The position numbers and the translations under genes were made by a program. From Octopus sinensis (taxonomy: Eukaryota): a stretch of 64,000 nt of DNA. The notes below the pieces were generated by a model. The model was given only the letters and a program-made list of their open reading frames with translations, made no database searches and had not been told where the DNA came from. The stretch covers positions 27,094,001 through 27,158,000 of the forward strand of contig NC_043020.1 in NCBI RefSeq assembly GCF_006345805.1, in the 5' to 3' direction. Position 1 is the first letter of the stretch; the number at the start of each line of letters is the position of its first letter. This document shows positions 1 through 64,000 of this stretch, piece after piece.

Positions 1-35
1 GTTTAGCCCCTTGTGGGTAGTAAAGAAATAGGTAT
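1..35 (+). mobile_element. 3' tail of a SINE family B copy (truncated by window start)
   Basis: gtttagccccttgtgggtagtaaagaaataggtat matches the tail of the other B copies. Confidence 0.85.
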
Positions 36-784
36 GAAACAGGCAATCGGTATTCAGTACTCCATGCCCTTTTCTTTGGGGTGGGGTCCAAATAATCTCC
101 CATCTCACATAACCCACCCATTCTCGACAGTTTTAACACAGTTGGTATTGTTTTTACTTCCATTGCATGTCCAAGCCATCGTAGTTGCCTTTCAAATTTT
201 AGAAATCAATGGTTCTAATTGACGTACTGCCGTTTTTTTCAGTTTCCTGCTTCAATCTCATTACTCCTGGCGATCAAAGCTCAACTCAGTCATTTCCTGT
301 CAATATGGTATATGTATTTCCGTTTGCCGTGTTTCATGGTTGTATCCAGCATGTTTTAAGTGTGTTGTGTTATTGATACTCCTAGAGACAGTCTCTCTAC
401 TCCTTCGGCACTTTACTTCCGACGCTCATTTCTGTGTCCTAAAAGCTATCTCCCTCTCGCTATCTCTCTCTCTCTCTCTCTCTATTTTATTTTAGTTTAT
501 TTTATTTTATATCCTCTGGTGAACAGTAACATCTTTGGTTGTGGGTTTTTAACAAGCCAGTCATTGGTTCACAGTTTAATTAACGAGGGAGCATTTGTGT
601 AACTTGGGCAGAACAAACACTACAAGCAGTTTTACTTTGAAAGCACTGGTTTCCCAGTTTCTTGCTTATGTTTACATCTTTCACCTCTGCGTATTACTAA
701 AACACACATACACACACACACACCTGGCACAAAGCTACCTCTTCCAATGCTGTGTCACTTCTCTGTTGAAAGGGTTTCGTTTTA

Positions 785-995
785 TGAGTTCCTTGACAAC
801 CTCGCTATTACAGATGCCATGCACAAAAAGCACCCACTATTTTCTAAACTGGTTGGCATTAAGAACATCCAGGTGTTGAAATTTCGTCAAAGTGGACACT
901 GGAAGTCGACACAGATCCCTTATGCTGGTCAGACCTTTTTGGACTGTTCAGCACATGCTGGCATGGAACACACCTTAAACAAAGACGATGACATA
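785..995 (+). mobile_element. Degraded family C (RTE-tail-type) repeat
   Basis: Reverse complement resembles catcatcgtttaa...ctggatgcccttcctaatgccaaccac...gtgggtgcttttt; explains ORFs 747..1010 and 859..1044. Confidence 0.5.
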
Positions 996-1324
996 ATGGG
1001 TTTCCATTGAGTTTCTGTCCACAAAAACCTCTCTGAAAGGACATTGGTCAGCCTGAGACTGTGGTAGAAGACGCTTGCCCAAAATACCATCACGTAGTGG
1101 GATTGAACCCACGCTTGCAGTTTACCACCTAACCTCATTAATATCTTTCAATGGTTTCTTACCTGCCTTTCAACTGTTTCTTGACTTATATATTAGTAAT
1201 ACAAAAGAGGTGAGAGCAAATGAAAGCGGGAGGTTTATAGGGTTCTGGTGCTACTAATATTAAATCTCTCTTTTTCCATTCTATCACTCTCACTGCCATT
1301 AAATATTGGCTTTCTAAATAGAAT

Positions 1325-1374
<50 letters not shown>

Positions 1375-2893
1375 TGCACGCGCGCATACACATTCAACAT
1401 ATGTCTCTTGAGTTTCTGTCCATCCACTCACAAGGCTTTGGTTAGCTCAGGGCTATACTAGAAGATTCTTGCTCAAAGTGCCACACAGTGGAACCGTACC
1501 CAGAACCATGTGTTTGGGAAGCAGAATTCTTACCACACAACCATCCCTGTCCCTATATATACACACATATATATATAAAAGATAAATTCAACTGTAGTTC
1601 AACTCTAGAAAGTGAACAAATGTGAATACAGCTTATTATTGTGTTTGCAAATAGAGAAATAAGGAGATTGCCCTGACATTTCATGGCTGGTTGACCACTT
1701 TTCAGATATCAAGTCTCTCCGACATGCCTTTCTGCCTACAAAGAGTACTTCTTAGTAATTGCTGTTTGTTGGTTAAGTCTGGGTAATTAAGAGCAGCACA
1801 CGAGGCCTTATTTTCTGGACCCATCCCTAATACTTCTGGGAGTGAGTGGGGGAAAACCCCTTAACTCCTGGGTTCTAACTGTAGAGAATAGTGTTATGAA
1901 GATATTGAATTCCCTTCAAATTGAAGTTCTACCTCAAATCTTTGTATCGGGGTGGACTCCGCTAAAGCTAACCAAGAACTGGGTAGTTGTTGAAATCTAC
2001 CACCCCAACAGCACATACATAGCTATCTGATAAGCTTCTGTTTAATTTCTGCCTACCCAGTCTCACTCACAAAGATTAGGTCAACCCACTGCCTTTGGTA
2101 GGAGATAATTGCCCAAGGTATCGTCTAATGGTTGTGGTTCTCGACCATTTTCTACCTATGGACCCCTTTCGTCTGTCTTGTAATGACATTCACCCAGGAG
2201 GGGTTAAGCCCTACTGAGTTTACTGTATTATGGTTCAAAGTGGCCCATGCACATCTGCCTGCAGCATGTTGAAGCCATTCCTGGTTCCTGTAATGGACAC
2301 CAGCTGTCCAAGAATTTGGACCTGGAGATTTCCATTTCCAGCAACTTTCGAGGGCCTCCTCCCAGTGGCGTCGGGCGTCAACGAAGAGCCCTCGGCTACA
2401 ACAAGACGACCAAAGTTTTTTTTTTTTTTCCAAGGTCTGGTGTCTCCCCCCCTAAGCCCTAGACCATCACCTAATCACCCTTAACCGCCTTGTTGCTTAA
2501 CAACAACAACAACAATGAACACCAAAGACATGAGGGCCAGAAACGGACTCCATATCTGCTTTGATTGTCGTGAGTCACGTCTTCAGCTGACCACATCTCT
2601 GCTTGCGCCGACCTGAGGGAAGATCTGGTGCTGTGGCCTTTCACCCCTATTTTACTCTACTGGACCTCCATAACCATTCAATAAATATATTTAATAAAAA
2701 TCCTACTGTATTTTTATAATTAAATATTATTAAGAATTGTATTAGAAGATTAAAATATTTTGTGCATTGTAGTAATAGTAGTAGTAGTAGTAGTAGTAGA
2801 AGTAGTAGTAGCAGTACAAGCAATTTATTGCACATATATTTTTTAAAAAATCTTATACAAGGCCCAGGGATCCATATGGACCCCAGTTGAAAA

Positions 2894-3175
2894 CATCATC
2901 ATCATCATCGTTTAGCGTCTGCTTTCCATGCTGGCATGGATTGGACGGTGCAACTGGGGTCTGAGAAGCCAGAGGCTGCACCAGGCCCAGTCTGATCTGG
3001 CAATGTTTCTACGGCTGGATGCCCTTCCTAACGCCAACCACTCCATGAGTGTAGTGGGTGCTTTTTACGTGCCACCGGCACAGGTGCCAGACGAGGCTGG
3101 CAAACGGCGACGGTCGGATGGTGCTTTTTACTTGCCACCGGCACAGGTGCCAGGCGAGGCTGGCAAACGGCCATG
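2894..3175 (-). mobile_element. Family C SINE-like repeat with (ATG)n tail; further copies at about 7343-7660, 10756-10930, 14398-14790, 16061-16360, 32433-32690, 48737-48925, 59604-59900, 63110-63420
   Basis: Recurrent catcatcatcgtttaacgtccgttttccatgctagcatgggttggacgg...ctggatgcccttcctaacgccaaccac with internal tandem tggtgctttttacgtgccaccggcac units; RTE-type 3' end is an inference. Confidence 0.8.
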
Positions 3176-3529
3176 GGTGTTCGGGGCTAATGTTTCCTAT
3201 TTCATGGTTTAACCTCAACAGCCAGGCTTATGTCTACAGATGGCTGCTGTAGTATTATAAGAGATAATAACTGTAATTTGATTGGTTTAATCTTTAATTA
3301 AAACTCAGTGTAGATGTAAATATTAAAAACCCGTTTCATTCGTCTAATGATGAGGTTAAAAATTATAATCTTATTAACGACTCATTGCAGACTTTTAATC
3401 AGCCGTGCTATTCACTTGCAGCTAATTGTGCCCGCGAGGATAAAAAAAAATTGTGCTTTCTGTGTGAATTGAGATGTTAATAACTAAATGCATTTTATTT
3501 GTTATGAAATCTGTCTAGTAGCAAAACAA

Positions 3530-3563
3530 CATGTGTGTGTATATATGTGGGTGTGTGTGTGTG

Positions 3564-3594
<31 letters not shown>

Positions 3595-3765
3595 ATATAT
3601 GTATATATATATATATGTGTGTATATATGTATATATATGTGTGTATATATATATGTATATATATGTGTGTGTGTATTATATATGTATATATGAGTGTGTT
3701 AGTATATATAAATGTATGTATGAATATGTCTGTGTATCTGTGTGTCTATATATATGTATATTATA

Positions 3766-3808
<43 letters not shown>

Positions 3809-3824
3809 TATATATATATGTGTA

Positions 3825-3862
<38 letters not shown>

Positions 3863-4029
3863 GTGTATATATATATATATAGTGTATATATATATATGTG
3901 GTATATATATATATATGTGTATTATATATATATATATATATGTATGTATATATATATATATATATGTGTATATATATAATATGTGTATATATATATATAT
4001 GTGTATATATATATATTGTATATATATAT

Positions 4030-4093
<64 letters not shown>

Positions 4094-4221
4094 ATATATA
4101 TATATTGTGTATATATATATATATATATGTGTATATGTATATTATATATATGTGTGTATATATATATATATGGTATATATATAGTGTATATATATATATA
4201 TATATGTTATATATATATGTG

Positions 4222-4252
<31 letters not shown>

Positions 4253-4650
4253 GTGTATATATATATATGTGTATATATATATATATATGTGTGTATATAT
4301 ATATATGTGTATATATATATATGTGTATATATATATAATATGTGTATATATATATGGTATATATATATATAGTGTATATATATATATGTGTATATATATA
4401 TATAGTGTATATATATATATATATAATATATATGTATATATATATATATATATGTGTGTATATATATTATATGTGTGTATATATTATATGTGTATATATA
4501 ATATATATATGTGTGTATATATATATTATATATGTGTGTATATATATATATATGTGTATATATATATATATATATGTGTATATATATATATATGTGTATA
4601 TATATATATATATGTATGTATTTACATATATGTATATACACACACATGCT
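3530..4650. repeat. About 1.1-kb compound (TA)n/(TG) microsatellite
   Basis: Direct reading; source of the YIYI pseudo-ORFs. Confidence 0.97.
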
Positions 4651-5305
4651 GTTTTTCTGTCTAGTTATAATAAAAAACAATTTGGTATTAGACTGAAGTA
4701 CTCAGTACTTTTTTTTTCTTCTGTGGAGTACCTGTTTATTAAACTTTTACGAGAAGGTGGTCGACAGTGACTTCGGAGTCGTTGGCACCTCCGCCACACA
4801 CCTTGTAAAAGTTCAATAGACATATGTGTGTGTGTGTGTGTCTGTCTGTGTCGGGTTGCGTTTGTGTATGACTTTTTGATTCCTACGCTTTGCAAATTTG
4901 ACATTCCCCACATTTCACATAATTTGCCATTTTCAAAGAATGTACAGCTGCTTCAAATTAGGCTTATTTATAGTTAAGATAAACAGTTTGCTCCTGCACA
5001 ATCAACGCAAAATGTATGTATGTGCGTGTGTCAGTGTGTCCTCACGCAAACTTAACATGTCTCTGCAATTAACTCGATATTCCATTTTCTGCTTTTATGC
5101 GACTGTTCTGAAAATATTACGTTTTTGGCTTAGATTACATTATATTGCAGATTGGGTGGCATTTTTGTTTATCTGCATTTTTCTTGTTGTTTTTTTTTAT
5201 GTATACTCTTTACTTGTTTCATTCATTTGACTGCGGCCATACTGGAGCACCACCTTTAGTCGAGCAAATCGACCCAAGGACTTATTCTTTGTAAGCCTAG
5301 TACTT

Positions 5306-5697
5306 AAGTTAAGTTAATTTTTTGGCTCACTGCTAGGCTGTGAAGTTAAGTTAAGTTAATTTTTTGGCTCAAAAAGCAAAAAGCAAGGCCATGTAGGGGG
5401 ACATGGAGTTATGTACAGGGTGGTGTTCATGCAAAGAGTTCAGGCCATTTCTGGTCAAGAGAGAGACTTTGAACCGAGCGGTCATCGGCATCTTCACTAT
5501 CTCGTCCGGCAGTTTATTCCACAGATCCGCAACCCAGACGGAGAAAGCCCCTCTCCTTCGATTGAGATGAAATCGTCGCAGATAGCTTTTCGGAGTGACC
5601 CCGCAGCCGACGCTCTGGTGCAGGAGTGAAGAACAGCTCCTTCGAGAGGTTACACTTTCCGCTTATGATGTTGTGAGCGAGAATGAGATCACCACAG
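5306..5697 (-). mobile_element. 5'-truncated CR1-clade LINE 3' end, inserted into a family A SINE
   Basis: Reverse complement nearly identical to 25713-26096; SINE A sequence cctagtactta|ttctatcggtctc is split around it (5209-5305 and 5698-5710). Confidence 0.85.
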
Positions 5698-5956
5698 TTC
5701 TATCGGTCTCTGCAATGCAACTGATCCAACTACTAGATCGTCATTTTGATAGCAGACTACCATTGCAGGCTGTATCGTAAGAAGTTTACTTCCTAACCAC
5801 ATGGCTTTGGGTTCAGTCCCACTGTGTGGCACATTGAACAAGTGTCTCTTCTATAACAATGGACTGACCAAAGCCTTGCCAGTGGATTTGGTGGATGGAA
5901 ACTAAAAGAAGCCTGTTGTGTATATTATTGTCTCTCTCTCTCTCTCTCTCTCTCTC

Positions 5957-6161
5957 TTTACTCTTTTACTTGTTTCAGTCGTTTGACTGCGGTCATGCTG
6001 GAGTACCACCTTTAATCGAGCAACTCGACCCCGGGATTTATTCTTTGTAAGCCCAGTACTTATTCTATCGGTCTCTTTTGCTGAACCGCTAATTGACGGG
6101 GACATAAACACACCAGCATTGGTTGTCAAGCAATGCTAGGGGGACAAACACACACGCACAC

Positions 6162-6194
<33 letters not shown>

Positions 6195-6299
6195 TATATA
6201 CGACGGGCTTCTTTCAGTTTCCGTCTACCAAATCTACTCGCAAGGCTTTGGTCGGCCCGAGGCTATAGTAGAAGACACTTGCCCAGGGTGCCACGCAGT
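5957..6299 (-). mobile_element. tRNA-derived SINE family A (5'-truncated here); minus-strand copies also at 8143-8520, 9549-9926, 12197-12846, 25053-25403, 33905-34270, 44462-44870, 57703-58097
   Basis: About 400-bp element: head aggagtggctgtgtggtaag...ggttccgggttcagtccc (A/B-box-like), ccttgggcaagtg CORE-like motif, central (TA/TG)n, tail ...gactgaaacaagtaaaagag. Confidence 0.9.
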
Positions 6300-7684
6300 C
6301 TCTTTGTCAATTAGTGTCACAGTCCTACAAGCGGTGCCCTTCATTTTGTTTCCAATCTTCTATGAAAACATCGGGAAATATTACTTTATTTGGAAACAGG
6401 TGAGGGTTGCTGACAGGAAAGGCATCCAGCTTTAGAAAATCTGCCTCAGCAAATTCCGTCTGACTCATACAAACATAGAAAAGCGGACACTAAAATGACG
6501 ATATAGTGTTTGCGTGCGAGTGTAGTGTATGTGTGTATGTGTAAATTACTTTGTACATATACAATTTCACTGTTTGTATATTTATAGAACACTCATGTAT
6601 TTGATGTGTATATGCATATTTGAAGTATATCATTTTACTTCAGAGCCTGCTTTCAAGGACTCTGCACATTAAACACATCTTTCACCTTAACCGTCTTAGC
6701 CCTAGCCGTATTCTTCATGTTAGTAGCGCTAATGCTTGTTGATATAAATATCAGTCACCGTGCCCTTTCTCGTCTTTCTTGTGACATCTGAACAATCAGG
6801 CTTTTGTAATTGGAGAGTCTGGCTGTGATAAATGGCTGGTGTGCATTATTGATTCAGAACTTAACTGGCATTTGTTTTACAACTGGGTCTGGACTTAGAT
6901 TCTGCATTTATAATCATCTGAAATCCTATGTTGATCTAAAAGTAAGCATATATATATGAGAGGGAGAGAGATGGATATAGATATAGAGATTATATATACA
7001 TATGTTTATTTATGTGTGTGTGTGTTCTTTTAAAATTTTCCCTTACTGGCATGGTAGTTTACATGAAGATTTATTTGAGGTAGAATTTCGCAACTAAATG
7101 TCATACCTGTTCCAACCATGCTTGTTTTTCCGAGTAAGCTTTTTTTTTTTTTCTTTCTTTCTTTGTCCTATTGGCCTCGGAAAGGGCAGAGCAACAGAAT
7201 GTATCATCTACTGGGAATGTAAACATGACATCCCCATACATTGTTTTTTGCTCAGACTGTGAGAAATGATGGTACAAAATGACAATAGTCACTCACAGAC
7301 ACACATACACTCTTATCCATATATACATGTTTGCATGTATGTCATCATCATCATCATCATCGTTTAACGTCCGTTCTCCATGCTAGCATGGGTTGGACGG
7401 TTTAACCGGGGATCTGGGAAGCCAGAAGGCTGCACCAGGCAGTGTTTCTACAGCTGGATGCCCTTCCTAACGCCAACCACTCCTAGAGTGTAGTGGGTGC
7501 TTTTTACGTGCCACCGACACAGGTGCCAGGCGAGGGTGGCAACGGCCGCGATCGGATTGGTGCTTTTTATGTGCCACCAGCATGGAAGCCAGTCAAGGCG
7601 GCACTGGCATCAGCTAAGTTCGGATGGTGCTTTTTATGTGCCACCAGCTTGGATGCCATGTGTGTTTACATAATTATATCGTCT

Positions 7685-7960
7685 GCATCATTGTTTTAAT
7701 GCCATCTTTTCCATGCTCACACGAGTCAGATGGAACTCGGTGAGATGGATTTTCTACGGCTGGATGCCTTTCCTGTTGCCAACCTTCGCCTGTTTCCAAG
7801 CAAGGTAACATTTCCCTGTGGCTAGACATGTTTTCACAGAACATTGGAAATGATTGAAACTGCTCCTATGATAATAACACTCGTTTACTATTGTCATGAA
7901 TATCAAGACAAGGAGACAAGCACTTGCGCACATGTATACACACACATTTCTATAGATAGA
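7685..7960 (-). mobile_element. Family D repeat (related to C); also about 13983-14230, 22920-23160, and opposite-orientation copies near 17930-18090, 53400-53840, 58740-59380
   Basis: Shared ctggatgcc(c)ttcctgttgccaaccctcacctgtttccaagcaaggtaatatttccc block and catcatcat tail. Confidence 0.65.
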
Positions 7961-10565
7961 CATGTACGACGGGTTTCTTTCAATTTCCATCTACCAAATC
8001 CACTCAAAAAGCTCTTTGGTCTGCCTAGCGCTATACGAGAAGACGTTTGCCCAAGGTATCATGCAGTGGGACTGAACCTGAAACCCATATGGTTGGGAAG
8101 CCAACTTATACACATAGCCATACCTACATACTTGTATATATTTTACTCTTTTACTTATTTCAGTCATTTGACTGTGGCCATGCTGAAGCACCGCCTTTAG
8201 TCAAGCATATCGACCTCGTGACTTACTCTTTGTAAGCCTAGTACTTATTCTATCGGTCTCTTTTGCCAAGTTACAGGGCTGTAAACACACCAGCATAGGT
8301 TGTCAAGTGATGTTGGGGGGACAAACAGAGACACACCAACATATATATATATATATATACACACACGACACGCTTCTTTCAGTTTCCGTCTACCAAATCC
8401 ACTCACAAGGCTTTGGTTGGCCTGAGGCTATAGTAGAAGACACTTGCGCAAGGTGCCACGCAGTGGGACTGAACATGGAACCATGTGGTTGGGAAGCAAG
8501 CTTCTTATCACACAGCCACTGTAATATATATATATATATTACGTCGTCCTGTTTTCCGTCCTTGTTTTGTATACATTCGAGGCTTTCTTCCGAGGAATCT
8601 AATGCACTTGGCTTAGATTTTCCTTTGGGGCTGGCCAGATCGGAGCAATCTCAAGATTAATCAGCCGAAATTGCGAAGATGATCCGGTTCTTGACTGAAG
8701 ATTGAAGGCTTCGAATGTCCCGTCCGTGTTTTTTGTATCGTCTTCTAAATGTTTTGCGTTCCTGTCCCAGTTTGTATTTTTTTACATATACATACATATA
8801 TATATGTATATATATATGTGTGTGTGTGTGTATGTATATATATATATATATACACATACATACATATATTTTTTACATCTGCTTTTCCGTCTTAGCATAG
8901 GTGATTGGACATGTTTTTCTTTTTGGCATTATTTGTCATGCTGACAGATGTCTCCCTCACTTCTTTCCAGTTTTTTCCTTATTCTCAACATTCAGCAGCC
9001 TTGTCTTTCTAGAGTGGCATTGTAGGGTAGGTGTGAGAGGCCAGGTCTGGCTGGTTCAGGCATAAAACAGGTAGAATATTTGGGCAAGACATAGCCAGTT
9101 TAAATTCTAAAGCAGTGGTTCCCAAACTTTTGGGGCTGCTGCCCACTTGGAACCCAGGCCACACTCCTTGTGCTGTCCCCCCCTTCTCCACCACCTCCAC
9201 TGCAAACACAGACCAGTTTCTGCGGCAAATTCTAAAACAAATGCATTTCACGAATAATGCTTAACCGAATTAAGCCATTATTTTGTTTTTACGTAACATC
9301 GCCCCCTTTTGGCTACCCCATTTATCACCTCCACTTTTCTTCAGCCCCTCCTTGGATCTTTCCACAGCCCCCAGCGGGTCAGCACCACAAAATAGGGTTA
9401 GACACAATCACACAGCCTCCTCTTCACTCAGAAAGCTTTTATAGTTTTTGCCCTTATTATGGATGGCTATTATTGCTTTCAGAGCATCCACCTCCACTGG
9501 TCAGTGTGGTCACCTCAGTTATTGGTTATCAGCTACTTCTGAACGGTTACTCTTTTACTTGTTTCAGTCATTTGACTGCGACCATGCTGGAGCACCGCCT
9601 TTAGTCGAGCAAATCGACCCCGGGACTTATTCTTTGTAAGCCCAGTACTTATTCTATCGGTCTCTTTTTGCCGAACCGCTAAGTGATGGGGGCGTAAACA
9701 CACCAGCATCGGTTGTCAAGCAATGCTAAGGGGACAAACACATACACACACACATATATATATACGACAGGCTTCTTTCAGTTTCCGTCTACCAAGTCCA
9801 CTCACAAGGCATTGGTCGGTCCGGGGCTATAGCAGAAGACACTTGCCCAAGATGCCAGGCAGTGGGACTGAACCTGGAACCATGTGGTTGGTTAGCAAGC
9901 TACTTACCACACAGCCACTCCTGCGCTTGATAAATTTAATTTCTGGAGTTCTCCCTACTCCTAGCTGCTCTGGAGCTTCTGTTACATGTGAAATCCTTCT
10001 ACATCAACCTACTTGAGATCCATCCCTCTGAAGCTTCTGTGTAGCCATTGTATGTATTAGGTGGACACCATTGAGAGGTCATCCTGCTCTCTGTATGTCA
10101 CCCTGTAGTAGTTCTGTTGTTTGTTTGTTTTTTGGGGGTTTTTTCTCATTTTTCTAAGACATGTTTCCTAAATCAACCTATGGCCCCCTTCTGAATCCTA
10201 CACCCTGCTTTCATGCTTGAAACCTATTTTCTAATTTTTCATTCGCACACAAAGTGCCTGTATATGTCTATATATACTTATGTGTATATTTGTGCGTGTG
10301 TATATGTGTACACATACATACTTATATGTGTGTGTGTGCAAAATAAAAAGAACAAGTTGAAAATGCGCAAAATTTACATATGTTTGGAATATCTTGTGTA
10401 TATAGTTACAAGTATGATTGTTGCTTTTTAGCTTAGAGCTCCATGTAAACGATCATCATCTAGTCTGCTTCCAGTTTAGTTGTGTGGTTACCACTGTACC
10501 TAGTCGTATTACTGGTTATGTAGGAGAGATTAGGATACAGACTTGTGCTTATCGTAAATTCTTAT

Positions 10566-10755
10566 ATACCTATTTCTTTAATACCCACAAGGGGCTAAAC
10601 ACAGAGGGGACAAACAAGGACAGACATAGGTATTAAGTCGATTATATCAACCCCAATGCGTAACTAGTACTTAGTTTATCGAACTCGAAAGGATGAAAGG
10701 CAAAGTCGACCTCGGCGGAATTTGAACTCAGAACGAAATATTGCCCGGCGTATAC
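10566..10755 (-). mobile_element. SINE family B monomer; other monomers at 12434-12668 (-), 24605-24835 (+), 29238-29466 (-), 51653-51876 (-, 15-bp TSD acctaggaccatata), 58390-58550 (-)
   Basis: About 230-bp element: head ggcgagctggcagaaacgttagc (A-box-like), gagttcaaattcc (B box), gcctttcatcctttcggggtcgataaattaagtaccag core, tail gtagtaaagaaata. Confidence 0.9.
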
Positions 10756-12127
10756 CATCATCATCATCATTTAACATCTGCTTTCCATGCTGGCATGGGT
10801 TGGACAGTTTGATCAGAACTGGCAAGGCCAAGAGCCTGGTTTCCACATGGTTTCTACATCTTGATGCCCTTCCTAATGCCAACCACTTTACAGAGTGTAC
10901 TGGGTTGTTTTTTTATGTGGCACTATCACCATCAAGATCACAAAATACCTTGTAACGCCAAAAAAAAACCCTCGGTTGAGAGTGAGGAGTGGGGATTAGT
11001 ATTGAGGTGGCAGGTGATTTTGTGCCATTTGAAAAATTAAAGGTATAGGGAGTGGAGATAGGTGTCTTGTTTTATTTATATATATATTTATATGTATGTA
11101 TGATCGGATATTGATTGATTTTCGTTTGCTTTACTCTCTGCCTGTGTGATTAAACTTTAAGTATTTTGGGTTCTCTGGAAGACCCTTTTTAAAGTAGAAG
11201 AAATGGCTAAGATTTTGGCTGCTATTTCTGAACTTCGGTATGCGGTGAAGCAATTCTTTTGCTGAACCCTTTTATTAGTATTAGTATTACTAAAATTTAC
11301 CGTGTTAGCGGTCCTGTTTTCATACCGAATTCTACTTGGTAAAATTTATTGATTACTTCTTAATTAATTAATTTTACCCTTTGATATTATATATATGTAT
11401 GTATATATACACACATACATACACACAATGGGCTTCTTCAGTTTCCATCTGCCAAATCCACTCACAAGGCTTTGGTTGGCCCAAGACTATAGTAGAAGAC
11501 ACTTGCCCAAGGTGCCAGACAGTGGGACTGAACCCGAAACCATGTGGTTGGTAAACAAGCTTCTTATCACACATAAAGCAAATTTTACTTTTTAAAATAG
11601 GTGTAAATAGTTCTCTGTATGTGAAAATAAAGATTCGAAATTATGTTTTACTGCAAAAAGAAAAATATTTTCACAAGGTGAGTTTAACACAAAGGGAAAG
11701 GTGAAATTTTACTGAAAAATTATCAGACACATACAGTTTGCATATAAACAAAGTTTCCATGTAGAAAAATACATAAAAACAAATGTTTTTTTTTTATAAA
11801 AAGAAGTTTTACTGAATAAATTTAAGCACACATAACCAACAGATTGTGTGTGTGTGTGTAATTTATACATACACCATAATTGCATATCAATAAATATTAA
11901 TTGGGTTTTCCTATCCATAGTAACACCGATATTTGATCTATGGTAGTTAATTAGTATCATGATTGGCATTTTGGTAGTTGAAGAAAAAAAGTTTTATTTT
12001 TTTAATGTTCATGTATTGAAGTAAAACTTTGAACATGTAAGTTTATTTATACTTTAATATAAATTTTAATATAAAATTGTTCTCCTCTTTTCTCTGTGTC
12101 AAATCTTAAACTTTAAACAGAAATACC

Positions 12128-12402
12128 CCTAATCCCTTGAGTATCGTGGGTGTTGCGTTCCAAAACCCCATGCGATATGTAGAAACAGTACTGTATACTC
12201 TTTACTCTTTTACTTGTTTCAGTCATTTGACTGCAGCCATGCTGGAGCACCGCCTTTTTTAGTCGAGCAAATCGAGCCCAGGACTTATTCTTTTGTAAGC
12301 CCAGTACTTATTCTATCGGTCTCTTTTGCCGAACCGCTAAGTAACGGGGACGTAAACACACCAGCATCGGTTGTCAAGCGATGTTTGGAGGGGGGGGGAC
12401 AA

Positions 12403-12436
<34 letters not shown>

Positions 12437-12968
12437 TTCTTTACTACCCACAAGGGGCTAAATATAGAGGGGACAAACAAGGACAGACAAATGGATTAAG
12501 TCGATTACATCGACCCCAGTGCGAAACTGGTACTTTATTTATCTACCCCGAAAGGATGAAAGGCAAAGTCTACCTCGGCGGAATTTGAACTCAGAACATA
12601 ACGTTAGACGAAATACCGCTAAGCATTTCGCCCGGGGCGCTAACGTTTCTGCCAGCTCGCCGCCTTATGTATATATATATACGACGAGCTTCTTTCAGTT
12701 TCCGTCTACCAAATCCACTCACAAGGCTTTGGTCGGCCCGAGGCTACAGTAGAAGACACTTGCCCAAGGTGCCACGCAGTGGGACTGAACCCGGAACCGT
12801 GTGGTTGGTAAGCAAGCTACTTACCACACAGCCACTCCTGCGCCTATTTATTTATTTTATATATTTATTTTATTATAAATGCAAAAACAACACTATGCTT
12901 AAATAATAAACCCTAAGCTTAAATGATAAACCACGATGGGTGAACTGTGATATGGCAAGGGATTACTG
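12128..12968. mobile_element. Tc1/mariner (Tigger-like) MITE interrupted by SINE A, itself interrupted by SINE B; uninterrupted relative at 54732-54928
   Basis: Ends (c)cctaatcccttgagtatcg... and ...gggattactg|ta; 54732 copy has ta|cagtgatcct...gggattactg. Confidence 0.6.
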
Positions 12969-13407
12969 TAGAGGATTAAATTTCTGCAACATCATAATTC
13001 TCATCTGAAACAACAGCAGTGAAACCTCCGTCAAAATTATGTCCCACTACCTTGAGAAAAGAAGGCACTTTTGATGATTATTCTTCAATAAGTTTCTAAG
13101 ATGGTCGCTGCTGGAATAACTGTTTGTTGCTCATAACTCAATCAGTGCTGATCTGCTGCTAGACGGGACTTGTGAGTAGACGCTGCACGTAGCATGGCTT
13201 TACGCATTGACCTATATTAGGCTACACAACTTTTAAGAGATTACAGTAGCTCTAGTATATAATAGCACTACATATTTAATATAGTTTGCAGATTTGGGTG
13301 GGCTTTGTTTGACATCAGATATATAAGTTCTTCTGTTTCAGATAAAAAGAAAAATTTTGAAGTGTTTGGGAAGACAGGAAGCCTAACTTTGAGAGCTTTA
13401 TTATTAA

Positions 13408-13878
13408 CCCTTTTGTTACCATATTTCTGTTGAGATGTTCTGTGTTTCTTTCAATTAATTTTGAGTATAGCAGTGTTTAGTAAAATAACTTAGTATTATC
13501 ATTCAGTTAGTGTTAGGAACATAAATTGTGACTAAGGTTTGGAGGAAGATTTTAATTCAGAACTTTTGAAAACAAGACATTTGTACTACAGAGCCAGAGC
13601 TGGTTTCGGCTGGGTTGGTATCAAAAGGGTCTAGAATCGTTTCTCTATTATATATTTTAACCCTTTTGTTACCATATTTCTGTTGAGATGTTCTGTGTTT
13701 CTTCCAATTAATTTTGAGTATAGCAGAATTTAGTAAAATAACTTAGTTATCGTTAAGCTAGTGTTAGGAACATAAATTGTGACTAAGGTTTGGTGGAAGA
13801 TTTTAATTCAGAACTTTTGAGAATGACGTTTATACTACGGAGCCAGAGGCGGTTTCAGCTGGGTTGGTATCGAAAGGG
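13408..13878. mobile_element. Two tandem piggyBac-type MITEs (13408-13629, 13661-13878)
   Basis: ttaa|ccctttt gttacc...ggtatcRaaaggg termini; about 220 bp each, diverged copies 31 bp apart. Confidence 0.75.
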
Positions 13879-15373
13879 TGAAACTTCTGAAAAGCATATT
13901 TCTCATGAAACTATAGAAGCCGTGTGTTTTAAATAATTTAGAATAATCAACTCATTTCTCCAGTATTCAAATTAGTTGCGAATCACCATCATCATCATCA
14001 TCATCATCATCATAATGTGCACTTTTCCATGATTGCATGGGTCAGACAGAGCAGGTTGAAACAGATTTTCTGTGACTGGATGTCCTTCCTGTTGCCAGTC
14101 CTCACCTGTTTCCAAGCAAGATAGACCTGGAAGACTGGAAACAAAAAAAAAAACATTGCTTGTATGATGGTAATGCTCATTTACAAATGCCCCTAACATC
14201 AAGACAAAGCTGCACAGAAATGCACACATATGTACAAGCGTCTTTCAGTTTCTGTCTACCAAATCCTCTCCCAGTGAGGCTTTGGTCAGCTCTTGGTCAA
14301 GGTGCTATGCAGTGCTAGTGAACCCGAAACCATATGGTCAGGAAACAGACTTCTCGACCATACAGCCACAGCTGCACCTATGACATATTTTAAAACACAT
14401 CATCATCATTGTTTAATGTCCATTTTCCATGCTAGCATGGGTTGGACGGTTCGACCGGGGTCTGTGAAGCCAGAAGGCTACACCAGGCTCCAGTCTGATC
14501 TGGCAGTGCTTCTACAGCTGGATGCCCTTCCTAATGCCAACCACTCCGCGAGTGTAGTGGATGCTTTTTACATGCCACCGGCACAGGTGCCAGACGAGGC
14601 TGGCAACGGCCACGTTTGGTTGGTGCTTTTTATGTGCCACTGGCACAGAAGCCACATTCAGCCACATTCAGATGGTGCTTTTTACGTGCCACCGGCACAG
14701 GGATCACAACTACAATTTCCATTGATTTTTGATGTTGATGTACTTGACTCAATAGGTCTCCTCAAGCACAGGGTCGAAACGGTGTTTCTTTACTTGCCAC
14801 TTGCATGAAATTTCGTTTGAGATATTTTAAAACAATCAGCTTTGGACAAGCGAACCAGAGGAAGTTTCTGCTCTCTAGCAAGTTGGTATCAAAAGCGCCA
14901 TAAAACTGGTTTGTATTTAGTATATAAATCATTATACCGATGTCTAACGTCTACATCACCATTGATTATACACTATATACTCTGCTGTTTGTCAATGTTA
15001 CAGCTCTTTGTATCATATCATCCACCATACCTGCACTGACATCAACCAGTTATATATTACATACTTTAGAAACCAAACTATGTAATATGTGTCTTTTAGT
15101 TTTTCCATTTTCTATGGATTCTCTTGATTTCAACAATGTACTTGATATTCTGCGAACTAGAACAAACACCAACAAAGCGTTTTACTCAGTGCCCTGCTCT
15201 ATTGATTCTACTAATTTACCCTTTTTTTTAGTATTGTTTTGTAATTATTATTATTCACTTATTTACGGTCACTTGCAATTCTCTCCATCTTCCTTGATTT
15301 TTCTGCTTAAATGTTTGGCGCTAATGAAGCTCAGGTGTGTTTGTGTGAGGCTGGATTTTGAAAAATAATTAAC

Positions 15374-15748
15374 ATAGGCGTAGAGGTGGCTGTGTTGTAA
15401 GTAGCTTGCTTACCAACCACATGGTTCCGGGTTCAGTCCCACTGCGTGGCACCTTGGGCAAGTGTCTTCTACTATAGCCTCGGGCCGACCAAAGCCTTTG
15501 TGAGTGGATTTTGTAGGCAGAAACTGAAAGAAGCACGTCGTATATATGTGTTTGTGTTTGTCCCCCCAACATCGTTTGACAACCGATGCTGGTGTGTTTA
15601 CGTCCCCATAACTTAGCAGTTCGGCAAAAGAGACCGATTGAATAAGTACTAGGCTTGCAAAGAATAAGTCCTGGGGTCAATTTGCTCAACTAAAGGCGGT
15701 GCTCCAGCATGGCCACAGTCAAATGACTGAAACGAGTAAAAGAGTAAA
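15374..15748 (+). mobile_element. SINE family A, plus strand; also 26341-26750, 47715-47995 (partial), 59989-60398
   Basis: Reverse complement of the minus-strand A copies. Confidence 0.9.
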
Positions 15749-16389
15749 TCGGCGTTTTTTTATTTTTTGGCAATTCTCTCCTGGGTTGGATAGGTTTACA
15801 TTATTGCTTCTTTCCAACTGTTGTTGTTGTTGTTGTGTTTAACCTTCATCCCGTCTCGTCTCGTACTCTGCAATTCTGAGAGATAACATACTTTCTTGGT
15901 TCTTCTCTGACGCTTGACCTTTCGGTTATTCTTTACATGTTTCAGATTCCATCTTGAAAGGTTTTAGTTGAACAAATCAATCCCAATGCTTACATTTTTT
16001 GGTTTTTCTTCAGTTTGGTACTTATTTTATCAGTTTCTTTTTGCCAAACTGTTAAGTTACATCATCATCGTTTAACGTCCGTTTTCCATGCTAGCATGGG
16101 TTGGATGGTTCGACCGGGGATCTGGGAAGCCAGAAGGCTGCACCAGGCTCCAGTCTGATCTGGCAATGTTTCTACAGCTGGATGCCCTTCCTAACGCCAA
16201 CCACTCCGTGAGTGTAGTGGGTGCTTTTTACGTGCCACCTGCACAGGTGCCAGGCGAGGCTGGCAACAGCCACGATCGGATTGGTGCTTTTTACGTGCCA
16301 CCGGCACGGAAGCCAGTCAAGTCAGCACTGGCATTGGCCACGATTCGGATGGTGGAATGACTAATATATATATGTGAGCCATTGTGCCT

Positions 16390-16424
<35 letters not shown>

Positions 16425-18590
16425 GATATATATATATAAACACACATGATGGACTTCTACACAGTTTCTGACTGGACTTGAAACATCAATTATGAAAAAA
16501 AAAATTTATGCAAATACTTGCTATTTGGTTAGGGAGACTGGCATAGATTTTGTGTGTTCCGATAAGACATGAATAGCTATAGCACCAACAGACAGGCAGA
16601 CAGACAGTGTAGAAGTAGTATTTTTTTTCTGTTTAAAATAGTTGAGCAAGTTATATAACAAAAGAAGAAATGGCATTTAAAGCCGGCTAATTTCCTTTTT
16701 TTCAAACAGTTCTTGACGCTGGAGTCAGACAATTAGTGATTTTAAATGCAGGCATAAAACTGCCGTAAATCTGGTAATAGAAAATTTATTGATTCAAATT
16801 ATGGTAAATTCTACAGCAGTAGTCTTTGAAGAAGAAGAAATGTTCCGTTTTTCTTTTGATACTCAGCAGCTGGATTGTTTGTGTATGGAAAAAAATAAAA
16901 AGAAAGAAAATAATTAAATTAATAAATCAAATAAAAAGAAAGATTGCACGCTGAACTTAAATTAAAAGTCAGCACTGTGTATGTGTGTGTGTGTGGTTTT
17001 AATTACTGTGTTTGATGGCACAAAAGACGTTCAGGCACATTAGTTGCACCATAATTTCAGCGGAGCGCATATTCGAGAGGAGAAAAAAAGTTTCCAGTGC
17101 ATTAAAGCATATAATATAGGACTAAAACGTATAATATAGAACAGGGTGTGGGGCGGGGTTTTTAGATTAAAAAAAAATTTTTTTTAGTGAAGGGGAATAG
17201 TGCCTTATTTACACTAGTAAATACATTGAGTAAAACAAAAAGAACCAAAATTAACATTTTTTTTTTTTTTAGATTAAATATTGTGTTTTTTATAATTTTT
17301 TTTCTCTGCTTTTATGGGATAGAAAGGGAGTTTCTAAATTATTCTGTTCTCATGGCACAGATTTCCTTAAAATTCTCTGAGAAATATTTATGATAATTGA
17401 TTTTACCGCAGTATATAGTTCACGTCACTGCATAGAATATTTCTTTTTGGGGGCATGACTATTTACAAGAACAGGTTTTGTATTTTTGAATAATGATGAT
17501 AATGACAATGATAATAGTTTTTCCTGATTTAGGCACAAGGTCAGCAATTCTGAAAGGAGGGTTTTTTAGTCAATAGCATTAGCCCCCAGTATTTAACCAC
17601 TACTTGATTTTATTCAGATTTCCTTATTGCATTGCAAACTTGGTAAATTGAAATTCCACTATATTAAACACACACACAATCACCATCATCATTTAATGTC
17701 CATGCTAGGGGTTGAACGGTTTGACAGGAGCTAGCAAGCCAGAGGGCTGCACCAGGTTCTGCTTGTCAGTTTTGGCATGGTTTCTACCACTGGATGCCCT
17801 TCTTAACACCAACCATTTCACAAAGTGTACTGAGTAATTTCTATGTTGGGTGCATTTTACGTTGTGCTGTCCAGGGGCTTTCTACATGGCCCCCAGCATG
17901 AGTGCCTTTTACGTGGCCCCAACAGAGGTGCTTTTCACAGTTTCCTGTGAAAACATATCTGCCCATGGGGAAACATTACCTTAGTTTGAAACGGGTGAGA
18001 GTTCACAACAGGAAGGCCATCCCAGCCATAGAAAATTTACCATAGCAAATTTCGTCTGACCCATACAGGCACAAGAAGTGGACATTAAATTGATAATGAT
18101 CATGGTGTATTCTAGCTATGACCACCTACGCTTCTCACAGTCATGTATTGATCGTCGAGGACTTGTTGTTTGTACACTTCAAAGATTTAGCTGTTGTGTC
18201 TGTGAGGTCAAGCAGTCACGAAGAGGTTCTCTTACTGGTTTGTCTCCTCCTAAATTGATGTTGGTGGCTCCAGTAACATCTGTCATTATCATTTTTAACA
18301 CGAGATTTACTACTGGCTTGAATAACATTTCAATAATTACTTTGTGCCGAGTGAGGTAATTAGACAGCTGCCGATTAATTGCCTACGACTGTCTGTTGGC
18401 TGGTTTTTGTGACAGTAGAAATCACATTAGTTTGTCGTTTGAAAGCAGGCTCTGGCTGACTGTGAGTATACACCGACATCTATGGTTTAATTATTATAAC
18501 ATTGGAACAGTAGTGACTGGTTCAGCTCTGAATTTCTCTTATTTTCATCTACATGAAGGATAATACTGGAATGTGTGTGTGTGTGTGTAG

Positions 18591-18793
18591 CAGTGGTTTT
18601 CAACCAGGGTTCCGCCAGTACAGTCCAACGGGGTTCTGCAAGATTTTACAAAACTGCTAAAATCGGCAGTAATTTTTAAGTCTCCTGTGCAGATATGTGT
18701 GCATAAGACTATTAAATTATTGCACAGGGGTTCCTCGAGCCAGTGGAATGTTTCCTTGGGGTTCTGCTCCAGCAAAAAGTTTGAAAAGCACTG
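18591..18793. mobile_element. hAT-type MITE with 8-bp TSD; second copy 51264-51466
   Basis: TIRs cagtggttttcaa / ttgaaaagcactg; gtgtgtag duplicated at 18583-18590 and 18794-18801. Confidence 0.85.
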
Positions 18794-18829
18794 GTGTGTA
18801 GTATAGGACCATCAGTAAGTTGTCATAAT

Positions 18830-19024
18830 AGAACTCAGAGTTTCAAATGCCGGAGCTGAAAGCTTCGAGGCATTTTCATCGGCTATTTGGACGATAGACG
18901 CTATGAGAAAAAAAAAACATTGAATAAAAGGGAAGTTACTCTAATAGGCATGAAAGAAATATAAAATATAAAAAATTAACCAGCCGTACACAGACCACTT
19001 CAGCTTTATATATATATATATAGA
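18830..19024 (-). mobile_element. Possible non-autonomous Helitron relic
   Basis: Minus strand starts a|tctatatatataaagctgaag; hairpin aaatgccggagc-tgaaa-gcttcgaggcattt near the other end; no clean CTRR terminus. Confidence 0.35.
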
Positions 19025-19250
19025 TATGTGTGTCTGTATGTATATATTATGTATACATGCATGTGTATGTCTTCTTATGTATGTGTGTGTGTGTGTCTAT
19101 ATCTATGACATGTAGACATGTAAATGTGTATATATATGTTGGTTTTTGGGCGATCTTAATGGTGAATCCTCGAAATATTTTGTCAATCTGTCATGCATAT
19201 ACAGACGTACTTAGATATGTGTGTATGTATGTATAACCTATAGCACCATG

Positions 19251-20045
19251 AAGGTGGCGAGCTGGCAGAAACGTTAGCTTGCTGGGCGAAATACTTAATG
19301 GTATTTCGTCTGCCGTTACGTTCTGGGTTCAAATTCCGCCGAGGCTGACTTTGCCTTTCATCCTTTCGGGGTTGATAAATTAGTACCAGTTACGCACTGG
19401 GGTTCGATGTAATCGACTTAATCTGTTTGTCTGTCCTTGTTTGTCCCCTCTGTGTTTAGCCCCTTGTGGGTAGCAAAGAAATAGGTATTTTGTCTGCCGC
19501 TACGTTCTGAGTTCAAATTCCGCCGAGGTCGACTTTGCCTTTCATCCTTCCGGGGTTGATAAATTAAGTACCAGTTACGCACTGGGGTCGATGTAATCGA
19601 CTTAATCCATTTGTCTGTCCTTGTTTGTCCCCTCTGTGTTTAGCCCCTTGTGGGTAGTAAAGAAATAGATATTTCGTCTGCCGCTACGTTCTGAGTTCAA
19701 ATTCCGCCGAGGCCAACTTTGCCTTTCATCCTTCCGAGGTTGATATATTAAGTACCAGTTATGCACTGGGGTCGATGTAATCGACTTAATCCATTTGTCT
19801 GTCCTTGTTTGTCCCCTCTGTGTTTAGCCCCTTGTGGGTAGTAAAGAAATAGATATTTCGTCTGCCGCTACGTTCTGAGTTCAAATTCCGCCGAGGCCAA
19901 CTTTGCCTTTCATCCTTCCGAGGTTGATATATTAAGTACCAGTTATGCACTGGGGTCGATGTAATCGACTTAATCCATTTGTCTGTCCTTGTTTGTCCCC
20001 TCTGTGTTTAGCCCCTTGTGGGTAGTAAAGAAATATATATATATA
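19251..20045 (+). repeat. SINE B tetramer: one head plus four 184-bp units, with a 19-bp TSD
   Basis: Units start at 19300, 19484, 19668, 19852; tataacctatagcaccatg at 19232-19250 and 20046-20064. Confidence 0.93.
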
Positions 20046-20439
20046 TATAACCTATAGCACCATGTGCACTTGTGACAAGTCACGCAACGTGGTGGGGGAA
20101 AATGGGACGACTCCTAAAGATCAGAAGCTAAAAGCTCAGAGCGGATGTGGAACAAAGTCAGGAATGACAGACATGTGTGGGATTTAAAAATAGAAAAACC
20201 TTGTGCTACTAGGAGATAAAATTTCCATTATGTTCCTGGCAGAGGAGTACAATGGAGGCTACCGAACAAAAGCAAAATACAATGTAATGTAGATTTGTGT
20301 GTGTGTGTTTGTGATCAGGTAAAGTTTAAATCAGTAGGGGTCTGACACTAATTCAAATGTGTTTTAAATATGTTTTGATATCAACCGTCTGGGACTTCGT
20401 GTACTAAACTGGTATGTGTTGAAAGTAAATTATATATAT

Positions 20440-20482
<43 letters not shown>

Positions 20483-21542
20483 TATATATATTATTCTTTC
20501 AGTCATTTTACTGTGACCATGCTGGAGCACTGCATGGCACCTTGGGCAAGTGTTTTGTATTATAGCCCTGGGCCAGCTAAAACCTTGTGAGTGGATTTGG
20601 TTGATAGAAACTGAAAGAAATTCATCATGTATGTGTTTTTTCCCACCACTTGACAACCAGTGTTGGTTTGTTTACGTCCCTGTAACTCAGTGGTTGATAA
20701 CACAGGCTAGTAGAATAAATGCCAGGTTTTGAAAAAATAAACATCGGGGTCCTCTTTGTAAAACTGGATGGGCATGGCTTAGTTGAAAGATTGTTGGACT
20801 CGCAGTCGTAAGATTGTGGTTTCCATTCCTGGACCAGGCAGTGTGTTGTGTTCTTGAGCCAAGCACTTTATTTCACATTGCTCCAGTCCATTCTGCTATA
20901 GAAATGTGTTTAGCCTGGAGGGGGATGGCCTCTGCTGGGCTTTCTTGCCCTAGATATACTGCATGACTGCAGCGTCCCCAACGACCCCTCAAGGGGTTAC
21001 GGGACTTGTCGATTGTTCAACTGAAAACCTTTCTGGGCAGTGCTCCAGTATGGCTGCAGTCCAATGACTGAAACAAATAAAAGATGAGATATACCATTGG
21101 CATTTGTGTGTGTGCTGTACTACTAACTGTTAGAACCATCACCATCTGGAGTTTGAGTGTGTGTGTGAATATTTATTTCACTAACTAATGAGGTTTGTAT
21201 TTGAGTGTATTGTTGCTACATTGTGTGTGTGAGTTGCTGTTATTTTTTAAATATAAGGTCACTGACTGTATAGCCTGAACTAGTAAATATCAAAACACAA
21301 GCATCTGAAAGAGATTGTATTGCTATGTTTAATGTACAGATGTGTGAAATTATTCCTCCACATACACAGGCTGTGTTTCACTGCATAATTACTATTATAA
21401 CTGCCAGAATAAATTGCATTGTCACTGTGTAACTGGGGGTAGGTATTTCCATTGTTTACGGGTTTTATTGGAGCTGATTTTTATTTTCATACGCTCATAG
21501 TTTGCCCCTCCACACACAGATATATGCATACATACATCCATA

Positions 21543-21736
21543 TGAGGAGGCACTGAAAAGTTCCTGACTTTAAGGGTATCGTAAAAGGCCTGGTCTGAGG
21601 CCTAACCTTCTGAGTTCTTTTACAGGGCTTAGAAAATCTGAAGGACCGCTGCAATAAGTGTGTGAATCTGGGAGGGGAATATCTTGAATAAAATCCTAAT
21701 TAACTGATCCTCCTGTATTTTCTGTTACCCAAAGCC
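21543..21736 (+). mobile_element. Mariner-derived internally deleted element; opposite-orientation copy at 58150-58374
   Basis: Encodes the GLENLKDRCNKCVNLGGEY-type mariner transposase C-terminus (GLEKLKDRCNKCVNLRGEYVQ in ORF 58219..58407); gagg...tgaaaagttc TIR. Confidence 0.7.
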
Positions 21737-24029
21737 TATCCATCCATTGTAAATAATGTACATAATTCCTCATCTCAAAAATATATAATAGGAAAGAAAC
21801 ATACATATACAATGGGCTTCTTTCAGTTTCCATCTACCAAATCTACTCGCAGCCTGGGGTGATAGTAGAAGACACTTTCCCAAGGTGTCAGACAACGGGA
21901 CTGAAGTTAAAACCATGTGATTGGGAAGTAAACTTATTAACTTGTTCCCATTGTTGTATATACATACATATGGTGTTAGGAAGGGCAGCCAGCTGTAGAA
22001 ATCATGTCAGAACAGACATTGGAGCCTGCTGTGGCCTCTGGCCTCACCAGCCCATGCCAGCATGGAAAGCAGACATTAAATGATGTCACTGCCCATCTAA
22101 TAATGTGTACATATGTTCATTAAATGTATATTTATAATTAAGTAGCCTTGTTTTTTTTAATCTTGGTTTAACGAGGCATCCTGTAGTTTAAAACATAAGT
22201 CGACTGTGCTCAAGCAAACTTGGTATTCCAGACATGACTATCCTGTCTGTATACATCTTAAACAACAATATTGTTGTCCGACATGTCCCTCCTCATTTTT
22301 CTTTTCTTTTTCTTTTTCTTTCCCCTTTTTTTTTGTTAAAGCTTGTAGAGTGTTTATTATTTGAGAGATTCGGCTACTGTTATTTCTAGCATGTCAAACA
22401 ATCAAGCAGAGGCTGGCTCCGTGGTTGCTTTGTTTTATAATTGGATATGTAAACGTGTGAGAATGCTGCGTTGCTTGCCCACGTTCACTCACACAAACCT
22501 CATCCCCCTTCTGTCACCAACTACAGTATTTCCTGTACATTAATGTTTTGTTCTCAAGTTGCAGCATTGGTGGTCGTTGTTTTGTCTTTCCCCCAGCTGT
22601 AATCATCACTATCTTAGCCTTTTCCCTCACTGCACAGTCAGTTCTTAATTAAATTATTATGTTAACGACATTCTGTGTGTAGCACCAACTTTAACTCTTG
22701 TTTTGTCATACAGATGTGTCTTTGAGTAGGTTTCTCTCGGTAATTTAATCTCCCAAATATGTTAATTGTCTAAGCCTACCTACTTCTGCACTATAACAAA
22801 CATCTCGGTGGGTTTTTTTCCATTGCTACTTCAGAAACTACAGTAAAGTCAGTACTTAGCTGAGGAGAGAGAATAAAACTGGAACACATTCAATATTGTC
22901 TCCCTTACTTGCCAGAATCACCACCATCATTTAATGTCCACTTTTCCATCCTTGTATGTGCCAGATGGAATTTGTTGAGGCAGATTTTCTATGGTTGGAT
23001 GCCCTTCCTGTCAGCAGCCATCATCTGTTTCCCAGAAAGGTAATATTTCTCCATGTCCAGGTACATTTTCCATGGAAGAATGAAAACAAACAACCTTGCT
23101 GGTATGATGGTGGGGCTCATTTGAAACCATCACATGATGACTTGCCAATTGTGCACACTCACATATGTATACACAATGGGCTTCTTTCACTTTCCTCTCA
23201 CAAGGCTTTGGTCAGCCCAGAGCTATAGTAAATGACACTTGCTCAAGCTGCCATGCAGCAGGATTGAACTTGAGACTACATGATGGGAAAGCAAGCTTCT
23301 CATTCATACATCTTTTATCTTTTTACTTGCTTCTGTCATTAGACTGTGGCCATGCTGGGGCACCACCTTGAAGAATTTTAGTTTAACGAATCAACCCTAG
23401 TACTTGTTTTTTCATTTAATCCTGTTGCTTATTCCATTGGTGCCATTTAAAGGGCACCCATGCGGGTGCTGTGTATAAACCACTAGTGCCGGTGCCACGT
23501 ATTAAGCACCCAGTCCACCTTGTAAAGTGGTTGGCATTAGGAAGGGCATTCAACCATAGAAACCATGTCAAAACAAACAATTGAAGCTTGGTGCAGCTCT
23601 CCAGCCTTACCAGCTCCTATCAAACACGTTAACTGATGATGGTCTCTTTTGCTGAACCATTAAATGATGAACGTAAACACACCAACACCGGTTGTGAAGT
23701 GGTGGTGGGAACACACACACACACACATATATATATACATGCACAGCTGGCTTTAGTCAACCAAGTTTATAAGACACTTGCCCCACACACAGTGGGACTG
23801 AACTCGGAACCATGTGGTTGAGAAGCAAGCTTCTTACCACACAGCCATCCCTGCATATTGATATTACACATCCAGAGGAACCTGCAGGCTTCCATGCCTC
23901 TCCAGTCTTCACATTTTCTCTACATTCAGTGCCTAAATTTTGCTGCACTCGGTGCACAGGTGTCATGCAGTCTACACTTTGTTCTGTGAGAAAATTTCTT
24001 AGTTGTCAGCATCAGTAATAACTCCCTAA

Positions 24030-24600
24030 ACATTCTCCACACCGATACTCTGGGTTCTGTGTTTTGGAGTAAATACCTTTGTGTTAATTAGGCCACCTGA
24101 ATAAGAAAAAGCTATCAATTACTTCTCAGAGGCCTTCCAGGTATTTGAAAGAATTTATTTCACAGGTTCTCTTACTGCTAGCTACTTCTGTACATCTGGC
24201 ACATATAATAAGTAAAATCTTCCTTCTCTGCCAACTTGCCTCTGTTCCGATACACTCCTAGTTTACATTAGATAAACCATGTGGAATTACTAACTGTTCT
24301 GCAACACCAAACTTGGCCGCACTGCAAATCACAACAGAATCCAAGTCTTCTTTCCTGCTAACTAAAACTTTTGTCGTTGCAAGTTTTCCTTAGCTTTCTT
24401 GACTCTCGGCTTTGCTTCCATTTCTGGAATTTCTTACTTGGCTATGAGAACTAGGTCACCAGCACACAGCAGTTCCCATGGAAAGCCAGTCTTAAAATGC
24501 ATTATGATCTTGAAGAGCCAGTGATAAAGTAGGCTACTGTGCGTTTGGAACCGAATCCTGTAAAACACTTACATGCTAAATTCCTCACTGAATTCTTTGG
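24030..24600 (-). mobile_element. Decayed RTE-type LINE reverse transcriptase fragment
   Basis: Minus-strand translation FKTGFPWELLCAGDLVLIAK...KFQKWKQ resembles ...PWELLYADDLVLIAE with a mutated YADD; stops and frameshifts present. Confidence 0.65.
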
Positions 24601-25661
24601 CAATTCTCGGCAGAAACGTTAGCACGCCGGGAAAAATGCTTAGCGGTATTTCGTCTGCCGTTACGTTGTGAGTTCAAATTCCGCCTAGTTCGACTTTGCC
24701 TTTCATCCTTTCGGAGTCGATAAATTAAGTACCAGTTACACACTGGGGTCAATGTAATTGACTTAATACCTATGTCTGTCCTTGTTTGTCCCCTCTGTGT
24801 TTAGCTCCTTGTGGGTAATAAAGAAATAGGTATTTGGCTTGATTGGGGTCTCTGAAGCCTTTCATCTGTCTACAGCTAGTTTTCTTAAAACATCACCAGG
24901 TTACAGATTGTAGTAGCTTGGTAAATGCCCTTCTCCAGATCAGCTAAAGCCCCCCACACACACAACACAGACTTCAAAATTATGTTAACAATATTTAGCA
25001 TTTGTAAAGAATAAAAAGTTTCGAATGGTACAACAATGGGCTATATCTCTTTCTCTTTTACTTGTTTCAGTCATTTGACTGCGGCCATGCTGGAGCACCG
25101 CCTTTAATCGAGCAAGTCGACCCCAGGACTTATTCTTTTGTAAGCCCAGTACTTATTCTGTCGGTCTCTTTTGCCGAACCGCTAAGTAACGGGGAGATAA
25201 ACACACCAGCATCGGTTGTCAAGCAATGCTAGGGAGACAAACACATTCACGCATATATACGACGGGCTTTTTTCAGTTTCCGTCTACCAAATCCACTCAC
25301 AAGGCTTTGGTCGGCCTGAGGCTATAGTAGAAGACACTTGCCCAAGATGCCACGCAGTGGGACTGAACCCGGAATCATGCGGTTGGTAAGCAAGCTACTT
25401 ACCACACAGCCACTCCTGCACCTATATACCTGTTGTAATTTAGTCAGTCATAGTCTGATGATATTTTGGAATAAAATTCCTTCAGATATTCCGATTATAG
25501 CAGTGACTTCATCTAAGAATATCTGAAGAAGGAATTTTATTCCGAAATATATCAGACTATGGACGACTAAATTACAACAGGTATATAGCCCATTGTCTGT
25601 ATTATAGTGCATGGTAGGGAAGTAAGCTTCTTAACTGTGTCTTTCGTAAGCTTTCTTAACA

Positions 25662-26096
25662 TTTGTCTTATGAAGAAAGGCTGAAGACGCTCGACCTTTA
25701 TTCTCTAGAAAAACGCCGCCGCCGTGGTGATCTCATTCTTGCTCACAACATCATAAGCGGAAAGTGTAACCTCTCGAAAGAGCTGTTCTTCACTCCTGCT
25801 CCAGAGCGTCGGCTGCGGGGTCACTCCGCAAAGCTCTATCTGCGACGATTTTATCTCAATCGAAGGAGAGGGGCTTTCTCCGTCCGGATTTCAGATCCGT
25901 GGAATAAGCTGCCGGACGAGATAGTGAAGATGCCGACGACCGCTCGGTTCAAAGTCTCCCTTGACCACAAATGGCCTGAACTCTTTGCATGAACACTATC
26001 CTGTACATAACTCCATGTCCCCCTACATGGCCTTGCTTTTTGCTTTTTGAGCCAAAAAATTAGCTTAACTTAACTTCACTGCCTAGCAGTGAGCCA
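25662..26096 (+). mobile_element. 5'-truncated CR1-clade LINE: ORF2 C-terminus plus 3' UTR
   Basis: ORF 25663..25992 YEERLKTLDLYSLEKRRRRGDLI...LRGHSAKL...FSVRISDPWNKLP is the typical CR1 ORF2 C-terminal signature. Confidence 0.92.
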
Positions 26097-26508
26097 GTGT
26101 GTGTAGAATATTGAATTTTTTTAGTGGTTCAATAAATAGCTTCTTTGGGTAAACATGCCTTGGTGGGTAGAAATCTTCACCTTTACCATGACTAGTCTGT
26201 TGCCTCGGTAACTGATAACCTAATTTATACAATAGTAGAGACATAACTCTTGACCTACTAACTCATTTGGTATTTGGATGTACAAACAAGAACGAGGAAA
26301 AATACGTTATATCTGTGTTATTGTCATTATATATATATATATAGGTGCAGGAGTGGCTGTGTGGTAAGTAGCTTGTTTACCAACCACATGGTTCCGGGTT
26401 CAGTTCCACTGTGTGGCACCTTAGGCAAGTGTCTTCTACTATAGTCTCGAGCCGACCAAATCCTCGTGAGTGGATTTGGTAGACGGAAACTGAAAGAAGC
26501 CCGTCGTA

Positions 26509-26553
<45 letters not shown>

Positions 26554-27288
26554 CTGTGTTTGTCCCCTAGCATTGCTTGACAACCGATGCTGATGTGTCT
26601 ATGTCCCCGTTACTTAGCGGTTCGGCAAAAGATATTGATAGAATAAGTACTGGGCTTACGAAAGAAATAAGTCCCGGGGTTGAGTTGCTCGATTAAAGGC
26701 GGTGCTCCAGCATGGCCGCAGTCAAATGACTGAAACAAGTAAAAAGAGTGTATATATATATATATAAGCACCACCTTCATAATACATAGCATGCATTTTT
26801 GTGTGGATGCATACACGCATATGAAAAACAGGTTCTCTTTTTACAAAAATGAGTTGTAGTTTTAATTCTTGGGCGTTTTTTGTTGTTATTATTATTATTT
26901 AAGATTTTTCTCATATTACTTTCTTGGATTAACAATGTTATCAGTGTTTGTAAATCATAAGCAAACAACCTTAAAAGTTCTATGCATAGAAAACTGGGTA
27001 AACTCTGTTGCATTGGACAGACATGTATCACAGTCTCTCAGTGTTTGACTATGCTTCTACAAGCACAAGATATTGCGTCATATAGCACATCACAAAACCT
27101 AACCGAAAATTAATCTTGTGATAAACAATATACCCCCAGCAAATACTAGACTAGTCACATGAGCTATATTGTTATTAGTAAAATGTAATACAGCATATTT
27201 GGTGATATGGTGACCTGCATTGAAAACACAAGTTTGCATTCCTGCTTTTTACTTTGTGTTTAATGGTGGAATTGGAGCTAAAATTTCT

Positions 27289-27586
27289 GGGTTTTTTTTT
27301 TTTTTTTTTATGTTCCTTCTCGAGCCATGCCTGGCTCATAAGAGCCAGTTACCCCACCTGGACGGGGACGCCAGTCCATCGCAGGTGAGCTGCAAGATGC
27401 AGGAGGAAAGAGTGAGAGAAAGTTGTGGCGGAAGAGTCAGCAGAAGTTTCGCCATTACCTTCTGCCGGGGCCACGTGGAGCTTAGGTGTTTCGCTCATAA
27501 ACACACACATCGTCCGGTCTGAGATTCGAACCCGCGATCCCTCGACCGTGAGTCCGCTGCTCTAACCACTAGGCCATGTGCCTCCA
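27289..27586 (-). mobile_element. Young tRNA-derived SINE (family E) with poly(A) tail and 11-bp TSD
   Basis: Minus strand tggcctagtgg (A box), gggttcgaatc (B box); ctaaaatttct at 27278-27288 and 27587-27597; CpGs retained. Confidence 0.88.
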
Positions 27587-28489
27587 CTAAAATTTCTTTA
27601 TGAATGATAGCAGTTGTTACTTAAGCCAATCCTGCCTGAGAAGACACTCTAATCAAAGAAGACTTTTTTTTTTTAAGGCAGTAGATTGTGGTTTGAGGAA
27701 TGTGTCAATGGTATTTCTAGCTGGTTAATTGATCCACCCTGTGGCTCTACTCATCAAAGTAAAGTAACATGTTGTTAATGGAGCATCTGCTTTGCAACGA
27801 ACCCCGTTGACATCTGTTTACTCAGCTAAGTTAATTAGAAAATAAATTATGCAGGTACACTGTCTATCAGCACCAAAAAAAAATGTAGTTTAGATACAGG
27901 TATGGCTGTGTGGTTAACAAGTTTGCATTGCAACTGTATAGTTGTGGGTTCAGTCTCACTGCATGACACCCAGCACAACTGTTTTCTGTAGTCCTGAGCT
28001 TACATTTAACTCACCTTTCATTTGGTTGATAAGTTTGTATTTGGGGTACACGTAGAAGTCAGGTTTGTGATCTTTAAGTGTCAGATATGGTTATTGTCTT
28101 GGTACATTTTCCTGTTCTATCCTCTATTTGTAACCTCATCAATTCCTGTGCTTTTCTCTTGATTCTGTTGCATCTACTGGGGTTTACAATTGTTTTTTAA
28201 ATTTTAATTTTTGTTATGCTGTTCCTGAGGAGTTTTTTACTGGATATCTTTGAATACCAGACTTTTTGTTTACCTGCAATTTCTTCCCCCACACACTCAT
28301 AATGTTTGTAGTGGTTTGTAGTCTGAGTATAAGTGTGTTTTACCAGCTGTTTCTAAAATTGTTATGTCTTACTGTCTGTATGTATATAACTGTTTGTATA
28401 TCTATATATGTATGTTTATCAGCTTATGTATTTATATGTGAGTTTGTTTTTCTTTCTTTTTTCCCTTCTAGTGGCAAAGGGTTTTTGAG

Positions 28490-29076
28490 ATGTCGGACCC
28501 AAATGACCAACTTCATCCGAACATACCACCACCACCTCCTCCACCACAATATATGAACACAGCGGTAGCTGCCGTTACTGCTGCTGGTCTTGTAGGCCCT
28601 CCACCACCAGCTGCCATCGTTGGCACCGTGGGCACTTTCAACAACTATCGTCCTGCGGTCGCAGTCAATTCGGTCGCTGTGAACGCTGTCGGTGTGGTCA
28701 GTGGTGTCGGCGGTGCGGTCATCGCAACAGGTGGCTACAGGACCGACTACAATGACGCCTACCGGGGCGACTACGGCGCTGCCACCAGCTGCCCGCCGCC
28801 TGTCATCCCTGTCGGCCTCGTGGCGGGCAGCAACAACCTCGTCACCGCCGCCGCCAGCACTGCCATCACCGCGCCGACGTCGGGGAACACCGTCAGTCCT
28901 CCGCCGCCGCCGCCACCTGCTGTCGCCAACCCTGCCACCACCACTAGCACGAGTGGCAACAGTAACGCTGGTTACGACACCGGCTACTGCGAGAGTGACT
29001 ACCGAGACGACTATAACTACGAGGACAGACATGGCTACCGAAAGGACTCGGAGTTCCGGGATAGAGACAGGGACAG
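28490..29076 (+). CDS. RBM5: RBM5/10 coding exon 1: Pro/Ala/Val-rich N-terminus with DYR-type motifs (exon starts 28472)
   Basis: Acceptor ttcccttctag at 28471, ATG at 28490, donor AG|gtaagg after 29076 (phase 2); matches ORF 28490..29080. Confidence 0.85.
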
Positions 29077-29551
29077 GTAAGGGCCCTTTTTTTTCCCATC
29101 TTATATGCATTAGGGCAATCAGCTCACAATCATAAGGTCATCAGTTCAATTCCCGGCAGTTCATTGTGTCCTTGAGCAAGACACTTAATTTCACGTTGTT
29201 CCAGCTCACCCAGCTGGCAAAATTCAATTGTACCTGTTTCTTTATTACCCACAAGGGGCTAAACATAGAGGGGACAAACAAGGACAGACAAAGGTATTAA
29301 GTTGATTACATCGCCCCAGTATGTAACTAGTACTTAATTTATCGACCCCGAAAGGATGAAAGGCAAAGTCAACCGCGGCGGAATTTGAACTCAGAACGTA
29401 ACGGCAGACGAAATACCGCTAAGCATTTCGCTCAACGTGTTAACGCCTTTGCCAGCTCACCGCCTTTTAACAATTCACTTGTACCTGTAATTCAAAGGGT
29501 CAGCCTTGTTACACTCTGTGTCATGCTGAATCTCTCTGAGAACTACATTAA

Positions 29552-29998
29552 CCCGTTAGCATTTAAACCGGCCATATCCGGCCAAAAGTATTCTGCCTGT
29601 TTTATGTTCAAACTGGCCAGATCTGGTCTCTCACACCAACCCTACAATATCGTTTTAAAAATTAACACTTTCGTTACCATATTTATTTTGAGATGCTCTG
29701 TATTTCATTCAATTAATTTTAAAAATAACCAAGAATTTAGTCAAAGAACTTAGTTATCATTAAGCTAGTGTTGGGAACATAAATTGTGATTAAGGTTTGG
29801 TGGAAGATTTTAATTCGAAACTTATGAAAATAAGACATTTGTACTACAGAGCCAGAGGCGGTTTTGGCCAGGTTGGTATCAAAAGGGTTAACAGCTACCT
29901 CATCAAATTCTCATAGCTACAAGATAATGCATGATTAGTTCAAAACAATGTGGATGAAAAAGCATTAATTTTGGTAGAATAATGTGAACACTAAAGGG
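29552..29998. mobile_element. piggyBac-type MITE with a second piggyBac-type MITE (29666-29887) nested at an internal TTAA; relatives at 45115-45335, 52445-52665, 62603-62783
   Basis: TTAA flanks at 29548-51/29999-30002 and 29662-65/29888-91; ccc...ggg termini; 45115 and 52445 copies are both 221 bp with TTAA on both sides. Confidence 0.85.
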
Positions 29999-30731
29999 TT
30001 AAGGGTACGTATGTCTGTGGAGTGCTCGGCCACTTGCACGTTAATTTCACGAGCAGGCTGTTCCGTTGATCAAATGTTCTGGAACCCTCATCGTGGTGAC
30101 CGACAGTAAAGTGCCAGTAGAGGTATTTACAGCCTGAAGGTCATACATCAAATGTCTGCTGAATCAGGGCTGCTAGCTTTGCAATAAATGACATCATCAC
30201 CATCACCATTGACGTCTGTTTTCCATGCTGGCATGGGTTGGAGGATTCAGCAAGAGCTGACATGTGAGAGAGCTACACCAGGCTCCAATTGTCCAATTTG
30301 GAATGGTTTCTACCCCTGGATGCCCTTTTTAACACCAACCATTCTACAAAGAGTACTGAGTGATTTTTATGTGACACCAGCATCTCTGCATGAATCAGTT
30401 TCTCTTGTCCTGCTTGAAATAGTAGCAAAATTGCCCTCAAATCACATGCTGTAGCCTTTAGAAGTGAAGATGCTTTAGGTAAGATAAGTAAATAATTAAG
30501 TTAGGTATTTTGGTTTGCTAAATTCTTCATGTGAAATCGTGTGTTAAAACATTTTGTTGTATCTTGCAGTAAATACTTCTAAATCAAAATTTTTTTTTTC
30601 ATGGACCCCTAAGATGCTACTGCAGACCCAGTTTATTATTTTGCTTGTGTGAACCCCATAAAAATCTTCTAATGGACCCTGGTTGGGAGCCACTGGTTTA
30701 ACGTAATGTATGTACTTGTTTCATTATGTAG

Positions 30732-30942
30732 ATCTCATCAGCCTGACAGGAGGGTGCATGACAGACGCAGAGGTCGGGTGGTAGACCGATCTCGGCGCGA
30801 CCGGGATCGTGACAGGGACCGTGATCGAGACCGAGGCTTCGACCGAGATCGAGACCGGAGCAGAAGTCGTGATGGACGAGATAGAAAGGACCGACCCTCT
30901 CGGGAACGAGGGGACCGATACGAAGAAGGCTTTGATTGTGAT
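30732..30942 (+). CDS. RBM5: RBM5/10 coding exon 2: RD/RS-rich region
   Basis: tag|A TCT CAT completes AGA; RDRDRD repeats; GAT|gtaagt donor, phase 0. Confidence 0.9.
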
Positions 30943-31051
30943 GTAAGTTCAAAATATATATTTGCTATCTGTTTATTTTATCTTTTATCTTTTGTTTGGC
31001 CCTGTCATTAGACTGTAGCCATGCCGGGGCACTGCCTTGAAGGGTTTAGTC

Positions 31052-31542
31052 CAGGGGTCGCCACAGGGGGTCAATAATAGCCAAGGGATCAAATAGGGGT
31101 CAGCATGTGAAAGACCACCTTGCCCAGATGAACTGCCTGAAATACTTAGCCAGCGCCATGCCCATCCCCCCCATTGATGTTGTCAATTTCAATAAGAGAT
31201 ATTCAGGCAATATGATGCGTTTTCCACATTTTCTAACCATGAGAATAATTTCATTAAAATTAAAAGTTTAATTATGTATACTCATATACGTAGTTTTAAA
31301 TATAAAAAGTGTGTCATCGTCAATAGAATTTCTTAATTTGTTGTACATGTATATTTTAGCTAACATTTTAATTGCCAGCATCAGTACCCTGTACGCATTT
31401 CAGGTATAGTACGGCAGGGTAAGGTATTAAGATATTTTAAATGAGGAGGGTGATCGATGTGGAAGGAGAAATGGCTAAAAGGGGTCGATGCAGAAGAAGT
31501 GGCTAAAAGGGGTCAATGGTCGAAAAAGTTTGGTGACCCCTA
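31052..31542. mobile_element. hAT-type non-autonomous element inserted in a degraded SINE A
   Basis: TIRs caggggtcgcca / tggtgacccct; near-perfect 8-bp TSD gtttagtc / atttagtc. Confidence 0.75.
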
Positions 31543-32142
31543 ATTTAGTCAAACAAATCAACCGCTGTATTTTTTTTTCAGTCTCATTTTACTGAACCAC
31601 TAAGTTACAGGCATGTAAGCAGGCCAATACTGGTTGCCAAGCACTGGTGGAGAACAAACACAAAATCAAAGAAACATATATATGTATATATATATCTCAG
31701 GCTTCATTCAGTTTCCATCTATCAAAATCTGCTCACAAGGCTTTGGTCAGGCTGAGGCTATAACAAAATACACTTACCCAAGGTGCCATGCAGTGGGACT
31801 GAACCCAGAACCATCAGGTTTCATGAATAAAACATCTTTAGCAGTATACAGTAATAACAAGACGGCTACTTGGCAGAAATGAAGGACTTGCTCTTTAGTT
31901 TGGCTGCTATTTCTAGCAGATAGCATGATCACTGAACGGCTGCTTGTGCAATCTTTCTCTTTTAGTCTGTGGATTAATTTTCCTAATTTAATGGATTGGT
32001 GTATTTAAGAGTGGGGGTCATTTTATTATTGGTAACCCAGCTGCTCGCCCCTCTATCATCAGGTAGTAATTTTACCTTGTCCTTATTCTTAGTGCAAGTT
32101 TTGAAGAGTGCAGTTGATATATATATTGTTTTTGTTTTGTTT

Positions 32143-32178
<36 letters not shown>

Positions 32179-32197
32179 TTTGTTTCATTGTTTGCAG

Positions 32198-32347
32198 AGT
32201 TCTAGTCGTGATAGCGGGGAAAGTTTCAGGGACCAGGACAGCGGCCGAGAAGGTCGAGAGGACCGAGCTGGTGAGCGATGGATGACCGACACACCTACAC
32301 ACACCATTCTTCTAAGAGGACTTCCAAACCAGATTGACGAAAAGGAT
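32198..32347 (+). CDS. RBM5: RBM5/10 coding exon 3: start of RRM1 (TILLRGLP, RNP2)
   Basis: tttgcag acceptor, GAT|gtgagt donor, 150 nt. Confidence 0.93.
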
Positions 32348-33058
32348 GTGAGTTTGTTTTTTTTTCTCTTTCTCTCTCTCATTGTGCACATGCATGTGTA
32401 TGTGTGTGTGTATATATATATATATACACATATATCATCATCATCATCGTTTAACGTCCGTTTTCCGTGCTAGCATGGGTTGGACGGTTCGACCAGGGTC
32501 TGGGAAGCCAGGAGGCTGCTCCAGTCTGATCTGGCCGTGTTTCTACAGCTGGATGCCTTTCCTAACGCCAACCACTCTGCGAGTGTAGTGGGTGCTTTTT
32601 ACGTGCCACCGGCACAGGTGCCAAGGGAGTCTGGCAGCGGCCACGATCGGTTGGTGCTTTTAACGTGCCGCTGGCATCGGCCACATTCGGGTATGTATAT
32701 ATATGCATATATGTATATATATATGTGTGTATTGAATGTTGCAAAAGGTGAACAATGGTTGATTCCATATATTGGTTTCAAATTTTGGCACAAGGCCAGC
32801 AATTTCAGGGAAGGGAGTAGGTTGATTACATTGACCCCTCTGCTCAGCTGGTTCTTATCTTATCAACACCTGAAAGGCGAAGTCGAACTTGGCGGGATTT
32901 GAACTCAGAATAAATGCCACTAAACATTTTGCCCTGGTTTGCTAACAGTTCTGCCACCTCACCACCTTACTGATTCCATATATTCATGTGTATGTATGTA
33001 TGTGTGTATGTGCATGCATGTCATGGTTCGTAATTTTATTTCTTTCTGTATCTTGTAG

Positions 33059-33125
33059 ATATTGACGGAACTAATGATAATTGGACTCAGTGTCAAAGAC
33101 GTTCGATTAATGAGGAAAAGTTCCG
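33059..33125 (+). CDS. RBM5: RBM5/10 coding exon 4: RRM1 ILTELMIIGLSVKDVRLMRKSS
   Basis: tcttgtag acceptor, TCC G|gtgagt donor (phase 1); 67 nt, below the ORF-track cutoff; VRLMRK motif typical of the family. Confidence 0.92.
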
Positions 33126-36100
33126 GTGAGTGTTTTTTTTTCCTTTTTCATGTTATTTCATTTATTTTTCATAGATAAATTTATAAACAAATCTACTCAC
33201 TGAGGGGGTTCTGAGAATATTGAAACATATATATATGTATATATTATATATATATTTATTATATGATATATTTATATATATCTATATATAATATATGTAT
33301 GTGTATCTTGTATAAAATTGAAGGTGTGTTTTGTTGGATTTTTTAATGTATGTATGTATATATATATATATATATCTATATATATATTATTTTTTCTTTG
33401 TAAACTATGTTGGCTTTATTCACCAGGGTCTTTATTATTATTATTGTTATTATTATCTTGTAAAAGTTCTTGAATATATGATATGTAACCAAACTAATCT
33501 TCTCTTATTCACAGCTGTTTATCTTTGGAAGTCTTGTATAGTTAATCTGTTATGATATGTATTGATATCTGCCTTCATGAAATCACTGTCTTCTAATCTT
33601 GGTTTATACTCTTCACTGATTCACCTGTCTTCAGTGTTTTGAGATTGAGCCGGTTTTTACCTTTGCAAAACGGTGCTATTGTTGTTGTTGTTTAACCCTT
33701 ACACTGCTCCTGCTTGGGCAAACATTGTTTTAGTCATTACTACTTCCTTTGTTGTTTTCAAACATAGTGTATCTAAGACAATATTGTTGAGTGTATCTTG
33801 TTTTTTTGCTGCTGTTTCATATATATATATATATATTATATTAAATTAGCTGTGACACTAAGATGCTTTCATATACACCTTCTCCCTATATCTGTGTGTA
33901 AGTTCTTTTATTTGTTTCAGTCATTTGACTGCGGCCATGCTGGAGCATTGCCTGTAGTCAAACAAATCGGCCCCAGGACTTGTTCTTTGTAAGCCTAGTA
34001 CTTATTCTATCGGTCTCTTTTGCCGAACCGCTGCATTACGGGGACATAAACACACCAACATCGGTTGTCAGATGATGGCGAGGGGACAAACACAGACACA
34101 TATATACACGACAGGTTTCTTTCAGTTTCTGGCTACCAAATCCACTCACTGGGCTTTGGTTAGCCCAAGGCTATAGTAGAAGACACTTACCTAAGGTCCC
34201 TCACAGTGGGATGAGAACTCAGGACCATGTGGTTGGTAAGTAAGCTACTTACCACACAGCCACTCCTGAGTAAGCACATGAATGTGAAACAAGGTGGGGA
34301 AAAATTAGTATTCGACTACCTGAAGTAGAGTGATATGCTTCGTTATTAAAGTTGTGAAAAAACATCACAGAAATATCACAAAAAACTGCTACTCAGAGTT
34401 TCGCGTTCCCATTTGTCAGCCAGTTGTGATTAAGAATTCTTATGTATATGTGTGTGTGTGGGGGGATACGAATTTAATTTTCTTATGCCAAAGTTTATGC
34501 ATAACAAATCATTGGCTATTTGGCTCATACTTAAGATCCCTGTATTGAGTATGTTGTGTCAAACCAACCCTGATGGAGCTGAGTGAGAGCATAACAAAAG
34601 GGCCCTTTTGTCCACTTAAGATGTTTTGTCTTTGGAAGTGCATATGTGGGTGTGCTCAGTTCTTTTATTGTCTTTGGTCATCAGCTGCCCCAGCAACAAT
34701 GCTTCTGCTGAATTACTATTCTCTACTAGTAAGGATTATCTGTTCCTATGTATAGTGGCTGTCTCTTCCCCACACCTCTTGTGTCTGTGCTTGGTCAAAT
34801 TTTCTGAAAGGTCTGAACTTTTATGGTTGTATTTAATAAATTTGTGCCTTTTATTTTCCTTCCACTTCCCAAAAGTCTTTGGTCAACTTCTGTTGTTGAA
34901 AAACCACCACCACGACCATCCCGCCCCACAGAGGCCAGATTTAGTGACTACACCCCCCCCCCAACCTAAATTGTGCATTTTTGCAGATAACCTTGTTAAC
35001 TCTTTAGCTTTCAGATTACTCTATCTGGCTTAATGCTTATTTATCCACATTGTTTTGAATTAATCCTGCATTATCTTATCACTTCCAAGAGTTTCATAAT
35101 CTGATTGTTTGTTTTAACAATGGCATTGTAGGACAGGTGTAAAATGTTGGATCTAGCCATTTTGAACATAAAAAAGGCAGATTATTTGGGCCAGATATGA
35201 CTGCTTTAGATACGAAGAAAATTAAGTTTTAATTGCTACTAAATTGGACAAACTTTCTGGTCTTTTGCCTAGAAACAAATGTATTAATATGAGGAAATTG
35301 CGATAAACTCCAAAATTGTGTGAAGGCCCCCCCCTCAGCTGTGGCATATTTCACTTTAGCTCCAATCCAGTCCTGCCCACCACTGTTATCTCTCTCATCA
35401 ACATCTCAATTATCTTGTTGTGAAGATACAGAGCTGAAGACACCTCCGAAAGGGGGTGGGGGGCACCACGTCAAAACGGTACAGGAGTAGGGGCCGAAAC
35501 CGGACATGGTTCCTCTTGATGATGTCTTGAGCTAACTGGATCCTATAAAGGAGCTGTTGTGGTAGCAGACCACGAAACACGGTTGTAATTCCTTCCTTAG
35601 AGTCTTTTTAAATTCTTGGCTTCTTATAATTCCTGGCTGGTCTCTTGTTCGAACTCAGGTGTTTTTTGTAAACAGAAATAATCCATTACTTTCACTTTCA
35701 GCTTATCAACGTCTGTTTTCTTCTGGTAAGTAATGGCAAGTTTGATGCTTGACTCGTCACTCTTTTACTCAATCCTACCTTAACGATGTATTCATTTGCA
35801 TTAACCATTTTTTATCATTTTGAACAGGATACTGCTGTTAGCTGTGTGTGTTCATTAGCACATCAATGTAAAGTGCTTTACAATCTGATCAGTTCATATG
35901 TAACAATTATTTTGTAGATACATTGATTATTCTGTTAGAATTTTAATTGCTTAATTAGTTAAAATGGGGGAAAAGATGAGAAATTTAAAGTGTAGGTATT
36001 TGATCCTGAAGCTCCTGTTCTGTATAAGATAATTGCTGCTTCCATGATTGGATCAAAACACCTTGAGTCTACACACCTGAAGACATCAAAGTGACCATGC

Positions 36101-37078
36101 TTCACCTGCAGTTAGTAGGCTATTAATTAATTAATTGATTGATTGATTGATTGACTATTACACTGTGGTAGTTGTCCTGTGACTGATTTGTCTTATATTA
36201 CAATCAGTGGTTGATTCCTTTGGACAAAGTAACTTATTTTTTTCTTTTAATTTGTTTTCTTTGACTTGGTGACAGGTGAATTCTCATAAAGTACGAAGTG
36301 ACTATCTTGGAAAGAAATCATTTATCACTTTCATGATTTTTTATATTCTTTATGAGTCAGCTGCTGATGTACTTCAAGTAAAATTTCAATAGAATCTAGA
36401 TTTTTCTTGGAGTTTAGTAAAATATCTCTTACTTTATTACTGACGTACATTAAAATGTGTCACTCTGGCTCAACTGTTTTTGCTCTTTTTTTTAAATCTG
36501 GCAGTTTCAAGAAATAAGGATTAGAAAAATTACTCTGAATAATTTTTATTTGAATTTCCCAAAGGAAGGATTGGTCATCAGTGGGGTCAAGCTAGCAGAA
36601 TCATTAGTACACTGGACAAAAATGCTTAGCAGCATTTCTTCCAGCTTCATGTTCTGTATTTAAATTCCACCAAGGTCTACTCTGCCTTTGATCCTTTCAG
36701 TGTTGATAAAGTAGGTACCAGTCAAACACTGGGGTCAGTGAAAGTGACCAACCCATTCTACTCAAAGTTGCTAGCCTTGTGCCAAAACTAGAAAGAATTA
36801 TTATGTTCTGAAATTAAATTCTGTCACGGTCAGCTTTCCTTTCTGTCCTTTTGGGGTCAATCTAAAAAGGGTCAGTTAAGCACTGGGCTTGATGTTACCA
36901 ACTAGTTTCCCTGCCAAAGTTCAAGCTTGTGTTTATAGTAGAAAGGATTATTATTATTGTTGTTATTATATAATGGCACATTCAAACTTGTCTCCTCATC
37001 TTGGTTGCTATTGGGTTTAAAGGTTTTAATTTCCATTAACTAATTGCGCCATAGGACAACACAGTAGTGAATATAAAG

Positions 37079-37411
37079 GAAAAGACCCCTTTTGGTTATG
37101 ACCATGGGACTGCACCTAGAAAGTTCCCCTCCAAGGCACAAGTCTAGGCAAGGTTGTTTTATGGAAGACCAGCAGTCACCCATGCATACCAGCCTCCTCT
37201 CTCTGCCCCAGTGATGTTATCCAAGGGGAGGGCAAAGGGGCCGATACAGCTTGGCACCAGTGACATCACAACTCATTTCTACAACTGAATGAACTGGAGC
37301 AACATGAAACTGAGTGTCTTGCTCAAAAACACAACACACAGCCCAGTCCAGGAATTGAACTTGCTATCACATGATTGTGAGCCCAACACTCTAACCACTG
37401 AGCCATGTGCT
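37079..37411 (-). mobile_element. tRNA-derived SINE (family E-related, different tail); degraded relatives near 20760-20960, 29120-29545, 45430-45700
   Basis: Minus-strand head gcacatggctcagtggttagag..., tgtgtttttgagcaagacac core. Confidence 0.7.
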
Positions 37412-38291
37412 TGATTATAAGCATTAAGTATTTAAGTGTAGTAGGTTCAGTCCCAGAGTCAGTATACACATTCTCTGTCTGGTTGGAGCTGAAAAGCCAA
37501 GCAACGTGTAGGGGAATGATAAATTGAGAATATCTCTGATGTGGACAACAGAATAAGAACACACCATCCTTGTGGATTTGATAAAGGGTTCAGTTTGAAT
37601 TCCTGGAAATTTTACCTATCACAGTAGACACCTGGATAAAGTATAAAAAACCTGGTTAAAGTATAAAAAAACTGCATCCCTCTGCCAAACCATGTTGAGC
37701 CAGTGTGACAGAGAAGGCTCAAGTATGATCTCCAGTGCAAATTCATGGCCTCCACATCAGGCTGTGGTTGGTGGGTGGAACATACTGAGCCCTTCGTCCT
37801 CCTACACTGATTGAATATAGGCAATCCAGTTTAGTCCAATACTTTAGTCTATTTAGATTTACTATATTTTGTTTTTTATAACAAAAAACAAGTTGGTCTA
37901 ACTTTGGTCTCCATGTTGTTTTTTTCCCTCTCTTTAATTCTGTTTTGAATTTAATTTCTCGCTAAGAATCTATATTATATTTGTTCTTTGAAAACCCTTT
38001 TTTTTTTTTTTTTAAATGTGAGAGAAAATTATTAAATTAAAGAAAAAAAAGAGAAAAGATATTTTTTTTCTTTTCTTTTCTTATTAATCTCAAATCTCGC
38101 CAAAGAACCAAATGGTAAGTTTCTCAGAGAACCAACCAGCCTCAGTGAGTGGGTTTTTAGTCATTTATTATTATCTTTTTTTTTTTTTTTGACCTTGGGT
38201 TTCACGTGTTCTGGTTGGTTTCAGATGATAACCGCCATATTTTTTTAGAAATTAGTTCCACTAATGCGGGACATTCTGAATACTTACGCAG

Positions 38292-38365
38292 GTGCATCCC
38301 GTGGGTTTGCTTTTGTGGAGTTTCAGAACGTAGCAGATGCCCAGCGCTGGATGGAACAGAATCAG
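38292..38365 (+). CDS. RBM5: RBM5/10 coding exon 5: RRM1 RNP1 GASRGFAFVEFQNVADAQRWMEQNQ (74 nt)
   Basis: cgcag acceptor at 38291, CAG|gtctta weak donor; phases 1 to 0 fit both neighbours. Confidence 0.93.
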
Positions 38366-38633
38366 GTCTTACACAATTATCTAAGACTTTTGTACCGGTA
38401 CAGTAGACCCCAAAAAAAAAAAAAAAAAATTACCATGCCCCCCTTTCCATACAGACACACACACATGCATACATACACACACACACATACAGACTGACAA
38501 TCCCACACACCTATGTTTGCTTGCATATATATATATATATAAATATATGTGTATATTTAGATATTACATGCATATATATATATGTATATATATTTGTTAT
38601 ATACAGCAGACATGCTCATACATTGCTACAGTG

Positions 38634-38671
<38 letters not shown>

Positions 38672-41600
38672 GTATATGTATACATACACATATACATACG
38701 TATACATGCACACATACATATGCACACACATTTACACTCACACATGCATACAGTCATACATACACACTTATATACACACTCATATACATCCTACATGACT
38801 CCCAGTCAATTGCTGTCTCAAGCAGTTTGTACGCTGCTCAATTTTATTCTTTCTTAATGTTGTTTGTTGTTTCTGTTTCGTTTTTTTTTTTTTTTTTTTC
38901 TCCATATACTTTGTTTAAATAAAGGTTTCTGTCTAATTTTAAATAACCAAAATGCTATTACTACTGCTACGATATCATTTATGGTCCTTTTTTTTTTTTA
39001 ATATTTCCCCCCTCTCTCTCTCTCTCTCTCGCTCTCCTTACCCAGATGAGTATCTTTAGCTACACACACACTCACACGTAACCTGTGTGCTAGACTAAAT
39101 GCCATACCATTCATCTTGCATTCATGATTCCAAAGTACCGCCTTCCTTTAATCATTTTCCCGTTCTATCTTGTTATAGTCGATGTTATTGTTAAACCCCA
39201 GGTCAGCTCTGATTCAAGCACACCTACGATCAAAAGCACTCCAGCTGTGACAATCCCATCTTTTCAGGAGTAGGAAGACTACATTATTTAATGCAGGGGT
39301 TTTCAACCATTTTTCTGCCCATGGACGCCTTTGGTTATTTTTTTTACTCTGGTGGACCCTCCCATATTGATTTAGTGATTTGACGTTTAAAAACTAGTTT
39401 TATAGATACTTCATTTGAAATTCCTGTTTACTTGTGTCGGCTTGCAATAGAAATCTTTGAGGGATTATCTTTGTGGTGCACCTGAGCACTGTATACAATA
39501 ATTTCATTATTATGATTATTATTTTTATTATTGTCTTTCACTGGCCAGAAACATGTTGAACTAAACTTATGTAAAACCCAAGAGAAAGGAACATAGTTGT
39601 TCCTTGCAATAAATTCATCATCATCATCATTATCATCGTTGTTTATCGTCAGCCTTCCATGCTGGTATGGGTTGGATGGTTTGACAGGAGCTGGCCAGGC
39701 AGAGGACTGCACCACATTACTGTGTCTGGTTTAGCAGGGTTTTCATGGCATAAGCACAGCATGGTCGCAATGACTGAAGCAATAAATGAAGAATGTAGAC
39801 CTAGATATATTCAAAAAGATAGGACGGGTGTAGCTGGAATGCTTTTGGTTGTACCGTTGCTCAGTTGAAGCTGACTTTGGACTATAAACTACAACAACTC
39901 CATAAGATTGAACTTTCCACAATTTAATAACACATTGGGTCGTAATCTCATTGCTGGAGATTTAGCCTTTGTCTAGTGTTGAGGACGTATGAGCTTGTTA
40001 AAAGCCTGTATCAATTCCTCATCATTCTGTCCTTTTGGTTGAGATGAAAATGTTCAACTTAGCCATGATAAAGGCTTGGTGCCAATTAATACCCACAAAA
40101 TCCATTGTTTCAACACATTAGACCCAACATTTTATTTATCTGACCTGTTAACGCTACATTAATAGAAATAAAATAGTTATGAATTTCTCCAGCCCTGATT
40201 TTGTTTTTGTGTTTTTAGAAAAAGGGTATGCAAAAAAAAAAAAAACACTCAAAACAGGTTTTCTATCTGAGAAATATTCCGTGGGAATGGGTCGGTCGTT
40301 TTTGTTCAGTTTTGTCTCCATTTGTCTTGTCTGTATTTTTGTTGATAAATTCCAATCTCACCATTTCATACACAACAACACTCTTTGCTTACAAAACTCT
40401 TTCTTTCCCTTCAAATCTTTGAAGATTTCTAAATTAAAATTTTTTCACCAATTCACCACATGCACATAACCTGCATATAAAAAAACTGCACCACATTATT
40501 TTATTTTATTTCTTTTTTTTTTCATTTTTGTTTTATATATTTTTTTTTTGTAAACTGAAAAACTGAAATGTTTAGAGAAAATTTCAAATTAAAAATAATA
40601 ATAATAAATGCTATCTGCTTTCTTAATTTAATATTGAGCTTTTTGCAGCATGCTTCCTCAGTTGAAATGATGCCCTATAAAAAAAATTTTTAAAACGAAA
40701 GAAAGAAGATTTAGTTTAAACAATGCATGAGAATTCTTCTTGTTGTAATTATATATTCTGGTTAACATCTATTAGTTGATAGTGTTTCTCTCTCTCTTTC
40801 TTTCCCTCCTTTGTTCTTGTGCGGGTTCAGTTTCTGAACTTACCGAAATAGTGCAGTGTGTCTGCCGGCATTATTGTTTGTTGAATAAGTTGTAAGGTCT
40901 TTGAAACAATGATCGAGAACAGTTTTGATTTACATTTCAAAACATGGTTGGGAAACTCATAAAGGACAGTCAACCAGTCAGATAAACATAGACAGACAGA
41001 CAGACAGACCAGTGGGTAGGTGGGGGAGAATGTTGGAAATTGCTGTCAACCTATATTTAGTTATTGTTATTGTAGTTCTGTTATCTAGAATGGAATTCTA
41101 CCCCGTTCTCTCTTTTCTCTGACAATCAGTCATAAAATTTTGTTTTGGGACCCAGATTTTTTTTTATTATTGAAAACCCCACTATTACAAAATACATCCT
41201 ACCAAGGAGCCTCGACCTGGACTCTCAACCTACTAGAAGTTGCTGCCAGATCTCCCTCAAACCATTGTCTAATGTAGTTTTGGTCATGCTTCATTGATGA
41301 ATAACCAACACTGAGTTAAACACTAACACCACCACCACCAACGACAACAACATCGTTTGTTGCCTGTTTTCAGACCCTGGATGTATGATGTAATAGAAAG
41401 AATGAGAAGCTGAGCCCTACACAAGCAAACCCAGCTTCATATTGTGTTGCTTCTGTGTATGGATGCCAAACCTCAAATCTGCCATTTGCCACAAATCCTG
41501 TGAGTGGATTTGGTAGATGGAAACTATGTTGAAGCCTTCTGTGTGTGTGTGTGTGTGTGGTTTGTTTGGCAATGCAAACAGAATTAGCACTAAACTTGAG

Positions 41601-42206
41601 TCAAACTATTCAACAAAAAAAAAAAAAGAAAGAAAAAAACTTCAAAGCAGTGCTCCAGCATGGCTGCAGGTCAATGACTGCAACAAATAAAAGATGGGTT
41701 CGAATTAAGGGAGATTTGGCTGCTATTTTCTTGCGGGTTGACCAACCATCTAGATGCCCCCCCCCCATTAGCTTGTTTTGTTTCTTATTTGAAGTGTGTT
41801 GTGTCTCTGCTGTGTATATTACTGTTTCTCAATTCTTTATCCCACCCGTTGCCTTCTGCCCCTTGTCCATATGTCGGTCTTTCACTCTGATTAGAGATCA
41901 CGAACCCCCCCATCCTCGTCATGCAGTTCTGTGTTGATATATTGGTTATATAATGTGTCTGAATTTGGGTAGTGATGTCTTCTCCTTGTCTCCTCTCTCT
42001 TTCCAATGCACACACACACGTTGGCTGTTCAGACATTAGATATTTCTCTTTCATTTCATTCAGGCAAACATTACAAATAGTTTTTTGCTGCACACATGTA
42101 TATGTTTATTTATTTATATATATATATATATAATATATATATAATATATATATATATAAATGTGTGTGTGTGTGTATGTATTTGTGTATGTATGTCTATG
42201 TGTGTG

Positions 42207-42294
<88 letters not shown>

Positions 42295-42707
42295 CGTATG
42301 TATGTGTGTGTGTGTATATATATAGTATATCCTTGGTTTTTTTTTTTTAAGTTACACATTATTTTTATTGTGATTTCCTGTTATTTTTATTTTTTCCATT
42401 CCTCTACACCTGCACATCACATTTAAACACATCCACACACCCATTCCCACACAACTTTTTCCTTTTTTTTTTTTTAATTTTTCAAAGATATTAGCTAAAC
42501 TAAAATATTTAGCATGCAGTTGCTTGTTTTGAAACTAATAGCTTGTCTACTTTCACTTTCCTGTCTCTCTCTCTCTCTTTCTCTCATATTCCACATTTAA
42601 GATATTCAAATGTAGCTTCAAAGAGGTTTTTTTAAACATTTTGTGAAAGAAGGAAAGGGCTTCAGTACATTTTTAACACATCTCTGTTTGATATGAGCAC
42701 TATAAGA

Positions 42708-42738
<31 letters not shown>

Positions 42739-42740
42739 AT

Positions 42741-43088
42741 CAAGAGCACAAACCTCCACCAAGGCAACACCAATGTCCTCTCAACGATTAGCCGGAGATG
42801 ATTTTTAAAATGAGAATATCTGAAATAAACTCAACTGCTCTCACAAACGAGAATACTAAAAATGAACCTGATCGCTCTCAGAGATTAAGTAAAAAACAGG
42901 AAAGATAATCCGGAATCTTTGTCCGGTACCGGATCGATCCCAAAATCTAATCAGTTCATGCCAGTCACGAGGCCAAACATCCTTGAAAGTTTCATCGGAA
43001 TCTGTCCAGTGGTTCTTGAGATATCTTGTCCACGGACAAACAAACACAAATGAAAACAATACCTCCATCTTTGCTAAAGCAGAGGTAA
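42741..43088 (+). mobile_element. Helentron/HINE-like element; second copy 61131-61496
   Basis: Two roughly 350-bp homologous copies in (AAT)n context, caagagcac...aacctcc start and terminal stem-loop aatacctcYg...gYggaggtaat; class assignment is inference. Confidence 0.6.
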
Positions 43089-44310
43089 TAATAAAAATCA
43101 TTAGTCTGTCCCTCCTACAATCCGTTTCTAGGGCATTCTTGTTGGGTTTTTTTTCCTCTCTCTCTCTCTCTCTCATTAGTCCCTTATTTCAATGAACTAA
43201 TTGAAATTTTTGTTCCAAACCATCCTAATTTATTTATTTAATGTGGATTCTATAGCAGTAAGCAACCAAATGTTTGTTCTTTGCAAAGCGAAATTGTGTC
43301 ATGGCTTCCCAGCAGAACTTGCACATGATTTCCTGTCTGTCATCTCTTTCTTCGTTCTGTGCTCTTCTGCCTCCTCCTCTTTTCATGCTACCACACCCCC
43401 AAACCCCATCTCACCACCTCAGCTCAGCTTTGCTCAGCTCCATTTTTTTTTTTTTTCTTTAATTTCAATGTCTTCCCTTGCCAGAGTTTTTTTTTTTTTT
43501 CCTTTTTTTTTCTTTTTAATCACCCTGCCAATTAATTCATTAATTAACTATGATGATGATGTTGATAGCTGCTATTATTAGTGCTCTCTTACTACTACTA
43601 CTATTACTACTACTGTCCTTCTGAAACTTCTAGTATAACTCACACACATATACACAACAACAATATCCATCTCCACACACACATACACCCTTATCACCAG
43701 TTCAGGGTTTCAAACCCTGTCGGTTGATATCTAGTTTTTTTTTCCCCCAAATATTTTAACAAGGGTTTTTTTTTCGTTTATAATTTTTTTCATACAATTT
43801 ATCAATTATTGGCTTAGATAGGAAATCATGCCTCGTTAGCTTAATAAATTATATTATATATATATATTTTAAAAAAAAGCAATTGTACATTTTTTTTCTT
43901 GATAGATTTTTTTTTAACCATAAACTTTTGTGTTTATTTCTACTTTAGAGATGTTACTGTTTTCTGTAGAATAAAAAAAAAAGAAAAAAATGAGAGAGAA
44001 AACATATGCATGTATATATATATATATGTATGTATATATATATATATATGTATGTATATGTGTGTATATATATATAGATATTTATATATATATATTTATA
44101 TGTTACTTGTATCTTTTGTCTACCTACATTGATATTAAGTACTACTACTACCTACTACTACTACTACTAGACGTCACGTTGACCTGAGGCTTCCGAAGAC
44201 ATACTTGATGTGTGTCCTGAACCTAGATCATGGCATTGGCAAAATGGATGATGTGTTGCTACCACATGGTTTCCGTTTCATTGATACTGACTTCCTTCTT
44301 TTGCTTCCAG

Positions 44311-44412
44311 GGGTCGCTCTACCTGCAGGACCAGTTCCATGTCACTATGCACTACAGTCAGCCCAAAATGGGGCCTGAGAAGGTACAGAAGTGTGACTGG
44401 GTTTGTACGAAG
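44311..44412 (+). CDS. RBM5: RBM5/10 coding exon 6: RRM1 end and first half of RanBP2 ZnF (MHYSQPK...DWVCTK)
   Basis: tactgac branch, pyrimidine tract and cag; AAG|gtaagt donor. Confidence 0.95.
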
Positions 44413-44667
44413 GTAAGTAAGGAGTGTGCCTTGTTTTTTGGGGGTTTTTTTGTGTTTTTTTTCACTTGTTTCAGTCATTTGACTGTGGCCATGCTGGAGC
44501 ACCGCCTTTAATCGAGCAAATCGACCCCGGGACTTATTCTTTTGTAAGCCCAGTACTTATTCTATCGGTCTCTTTTTGCCGAACCGCTAAGTGATGGGGA
44601 CGTAAACACACCAGCATCGGTTGTCAAGCAATGCTAGGGGGACAAACACAGACACACAAACACATAA

Positions 44668-44698
<31 letters not shown>

Positions 44699-45700
44699 CA
44701 TATATACGACAGGCTTCTTTCAGTTTCCGTCTACCAAATCCACTCACAAGGCATTGGTCGGCCCGGGGCTATAGCAGAAGACACTTGCCCAAGATGCCAC
44801 GCAGTGGGACTGAACCCGGAATCATGTGGTTGGTTAGCAAGCTACTTACCACACAGCCACTCCTGTGCCTATCTTTTATTTTCTTTATCTTTTTTGCTCA
44901 TACCACATAAAAGCACCTGGCACATTCTGTAAAGTGGTGGGCATTAGGAAGGGCATCCAGCTGTAGAAACCATGCTAAAACAGACGACTGGGGCCTGGTG
45001 CAGCTCACCAGCATATACAAAGGACGTTAAACGATGATGACTTGTTTTAGTCATTGGACTGTGGTCCAGAAGGGTTTTAGTCAAACAAATCGACCCTGGT
45101 GCTTATTTTTTTAACCCTTTAGCATTTAAACTGGTCATATCCAGCCCAAAATATCCTTCTTGTTTTGTGTTCAAACTATCCAGATCCAGCCTCTCGCACC
45201 TAACCTACTATGTCATTCTAAAAATAAACAATCACTTTTTCAAATATCTTAAGCTACAAGATAATACATGATTAATTCATAAAAATGCGAATAAATAAGC
45301 ATTATATTGGACACAATAATCTGGATGCTAAAGGGTTAAAGTCCGGGGCTTATTCTGTCGGTCTCTTTTTGCTGGACTGCTTCGTTACTGGGACGTAAAC
45401 AAACCAGTGTTTATTGTCAAGCCGTTAGGTTGTGGGGGACAAACACGCACCCACACATATCGCATGACCGGCTAGGCTATCAGATGTTGTTACACATTGC
45501 TGGTCACAATGCACTTTGCATCATTTTAGCCTTTGAATGGTGCCACCCACTGGCTAGGCGAGCAGAGCACCATTCCCCCCTTGATCAAAAGTGGGGTCTG
45601 CAGCAACATGAAATGAAGCATTCTGCTCAAGAACACAATTCGCTGCCCGATCTAGGAATTGATCCCATGATCCAGTGATCATGTGTGCAATAGCCTAACC

Positions 45701-46613
45701 TATTTCTTTACTACCCACAAGGGGCCAAACACGGAGAGGACAAACAAGGACAGACGAACGGATCAAGTCGATTATATAGACCCCAGTGCATAACTGGTAC
45801 CTAATTTATCGACCCCGAAAGGATGAAAGGCAAAGTCGACCTCGGCAGAATTTGAACTCAGAACGTAACGGCAGACGAAATACCTATTTCTATTTCTTTA
45901 CTACCCACAAGGGGCTAAACACAGAGGAGACAAACAAGGATAGACAGACGAATTAAGTCGATTATATCGACCCCAGTGCGTAACTGGTACCTAATTTATC
46001 GACCCCCGAAAGGATGAAAGGCAAAGTCGACCTCGGCAGAATTTGAACTCAGAACGTAACGGCAGACGAAATACCTATTTCTATTTCTTTACTACCCACA
46101 AGGGGCTAAACACAGAGGAGACAAACAAGGATAGACAGACGGATTAAGTCGATTATATCGACCCCCAGTGCGTAACTGGTACTTTATTTATCGACCCTGA
46201 AAGGATGAAAGGCAAAGTCGACCTCGGCAGAATTTGAACTCAGAACATAACGGCAGACGAAATACCTATTTCTATTTCTTTGCTACCCACAAGGGACTAA
46301 ACACAGAGAGGACAAACAAGGATAGACAAATGGATCAAGTCGATTATATCAACCCCAGTGCGTAATTGGTACTTTATTTATTGACCCCCGAAAAGATGAA
46401 AGGCAAAGTCGACCTCGGCGGAATTTGAACTCAGAACGTAGCGACAGACGAAATACTGCTCCCAGTGCGTAACTGGTACTTTATTTATCGACCCCCGAAA
46501 GGATGAAAGGCAAAGTCGACCTCGGCAGAATTTGAACTCAGAACGTAGCGACAGACGAAATACTGCTAAGCATTTCGCCTGGCTAACGTTTCTGCCAGCT
46601 CGCCGCCTTCACA
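45701..46613 (-). repeat. SINE B multimer: four units of about 190 bp, a partial internal duplication and one head, with a 13-bp TSD
   Basis: Unit tails start at 45701, 45891, 46082, 46273; partial repeat from 46460; caatagcctaacc at 45688-45700 and 46614-46626. Confidence 0.92.
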
Positions 46614-46763
46614 CAATAGCCTAACCACCGCACCACATTCCTTCACTATATACAAACTCTCTCTCTCTCTCTCTCAAGCACAAACACACATGTGTATATA
46701 TATGTATATCTACACATTTTAGAAAAATAGTTACTCATATTTTTAAAATTCTGTTCATTTCAG

Positions 46764-46824
46764 TGTGGAGCTCACAATTTCAAACGAAGAGATTTCTGTT
46801 TCCAATGCAGTGTGTCACGAGAAG
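46764..46824 (+). CDS. RBM5: RBM5/10 coding exon 7: ZnF second half CGAHNFKRRDFCFQCSVSRE
   Basis: tttcag acceptor, GAA G|gtaagc donor; 61 nt. Confidence 0.95.
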
Positions 46825-47366
46825 GTAAGCTCCCTCCCTCCTTTACCTGTTCTTTTTATGCCCTCTTTTGTGGGTCAGTGGGTGGGCGGATGGATACGAG
46901 AAAATCTCGAGAGATTTCAGTCTTTTCCTTAATCGGAATGTGGCTCTGTATTTGCTTTAGTATGTGTCGTCATCATTTCATGTGTTGGCATAGAAACCGT
47001 CACTGGCAGATAACGATGATTGGTTTTTTTCTTGTGGATTTTTCAGAGTAGGAAGAGGAGGAGGAAAAGCAGTGACTAATAATATTTTTATTTTTCCAGC
47101 AAGTACAGGCATATAACTCCAGACATGTTTCAGTTTTATTCTGACCTCATCAGTAAATTATAAACTTCATCTTACGTACAAGATTTGACACAAGGACATA
47201 CAAACGTTTAGAGAATAGATAATGCAGCTGACATTTATTCAAAGAAAATATATATATATATATGTACAGAACTGCAAATATATGTTTCAGTTCTAGAATC
47301 TGTCTCTTAGATAATTTCTAGTTCTTCATGATGTGCTTCTAATTGCTTCTTCATATGGTTTTCCAG

Positions 47367-47426
47367 AATCAGAACGAGCCAAAGAAGGAGATGGATTTGA
47401 CCAAGTTGGAACAAACCCTTGCAATA
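47367..47426 (+). CDS. RBM5: RBM5/10 coding exon 8: linker ESERAKEGDGFDQVGTNPCN
   Basis: ttccag acceptor, AAT A|gtaagt donor, phase 1 to 1. Confidence 0.9.
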
Positions 47427-48969
47427 GTAAGTTTGAGGTTTGCCTTTTAACATTTAAAAAAAAAAATTTTTTTGTGTCTCTTTGGTTTTTTACTATTCAG
47501 TGTTGCACAACCTGTGCGCAGTACGTCTGGTGGAGTATCTTGCTCCCTTCACAGTAGCAGCAGTGTGCCGGGATCGGAATTCTACATTAGTCCACTTTTT
47601 GAAGGATGTGAAGGTATGATAGCGGGACATTAGGATGTACATTTGTTTTTCAAGTCAGGTTCTTGTTCTATGAGTGTCTTTTTCCAATCTAAGTTACAGT
47701 TTCCCAAGGTGCCACTGTATGGCACCTTGGGCATGTGTCTTCTACTGTAGCCTCGGGCCGACCAAAGTTTTGTGCGTGGATTTGGTGGGTGGAAGCTGAG
47801 GGAGGCCCGTCGTATATGTGTATGTGTGTATATATGTTTGTGTGTCTGTTTGTCCCCTAACTTAGCGGTTTGGCAAAAGAGACCGACAGAATAAGTACCT
47901 TGGCTTCCAAAGAATAAGTCCTGGGGTCAATTTGCTCGACTAAAGGCGGTGCTCCAGCATGGCCACAGTCAAATGACTGAAACTGGTAAAAGAGAAACCA
48001 ACACTGGTTATCAAGCAGTAGGTGGAGCACACACACATACATATACTATAAGCTGCTTTCAGTTTCCATCTACCAAATCTATTTACAAGGCTTTGGTCAT
48101 CCTAGGGCTTTTGTAGAAGACACTTGCCCAAGGTGCCATGTAGTGGGACTGAACTCAAAACCAAGTTGTTGGGGAGCAAATGTCTTATCACTCAACCAAA
48201 CCTGTAATTAAAAATCAATCTTTCATAAATATCTGGTAAATTAGACACATTCTACTATAAGTGAAACCTGATGAAATTCCTCATCATACATTCGTTTTCC
48301 ATGCTGGCATGTGTTGGACAGTTTGACAAAAGCTGACCAGCTGAAGGGCTGTTCAGGCTCCATGTCTTGTTTTTGGCATGGTTTCTATGGCTGGAAGCCC
48401 TTCCTAATGCCATTTATAGGACAGAAATCAGCCCAAGTTAAATTTGAACCTAGTGCAGAGAGATGGAGGCCCCTCCTAATATGCCAACCACTTTACAGAG
48501 TGGACCCTCATTCACAAAATGCATAATACATACACACATACATGGATATAAAATATACAAAAAAAGCAACCAATCCAGGTACAGAACTACTGTACCTGAC
48601 ATTTAGGGAAGATAGGGTGACACCCCTGATCCTTTTTGTAGGGCCCTTTGGCTGGTGGAGTCAGGATGTGAATGGAGTTATTCTCCAACCAGGCATGAGT
48701 GATATATATGTCTATCGTTAAAGATTGTCCTACTTCATCATCATCATCATCGTTTAACGTCCGTTTTCCATGCTAGCATCGGTTGGACGGTTTTGACTGA
48801 GGGCTGGCAACCAGATGGCTGCACCAGGTTCCAGTCTTCATCTGGCACGGTTTCTACAGCTGGATGCCCTTCCTAACGCCAACCACTCCGAGAGTGTTAG
48901 TGGGTGCTTTTTACATGCCGCCTACTTCTTCCTTTAATTTATATTTTTTTCCTATCTATTTTCTTACAG

Positions 48970-49234
48970 CTTTGATATTCCGTGGTCTGGACGCCCTGAC
49001 CACTGAAGAGACGTTGTCGCAAGCGCTGAGCCAGCAGATGTCGCTTACACTGAAGAACATTAAGATTATCCGTGATGAACTAACGAACACGTCACAGGGC
49101 TACGGCTTTGCCGAAATGGGTTCCATCCTCGAGTCTACACAAGTCTTGGAGCATTTACGCCAGATGAACCCACCTTTTGAAGTGGAGGGCAAACTAATCT
49201 TGGTAGCATTTGCCAAGAACACCTTTAGTACAGT
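48970..49234 (+). CDS. RBM5: RBM5/10 coding exon 9: RRM2 (TLIFRGLDALTTEE...GYGFAEM...VAFAK)
   Basis: ttcttacag acceptor, GT|gtaagt donor (phase 2); within ORF 48864..49238. Confidence 0.95.
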
Positions 49235-49264
49235 GTAAGTACCGGTTTCTCTAAACCCCCTTTT

Positions 49265-49302
<38 letters not shown>

Positions 49303-49828
49303 ATTATAGTCGCTGTGTGGCAAGTAGCTTGCTTCCCAACCACATGGTTTTGTGTTGAGTCCCACTGTGTGGCCCTTTGGGCATCATCATTATTATCATT
49401 CAAGCAGTTTTTCTCTGTTCCAAGGCCTAGTACCCTGGTGAAAGAAGTTGTTTCAACCCTTTAGCATTCAGATTACTCTGTCGAATGTAATGTTTGTTTG
49501 ACAATCCTTCAAGGTGGTGCTCCAGCATGGCTACAGTCCAGTGACTAAAACAAGCATAAGGTGTGTGTGTGTGTGTACATATGTATTGTAATTTTCTTTT
49601 TGTTTGTTTTTTTTTTATTTACCATGAACTAATTAACCTGAGGATGTAAACTTGATCATGACACATCAGTGGGGGGATTACAGATTATCCTAATCCCTTC
49701 CTCTCCTTTAATTAACGTTTATATTTTTGCATGAAGTTCATAAATATCACAAACCTATCTGCTCTGCTAATGTTGATTTTCTTTTTTTTCTTTTTTTTTC
49801 CTCTTTTTCCTTCTTTTTCTTCCCATAG

Positions 49829-49877
49829 AATGGCAACACTCAACAGCCGACCTAACTCTTACACGGGAGGTCAAATG
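49829..49877 (+). CDS. RBM5: RBM5/10 coding exon 10: MATLNSRPNSYTGGQM
   Basis: Long pyrimidine tract and tag acceptor; ATG|gtgagt donor; alternative donors nearby. Confidence 0.85.
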
Positions 49878-50022
49878 GTGAGTAAGGTAATTTCACTACG
49901 ATCGGATGGTGTGGGAAACCATAATTGATGATCTCTTAAACTACTACTACTACTCGTTCTCTCTTTCCTGCCTCTCTCTCTTCTTGCTTCTCTCTCTCTG
50001 TTTTCCATTCCAAATGCATATA

Positions 50023-50874
50023 CAAGGTCTGATCAGTAAGTATCTGGACTGTCGCCATAGCAACGAAGCTAAAGCAGGCAAAGTGAAGCCGCTCGGCACA
50101 GATTGACCTTGGACTCTGCTGTGCAGGCACACTAAGTTTTAAGGTTCTAGTTCACTTCCGCTGTTTACAGCAATGCTTGGAAGGAAGGTGTGGAGTGTGT
50201 TATCGTTGTGTTGACCATGACAAAGTTATCATGGTGATACCTGCTCAGAGGCCTACGCAAAGTTGCAGGAAGTGTATGGAGAGAAGTGTATGTGTTGTAC
50301 ACAAGTGTACGAGCGGTTCAGACGTTTCCAGGATGGTAAAAAAACTGTCAATATTGACAAACATTCTTGGAGATCCGCAACCAGCAGAACTGAGAAAAAC
50401 ACCACAGATGTGAAGGGGGAAATCATCGAATCACCATCCATGAGTTATCAGAAAATGTGCAGATTAGTTACAGTTCAGTTCAGTCCGTTATCACTGAAGA
50501 TTTGGGTATGATACGCGCGTCTGCCAAGTTTGTGCCAAAACTGATATCAGCTGACCAAAAAGACATTTGGGTTTCAGTTGCACAAGATCTCCTTGATTGT
50601 ATTGAGAATGATGAAAACTTCTTGAAAACATTGTGTAGGCTTCTGAACAGGTATCGCCAAGCATTTGGCAAAATCTGATGCAGATCCTCTGCTGAACTTT
50701 CTCTGCCATAGTCAATGTGACAATCACACGTTACACATATTCCTTCCAAGCTCAGCTGTAAACAGCAGAAGTGAGTTAACTCGTTAAAACTTAGTGCGCA
50801 GAGTTCAAGATCAATCTGTGTGCGTTAGCTTTATTCCTATGGCAACAGTCCGGATACTTACTGATCGGGCCACG
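50023..50874. mobile_element. Defective mariner element with two 5' ends in inverted orientation
   Basis: TIRs gatcagtaagtatc(t/c)ggactgt at both ends; transposase N-terminal fragments GDTCSEAYAKLQEVYG...KFVPKL (+) and MAEKVQQRICIRFCQMLGDTCSEAY (-). Confidence 0.85.
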
Positions 50875-52238
50875 CATCACTGGTGATGAAGCAAGCAAGT
50901 ATATGCATGTCTGTTTCTTTGTGCCTTATGACTTAGGGAAGAGAGGGTGACAGCCCTGATCTTTTTTGTAGGGCATCCAGTGAACCAGGACATTGTATTA
51001 AAGCAAAGCAACAGATTGTGTTGACCGTCCAGCAACATGTGCAGTCTGTTCAACTGGTGTGTGTGTGTGTTTAGCTGCTGCTCTGTTCCAGTGGAACCAA
51101 GTTAGGTTTACAGTTGTGTGTGTTTGTCTGTGTGTCTCCTTATTTTGACTGCATAACGGTTGTGATTGAGTATCCTTAATTGCCAATCTTCAGTGAAAAC
51201 ATGTCTGGCTGCTGGTAAATATTTTTCTATGATCGGAAACAGTTAAGGCTTTGGTGACAAACCCAATGGTTTTCAACCAGGGTTCCACCAGTACAGTCCA
51301 GTGGGGTTCCACAAGAAGTTACAAAACTGCTAAAATCGGCCGTAATTTTTAATTCTCCTGTGCAGATATGTGTGCATAAGACTATTAAATTATTGCACAG
51401 GGGTTCCTCGAGCCAGTGGAATGTTTCCTTGGGGTTCCGCTCCCGCAAAAAGTTTGGAAAGCACTGATCTAACCACATTAAATCTGCCTTGGCAAATTCT
51501 CTCCAACCCCTGTGGAGCATGCGAAACTGGATGTTAAAAGACAACTGCAGTGTGAAGGGAGGTAATTCCAACTGAACTAAATAGCATCTTGTTTAATAGA
51601 AACACTTGCCACAGATAATGTTGTGTAGTGGAATCGAACCTAGGACCATATATATTTCTTTACTACCCACAAGGGGCTAAACACAGAGGGGACAGACAAA
51701 CGGATTAAGTCGGATTATATTGACCCCAGTGCGTAACTGGTACTTAATTTATCAACCCCGAAAGGATGAAAGGCAAAGTCGACCTCGGTGGAATTTGAAC
51801 TCAGAACGTAACGGCAGACGAAATACGGCTACACAGTTCGCCAAGCATGCTAACGATTCTGCCAGCTCGCCGCCTTACCTAGGACCATATAGTGATGAAA
51901 CATGCTTCATCGTCACACAGCTGTACCTGTGCCCTGTTAACAAATGTGAGGTTGATGCATTTAGTTCAGGCTCCAGACAACAATAAAAAATACTTGATTA
52001 TGGTACCACACTGGGACAGAACCCAAAACTACATGATTATGAACCAAAAATCATATCCCCATAGCCTTTTTATTTATTCCCATGCTTTAGTTCTTGGAGC
52101 CGAAGGACGATTGCATATAAATTTAGAAAATAAAACTCTAGGGTAGATCTTGTGGCTAATTAATGCCAAAGAAGCCATAGATTCCTGTCAGTGTGTTTAC
52201 TAATGAATGTTTGTCTGTTTTCTTATTGTTTTTCTCAG

Positions 52239-52392
52239 CAGCGTTCCTGGAACTACGATCAACAACATGGTGATTATTATTATAATCCGTCTGGTTATGA
52301 ACATTCAACATTCTACGACCAAAATAATCCTCACTATGGCCAAGGTCAAGGTTATGACTCCAGTTACTACAACCAAAATTACAGCCATCAAG
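52239..52392 (+). CDS. RBM5: RBM5/10 coding exon 11: Tyr/Gln/Asn-rich segment
   Basis: ttctcag|cag NAGNAG acceptor; CAA G|gtatca donor (phase 1). Confidence 0.85.
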
Positions 52393-52706
52393 GTATCATT
52401 ACCTACTTCTCTCTCTCTTTTTAGCTATCCATCTTTCTACTTAACCCTTTAGTGTTCAGATTATTCTGTCAAATGTGATGTTTGTTTATTTAAAATGGTT
52501 TGAATTAATCATGTATTATCTTGTAGTTTAGAGATTTCAGTGATGTGATTTTTTTAGTTTTAGAATGACATGGTAGGGCTGAGGTGAGAGGTGAGATCTG
52601 GTCAGTTTCAATATAAAACAGGTTAAATATTTTGGCCAGATATGGCCGGTTTGAATGCTAAAGGGTTAAATAAAATTTAGCTTTCTCTCCCTCTCTCCCC
52701 TTTCTA

Positions 52707-52917
52707 CAGGGTGTCCCAGAAGTTGTGCACCATTCTGGTTTTCATTAAAAATAATTAAAGCATATTATTTTATTATATTTTTTTCTGCATGTTTTATTGT
52801 AGAGGGTGCTCAATTCAAGCATTTGCTTTGATTAATTTCAATAAAGTGTTTTTGAAATCACTAAGAGTGTATTCTTTTAAAAAAACCAGGGTGGTGCGCA
52901 ATTTCTGGGACACCCTG
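52707..52917. mobile_element. Tc1/mariner-type MITE (211 bp)
   Basis: ta|cagggtgtcccagaa...ttctgggacaccctg|ta, TIR about 35 bp. Confidence 0.88.
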
Positions 52918-53970
52918 TATATTTCTATCTTTTTCCTGTCTATCTCTAATCACCTTAATGTCAGGTTCTGTACCTGGATAGGTTGCTTTTTTTGTATATT
53001 CATATACATGTATGTGTGTGTATGTATTATGCATTTTGTGAATGATGGTCCACTCTGTAAAGTGGTTGGCATATTAGGAGGGGCATCCAGCTGCAAAACC
53101 ATGTCAGAACTGACAGAGGAGCCGGGTGCAGTCCTCTAGCTTGCCAGTTCCTGTGAATCTGCCCAACTCATGCCAGCATGGAAGACAGATGTTAAATGAT
53201 TATGATGATGATGATGAATAGGCGTGGCTGTGTAGTTTAAAAATCTTGCTTCCCAACTATGTAGTTTGAGGTTCAATCCAACTGCATGGCACCTTGGGCA
53301 AATATCTTTTACTATAGTCCCAAGCCGACCAAAGCATTCTCAGTGAATATGACAGGCAAATTGAAAGAAATCTATTCTCTGTTCTGTGTGTGTGTGCGCA
53401 TGTTTGCGTCTCCTTGTCTTCACATCATTTGATTGTTGTAAAAGAATGGCCTTTATTTGCAATATTCTACAAAAACATGTCTGGCCAAAGGGGAAATATT
53501 ACCTTAATAATAATAATAATAATGAAATTATTGTATACAGTGCTCAGGTGCACCACAACTTGTCAGACAGTGCATATAAAGCACATGCAGTAGTGTACAA
53601 ATGTCTGGAAAGCGAACAATGTATGATCAGATACATGCTTGTGTGTGTGTATGGAGGGGAGGAAATCAGGTGTAGTGTTGGCGAATCTCAGAAAGCATGG
53701 AAGTTTTGAAGGATGCAGTGCTGCTTGGATACAAGTGAAGGTTAGTGACAACAAGGGCATCCAGCTGTAGAATATTTTCCCCAATAAACGCTATCTGGCC
53801 CATGCAAGCATGCAAAAGTTGATGTTAAAAACAATGATGATGGATAAATCATCAGCTTCGTTAACTATCGTAATTGTTGTAAAATGTGAGTTCTTGTATT
53901 TTGTCTGAGGTTTTCTGATGTTGGTGTTAAAAGCTAATTCCTTCTTTTTCTTCTTCTTGTGTTTTAACAG

Positions 53971-54062
53971 CCGATTCCACCAATGCTGCAGCCGCCGTGG
54001 CACAAGCTGCCATTCAACAAGCCCAAGCTGCAAAACAGTACCAGAAACATTATCAGAAACAG
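53971..54062 (+). CDS. RBM5: RBM5/10 coding exon 12: ADSTNAAAAVAQAAIQQAQAAKQYQKHYQKQ
   Basis: ttttaacag acceptor, CAG|gtaaag donor; A.A.AAQ-type motif seen after RRM2 in this family. Confidence 0.9.
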
Positions 54063-54975
54063 GTAAAGCAAACAGTTTACTCTTGGAATAGGGTCTCTTT
54101 CGGACTTTAGCAAAAGAGGGTTGCCAGATCTATTTCCCGAAACCTTTGAAACTTTTCAAAAAGTATCCCAAAATGAGAATTTCACTATATATATATATAT
54201 ATATATATAATATTTTGGACTAAAAGGTTTATGTTGATTAGTGTGTTGAGTAAAGCACTGGGACACTTTGGGCTACCTGGTGTCATCCACAGTTGGGGTA
54301 TATTTACATTGGATCTACTTCATATCAACATGGATCTTTAAATGAGACACAACTTTATGTATGAATGTAACTGATGAGACCCAGACTGCAAAATGGATGC
54401 AACACAAGATGTTGAACAGAGTCCCACCCACAAGGGACAATAGCAGGATGAGTCGAAACAACCGTTGTACAAAATAAAGATTAATACCAAATGCATCTTC
54501 TGATTACTTAAGAAACCATTGTTTTATAAATAAATATATCTGTATAAAAGTGCCCACATGACGCCATGTAAAAGCACATAAAAACACCCAGCACACTCTG
54601 TAAAGTGGTTGGCATTAGGAAGGGCATCCAGCTGTAGAAACCATGCTAAATCAGACTGGTGTCTGGTGCGGTTTGCCAGCTCTAGTCAAACCACCATGGA
54701 CAATGGATGTTAAATGAAGATGAGTGATATACAGTGATCCTTCACCGCATCACAGTTTGTTATTTAAGCTTACCTTGGTGTTGTTTTGCATTTATAATAA
54801 AATAAATATATACAAATTATACAAATAATTTTAAAGATATACAGTACAGTACTGTATATCTTTGCGGATTTTCACCTATCACTGAGTGGTTTGGGAACAT
54901 AATACCCACAATAGTCGAGGGATTACTGTGTAACACACACACACACACACACACAGAGATAGATAGATAGATATA

Positions 54976-55098
54976 CAGGGTGATTCAAAAGTCGCCATAC
55001 ATAAGAACAATTTATTTTTTTATAAGAAACAGTTTTTTTTATTTAACTGTTTCTTATAAAAAAAATAAATTTTTCCTATGTATGGTGACTTTTGAATC

Positions 55099-55104
<6 letters not shown>
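54976..55104. mobile_element. Near-fully palindromic Tc1/mariner-type MITE (about 129 bp)
   Basis: ta|cagggtgattcaaaagtcgccatacat...atgtatggtgacttttgaatcaccct. Confidence 0.8.
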
Positions 55105-55133
<29 letters not shown>

Positions 55134-55139
<6 letters not shown>

Positions 55140-55580
55140 GATTTCCTTCTGTTTATTTCACTCACATAATGCAGAGTAACCATTTAACTCTTCTGTGCTC
55201 GTCCCTCTATCATATTTTAGCCCAGTGGTTTTCAATTGGGGTCCACATGGCCCTTGTGGGGTGGTCCTTATAAGGTTTGCTGTTAAAATTTATGTGTCAT
55301 GAACTGGTTATACTTCTGCATTGCACAAAATATTTTAATAATATTTTAAAATATAATAGGACTTTTTAAATATCAAATAGCTATAAGGGCCCACCTGAGT
55401 AAAATAGGGATTAAAGGGACCCATAAGTGTTAATCTGCTATTTGTAGTCCAGTCTGGCAACCCTGTTGGGAAGGGAGTTTACATATATAAGTATGTGTGT
55501 ATATAAATGAATTTGGCTATAAAATAATTATATTATAGAAGAGTATATGCTGTGTGTGTGCATGCATATGTATACATCTA

Positions 55581-55625
<45 letters not shown>

Positions 55626-56095
55626 GATTTCCTTCTGTTTATTTCACTCACATAATGCAGAGTAACCATTTAACTCTTCTGTGCTCGTCCCTCTATCATA
55701 TTTTAGCCCAGTGGTTTTCAATTGGGGTCCATATGGCCCTTGTGGGGTGGTCCTTATAAGGTTTGCTGTTAAAATTTATGTGTCATGAACTGGTTATACT
55801 TCTGCATTGCACAAAATATTTTAATAATATTTTAAAATATAATAGGACTTTTTAAATATCAAATAGCTATAAGGGCCCACCTGAGTAAAATAGGGATTAA
55901 AGGGACCCATAAGTGTTAATCTGCTATTTGTAGTCCAGTCTGGCAACCCTGTTGGGAAGGGAGTTTACATATATAAGTATGTGTGTATATAAATGAATTT
56001 GGCTATAAAATAATTATATTATAGAAGAGTATATGCTGTGTGTGTGCATGCATATGTATACATCTATCTGTGTATATATATATATATATATATAT
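55134..56095. repeat. 486-bp direct tandem duplication bounded by (TA)n tracts
   Basis: aataggatttccttctg at 55135 and 55621; copies look identical except gtccacatgg/gtccatatgg. Confidence 0.92.
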
Positions 56096-57194
56096 AATGT
56101 ACGTAGGTTCTGAATTGGCAGGATTATTAGAACGCTAGATGAAATATTTTGCAGTACTTGTTCCCTTTCGTGTTCCACTCTTGCCTATATATATATATTG
56201 GCACGAGCAGCACCTTGGGCAAGTTTCTTCTACTATAATATCTAGGTGACTAGATGGATTTGGCAGCAGAAACCGAAAGAAGCTCATCATGTGTGTGTCT
56301 GTGTTTGGGCTCCTCTGACAACCCTAAGCTACATGCAATGATGATGTTATTCATTTGTCTAATAACAAAGAATGAATTTGTGTGTGTAGGCATGTTGCTG
56401 TGTATTGATGAGGTGGAAAGTCAGTGTGTTGGACAAAAATATTTTATGGTATTTGGTTCCTTCTGTGTTGCACCCAGATTGACTTTGTCATTCTGTCTAC
56501 TGCGGTCAATAAAATAAGTACCAGACTTGAGGGTTACTGGGTCAACTAGAACATAAACCCTGAAAGCAGTGCCCCAATATGGCCACAAGTCCTGTTACTG
56601 GAACCAGTAAAAGGCCAAGAGGTATGTGACAGACACACTACACGGTCGTGTGGATGGAAATTCTGATTCCACTTGAAGGCAAGCAGTGGTTCCTGGGTCT
56701 GATTGATAATGAATATTGGTCCTTGATCTCAGTGCAGTGTGGTTGATTAAATTAGTCTAAGTAATAATTGACTGCTCCTTTATTTCTTCAAACTCAGAAG
56801 AATGGTAAGCAAAGTTGACCTTGGTTAGATTTGAACTCAAGATGAAAAAACAGCTGTAACTAGATACCACCAAGTATTTTGTCCGTTGCTCCACCATTCT
56901 GCCAATCCTCGACGCAAGGCCGCTCATCTAAGGTGAAGGCTACAAAACAATTGTATTGTCCCTAGTATGTTACTGGTACTTTTAGCTTAGATGCAAAGCC
57001 ACAAATTTTGTGGGGAAGGGCTAGTTGATTAAACCAAACCCCAGTATATGACTGGTACTTTATTTTATCAACACCCTCCCAAAATAATGAAAGGTAGAGT
57101 TGACTTCAGCAAGATTTTAATATTCCGAGGTCAACTTGTGCCTCTCATTGGCCATTTACCAATGGTTTGTAATGGTCAGCTTGTCGTTTTCAAG

Positions 57195-57519
57195 GTGCAA
57201 GAACAACAGAAATTGGCTGAAATGTCTCCCGAGCAGCGTTTGGCCCATCTGGCTCAGAATTGGTCACAACAAAAAAATCTTTCTCCATCTTCACAGTCTT
57301 CCCAGGCGCTATCAGCAGCCGGAACCGCAGCCACGGCAGCCGCCGTAACAGTTGGCGCACCCACCACCGTCGACGTGAATGCAGATGGCAGCACAATCAC
57401 TGATAGTTCTACGCATAAAGGCTCGCCAACCGTTTCCAAACTGCCTGTTCTACAGAGTTCACAACCTGCCTTTCAGACGCCAACAGGAATGCCAGTCAAT
57501 GACGAGTACCCCAAATATC
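57195..57519 (+). CDS. RBM5: RBM5/10 coding exon 13: low-complexity linker ending EYPKY
   Basis: ttttcaag acceptor, TAT C|gtaagt donor; in frame with ORF 57048..57650. Confidence 0.88.
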
Positions 57520-58878
57520 GTAAGTATCTTAAATTCTACACAACTCATGTTTTTTTTTTATCCCCTTCCTTTTCTCTCTCTCTCTCGCTCTCTCTCTCTC
57601 TCTCAAATTCTGTCTCTGTTCTATCTTATCTAACCCCTCCTTATTTCTAATAAACCTACAACCAGTATAGTGTAAGAATTCTCATGTAAATTTTTGAACT
57701 TTCTCTCTTTCTCTTTTACATGCTTCAGTCATTTGACTGCGGCCATGCTGGAGCACTGCCTTTAGTCGAGCAAATCGACCCTGGGACTTATTCTTTGTAA
57801 GCCCAGTACTTATTCTATCGGTCTCTTTTGCCGAACCGCTAAGTGACGGGGACGTAAACACACCAGCATCGGTTGTCAAGCAATGCTAGGGGAACAAACA
57901 CAGACACACAAACACATACATATACATATATACGACAGGCTTCTTTCAGTTTCCATCTACCAAATCCACTCACAAGGCATTGGTCGGCCCGGGGCTATAG
58001 CAGAAGACACTTGCCCAAGATGCCATGCAGTCGGACTGAACCCGGAACCATGTGATTGGTTAGCAAGCTACTTACCACACAGCCACTCCTGCGCCTCATA
58101 ACATTTTTCTATCAAATAATTTTCATTCACATAAGTTTGTGTGTGTATACACAGGGGGTGCTATAAAGTTCTTGCCTTTGGGTAAAAGAAAATACAGGAG
58201 GATCAGTTAATTATGATTTTATTGAACATATTCTCCTCTCAGGTTCACACATTTATTACAGCGGTCTTTCAGTTTTTCTAAACCCTGTAAAAAAAAGAAC
58301 TTGGAAGGCTGAAACTCCAACCAAGCCTTTTGCAATACCCTTAAAGCTAGGAACTTTTCAATACTCCCCACCGTGTGTATGTGTGTATTTATTTCTTTAT
58401 TGCTCACAGGGGGCTAAACATAGAGGGGACAAACAAAGACAGACAAAGGGATTAAGTCGATTACATCAACCCCAGTGCATAACTTGTACTTATTTAATCG
58501 ACCCCGAAAGGATGAAAGGCAAAGTTGAACTCAGAACGTAACGGCAGGCACAATTATGGCTGTGTGGTTATAAAGCTCACTTTGCAACCACAAGGTTTCG
58601 GGTTCAGTTCCATTGCATGGTACATTGGGCAAGTGTCTCCTGCCACAGCCCCAGGCCTATCAATGCTTTGCGATTAAATTTGACAGATTAAAAACTGTTC
58701 AGGGCCTCATGTGTGTGTTTCTCCTTGTCCTTGACTTTGTTGGATGGTTGTAAATGAATGTGACTGTCATACAAGCAGTGTCGTTTATTTCTAATCATCT
58801 GCAAATCATGTCTGGCATTGGGAAAATACTACCTCCCTTGGGATCAGGCGAGGGTTGGTGACAGGAAGGGCGTTCAGC

Positions 58879-59295
58879 AGATCCTTTCGGTTTGAACGGC
58901 AGTTTTTAACATAATTTCTAGGTAACTAAAAAATTTAAAACTTCGTATACTGGTAGAATGTGTTTATAAAACATCTTTTTCTTTTGGCTTTATTGAGAAA
59001 ATTCTATAGTTTGTAAGATATTTGTTGTTTTTTCTTCTTCAATTTCTGCAATTTCAACCAATCAATGACATCTATTGAGGTAAAAAAAAACATTCTGTGC
59101 CGTATGAATATGTCCCTCGTTTAAGAAACAGATTGGGTTTATTTACATTTCTGAAGAAAAAAAAGATACCCTTCCCCCCTAACCCTAACCCTAAAACAGA
59201 TTGAAATGCAGTAGATCGATACTAGGGTCATAATTATGGGTGACAATTTCATATGACACCGCGAGAAAAAACTGCCATTCAAACCGAAAAGATCC
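58879..59295. mobile_element. TIR element with 8-bp TSD inserted in a family D repeat
   Basis: TIRs gatcctttcggtttgaacggcagttttt / aaaaactgccattcaaaccgaaaagatc; TSD cgttcagc / cattcagc. Confidence 0.8.
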
Positions 59296-59483
59296 CATTC
59301 AGCCATAGAAAATCTGCATCAGTTAACTCCATCTGACCCATGCAAGCATGGAAAACTGGACATTAAAATGATGACGATGACGTTTTATATTTGTGTGTGT
59401 GTGTGTGTGTGTGTACATTCAGTAAATTGTCAATGTAAAGATGAATGCTACCCTCTGTAAATTGTTATCCGTTTTCTTTACAG

Positions 59484-59575
59484 CATCACCTGATGTTTGT
59501 ACCTATCAGTATGACGACAGCTCTGGATATTACTACGATCCTTCCACTGGACTCTATTACGATGCCAACTCTCAA
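59484..59575 (+). CDS. RBM5: RBM5/10 coding exon 14: OCRE first part [31 protein letters not shown]
   Basis: tttacag acceptor, CAA|gtaaga donor; aromatic octamer repeats of OCRE. Confidence 0.96.
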
Positions 59576-60154
59576 GTAAGACACACTTTTAATACTTTCC
59601 TCCTCCTCATCATCATCATCATTTAATGTCCATTTTCCATGCTAGCATGGGTTGGACGGTTTGGACCAGGATCTGGGAAGCCAGAAGGCTGCACCAGGCT
59701 CCAGTCTTGATCTGACAGTGTTTCTACAGCTGGATGCCCTTCCTAACGCCAACCACTCCGAGTGTGTCATGGGTGCTTTTTTTACATGCCACTGGCACGG
59801 AAGCCAGCCGAGGTGGCGCTGGCATCGGCCACGTTTGGATGGTGCTTGTTACATGCCACTGGCACAGGGGTCATCACAACTACAATTTCCATTGATTTCC
59901 TTTTTTTTTTTTTTTTTTTGTATGACTACACTTCTAATGAAATAAGCTTAGCTGTGTTTAAATAACTCTTATCATCATCATCTTCATCATAGGTGCAGGA
60001 GTGGCTGTGTGGTAAGTAGCTTGCTAACCAGCCACATGGTTCCGGGTTCAGTCCCACTGTGTGGCATCTTGGGCAAGTGTCTTCTGCTATAGCCCCAGGT
60101 CGACCAATGCCTTGTGAGTGGATTTGGTAGACGGAAACTGAAAGAAGCCTGTCG

Positions 60155-60186
<32 letters not shown>

Positions 60187-61552
60187 TGTGTGTGTGTATT
60201 TCTGTGTTTGTTCCCCTAGCATTGCTTAACAACCGATGCTGGTGTGTTTACATCCCCGTCACTTAGCGGTTCGGCAAATGAGACCGATAGAATAAGTACT
60301 GGGCTTACAAAGAATAAGTCCCGGGGTCGATTTGCTCGACTAAGGGCGGTGCTCCAGCATGGCCGCAGTCAAATGACTGAAACATGTAAAAGAATAAAAG
60401 AAAAGAAAAAGAAAATCCTTCTGTTATGGTTCCATTCACATCGAGGCTGCTTTGGATAAAGTAACCAATCAAATTCCGGGATTTATTATTCCCAGTATTC
60501 AGTTGGTTTCTTCTCGAACCTTCTAAAGGAAGAATGACTAAAGTTGACCTCGACAAAATCTGTACTCAGAATGTAATGGGTTGGTCACTAAACACCACAA
60601 GGCATTTTAGCTGTCCATCTAACAATTTATTCTGCCAATGTAAATAAAAATAATCAAGAATTTGGAAAGATTTTGCTAAAATGGCTGACTTTGTCGTTAT
60701 TGTGGTGTTTGGAACAAAATTTAAGAAAGGGTTTCTTGCATAAACTTTTAGCAGAAGTTCCAATCTAAATATTGAGACTGTTCTGATACGTATTCAGACA
60801 AGTAAACGTATCTTTTATCTTACATTTGTATCAGTCATTAGACTGTGGCCATGCTGGGGCACCATGTTGAAGAATTTTTAGTTGAATGGATCGACCCCAC
60901 AGTACTTATTTTAATTTTAATTTTAAGCCTGATACTTATTCTATCAGTCTCTTTTGCCGAACTGCTAAGTTACCAAAGTGATATAGGCACACCAACACCA
61001 GTTGTCAAGCAATGGTGGGGAGGGGGGAGACAAATACTTTCACACTGAACGTAAAACGCCTGAAGAAATGGTGCCCAGCACTTTGCTGATGCTCTTGCAA
61101 TTTTGGAAACTTGCCACATTATAATAATAACAAGAGCACTCAGAGAACACAAACCTCCTCTAAGGCAACACCAACATCCTCTCAACGATTAGCCAGAGAT
61201 GATTTTTAAAATGAGAATATCTGAAATAAACTCGACTGCTCTCACAAATGAGAATACTAAAAATGAAACTGACCGCTCTCAAAAATTAAGTAAATAAAAA
61301 CCGGAAGAATAATCCAGAATCCTTGTCCAGTACCAGATCGTTCCCAAAATCTAATCAGTTCGTGCTAATCACAAGGTCAAACATACCTGAAAGTTTTGTC
61401 CAAATCCATCCAGCGGTTCTTGGGATATTTTGTCCACAGACAAACAAACAAATACAACTGAAAACAATACCTCTGCCTTCGCTAAGGCGGAGGTAATAAT
61501 AATGATAATGACAATAATAATAATGTGTTTCCTGTTTATTATCTATTTCCAG

Positions 61553-61729
61553 TATTATTACAATGCTTCCACGTGCCAATTTTTGTACTGGGATGCTGAG
61601 AAATCCACTTATCTACCTGCTCCAACTGGGGCTGGAGGTCAGCAATGTGATGACAAAGATGGAGACAACAGAGGCAAAAAGAAGGAAGACAAGAAAGAAA
61701 AAGTGAAGATTGCCAAAAAAATTGCAAAG
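61553..61729 (+). CDS. RBM5: RBM5/10 coding exon 15: OCRE end and KEKE region (YYYNASTCQFLYWDAEK...KIAKKIAK)
   Basis: tttccag acceptor, AAG|gtactt donor. Confidence 0.95.
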
Positions 61730-61909
61730 GTACTTTGAACCCAAAGTGTTCCCCCACCCAAAAATATTTACCATATTTACTCATGTAACACCCTTCATTT
61801 AAATGTTAATTCTTGGTATTAAATTTTTTCCTTTTCCATATTCAGATACCGGCTTTGCCCTGTACATATCACACCCCAGTTTTTTTTGGGTTTTTTTCCC
61901 CAGTTAAAA

Positions 61910-62284
61910 TCTCTATCTCTATATATATAAACGGTAAAATGTCTGCGTGCATGTCCTTTATAAAAATCCACAATTTTTCAGTTAGAGGGCTCGCACTTTC
62001 TATGGTCATTCAAAACCGTCCAAGGGTGGTCGTGCACATCTTTACATCTCCCCAGTCACCCTGCAAAGCCATTAAAAAATCAATAGAAGTGACTTTTTTG
62101 TGAATTTTCTATTCAAAACCCAATCAAAATACCCAAAACTTGATACGCCAATTGACTGCCAGCTAGCTGTGTGTGATTGGTCAGAGATTTGGACAGTACT
62201 CGCGTGTTTGTGCGCACACATGCAGCTGTATATGTATGCACTAGCACTATGACCTGGCAACGCCGGGTCATAGTGCTAGTCTAG
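61910..62284 (+). mobile_element. Non-autonomous Helitron
   Basis: a|TC start, 3' hairpin actagcactatgacc-tggcaacgccg-ggtcatagtgctagt (15 perfect bp), CTAG|t end. Confidence 0.8.
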
Positions 62285-62892
62285 TATAAAATAGTGCAAC
62301 TTTACACCAGTAAATTTGGAACATAGTGAAATCTATTGGTTGGCTTGTTTTATTGATCATAATTGTGTATAGTAAAATTACTTGCGACTCTTTGTTGTAT
62401 CTGATGGCGTTACTATAATGCTGAACCCTTTCCAAAACGGATTTATGATTTGTTTGGCCTCTTAAGAAATTTTAACTTTATAAGCGTGAAAGGAAAAGAT
62501 TAATAGTTATTTGTAATATATTTTTATGCAGGCGTTCCCTGATACTTGGAATGTAGTCCAAGGGTTCTCCAAGAGGGGAAAAGTTAGGGAACACTGCCTT
62601 AACCCTTTAGCATTTAAAACAGCCACATCCGGTTGAAACATTCTATTTTATGCTCAAACTGGCCAAATCTGGCCTTTCACACCTACCCTACAATGTCATT
62701 CTAAAACTGTACAGTCACATCATAGAATCTCAAAGGTACCAGATAATGCCTGATTAATTCAAAATAATGTGACTGCTAAAGGGTTTAGTTAAGATCACAG
62801 TCTAATCTGATCCAGTATGTTGCTATTTTAAAGAGATAGGAATTTTTGCTGTTTTTCAAATGGTGTTTTATGTTTTTTTTTTTTTCTTCTAG

Positions 62893-63060
62893 GATATGGA
62901 AAAATGGGCGAAAACATTGAACGCTCAAAAGGAGGCTATCAAAGAAGGTTTTAAGAAGACAAGTGTAAATATCATAGGCCCCATTGCTCCTATGAAACGG
63001 GTGATTGAAGAACGTGAGTCTGCAACTGCTGACGCTGGCTATGCAATCCTTGAGAAAACG
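62893..63060 (+). CDS. RBM5: RBM5/10 coding exon 16: [14 protein letters not shown]...[15 protein letters not shown]
   Basis: ttctag acceptor, ACG|gtaagc donor; conserved family motifs. Confidence 0.95.
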
Positions 63061-63749
63061 GTAAGCGCTCTGGTTTAAGATTTTCTAGTGTAGACATCTT
63101 GTGTATCATTATCATCGCTATCGTTTAACATCCATCTTCCGTGCATGCATAGGTAGGCTGGTTCACAGGAGCTGGCCAGGTAGAAAAATTACCCTATGCT
63201 ACTGTATCTCTTTTGGCAGGGTTTTTACAGCTGGATGCCCTTCCTAACACCAACCTCTCTGCAGGGTGGGCTTGGTGCTTTTTATGTGGCACTAGCACAG
63301 GCAAGGTTAGTTTTGGCATCATTTTTACAGCTGGATGCCCTTCCAAATGCCAACCACTACACAAAGTGGACTTGATGCTTTTTACGTAGCACCAGCACTG
63401 GCAGGGTAACCAAGTAACTCGCAAGACAAGGGATTATGAGAGGAGCAGAGGCATTTGAGGAGGGGAACTTGTGCCAGAGAATGAAAGGTTAGAGGGTGAC
63501 AAAGAGACAGAGGCAGAAACAGGTGTCTTGCTATAACGGAGGGGGGGCATTGGAGGTGGTGACCCAGTATCAGATGATAAAAGGTTATTCATAGGAGGAT
63601 AAGGTGCACCCATCATCTTTTGGATGCACATTTTATCATCAGATCAGAATAGTTGGCCGAGTGTAAATGTGTGTGCTGTAACAGTTTCCATATTTCTCTT
63701 CTTTTCTGTCTTCGTTCTAAGCTTAATCTCTTTCCTTTAATTATTGCAG

Positions 63750-63803
63750 AGTAGCGGCAGAGGTCTAGAAGACAAACGGTTAATGCCCCCACCTTGTCCA
63801 ATG
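63750..63803 (+). CDS. RBM5: RBM5/10 coding exon 17: SSGRGLEDKRLMPPPCPM
   Basis: Pyrimidine tract and tgcag acceptor, ATG|gtaagt donor, in frame; no downstream exon in the window to confirm. Confidence 0.75.
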
Positions 63804-63913
63804 GTAAGTTCCTGTTGTAAACATCCTTCTTCTGCCTGCAGAGTCTTGACTGCCAAATTGCAAAGCAGATTGTAATTACTCTATACTACTGGTATTTGGT
63901 TTAGAAATACACC

Positions 63914-63916
<3 letters not shown>

Positions 63917-63999
<83 letters not shown>
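63917..63999. repeat. (CT)n microsatellite; many other (TA)n, (CA)n, (CT)n tracts, e.g. 8790-8860, 38510-38790, 42110-42330, 44005-44100
   Basis: Direct reading. Confidence 0.95.

Positions 64000-64000
<1 letters not shown>

What the first reader, a model, noticed from the sequence alone, without database searches (positions are those of the whole stretch)
19232..20064. SINE-B concatemer 1: one promoter head, four headless units, one target-site duplication
Seen: a 49-nt head carrying the A-box-like motif is followed by four units at an exact 184-bp period. Each unit begins at the internal site G(G/A)TATTT(C)GTCTGCC, so each has the B box but no A box. The block ends in a (TA)n tail and is enclosed by a single 19-bp TSD. 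Units 3 and 4 look identical, and units 2-4 share variants absent from unit 1. The same architecture recurs independently at 45701-46613. Inference: a repeatable multimerisation route exists for this SINE. Options are (a) a multimeric or circular RNA template copied by the partner LINE RT, as in non-LTR retrozymes, (b) RT slippage back to the tail through the GGTATTT microhomology, or (c) stepwise unequal exchange after insertion. The gradient of shared variants favours (c) or gene conversion, but does not explain why both arrays use the same junction.
Basis: partly seen in the sequence, partly recalled or inferred. Interest (0 to 1): 0.75.

Follow-up and report, generated by a model that had tools for sequence, protein, structure and literature searches.

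The report
Tandemly amplified octopus SINE, one insertion
One inserted copy of a short octopus retroposon has had its 184-bp rear part copied head-to-tail to four units, a structure already described for SINEs in clams and reptiles; the one notable detail is that two separate arrays are joined at exactly the same internal point, the loop of a strong hairpin.

Summary
At 19232-20064 a 49-nt head is followed by four units of exactly 184 bp and a (TA)5 tail, all inside one perfect 19-bp target-site duplication. Units 3 and 4 are identical.

A second array lies on the minus strand at 45688-46626. It uses the same junction but has a 191-bp period, an extra 107-bp partial duplication, a 13-bp duplication and no TA tail.

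No ribozyme or tRNA model matches either array, so the circular-RNA or retrozyme reading has no support.

Divergence between units is hierarchical, and array 2 units are mosaics. Growth from two to four units therefore happened stepwise in the DNA by unequal exchange.

The founding junction joins the exact SINE 3' end (GAAATA) to the first base of the 3' arm of a predicted 12-bp hairpin. Three of seven monomers are followed by the same GGTAT. I infer, without proof, that the junction formed during reverse transcription or was inherited from a multimeric source copy.

The same architecture, TSD-(SINE)n-TSD with head-truncated inner units, is published for the clam Scapharca broughtonii, and SINE-derived satellites are published for squamates. 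This is a new member of a known kind. No further octopus DNA of the window's species was reachable, so the genome-wide census remains undone.

The parts
19232..19250 (+). Array 1, 5' target-site duplication TATAACCTATAGCACCATG
   Evidence: Identical to 20046-20064.
19251..19299 (+). Array 1 head, 49 nt. It holds the A-box-like TGGCGAGCTGG at 19255-19265, the 5' arm of the hairpin and the hairpin loop.
   Evidence: The head pattern occurs only at full-length copies.
19284..19311 (+). Predicted 12-bp hairpin resembling an anticodon arm (element positions 34-45 paired with 50-61, loop 46-49). The unit boundary 19299|19300 is the loop/3'-arm boundary.
   Evidence: Folding of the array 1 head (-39.5 kcal/mol, z=-3.4) and of the family consensus both give this hairpin.
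19300..19483 (+). Array 1 unit 1 (184 bp), contiguous with the head, so head plus unit 1 is a complete monomer. It is the most divergent unit.
19484..19667 (+). Array 1 unit 2 (184 bp, headless). It carries a T4 run at 19488 created by a C>T change.
19668..19851 (+). Array 1 unit 3 (184 bp, headless).
   Evidence: Identical to unit 4.
19852..20035 (+). Array 1 unit 4 (184 bp, headless).
   Evidence: Identical to unit 3.
20036..20045 (+). Array 1 (TA)5 tail.
20046..20064 (+). Array 1, 3' target-site duplication.
46614..46626 (-). Array 2, 5' TSD GGTTAGGCTATTG. It is followed by four extra bases, TGTG, at 46610-46613.
46568..46609 (-). Array 2 head.
46461..46567 (-). Array 2 extra 107-bp partial copy (P1). 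It starts AGCAGTATTT, inside the hairpin loop, and ends CACTGGG. It differs from its twin at 46354-46460 at 4 of 107 positions.
   Evidence: TRF period 107 x2 at 96%.
46267..46460 (-). Array 2 unit 1, continuous with the head through P1. It is the most divergent unit.
46076..46266 (-). Array 2 unit 2 (191 bp).
45885..46075 (-). Array 2 unit 3 (191 bp).
45701..45884 (-). Array 2 unit 4 (184 bp, a single GAAATA at its end).
45688..45700 (-). Array 2, 3' TSD. It is part of a host tRNA-like SINE into which the array inserted.
12434..12666 (-). Full-length SINE-B monomer with a (TA)n tail, used as reference.
29237..29466 (-). Full-length monomer with TSD CAGGTACAA(G/T)TGAATT.
51653..51876 (-). Full-length monomer with TSD TATATGGTCCTAGGT, nested in another tRNA-like SINE.
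24609..24833 (+). 5'-truncated monomer whose GAAATA end is followed by GGTAT.
10566..10762 (-). 5'-truncated, internally deleted monomer whose end is followed by GGTATA. The same GGTATA stands at its 5' flank and is a probable TSD.
1..35 (+). 3' end of a monomer cut by the window edge, followed by GGTAT.

Best explanation
Each array is one retrotransposition event of a tRNA-type SINE, shown by one pair of target-site duplications and one promoter head. Its rear 184 bp (B box, body and 3' end) has been multiplied head-to-tail. This happened in two phases.

Phase 1, inferred. A founding dimer junction joined the exact 3' terminus of the SINE (...AAAGAAATA) to element position 50, the first base of the 3' arm of a strong 12-bp hairpin in the tRNA-like head.
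- The left side is the point where the partner LINE's reverse transcriptase starts. The right side is where a hairpin can re-zip and peel off the nascent cDNA end (...GAAATACC-3').
- That cDNA end is complementary to the GGUAU that follows GAAAUA in many copies.
- I therefore think the junction was made by template switching during target-primed reverse transcription, either at these loci or earlier in a multimeric source copy that was then transcribed through and re-inserted. The consensus unit has no T4 terminator.

Phase 2, shown. The dimer grew to four units at different times by homologous unequal exchange or replication slippage in the DNA. This also shuffled variants between units.

The array is a by-product with no evident function. 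It is a SINE-derived minisatellite.
For: One insertion:
- Perfect 19-bp (array 1) and 13-bp (array 2) TSDs enclose each whole array. A head is present only at the 5' end.

Stepwise DNA-level growth:
- Array 1 pairwise substitutions are u3-u4 0, u2-u3 7, u1-u2 9, u1-u3 12. P(0 differences | mean 7) = 0.0009.
- u2-u4 share derived columns 66, 116 and 179, and u3/u4 share six more.
- Array 2 distances run from 5 to 19. They do not fit equal-age units: P(<=5 | 18) = 0.0003.
- Array 2 columns 132 and 134 split the units 12|34. Columns 174, 181, 200 and 201 split them 14|23. One mid-unit unequal crossover on a trimer reproduces this pattern.
- The 107-bp partial duplication has a right end (CACTGGG) that is not a SINE terminus. 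It is younger than the u1/u2 split: 4 differences against about 10 expected, P = 0.02.

Founding junction tied to retrotransposition:
- In both arrays the left side is the exact family 3' end defined by monomer TSDs, with no tail and no TSD inside.
- Array 1 shows no DNA microhomology between the internal site (AATGG|TATTT) and the flank (GAAATA|TATATA) that could yield the GG of the junction.
- The right side is to the base the loop/3'-arm boundary of a 12-bp hairpin.
- AAAGAAATAGGTAT also ends 3 of 7 monomers, and their downstream flanks are not decayed units.

Precedent: the same TSD1-(SINE)n-TSD1 layout is described in Scapharca broughtonii (PMC11481361).
Against: - Only two arrays and seven monomers were available. 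No genome-wide census was possible (all returned nothing).
- Phase 1 is inference. No 5'-truncated monomer starts at position 50 and no head-only fragment ends at 49 in the window. A strong reverse-transcriptase stop there would predict both.
- Array 1 ends in (TA)n, not GGTAT, so the acceptor RNA in the switch model is hypothetical.
- In array 2 a 3-nt microhomology (GGT in both the unit start and the 3' flank) would also allow a DNA-level origin.
- The 107-bp duplication shows that the hairpin loop is a breakpoint in an event that has nothing to do with the SINE 3' end. This favours a DNA-level hairpin hotspot.
- Both arrays having four units is unexplained.
- The identity of u3 and u4 could be an assembly artefact.
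Confidence: 0.55

Rival explanations
1. Purely DNA-level origin. The founding duplication also arose after insertion. Replication stalled or switched template at the extruded 12-bp hairpin, with or without a few bases of microhomology. Ordinary unequal exchange then followed.
For: - The 107-bp duplication in array 2 starts in the same hairpin loop (3 nt upstream) but ends at an internal, non-terminal site. The loop is therefore a breakpoint independent of retrotransposition.
- In array 2 the unit start and the 3' flank share GGT.
- Other recent tandem duplications exist nearby, for example 486 bp x2 at 55103-56096.
- The bivalve authors propose recombination for their arrays.
Against: - In both arrays the other breakpoint falls exactly at the SINE 3' terminus, before the tail or TSD. 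That is an unlikely coincidence for random breakage.
- Array 1 has no usable microhomology.
Confidence: 0.25
2. A multimeric (dimeric or longer) SINE-B variant is itself a source gene. It is transcribed from the single head through all units and retrotransposed as a block, so the junction is shared by descent.
For: - The consensus unit has no T4 terminator. The only T4 runs are single derived mutations.
- Both arrays have four units and the same junction.
- Unit 1 of both arrays alone carries GTAGCAAAG (column 228).
- The CCGCT variant (column 66) occurs only in the two arrays.
- GGTAT after monomer ends would follow if reverse transcription started at inner tails of multimeric transcripts.
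Against: - Units are no more similar to the same-rank unit of the other array than to other units.
- Two shared sites are within chance expectation (about 0.45 expected).
- Column 66 has the opposite unit distribution in the two arrays.
- Junction lengths differ (184 against 191).
Confidence: 0.2
3. The whole tetramer was made in a single target-primed reverse transcription by three successive template switches. Later gene conversion produced the gradient.
For: - One TSD, a head only on the last-copied unit, and an exact junction at the reverse-transcription start site.
- Template jumps by LINE reverse transcriptases are documented, as in U6/L1 chimeras and tripartite chimeras (titles: PMC4476161, PMC2104539).
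Against: - Unit ages are clearly unequal: 0, 7, 9 and 12 substitutions in array 1 and 5 to 19 in array 2. Extra DNA-level events are needed anyway.
- Two tetramers with no dimers or trimers among about nine loci fits a geometric switching process poorly.
Confidence: 0.1
4. In-register nested insertion. The partner endonuclease prefers GGTAT-like sites, so a new SINE-B inserted at position 50 of an older copy. The 5' end of its cDNA was resolved by homology with the old copy, leaving head, new unit and old unit without an inner TSD. This is the double-insertion route to tandem transposable elements.
For: - TSDs or 3' flanks start GGTAT, GGTATA, GGTATT, GGTT, CAGGTA or TATA.
- SINE-B inserts into other SINE heads.
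- The middle units of array 2 lack two rare variants shared by its first and last units (columns 174, 201).
- Double insertion is a documented source of TE dimers (PMC5932611).
Against: - No example with a retained inner head or inner TSD is seen.
- All three junctions of array 2 carry the same doubled GAAATA.
- The identity of u3 and u4 still needs DNA duplication.
Confidence: 0.1
5. Rolling-circle reverse transcription of a 184-nt circular RNA, as in non-LTR retrozymes.
For: The unit length and the TSD-flanked tandem layout resemble metazoan retrozymes.
Against: - No hammerhead or other ribozyme was found at E<=10 in either array on either strand.
- No CUGANGA core is present.
- A headless circle cannot give the head.
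- Units are of unequal age.
Confidence: 0.02
6. Assembly artefact: the units are over-expanded by the assembler.
For: Units 3 and 4 are identical.
Against: Units 1, 2 and 3 differ from each other at 7-12 sites. All array 2 units differ. The TSDs are intact.
Confidence: 0.03

Closest known systems
TSD1-(SINE)n-TSD1 tandem SINE arrays in the blood clam Scapharca broughtonii (Martelossi et al., Mob DNA 2024, PMC11481361)
   Same: - The first SINE has a complete tRNA-related head.
- Inner repeats are truncated in the tRNA head and lack the tail.
- The last repeat has a complete tail.
- One TSD pair encloses the array.
- Arrays lie in introns and have 4-15 units.
   Different: - The host is a cephalopod, with a different SINE family.
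- The breakpoint is mapped here to the loop of a 12-bp hairpin and to the exact 3' terminus.
- Two arrays share it to the base.
- Whether the clam arrays share junctions between loci is not stated in the text I could read.
SINE-derived satellites (sSat) of squamate reptiles (Vassetzky et al., Mob DNA 2023, PMC10702118)
   Same: Tandem repeats of part of a SINE, with a longer terminal unit reaching the SINE terminus. The same unit structure recurs at many loci, and short loci have variable units.
   Different: sSats reach up to about 1000 units and sit near telomeres. TSDs are not discussed in the paper. Here there are only four units, in euchromatic intron or upstream DNA, with clear TSDs.
LINE reverse-transcriptase template-switch chimeras (U6/L1 and related; PMC4476161 and PMC2104539 listed; R2 template jumping from my own knowledge of Bibillo and Eickbush 2002)
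   Same: A single TSD around two or more RNA copies joined head-to-tail. The junction lies at the 3' end of the acceptor RNA.
   Different: Donor and acceptor would here be the same SINE, giving homo-multimers. This is not demonstrated.
Double insertion route to tandem transposable elements (McGurk and Barbash, Genome Res 2018, PMC5932611)
   Same: TE dimers act as seeds that unequal exchange then expands.
   Different: That route leaves full elements and inner target duplications. Here the inner units are head-truncated in register.
Metazoan non-LTR retrozymes (from my own knowledge of Cervera and de la Pena 2020)
   Same: TSD-flanked tandem repeats of about 170-400 bp.
   Different: No self-cleaving ribozyme is detectable here.

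Membership tests
tRNA-type SINE | Internal Pol III promoter (A and B boxes) in a tRNA-derived head | tested here: inconclusive
   An A-box-like (C/T)GGCGAGCTGG and a B-box-like GTTCAAATTCC are present. ARAGORN finds no tRNA, and the Rfam tRNA model does not match at E<=10.
tRNA-type SINE | Dispersed copies of 100-500 bp, each with its own variable TSD | tested here: met
   Nine loci in 64 kb. TSDs of 13-19 bp differ at each locus.
tRNA-type SINE | 3' end shared with a partner LINE | not testable with these tools
   No LINE with this 3' end is in the window, and no octopus genome collection is searchable.
TSD-(SINE)n-TSD tandem SINE array / SINE-derived satellite | Complete head only on the first unit; inner units truncated in the head at one common position | tested here: met
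   The head pattern occurs once per array. All inner units start at element position 50.
TSD-(SINE)n-TSD tandem SINE array / SINE-derived satellite | One TSD pair around the whole array, none between units | tested here: met
   19/19 and 13/13 matches at the outer edges. The junctions read GAAATA|GGTATTT with no flank sequence.
TSD-(SINE)n-TSD tandem SINE array / SINE-derived satellite | Tail only on the last unit | tested here: met
   In array 1 the (TA)5 tail follows unit 4 only. Array 2 has no simple-repeat tail at all.
Non-LTR retrozyme | Hammerhead (or other) self-cleaving ribozyme in every unit | tested here: not met
   cmscan at E<=10 of both arrays on both strands gave no ribozyme family. 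No CUGANGA core is present.
Non-LTR retrozyme | Circular RNA of unit length | not testable with these tools
   This needs RNA data.
Multimeric SINE amplifying as a block (Alu-like) | Many loci with the same unit number and rank-specific diagnostic differences, each with its own TSD | tested here: inconclusive
   Two loci, both with four units and the same junction. Only one rank-specific shared site was found (column 228), and distances show no rank affinity.
One-step RT template-switch concatemer | All units of equal age at insertion | tested here: not met
   Pairwise substitutions range 0-12 in array 1 and 5-19 in array 2. Equal-age Poisson tests are rejected.

The most novel reading that the evidence does not exclude
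SINE-B concatemerises during reverse transcription. The 12-bp anticodon-like hairpin re-zips behind the enzyme and frees the cDNA end ...GAAATACC-3'. That end re-primes on the GGUAU at the 3' end of another SINE-B RNA. Multimeric copies would then arise repeatedly, and could be transcribed through and serve as source genes. This would be a defined RNA-level route from SINE to satellite seed.
Probability: 0.3. Interest if true: 0.55.

Novelty: new member of a known kind. Interest (0 to 1): 0.33.

Why it matters
How dispersed retroposons turn into tandem repeats and satellites is only partly understood. SINE arrays inside a single target-site duplication have been reported descriptively in a clam and, as SINE-derived satellites, in reptiles.

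This octopus case adds base-level anatomy:
- The same junction occurs in two independent insertions.
- One side of the junction is the exact reverse-transcription start point.
- The other side is the loop boundary of a strong hairpin.
- There are clear marks of later stepwise unequal exchange.

If a genome-wide census confirms a fixed junction, the family would be a tractable model for the seeding step of SINE-derived satellites. If not, it is an ordinary local duplication.

The arrays also matter for annotation. They inflate SINE counts, and one lies 135 bp upstream of an exon of an RBM5-like gene.

Tried and rejected
1. Protein search with the 54-aa antisense ORF that spans the unit junction, meant to pull other multimers from public assemblies. 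No candidate was found.

2. Exact scans of metagenome and viral contig collections for the SINE core. Both returned 0 hits.

3. Fetching orthologous loci.
- The RBM5-like exons led to O. bimaculoides CM046624.1 (L001).
- The window is 85-92% identical to L001 in non-coding DNA, so it comes from another Octopus species.
- L001 covers only window positions 34.9-63.9 kb.
- The 1.8-kb block holding array 2 and its host SINE is missing there. The block holding monomer 51653 is also missing.
- No clean empty site for SINE-B alone could be shown.

4. Reaching the array 1 orthologous site through the upstream exon-like ORF 28490-29080. The HMMER search of 1.84 billion representatives gave 0 hits.

5. 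Cluster member P0011 led to three metagenome contigs with LTR-retrotransposon genes (L002-L004). I judged them irrelevant from their gene content and did not compare them with the window.

6. Retrozyme or ribozyme reading. Rejected.

7. The idea that GGTAT after monomer ends marks decayed second units. Rejected, because downstream flanks do not align to the unit.

8. Simple homologous exchange between the tail GAAATA and the head GAAAT(A/G). Rejected, because it would keep the loop bases CTTAAT/CTTAGC, which the junction lacks.

9. Microhomology between the (TA)n tail and the internal TAT in array 1. Rejected, because it cannot produce the GG of the junction.

10. Literature search for octopus or cephalopod SINE multimers and for the SINE sequence itself. 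Nothing was found.
Full report
**What is there**

- Tandem Repeats Finder gives 19302-20040 with period 184, 4.0 copies, 96% matches and no indels.
- A perfect 19-bp direct repeat, TATAACCTATAGCACCATG, stands at 19232-19250 and 20046-20064.
- The 49-nt head (19251-19299) carries an A-box-like TGGCGAGCTGG.
- Four units of exactly 184 bp start at 19300, 19484, 19668 and 19852. Each has the B-box-like GTTCAAATTCC. A (TA)5 tail follows.
- Units 3 and 4 are identical.
- Unit 1 is continuous with the head. The object is one complete 233-bp monomer plus three headless units.

The element is a dispersed family. BLAST of the monomer finds nine loci in the window. Three are full-length monomers with their own TSDs (12434-12666, 29237-29466, 51653-51876). 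The rest are truncated copies.

The monomer TSDs fix the family termini at AAGG(C/T)GG... and ...AAAGAAATA. ARAGORN and the Rfam tRNA model do not recognise the head. "tRNA-derived" therefore rests on box-like motifs only.

**The second array**

On the minus strand a 13-bp TSD (GGTTAGGCTATTG, 46614-46626 and 45688-45700) encloses a head and again four units. It differs from array 1 in four ways.
- Every internal junction reads GAAATAGAAATA|GGTATTTCG, giving a 191-bp period.
- There is no TA tail.
- Four untemplated bases follow the 5' TSD.
- The first 107 bp after the head are duplicated once more, with junction CACTGGG|AGCAGTATTT (TRF 46354-46567).

**Where the junction lies**

Folding the head, from both the consensus and array 1, gives a 12-bp hairpin: element positions 34-45 pair with 50-61, and the loop is 46-49 (array 1 head -39.5 kcal/mol, z=-3.4).
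- The unit begins at position 50, the first base of the 3' arm.
- The 107-bp duplication begins at position 47, in the same 4-nt loop.
- The left side of the 184/191-bp junction is the exact family 3' terminus, with no tail and no flank sequence.
- The word AAAGAAATAGGTAT occurs at all six junctions (one mismatch allowed) and also at the 3' end of three of seven monomers (0.04 expected by chance).
- The flanks after those three monomers are not decayed units.
- Other TSDs begin GGTT, CAGGTA or TATA.

GGTAT-like sequence is therefore associated with the priming site of this family, either as part of the RNA 3' end or as a target preference.

**Ribozyme or circle reading**

cmscan at E<=10 over both arrays, on both strands, gives only noise hits. 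No CUGANGA core exists on either strand. A headless circle could not supply the head. I reject this reading.

**Age structure**

- Array 1 pairwise substitutions are u3-u4 0, u2-u3 7, u1-u2 9 and u1-u3 12. The variant table gives the tree (u1,(u2,(u3,u4))), with one conflicting site at column 95. Zero differences is incompatible with equal age (P=0.0009 at mean 7).
- Array 2 distances run from 5 to 19 and are not additive on a star tree.
- The informative sites of array 2 split 12|34 in the 5' half (columns 132, 134) and 14|23 in the 3' half (columns 174, 181, 200, 201). Write the half-unit types as a/b and c/d. The array then reads ac-ad-bd-bc. This is what a single unequal crossover in mid-unit makes from a trimer ac-ad-bc.
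- The 107-bp twin copies differ at 4 sites. That is fewer than the roughly 10 expected if the duplication were as old as the u1/u2 split (P=0.02).

Growth therefore happened at several different times in the DNA, whatever made the first junction. In both arrays the head-proximal unit is about as far from the other units as unrelated monomers are. The first junction is thus about as old as the insertion.

**The founding junction**

A random DNA duplication would not place its breakpoint exactly at the SINE terminus in two independent insertions. In array 1, no microhomology between the internal site and the (TA)n flank can produce the observed GG. This points to the reverse-transcription start site.

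My preferred reading has four steps.
- The reverse transcriptase finishes the 3' arm of the hairpin.
- The hairpin re-forms and frees the cDNA end ...GAAATACC-3'.
- That end pairs with the GGUAU following GAAAUA on a second SINE RNA.
- Synthesis resumes, giving GAAATA|GGTATTT without extra bases.

It could have happened at each locus, or once in a source copy that is transcribed through. The consensus unit lacks a T4 terminator.

Several facts count against it.
- No 5'-truncated monomer starts at position 50 in the window.
- Array 1 ends in TA, not GGTAT.
- Array 2 has a 3-nt GGT microhomology with its flank.
- The 107-bp duplication shows the loop is also a breakpoint in an event unrelated to the SINE terminus.

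A DNA-level hairpin hotspot, a multimeric source gene and in-register nested insertion at a GGTAT target therefore all remain open.

**Context and comparison with another species**

- The window carries an RBM5-like gene on the plus strand.
- The O. bimaculoides orthologue (L001, CM046624.1) is 85-92% identical in non-coding DNA, so the window is from another Octopus species.
- Array 2 sits antisense in an intron, 135 bp upstream of the RanBP2 zinc-finger exon (46761-46823).
- Array 2 lies inside another tRNA-like SINE. The whole 1.8-kb block (44922-46717) is absent from O. bimaculoides.
- Monomer 51653 is likewise nested, and its block is absent too.
- The only SINE-B copy shared by both species is the old truncated one at 58390-58547.
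- The family was therefore active after the split. This agrees with a recent SINE wave reported for O. vulgaris (PMC13282606).
- The array 1 orthologous site could not be reached.

**Comparison with the literature**

- Martelossi et al. 2024 describe, in the clam Scapharca broughtonii, SINE multimers of the form TSD1-(SINE)n-TSD1. The first SINE has a complete tRNA head. Inner copies are truncated at both head and tail. The last copy has a complete tail. Arrays have 4-15 units, often in introns. This is the same architecture.
- Vassetzky et al. 2023 describe SINE-derived satellites in squamates. A longer terminal unit reaches the SINE terminus, and the same unit recurs at many loci.
- Both groups invoke recombination for expansion, and neither maps the seeding junction mechanistically in the text I read.
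- I found nothing on cephalopod SINE multimers.

**Verdict**

This is a new member of a known kind, with a neat base-level junction that deserves a genome-wide census. Interest is moderate to low.

Noticed in passing
window 22-35, 10566-10579 (-), 24820-24833: Three of seven SINE-B monomers are followed directly by GGTAT, the same bases that open each array unit. At 10571 the GGTATA is also present at the 5' flank and is a probable TSD. Either the RNA 3' end or the endonuclease target is GGTAT-like.
   Followed up: partly
window 46354-46567 (-): A 107-bp tandem duplication lies inside array 2. Its start is in the same 4-nt hairpin loop as the main unit boundary, but its end (CACTGGG) is internal. 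This suggests the hairpin loop is a general breakpoint.
   Followed up: partly
window 44922-46717 and 51596-51992: Array 2 and monomer 51653 are each nested in the tRNA-like head of a different SINE family. Both composite blocks are absent from the O. bimaculoides orthologue (L001 near 10260 and 14131-14138).
   Followed up: partly
window 44230-63806 (+), exons mapped: An RBM5-like gene. Array 2 lies antisense 135 bp upstream of the RanBP2 zinc-finger exon at 46761-46823. Upstream exon-like ORFs (28490-29080 and about 32.3 kb, with RRM-like LLRGLPNQIDEKD) are not in the O. bimaculoides gene model, which starts at about 44.2 kb.
   Followed up: partly
window 28490-29080 (+): A 196-aa Pro/Ala/Val-rich ORF starting MSDPNDQ has no hit at E<=0.001 among 1.84 billion representative proteins. 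It may be a lineage-specific low-complexity N-terminal exon, or not coding at all.
   Followed up: partly
window 55103-56096: A 486-bp unit is present twice at 99% identity, each copy opening with a (TA)n run. This looks like a recent tandem duplication, apparently by exchange between TA microsatellites.
   Followed up: no
window 3564-4638: A very long imperfect (TA)n tract of about 540 repeats. Many shorter TA tracts occur across the window.
   Followed up: no
window 63211-63407; also 8177-8526, 9582-9919, 15386-15713, 26352-26763, 33930-34264, 44488-44861, 57738-58087, 60000-60367: A second, more abundant repeat family of about 360 bp is shared with O. bimaculoides (L001 12013-12369). One stretch, 63211-63407, shows an internal 100-bp x2 duplication at 80% identity. 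I did not check whether that stretch belongs to this family.
   Followed up: no
SINE-B body, e.g. window 19345-19400: The body (GCCTTTCATCC...GGGGTCGATAAATTAAGTACCAGTTAC) recalls the CORE-SINE/MIR core from my memory. Octopus OR2 is listed as a CORE SINE (PMC4758252). This was not tested.
   Followed up: no
L002-L004 (JGI and ENA metagenome contigs): The 57-aa member (P0011) of the RBM5 90% cluster sits on contigs with LTR-retrotransposon gag and RT/RNase H genes. It looks like a spurious cluster member rather than octopus DNA, but I did not compare these contigs with the window.
   Followed up: no

What the first reader, a model, noticed from the sequence alone, without database searches (positions are those of the whole stretch)
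38062..38150. Candidate in-frame microexon with two alternative donors (9 nt EPN or 39 nt) in the RRM1 beta2-beta3 loop
Seen: a pyrimidine run at 38062-38092 and ccaaAG at 38105 are followed by AACCAAATG|GTAAGT (perfect donor, 9 nt). An alternative donor ...CCTCA|GTGAGT at 38145 gives 39 nt. Both lengths keep the frame and have no stop in phase 1: KSS-EPN-GASRG or KSS-EPNGKFLREPTSL-SASRG. The site lies 147-177 nt upstream of the RNP1 exon in non-repeat sequence. Inference: a tissue-specific (possibly neural) insert in the loop that tunes RRM specificity. Nine-nucleotide exons are routinely missed by annotation.
Basis: partly seen in the sequence, partly recalled or inferred. Interest (0 to 1): 0.7.

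Follow-up and report, generated by a model that had tools for sequence, protein, structure and literature searches.

The report
Unconfirmed 9-nt pseudo-exon in RBM5/10 intron

Summary
A 22-nt pure pyrimidine run, one AG (38104-5), 9 nt, and ATG|GTAAGT are followed 30 nt later by TCA|GTGAGT. Both exon lengths are in frame and stop-free in the phase-1 intron between the beta2 exon (33059-33125) and the RNP1 exon (38292-38365) of an RBM5/RBM10 orthologue.

The interpretation could not be confirmed, and the evidence leans against it.
- In-frame, stop-free AG...GTRAGT pseudo-exons occur 37-38 times per 64 kb per strand. A second 9-nt look-alike with a good pyrimidine tract sits at 50027-50035.
- All RNA-derived sequences from relatives that span this junction join exon 4 directly to exon 5. 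One is an octopod whose exon 5 is 74/74 identical to the window.
- Intron similarity to other lineages stops about 60 nt upstream of exon 5, short of the candidate.
- The UGC motif typical of neural microexons is absent.

One lineage (L014) has a similar layout with a 12-nt in-frame option, and GTRAGT recurs 95-240 nt upstream of exon 5 in 4 of 6 other lineages. This recurrence is weak: 2 of 4 in the lineages fetched after the idea was formed, P about 0.085.

The clearly constrained element is the RNP1 exon itself: ultraconserved, with a weak donor and a retained downstream intron.

The parts
33059..33125 (+). Exon 4 of the RBM5/RBM10 orthologue. It is 67 nt and encodes ILTELMIIGLSVKDVRLMRKSS plus the first base of a Gly codon. 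Its donor is G|GTGAGT.
   Evidence: tblastn with human RBM5 and reading of the sequence
33126..38291 (+). Intron 4: 5166 nt, phase 1, 64% A+T. It contains the candidate.
38040..38059 (+). Purine run (AAGAAAAAAAAGAGAAAAGA). It can pair with the pyrimidine tract that follows (hairpin -13 kcal/mol, z = -2).
38062..38083 (+). Pure 22-nt pyrimidine tract, the putative polypyrimidine tract. It is one of 21 such runs of 20 nt or more on this strand of the window.
38084..38088 (+). TTAAT, a possible branch-point match (yUnAy), 18 nt upstream of the AG.
   Evidence: read from the sequence; inference only
38104..38105 (+). Candidate acceptor AG. Position -3 is A. It is the first AG after a 45-nt AG-free zone. 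No TGC lies between the tract and the AG.
38106..38114 (+). Candidate 9-nt exon AACCAAATG, which would insert Glu-Pro-Asn.
38115..38120 (+). GTAAGT, a consensus 5' splice-site hexamer. It is the third best of 322 GT dinucleotides in the intron on an approximate consensus matrix.
38128..38144 (+). Second AG (38128-9) plus 15 nt AACCAACCAGCCTCA, a third in-frame option (EPTSL). AGAACCAA is repeated from 38104-38111, which suggests a small local duplication.
38145..38150 (+). GTGAGT, the second 5' splice-site-like hexamer. It gives the 39-nt version.
38231..38291 (+). The only part of intron 4 with significant similarity to other lineages. It contains the branch-point consensus ACTAAT (38260-38265) and a poor pyrimidine tract before CAG.
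38292..38365 (+). Exon 5, the RNP1 exon: 74 nt, encoding (G)ASRGFAFVEFQNVADAQRWMEQNQ. Its donor CAG|GTCTTA (38366-38371) is very weak. It is 74/74 identical to a related octopod whose exons 3 and 4 are only 73.5% and 78.5% identical.

Best explanation
The candidate is most likely a pseudo-exon. It is a chance juxtaposition, in a 5.2-kb AT-rich and low-complexity intron, of a T-rich run, a single AG, and two hexamers that match the 5' splice-site consensus. It is spliced rarely or not at all, and it does not encode a selected insert in the RRM1 loop. The normal mRNA joins exon 4 (33059-33125) directly to exon 5 (38292-38365).

Shown: the motifs exist, the frame is kept, and relatives' transcripts have the direct junction.
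Inferred: the site is not used in this species.
For: (1) Background rate.
- There are 37 (+) and 38 (-) in-frame stop-free AG..3n..GTRAGT combinations per 64 kb, and 5 in this intron alone.
- A second 9-nt site with a 95% pyrimidine tract and GTAAGT lies at 50027-50035.
- The + strand carries 21 pure pyrimidine runs of 20 nt or more.

(2) Transcript-derived sequences from relatives all show exon 4 joined to exon 5 with no insert.
- L097/P0102 is an octopod with exon 5 100% identical to the window; its junction reads AGTTCTG|GTGCATCC.
- The others are L001/P0001, P0007, P0135 and P0155.

(3) Conservation.
- Significant intron similarity to other lineages covers only -60 to -1.
- The -300 to -61 segment is not significantly similar in L003-5, L012 or L015, and is borderline (P = 0.06) in L006.

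(4) Acceptor quality.
- It has A at position -3.
- Only 12/20 pyrimidines lie in -23 to -4.
- The tract is displaced 21 nt upstream and can be sequestered in a hairpin with the adjacent A-run.
- There is no UGC near the 3' splice site, a hallmark of SRRM/eMIC-dependent microexons (PMC8797185).

(5) Among about 75 family members, the length of this loop varies by only a few residues, and none has a 13-residue insert.
Against: - The donor is strong, and the tract plus 45-nt AG-free zone plus TTAAT resemble microexon architecture.
- All three possible exon lengths keep the frame and lack stops.
- L014, an unidentified relative, has a similar layout: A-run, TTTTCTTTTAATC, AAG, a 12-nt in-frame option, ATG|GTAAGT, AACCAAC, and a second GTAAGT 33 nt on. 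Its flanks align best to the window site out of 71 GTRAGT sites (local alignment P = 0.035).
- GTRAGT lies 95-240 nt upstream of exon 5 in 4 of 6 other lineages.
- No reads from this species, and no intron from a close relative, could be examined. One assembled contig per species cannot exclude a minor or tissue-specific isoform.
Confidence: 0.55

Rival explanations
1. The site would be a genuine, frame-preserving alternative microexon, possibly specific to octopods. It would be 9 nt, with 15-nt and 39-nt variants, and would insert 3-13 residues into the RNA-contacting beta2-beta3 loop of RRM1, changing RNA binding in some tissues.
For: - It has a strong GTAAGT donor, a long pyrimidine tract, a 45-nt AG-free zone and a branch-point-like TTAAT.
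- All versions are in frame and stop-free.
- The insertion point lies between RNA-contacting residues of the homologous human RBM5 RRM1 (PMC10349855).
- A strong branch-point consensus downstream (ACTAAT, 38260-38265) fits what is described for fly microexons (PMC8797185).
- L014 has a 12-nt in-frame analogue at the equivalent place.
Against: - No insert appears in any relative's transcript, including the close octopod L097 and P0135, whose exon 5 peptide is identical to that of L014.
- The peptide is not conserved (EPN against VSSY), and the long form has a TAA stop in L014.
- In L014 a stronger CAG acceptor would give a 5-nt frameshifting exon.
- There is no UGC motif, and the acceptor is poor.
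- The chance background is high.
Confidence: 0.15
2. The conserved feature would be the intronic 5' splice-site-like motif, not a coding insert. U1 snRNP bound 100-240 nt upstream of the weak RNP1 exon would define a decoy or unproductive pseudo-exon. That pseudo-exon would modulate removal of intron 4 or inclusion of exon 5, as part of the gene's autoregulation by intron retention or exon skipping coupled to NMD.
For: - GTRAGT occurs at -95 to -240 in the window, L003-5, L006-11, L014 and L096. On L003, L004 and L005 it is the only GTAAGT on the contig's + strand. Density is about 0.2-0.6 per kb in most loci.
- With the best upstream acceptors, the pseudo-exons are out of frame with stops in L003 (74 nt) and L006 (58 nt). 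This was read.
- Exon 5 has a conserved weak donor, a strong conserved branch point, and nucleotide-level ultraconservation.
- RNA contigs of five species retain intron 5, and L003 also retains the 3' part of intron 4.
- RBM10 autoregulates, and regulates RBM5, by exon-6 skipping with conserved flanking introns in human (PMC5737846).
Against: - The motif is absent within 600-1000 nt in L012/13 and L015.
- In the four lineages fetched after the idea was formed, only 2 of 4 have it (expected about 0.13 each, P about 0.085).
- The flanks are not alignable except in L014.
- In the window itself, inclusion would be in frame and harmless, so it cannot act through NMD there.
- That human exon 6 corresponds to this exon was not verified.
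Confidence: 0.25

Closest known systems
Neural (SRRM3/4 or eMIC-dependent) microexons of bilaterians
   Same: Length of 9 nt, a multiple of three, falling in a surface loop of a structured domain. Long upstream pyrimidine tract, long AG-free zone, strong downstream branch point.
   Different: No UGC motif next to the 3' splice site. No detectable conservation of the exon or its flanks in the lineages available. No inclusion in any transcript seen. The 39-nt version is longer than the usual limit of 27 nt.
Decoy or poison pseudo-exons and detained introns in autoregulated splicing-factor genes (for example RBM10/RBM5 exon-6 AS-NMD, PMC5737846)
   Same: It lies in a splicing-regulator gene beside an exon with weak splice signals, nucleotide-level ultraconservation and a retained neighbouring intron. 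Consensus donors recur upstream of that exon in several lineages.
   Different: In this window, inclusion would not create a stop or a frameshift. The recurrence is statistically weak and is absent in two lineages.
Recursive splice sites (AG|GTAAGT ratchet points)
   Same: A consensus GTAAGT deep in a long intron, preceded by a pyrimidine tract and an AG.
   Different: The AG is 9 nt upstream of the GT, so splicing to it would not regenerate a 5' splice site. Only L006 has AAG|GTAAGT juxtaposed.

Membership tests
SRRM/eMIC-dependent neural microexon | Exon of 3-27 nt, a multiple of 3, open in frame | tested here: met
   The 9-nt (EPN) and 15-nt (EPTSL) versions are open in phase 1. The 39-nt version is open but longer than 27 nt.
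SRRM/eMIC-dependent neural microexon | UGC motif close to the 3' splice site, between the pyrimidine tract and the AG (PMC8797185) | tested here: not met
   There is no TGC anywhere in 38060-38105.
SRRM/eMIC-dependent neural microexon | Long pyrimidine tract, long AG exclusion zone, branch-point consensus | tested here: met
   A 22-nt pure pyrimidine run, a 45-nt AG-free zone, and TTAAT 18 nt upstream of the AG. Such tracts are common here, with 21 on this strand.
SRRM/eMIC-dependent neural microexon | Exon and flanking intron conserved across related species | tested here: inconclusive
   Not alignable in L003-5, L006, L012/13, L015 or L096. L014 has a similar layout but a different peptide. 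No intron from a close octopod could be obtained.
SRRM/eMIC-dependent neural microexon | Junction-spanning RNA evidence with neural-enriched inclusion | not testable with these tools
   No reads or transcripts of this species are in the collections. Relatives' assembled transcripts lack any insert.
RBM5/RBM6/RBM10 family (host gene) | RRM1, RanBP2-type zinc finger, RRM2 and the OCRE region in this order. The G-patch expected downstream was not found in the window. | tested here: met
   tblastn with human RBM5 and with the L003 protein finds all of these on the + strand between 32.2 and 63.1 kb. The G-patch would lie beyond the window end. L003 carries OCRE and G-patch by Pfam.
Poison exon (AS-NMD) | Inclusion introduces a premature stop or a frameshift | tested here: not met
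   All three versions in the window are 3n and stop-free. The equivalents in L003, L006 and the long form in L014 do carry stops.
Recursive splice site | AG immediately followed by GTRAGT, so that a 5' splice site is regenerated | tested here: not met
   The AG at 38104-5 is separated from the GT at 38115 by 9 nt.

The most novel reading that the evidence does not exclude
Octopods would have evolved a pair of tandem, frame-preserving microexons (AG|AACCAA...|GTRAGT, apparently duplicated). These would insert EPN, EPTSL or a 13-residue segment into the RNA-contacting beta2-beta3 loop of RRM1 of their single RBM5/RBM10-type splicing regulator, giving tissue-specific variants with altered target recognition. 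A related layout in L014 would point to an older origin with a fast-evolving peptide.
Probability: 0.12. Interest if true: 0.55.

Novelty: not a real feature. Interest (0 to 1): 0.22.

Why it matters
If the microexon were real, it would change the RNA-binding loop of a master alternative-splicing regulator in an animal known for transcriptome plasticity, and annotation would have missed it. On present evidence it is better read as a warning: in AT-rich cephalopod introns, motif-perfect in-frame pseudo-exons arise by chance at about 0.6 per kb. The more solid result is a by-product. The RNP1 exon of this gene and its flanks behave like an ultraconserved regulatory cassette, with a weak donor, a strong branch point and a retained downstream intron in several species. 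That fits an ancient autoregulatory loop like the one described for human RBM10 and RBM5.

Tried and rejected
- The exact 77-aa ORF across exon 5 was looked up and is not on record.
- Two protein searches with window sequence found no transcript or genomic contig of this species or genus.
- MAFFT alignment of the upstream intron with L003-5 looked suggestive. blastn and shuffled-background local alignment showed that only -60 to -1 is truly similar, so that alignment was discarded.
- Rfam (evalue mode) over 33.0-44.4 kb gave only sub-threshold microRNA-family matches on TA/CA microsatellites and nothing at the candidate.
- Self-BLAST found no repeat family covering the core.
- The metagenome scan with the RRM1 profile returned mostly contigs with only generic RRM similarity and no usable orthologous intron.
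- Run accessions could not be tied to species through the paper library.
- Literature searches found no report of a microexon in RBM5/RBM10 RRM1 and no octopus microexon list that could be queried.
- I could not verify that human exon 6 is the homologue of this exon.
- Dinucleotide shuffles were rejected as a null for the pyrimidine-tract criterion, because they destroy the real low-complexity runs. The real window on both strands was used instead.

Full report
**What is there**

The window is eukaryotic genomic DNA. It is AT-rich, rich in microsatellites, and resembles cephalopod sequence. An RBM5/RBM10-type gene lies on the + strand.
- the RNP2 exon of RRM1 at 32198-32347
- a 67-nt exon at 33059-33125, encoding ILTELMIIGLSVKDVRLMRKSS plus one G
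- the 74-nt RNP1 exon at 38292-38365, encoding (G)ASRGFAFVEFQNVADAQRWMEQNQ
- the end of RRM1 at 44311-44412
- the RanBP2 zinc finger near 46.8 kb
- RRM2 at 48.96-49.24 kb
- OCRE-region exons at 59.5-63.1 kb

Intron 4 (33126-38291, 5166 nt) is phase 1 and splits the Gly codon of the beta2-beta3 loop. In the human RBM5 RRM1-ZnF1/RNA structure, M132/K133 at the end of beta2 and R140 of RNP1 contact RNA (PMC10349855). An insert here would therefore sit between RNA-contacting residues.

**Check of the observation**

Every coordinate and translation is correct.
- 38062-38083 is a pure 22-nt pyrimidine run.
- The AG is at 38104-5.
- AACCAAATG is 38106-38114.
- GTAAGT is 38115-20.
- GTGAGT is 38145-50.
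- The inserts read EPN and EPNGKFLREPTSL(S), without stops.

I add a third in-frame option: AG at 38128-9 plus 15 nt, giving EPTSL. The octamer AGAACCAA occurs at both acceptors (38104-11 and 38128-35), which suggests a small local duplication. The core is unique in the window. Rfam finds nothing there.

**Chance**

Counting AG + 3n (up to 51 nt, stop-free in this phase) + GTRAGT:
- Intron 4 has five combinations. Three are at this site, and two are elsewhere, at 33850 and 35702.
- Dinucleotide shuffles of the intron give a mean of 1.6 (P = 0.07).
- The real window has 37 on the + strand and 38 on the - strand.

Requiring at least 18/20 pyrimidines upstream leaves only this site and a second 9-nt site at 50027-50035 on the + strand, and none on the - strand. 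The + strand carries 21 pure pyrimidine runs of 20 nt or more, so the tract is not special.

On an approximate consensus matrix recalled from memory, ATG|GTAAGT scores 9.8, third of 322 GTs in the intron. Exons 4 and 6 score 11.7 and 11.9. The acceptor is mediocre: A at position -3, 12/20 pyrimidines in -23 to -4, and the tract displaced 21 nt upstream. The tract can pair with the adjacent purine run (-13 kcal/mol, z = -2).

Overall this is the best-looking pseudo-exon in the window. Roughly one of this quality is expected per window by chance.

**Microexon code**

SRRM/eMIC-dependent microexons have these features (PMC8797185):
- long AG-free zones
- long pyrimidine tracts
- strong CUAAY branch points

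Here the AG-free zone (45 nt), the tract and a TTAAT are present. No TGC occurs between 38060 and 38105.

**RNA evidence from relatives**

The protein collections hold nothing from this species. The representative-library search returned P0102. Its contig L097 (Logan SRR24189495) is a spliced transcript of a related octopod. Compared with the window:
- exon 3 is 73.5% identical
- exon 4 is 78.5% identical
- exon 5 is 74/74 identical
- the first 43 aligned nt of intron 5 are 42/43 identical

Its exon 4 to exon 5 junction is direct...AGTTCTG|GTGCATCC....

These other RNA-derived sequences also join the two exons with no insert:
- P0001/L001 and P0007, from another mollusc-like species. P0034 shows that this species does have intron 4.
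- P0135, whose exon 5 peptide is identical to that of L014.
- P0155.

One assembled contig per species cannot exclude a minor or tissue-specific isoform. No support was found.

**Conservation of the genomic site**

Genomic or unspliced contigs covering the 3' part of intron 4 were obtained for six other lineages. Their species are unknown.
- L003 and L004/5
- L006-11
- L012/13
- L014
- L015
- L096

Significant similarity to the window covers only about 60 nt upstream of exon 5 plus the exon itself. The -300 to -61 segment gives the following against a background of real intronic segments:
- not significant for L003-5, L012 and L015
- borderline for L006 (P = 0.06)
- P = 0.035 for L014

In L014 the layout is similar: A-run, TTTTCTTTTAATC, AAG, 12 nt (TGAGCAGTTATG, in frame, VSSY), ATG|GTAAGT, AACCAAC, and a second GTAAGT 33 nt further on. 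When flanks are aligned anchored on the donor, the window site ranks first of 71 GTRAGT sites, but only narrowly (18.0 against 17.5 and 17.0).

Three things argue against a conserved coding microexon in L014. The peptide differs. A stronger CAG acceptor would give a 5-nt exon. The long form contains TAA.

**A side hypothesis I formed and tested**

A consensus donor sits upstream of exon 5 at these positions:
- -177 and -147 in the window
- -232 to -238 in L003-5
- -152 in L006-11
- -136 and -103 in L014
- -95 in L096

There is none within 600-1000 nt in L012/13 and L015.

Taking a typical density of about 0.5 per kb, the chance is about 0.13 per lineage for a 240-nt stretch. Four of six gives P of about 0.003. 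The idea was formed on the first two lineages, however. In the four fetched afterwards it is 2 of 4, P of about 0.085. I therefore treat a functional intronic donor (decoy or unproductive pseudo-exon) as a live but weak rival.

**What is clearly constrained**

Several observations single out exon 5 and its immediate flanks.
- Exon 5 is 72-91% identical at the nucleotide level among all lineages, including synonymous sites.
- It is 100% identical to L097, where neighbouring exons are about 75% identical.
- Its donor is non-consensus everywhere: GTCTTA, GTTGTT, GTTGAA, GTTTTA, GTTGAT, GTTTAA, GTGTTG, GTCAAA.
- A CTAAY branch-point consensus sits about 27-33 nt upstream in seven of eight lineages.
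- RNA contigs of five species retain intron 5 while other introns are spliced: L097/P0102, L001, L003, P0135 and P0155.
- Skipping the 74-nt exon would shift the frame.

This resembles the AS-NMD autoregulation of human RBM10 and RBM5 through exon 6, which has conserved flanking introns (PMC5737846). I could not verify that human exon 6 is this exon.

**Verdict**

My confidences are:
- unused or noise-level pseudo-exon: 0.55
- regulatory intronic donor or decoy: 0.25
- genuine frame-preserving microexon: 0.15

Junction-read searches in octopus RNA-seq and comparison of intron 4 among octopod genomes would settle it.

Noticed in passing
window 38292-38410: The RNP1 exon (74 nt) is 74/74 identical, and the first 43 aligned nt of intron 5 are 42/43 identical, to a related octopod transcript (L097, SRR24189495). 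Exons 3 and 4 of the same transcript are only 73.5% and 78.5% identical to the window. This points to an ultraconserved exon-intron block, which suggests a regulatory RNA element.
   Followed up: partly
window 38366-38371; L001 475-480; L003 498-503; L006 4337-4342; L012, L014, L015, L096: The donor of the RNP1 exon is far from consensus in every lineage (GTCTTA, GTCAAA, GTTGTT, GTTGAA, GTTTTA, GTTGAT, GTTTAA, GTGTTG). RNA-derived contigs or proteins of five species (L097/P0102, L001/P0001, L003, P0135, P0155) read through into intron 5 while other introns are spliced. This suggests a conserved retained or detained intron.
   Followed up: partly
window 38231-38291 (ACTAAT at 38260-38265): This is the only part of intron 4 alignable to other lineages. 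It has a CTAAY branch-point consensus 27-33 nt upstream of exon 5 (in 7 of 8 lineages), followed by a pyrimidine-poor stretch. L003-6 share TTCTAATG(C/A)GTG(A/C)CAATTTAAATC.
   Followed up: partly
window 38115 and 38145; L003 190; L004 444; L005 248; L006 4111; L014 598 and 631; L096 ~662: A consensus GTRAGT recurs 95-240 nt upstream of the RNP1 exon in 5 of 7 lineages. On L003, L004 and L005 it is the only GTAAGT on the contig's + strand. It is absent in L012/13 and L015. In the lineages fetched after the idea was formed it is 2 of 4 (P about 0.085).
   Followed up: yes
window 38104-38111 and 38128-38135: AGAACCAA is repeated 24 nt apart. Each copy starts with a potential acceptor AG and is followed by a GTRAGT. 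This looks like a small tandem duplication of the pseudo-exon unit. AACCAAC also follows the first GTAAGT in L014.
   Followed up: no
window 50027-50035: A second 9-nt look-alike: a 95% pyrimidine tract, AAG, GTCTGATCA, then GTAAGT, in the intron after the RRM2 exon. It was used here as a background example. Its frame in its own intron was not checked.
   Followed up: no
window 38040-38083: A purine run and the following pyrimidine run form an A-U-rich hairpin (-13 kcal/mol, z = -2). This would sequester the putative polypyrimidine tract.
   Followed up: partly
window 38457-38731, 42172-42332, 44002-44069: TA/CA microsatellite stretches give sub-threshold Rfam matches to repeat-derived microRNA families (mir-297, mir-466, mir-1277). 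These are almost certainly low-complexity artefacts.
   Followed up: no
window ~32430-32720 and ~15917-16318: A repeated element (…GGGTTGGACG…CCAGGAGGCTGC…CTTTCCTAACGCCAACCACTC…GTGCTTTTTACGTGCC…) occurs in intron 3 and again about 16 kb upstream. It looks like an interspersed, SINE-like repeat.
   Followed up: no
window 30814-30952: This stretch matches the Arg/Asp-rich N-terminal coding part of the L097 transcript at 72%. It is probably exon 2 of the same gene.
   Followed up: no
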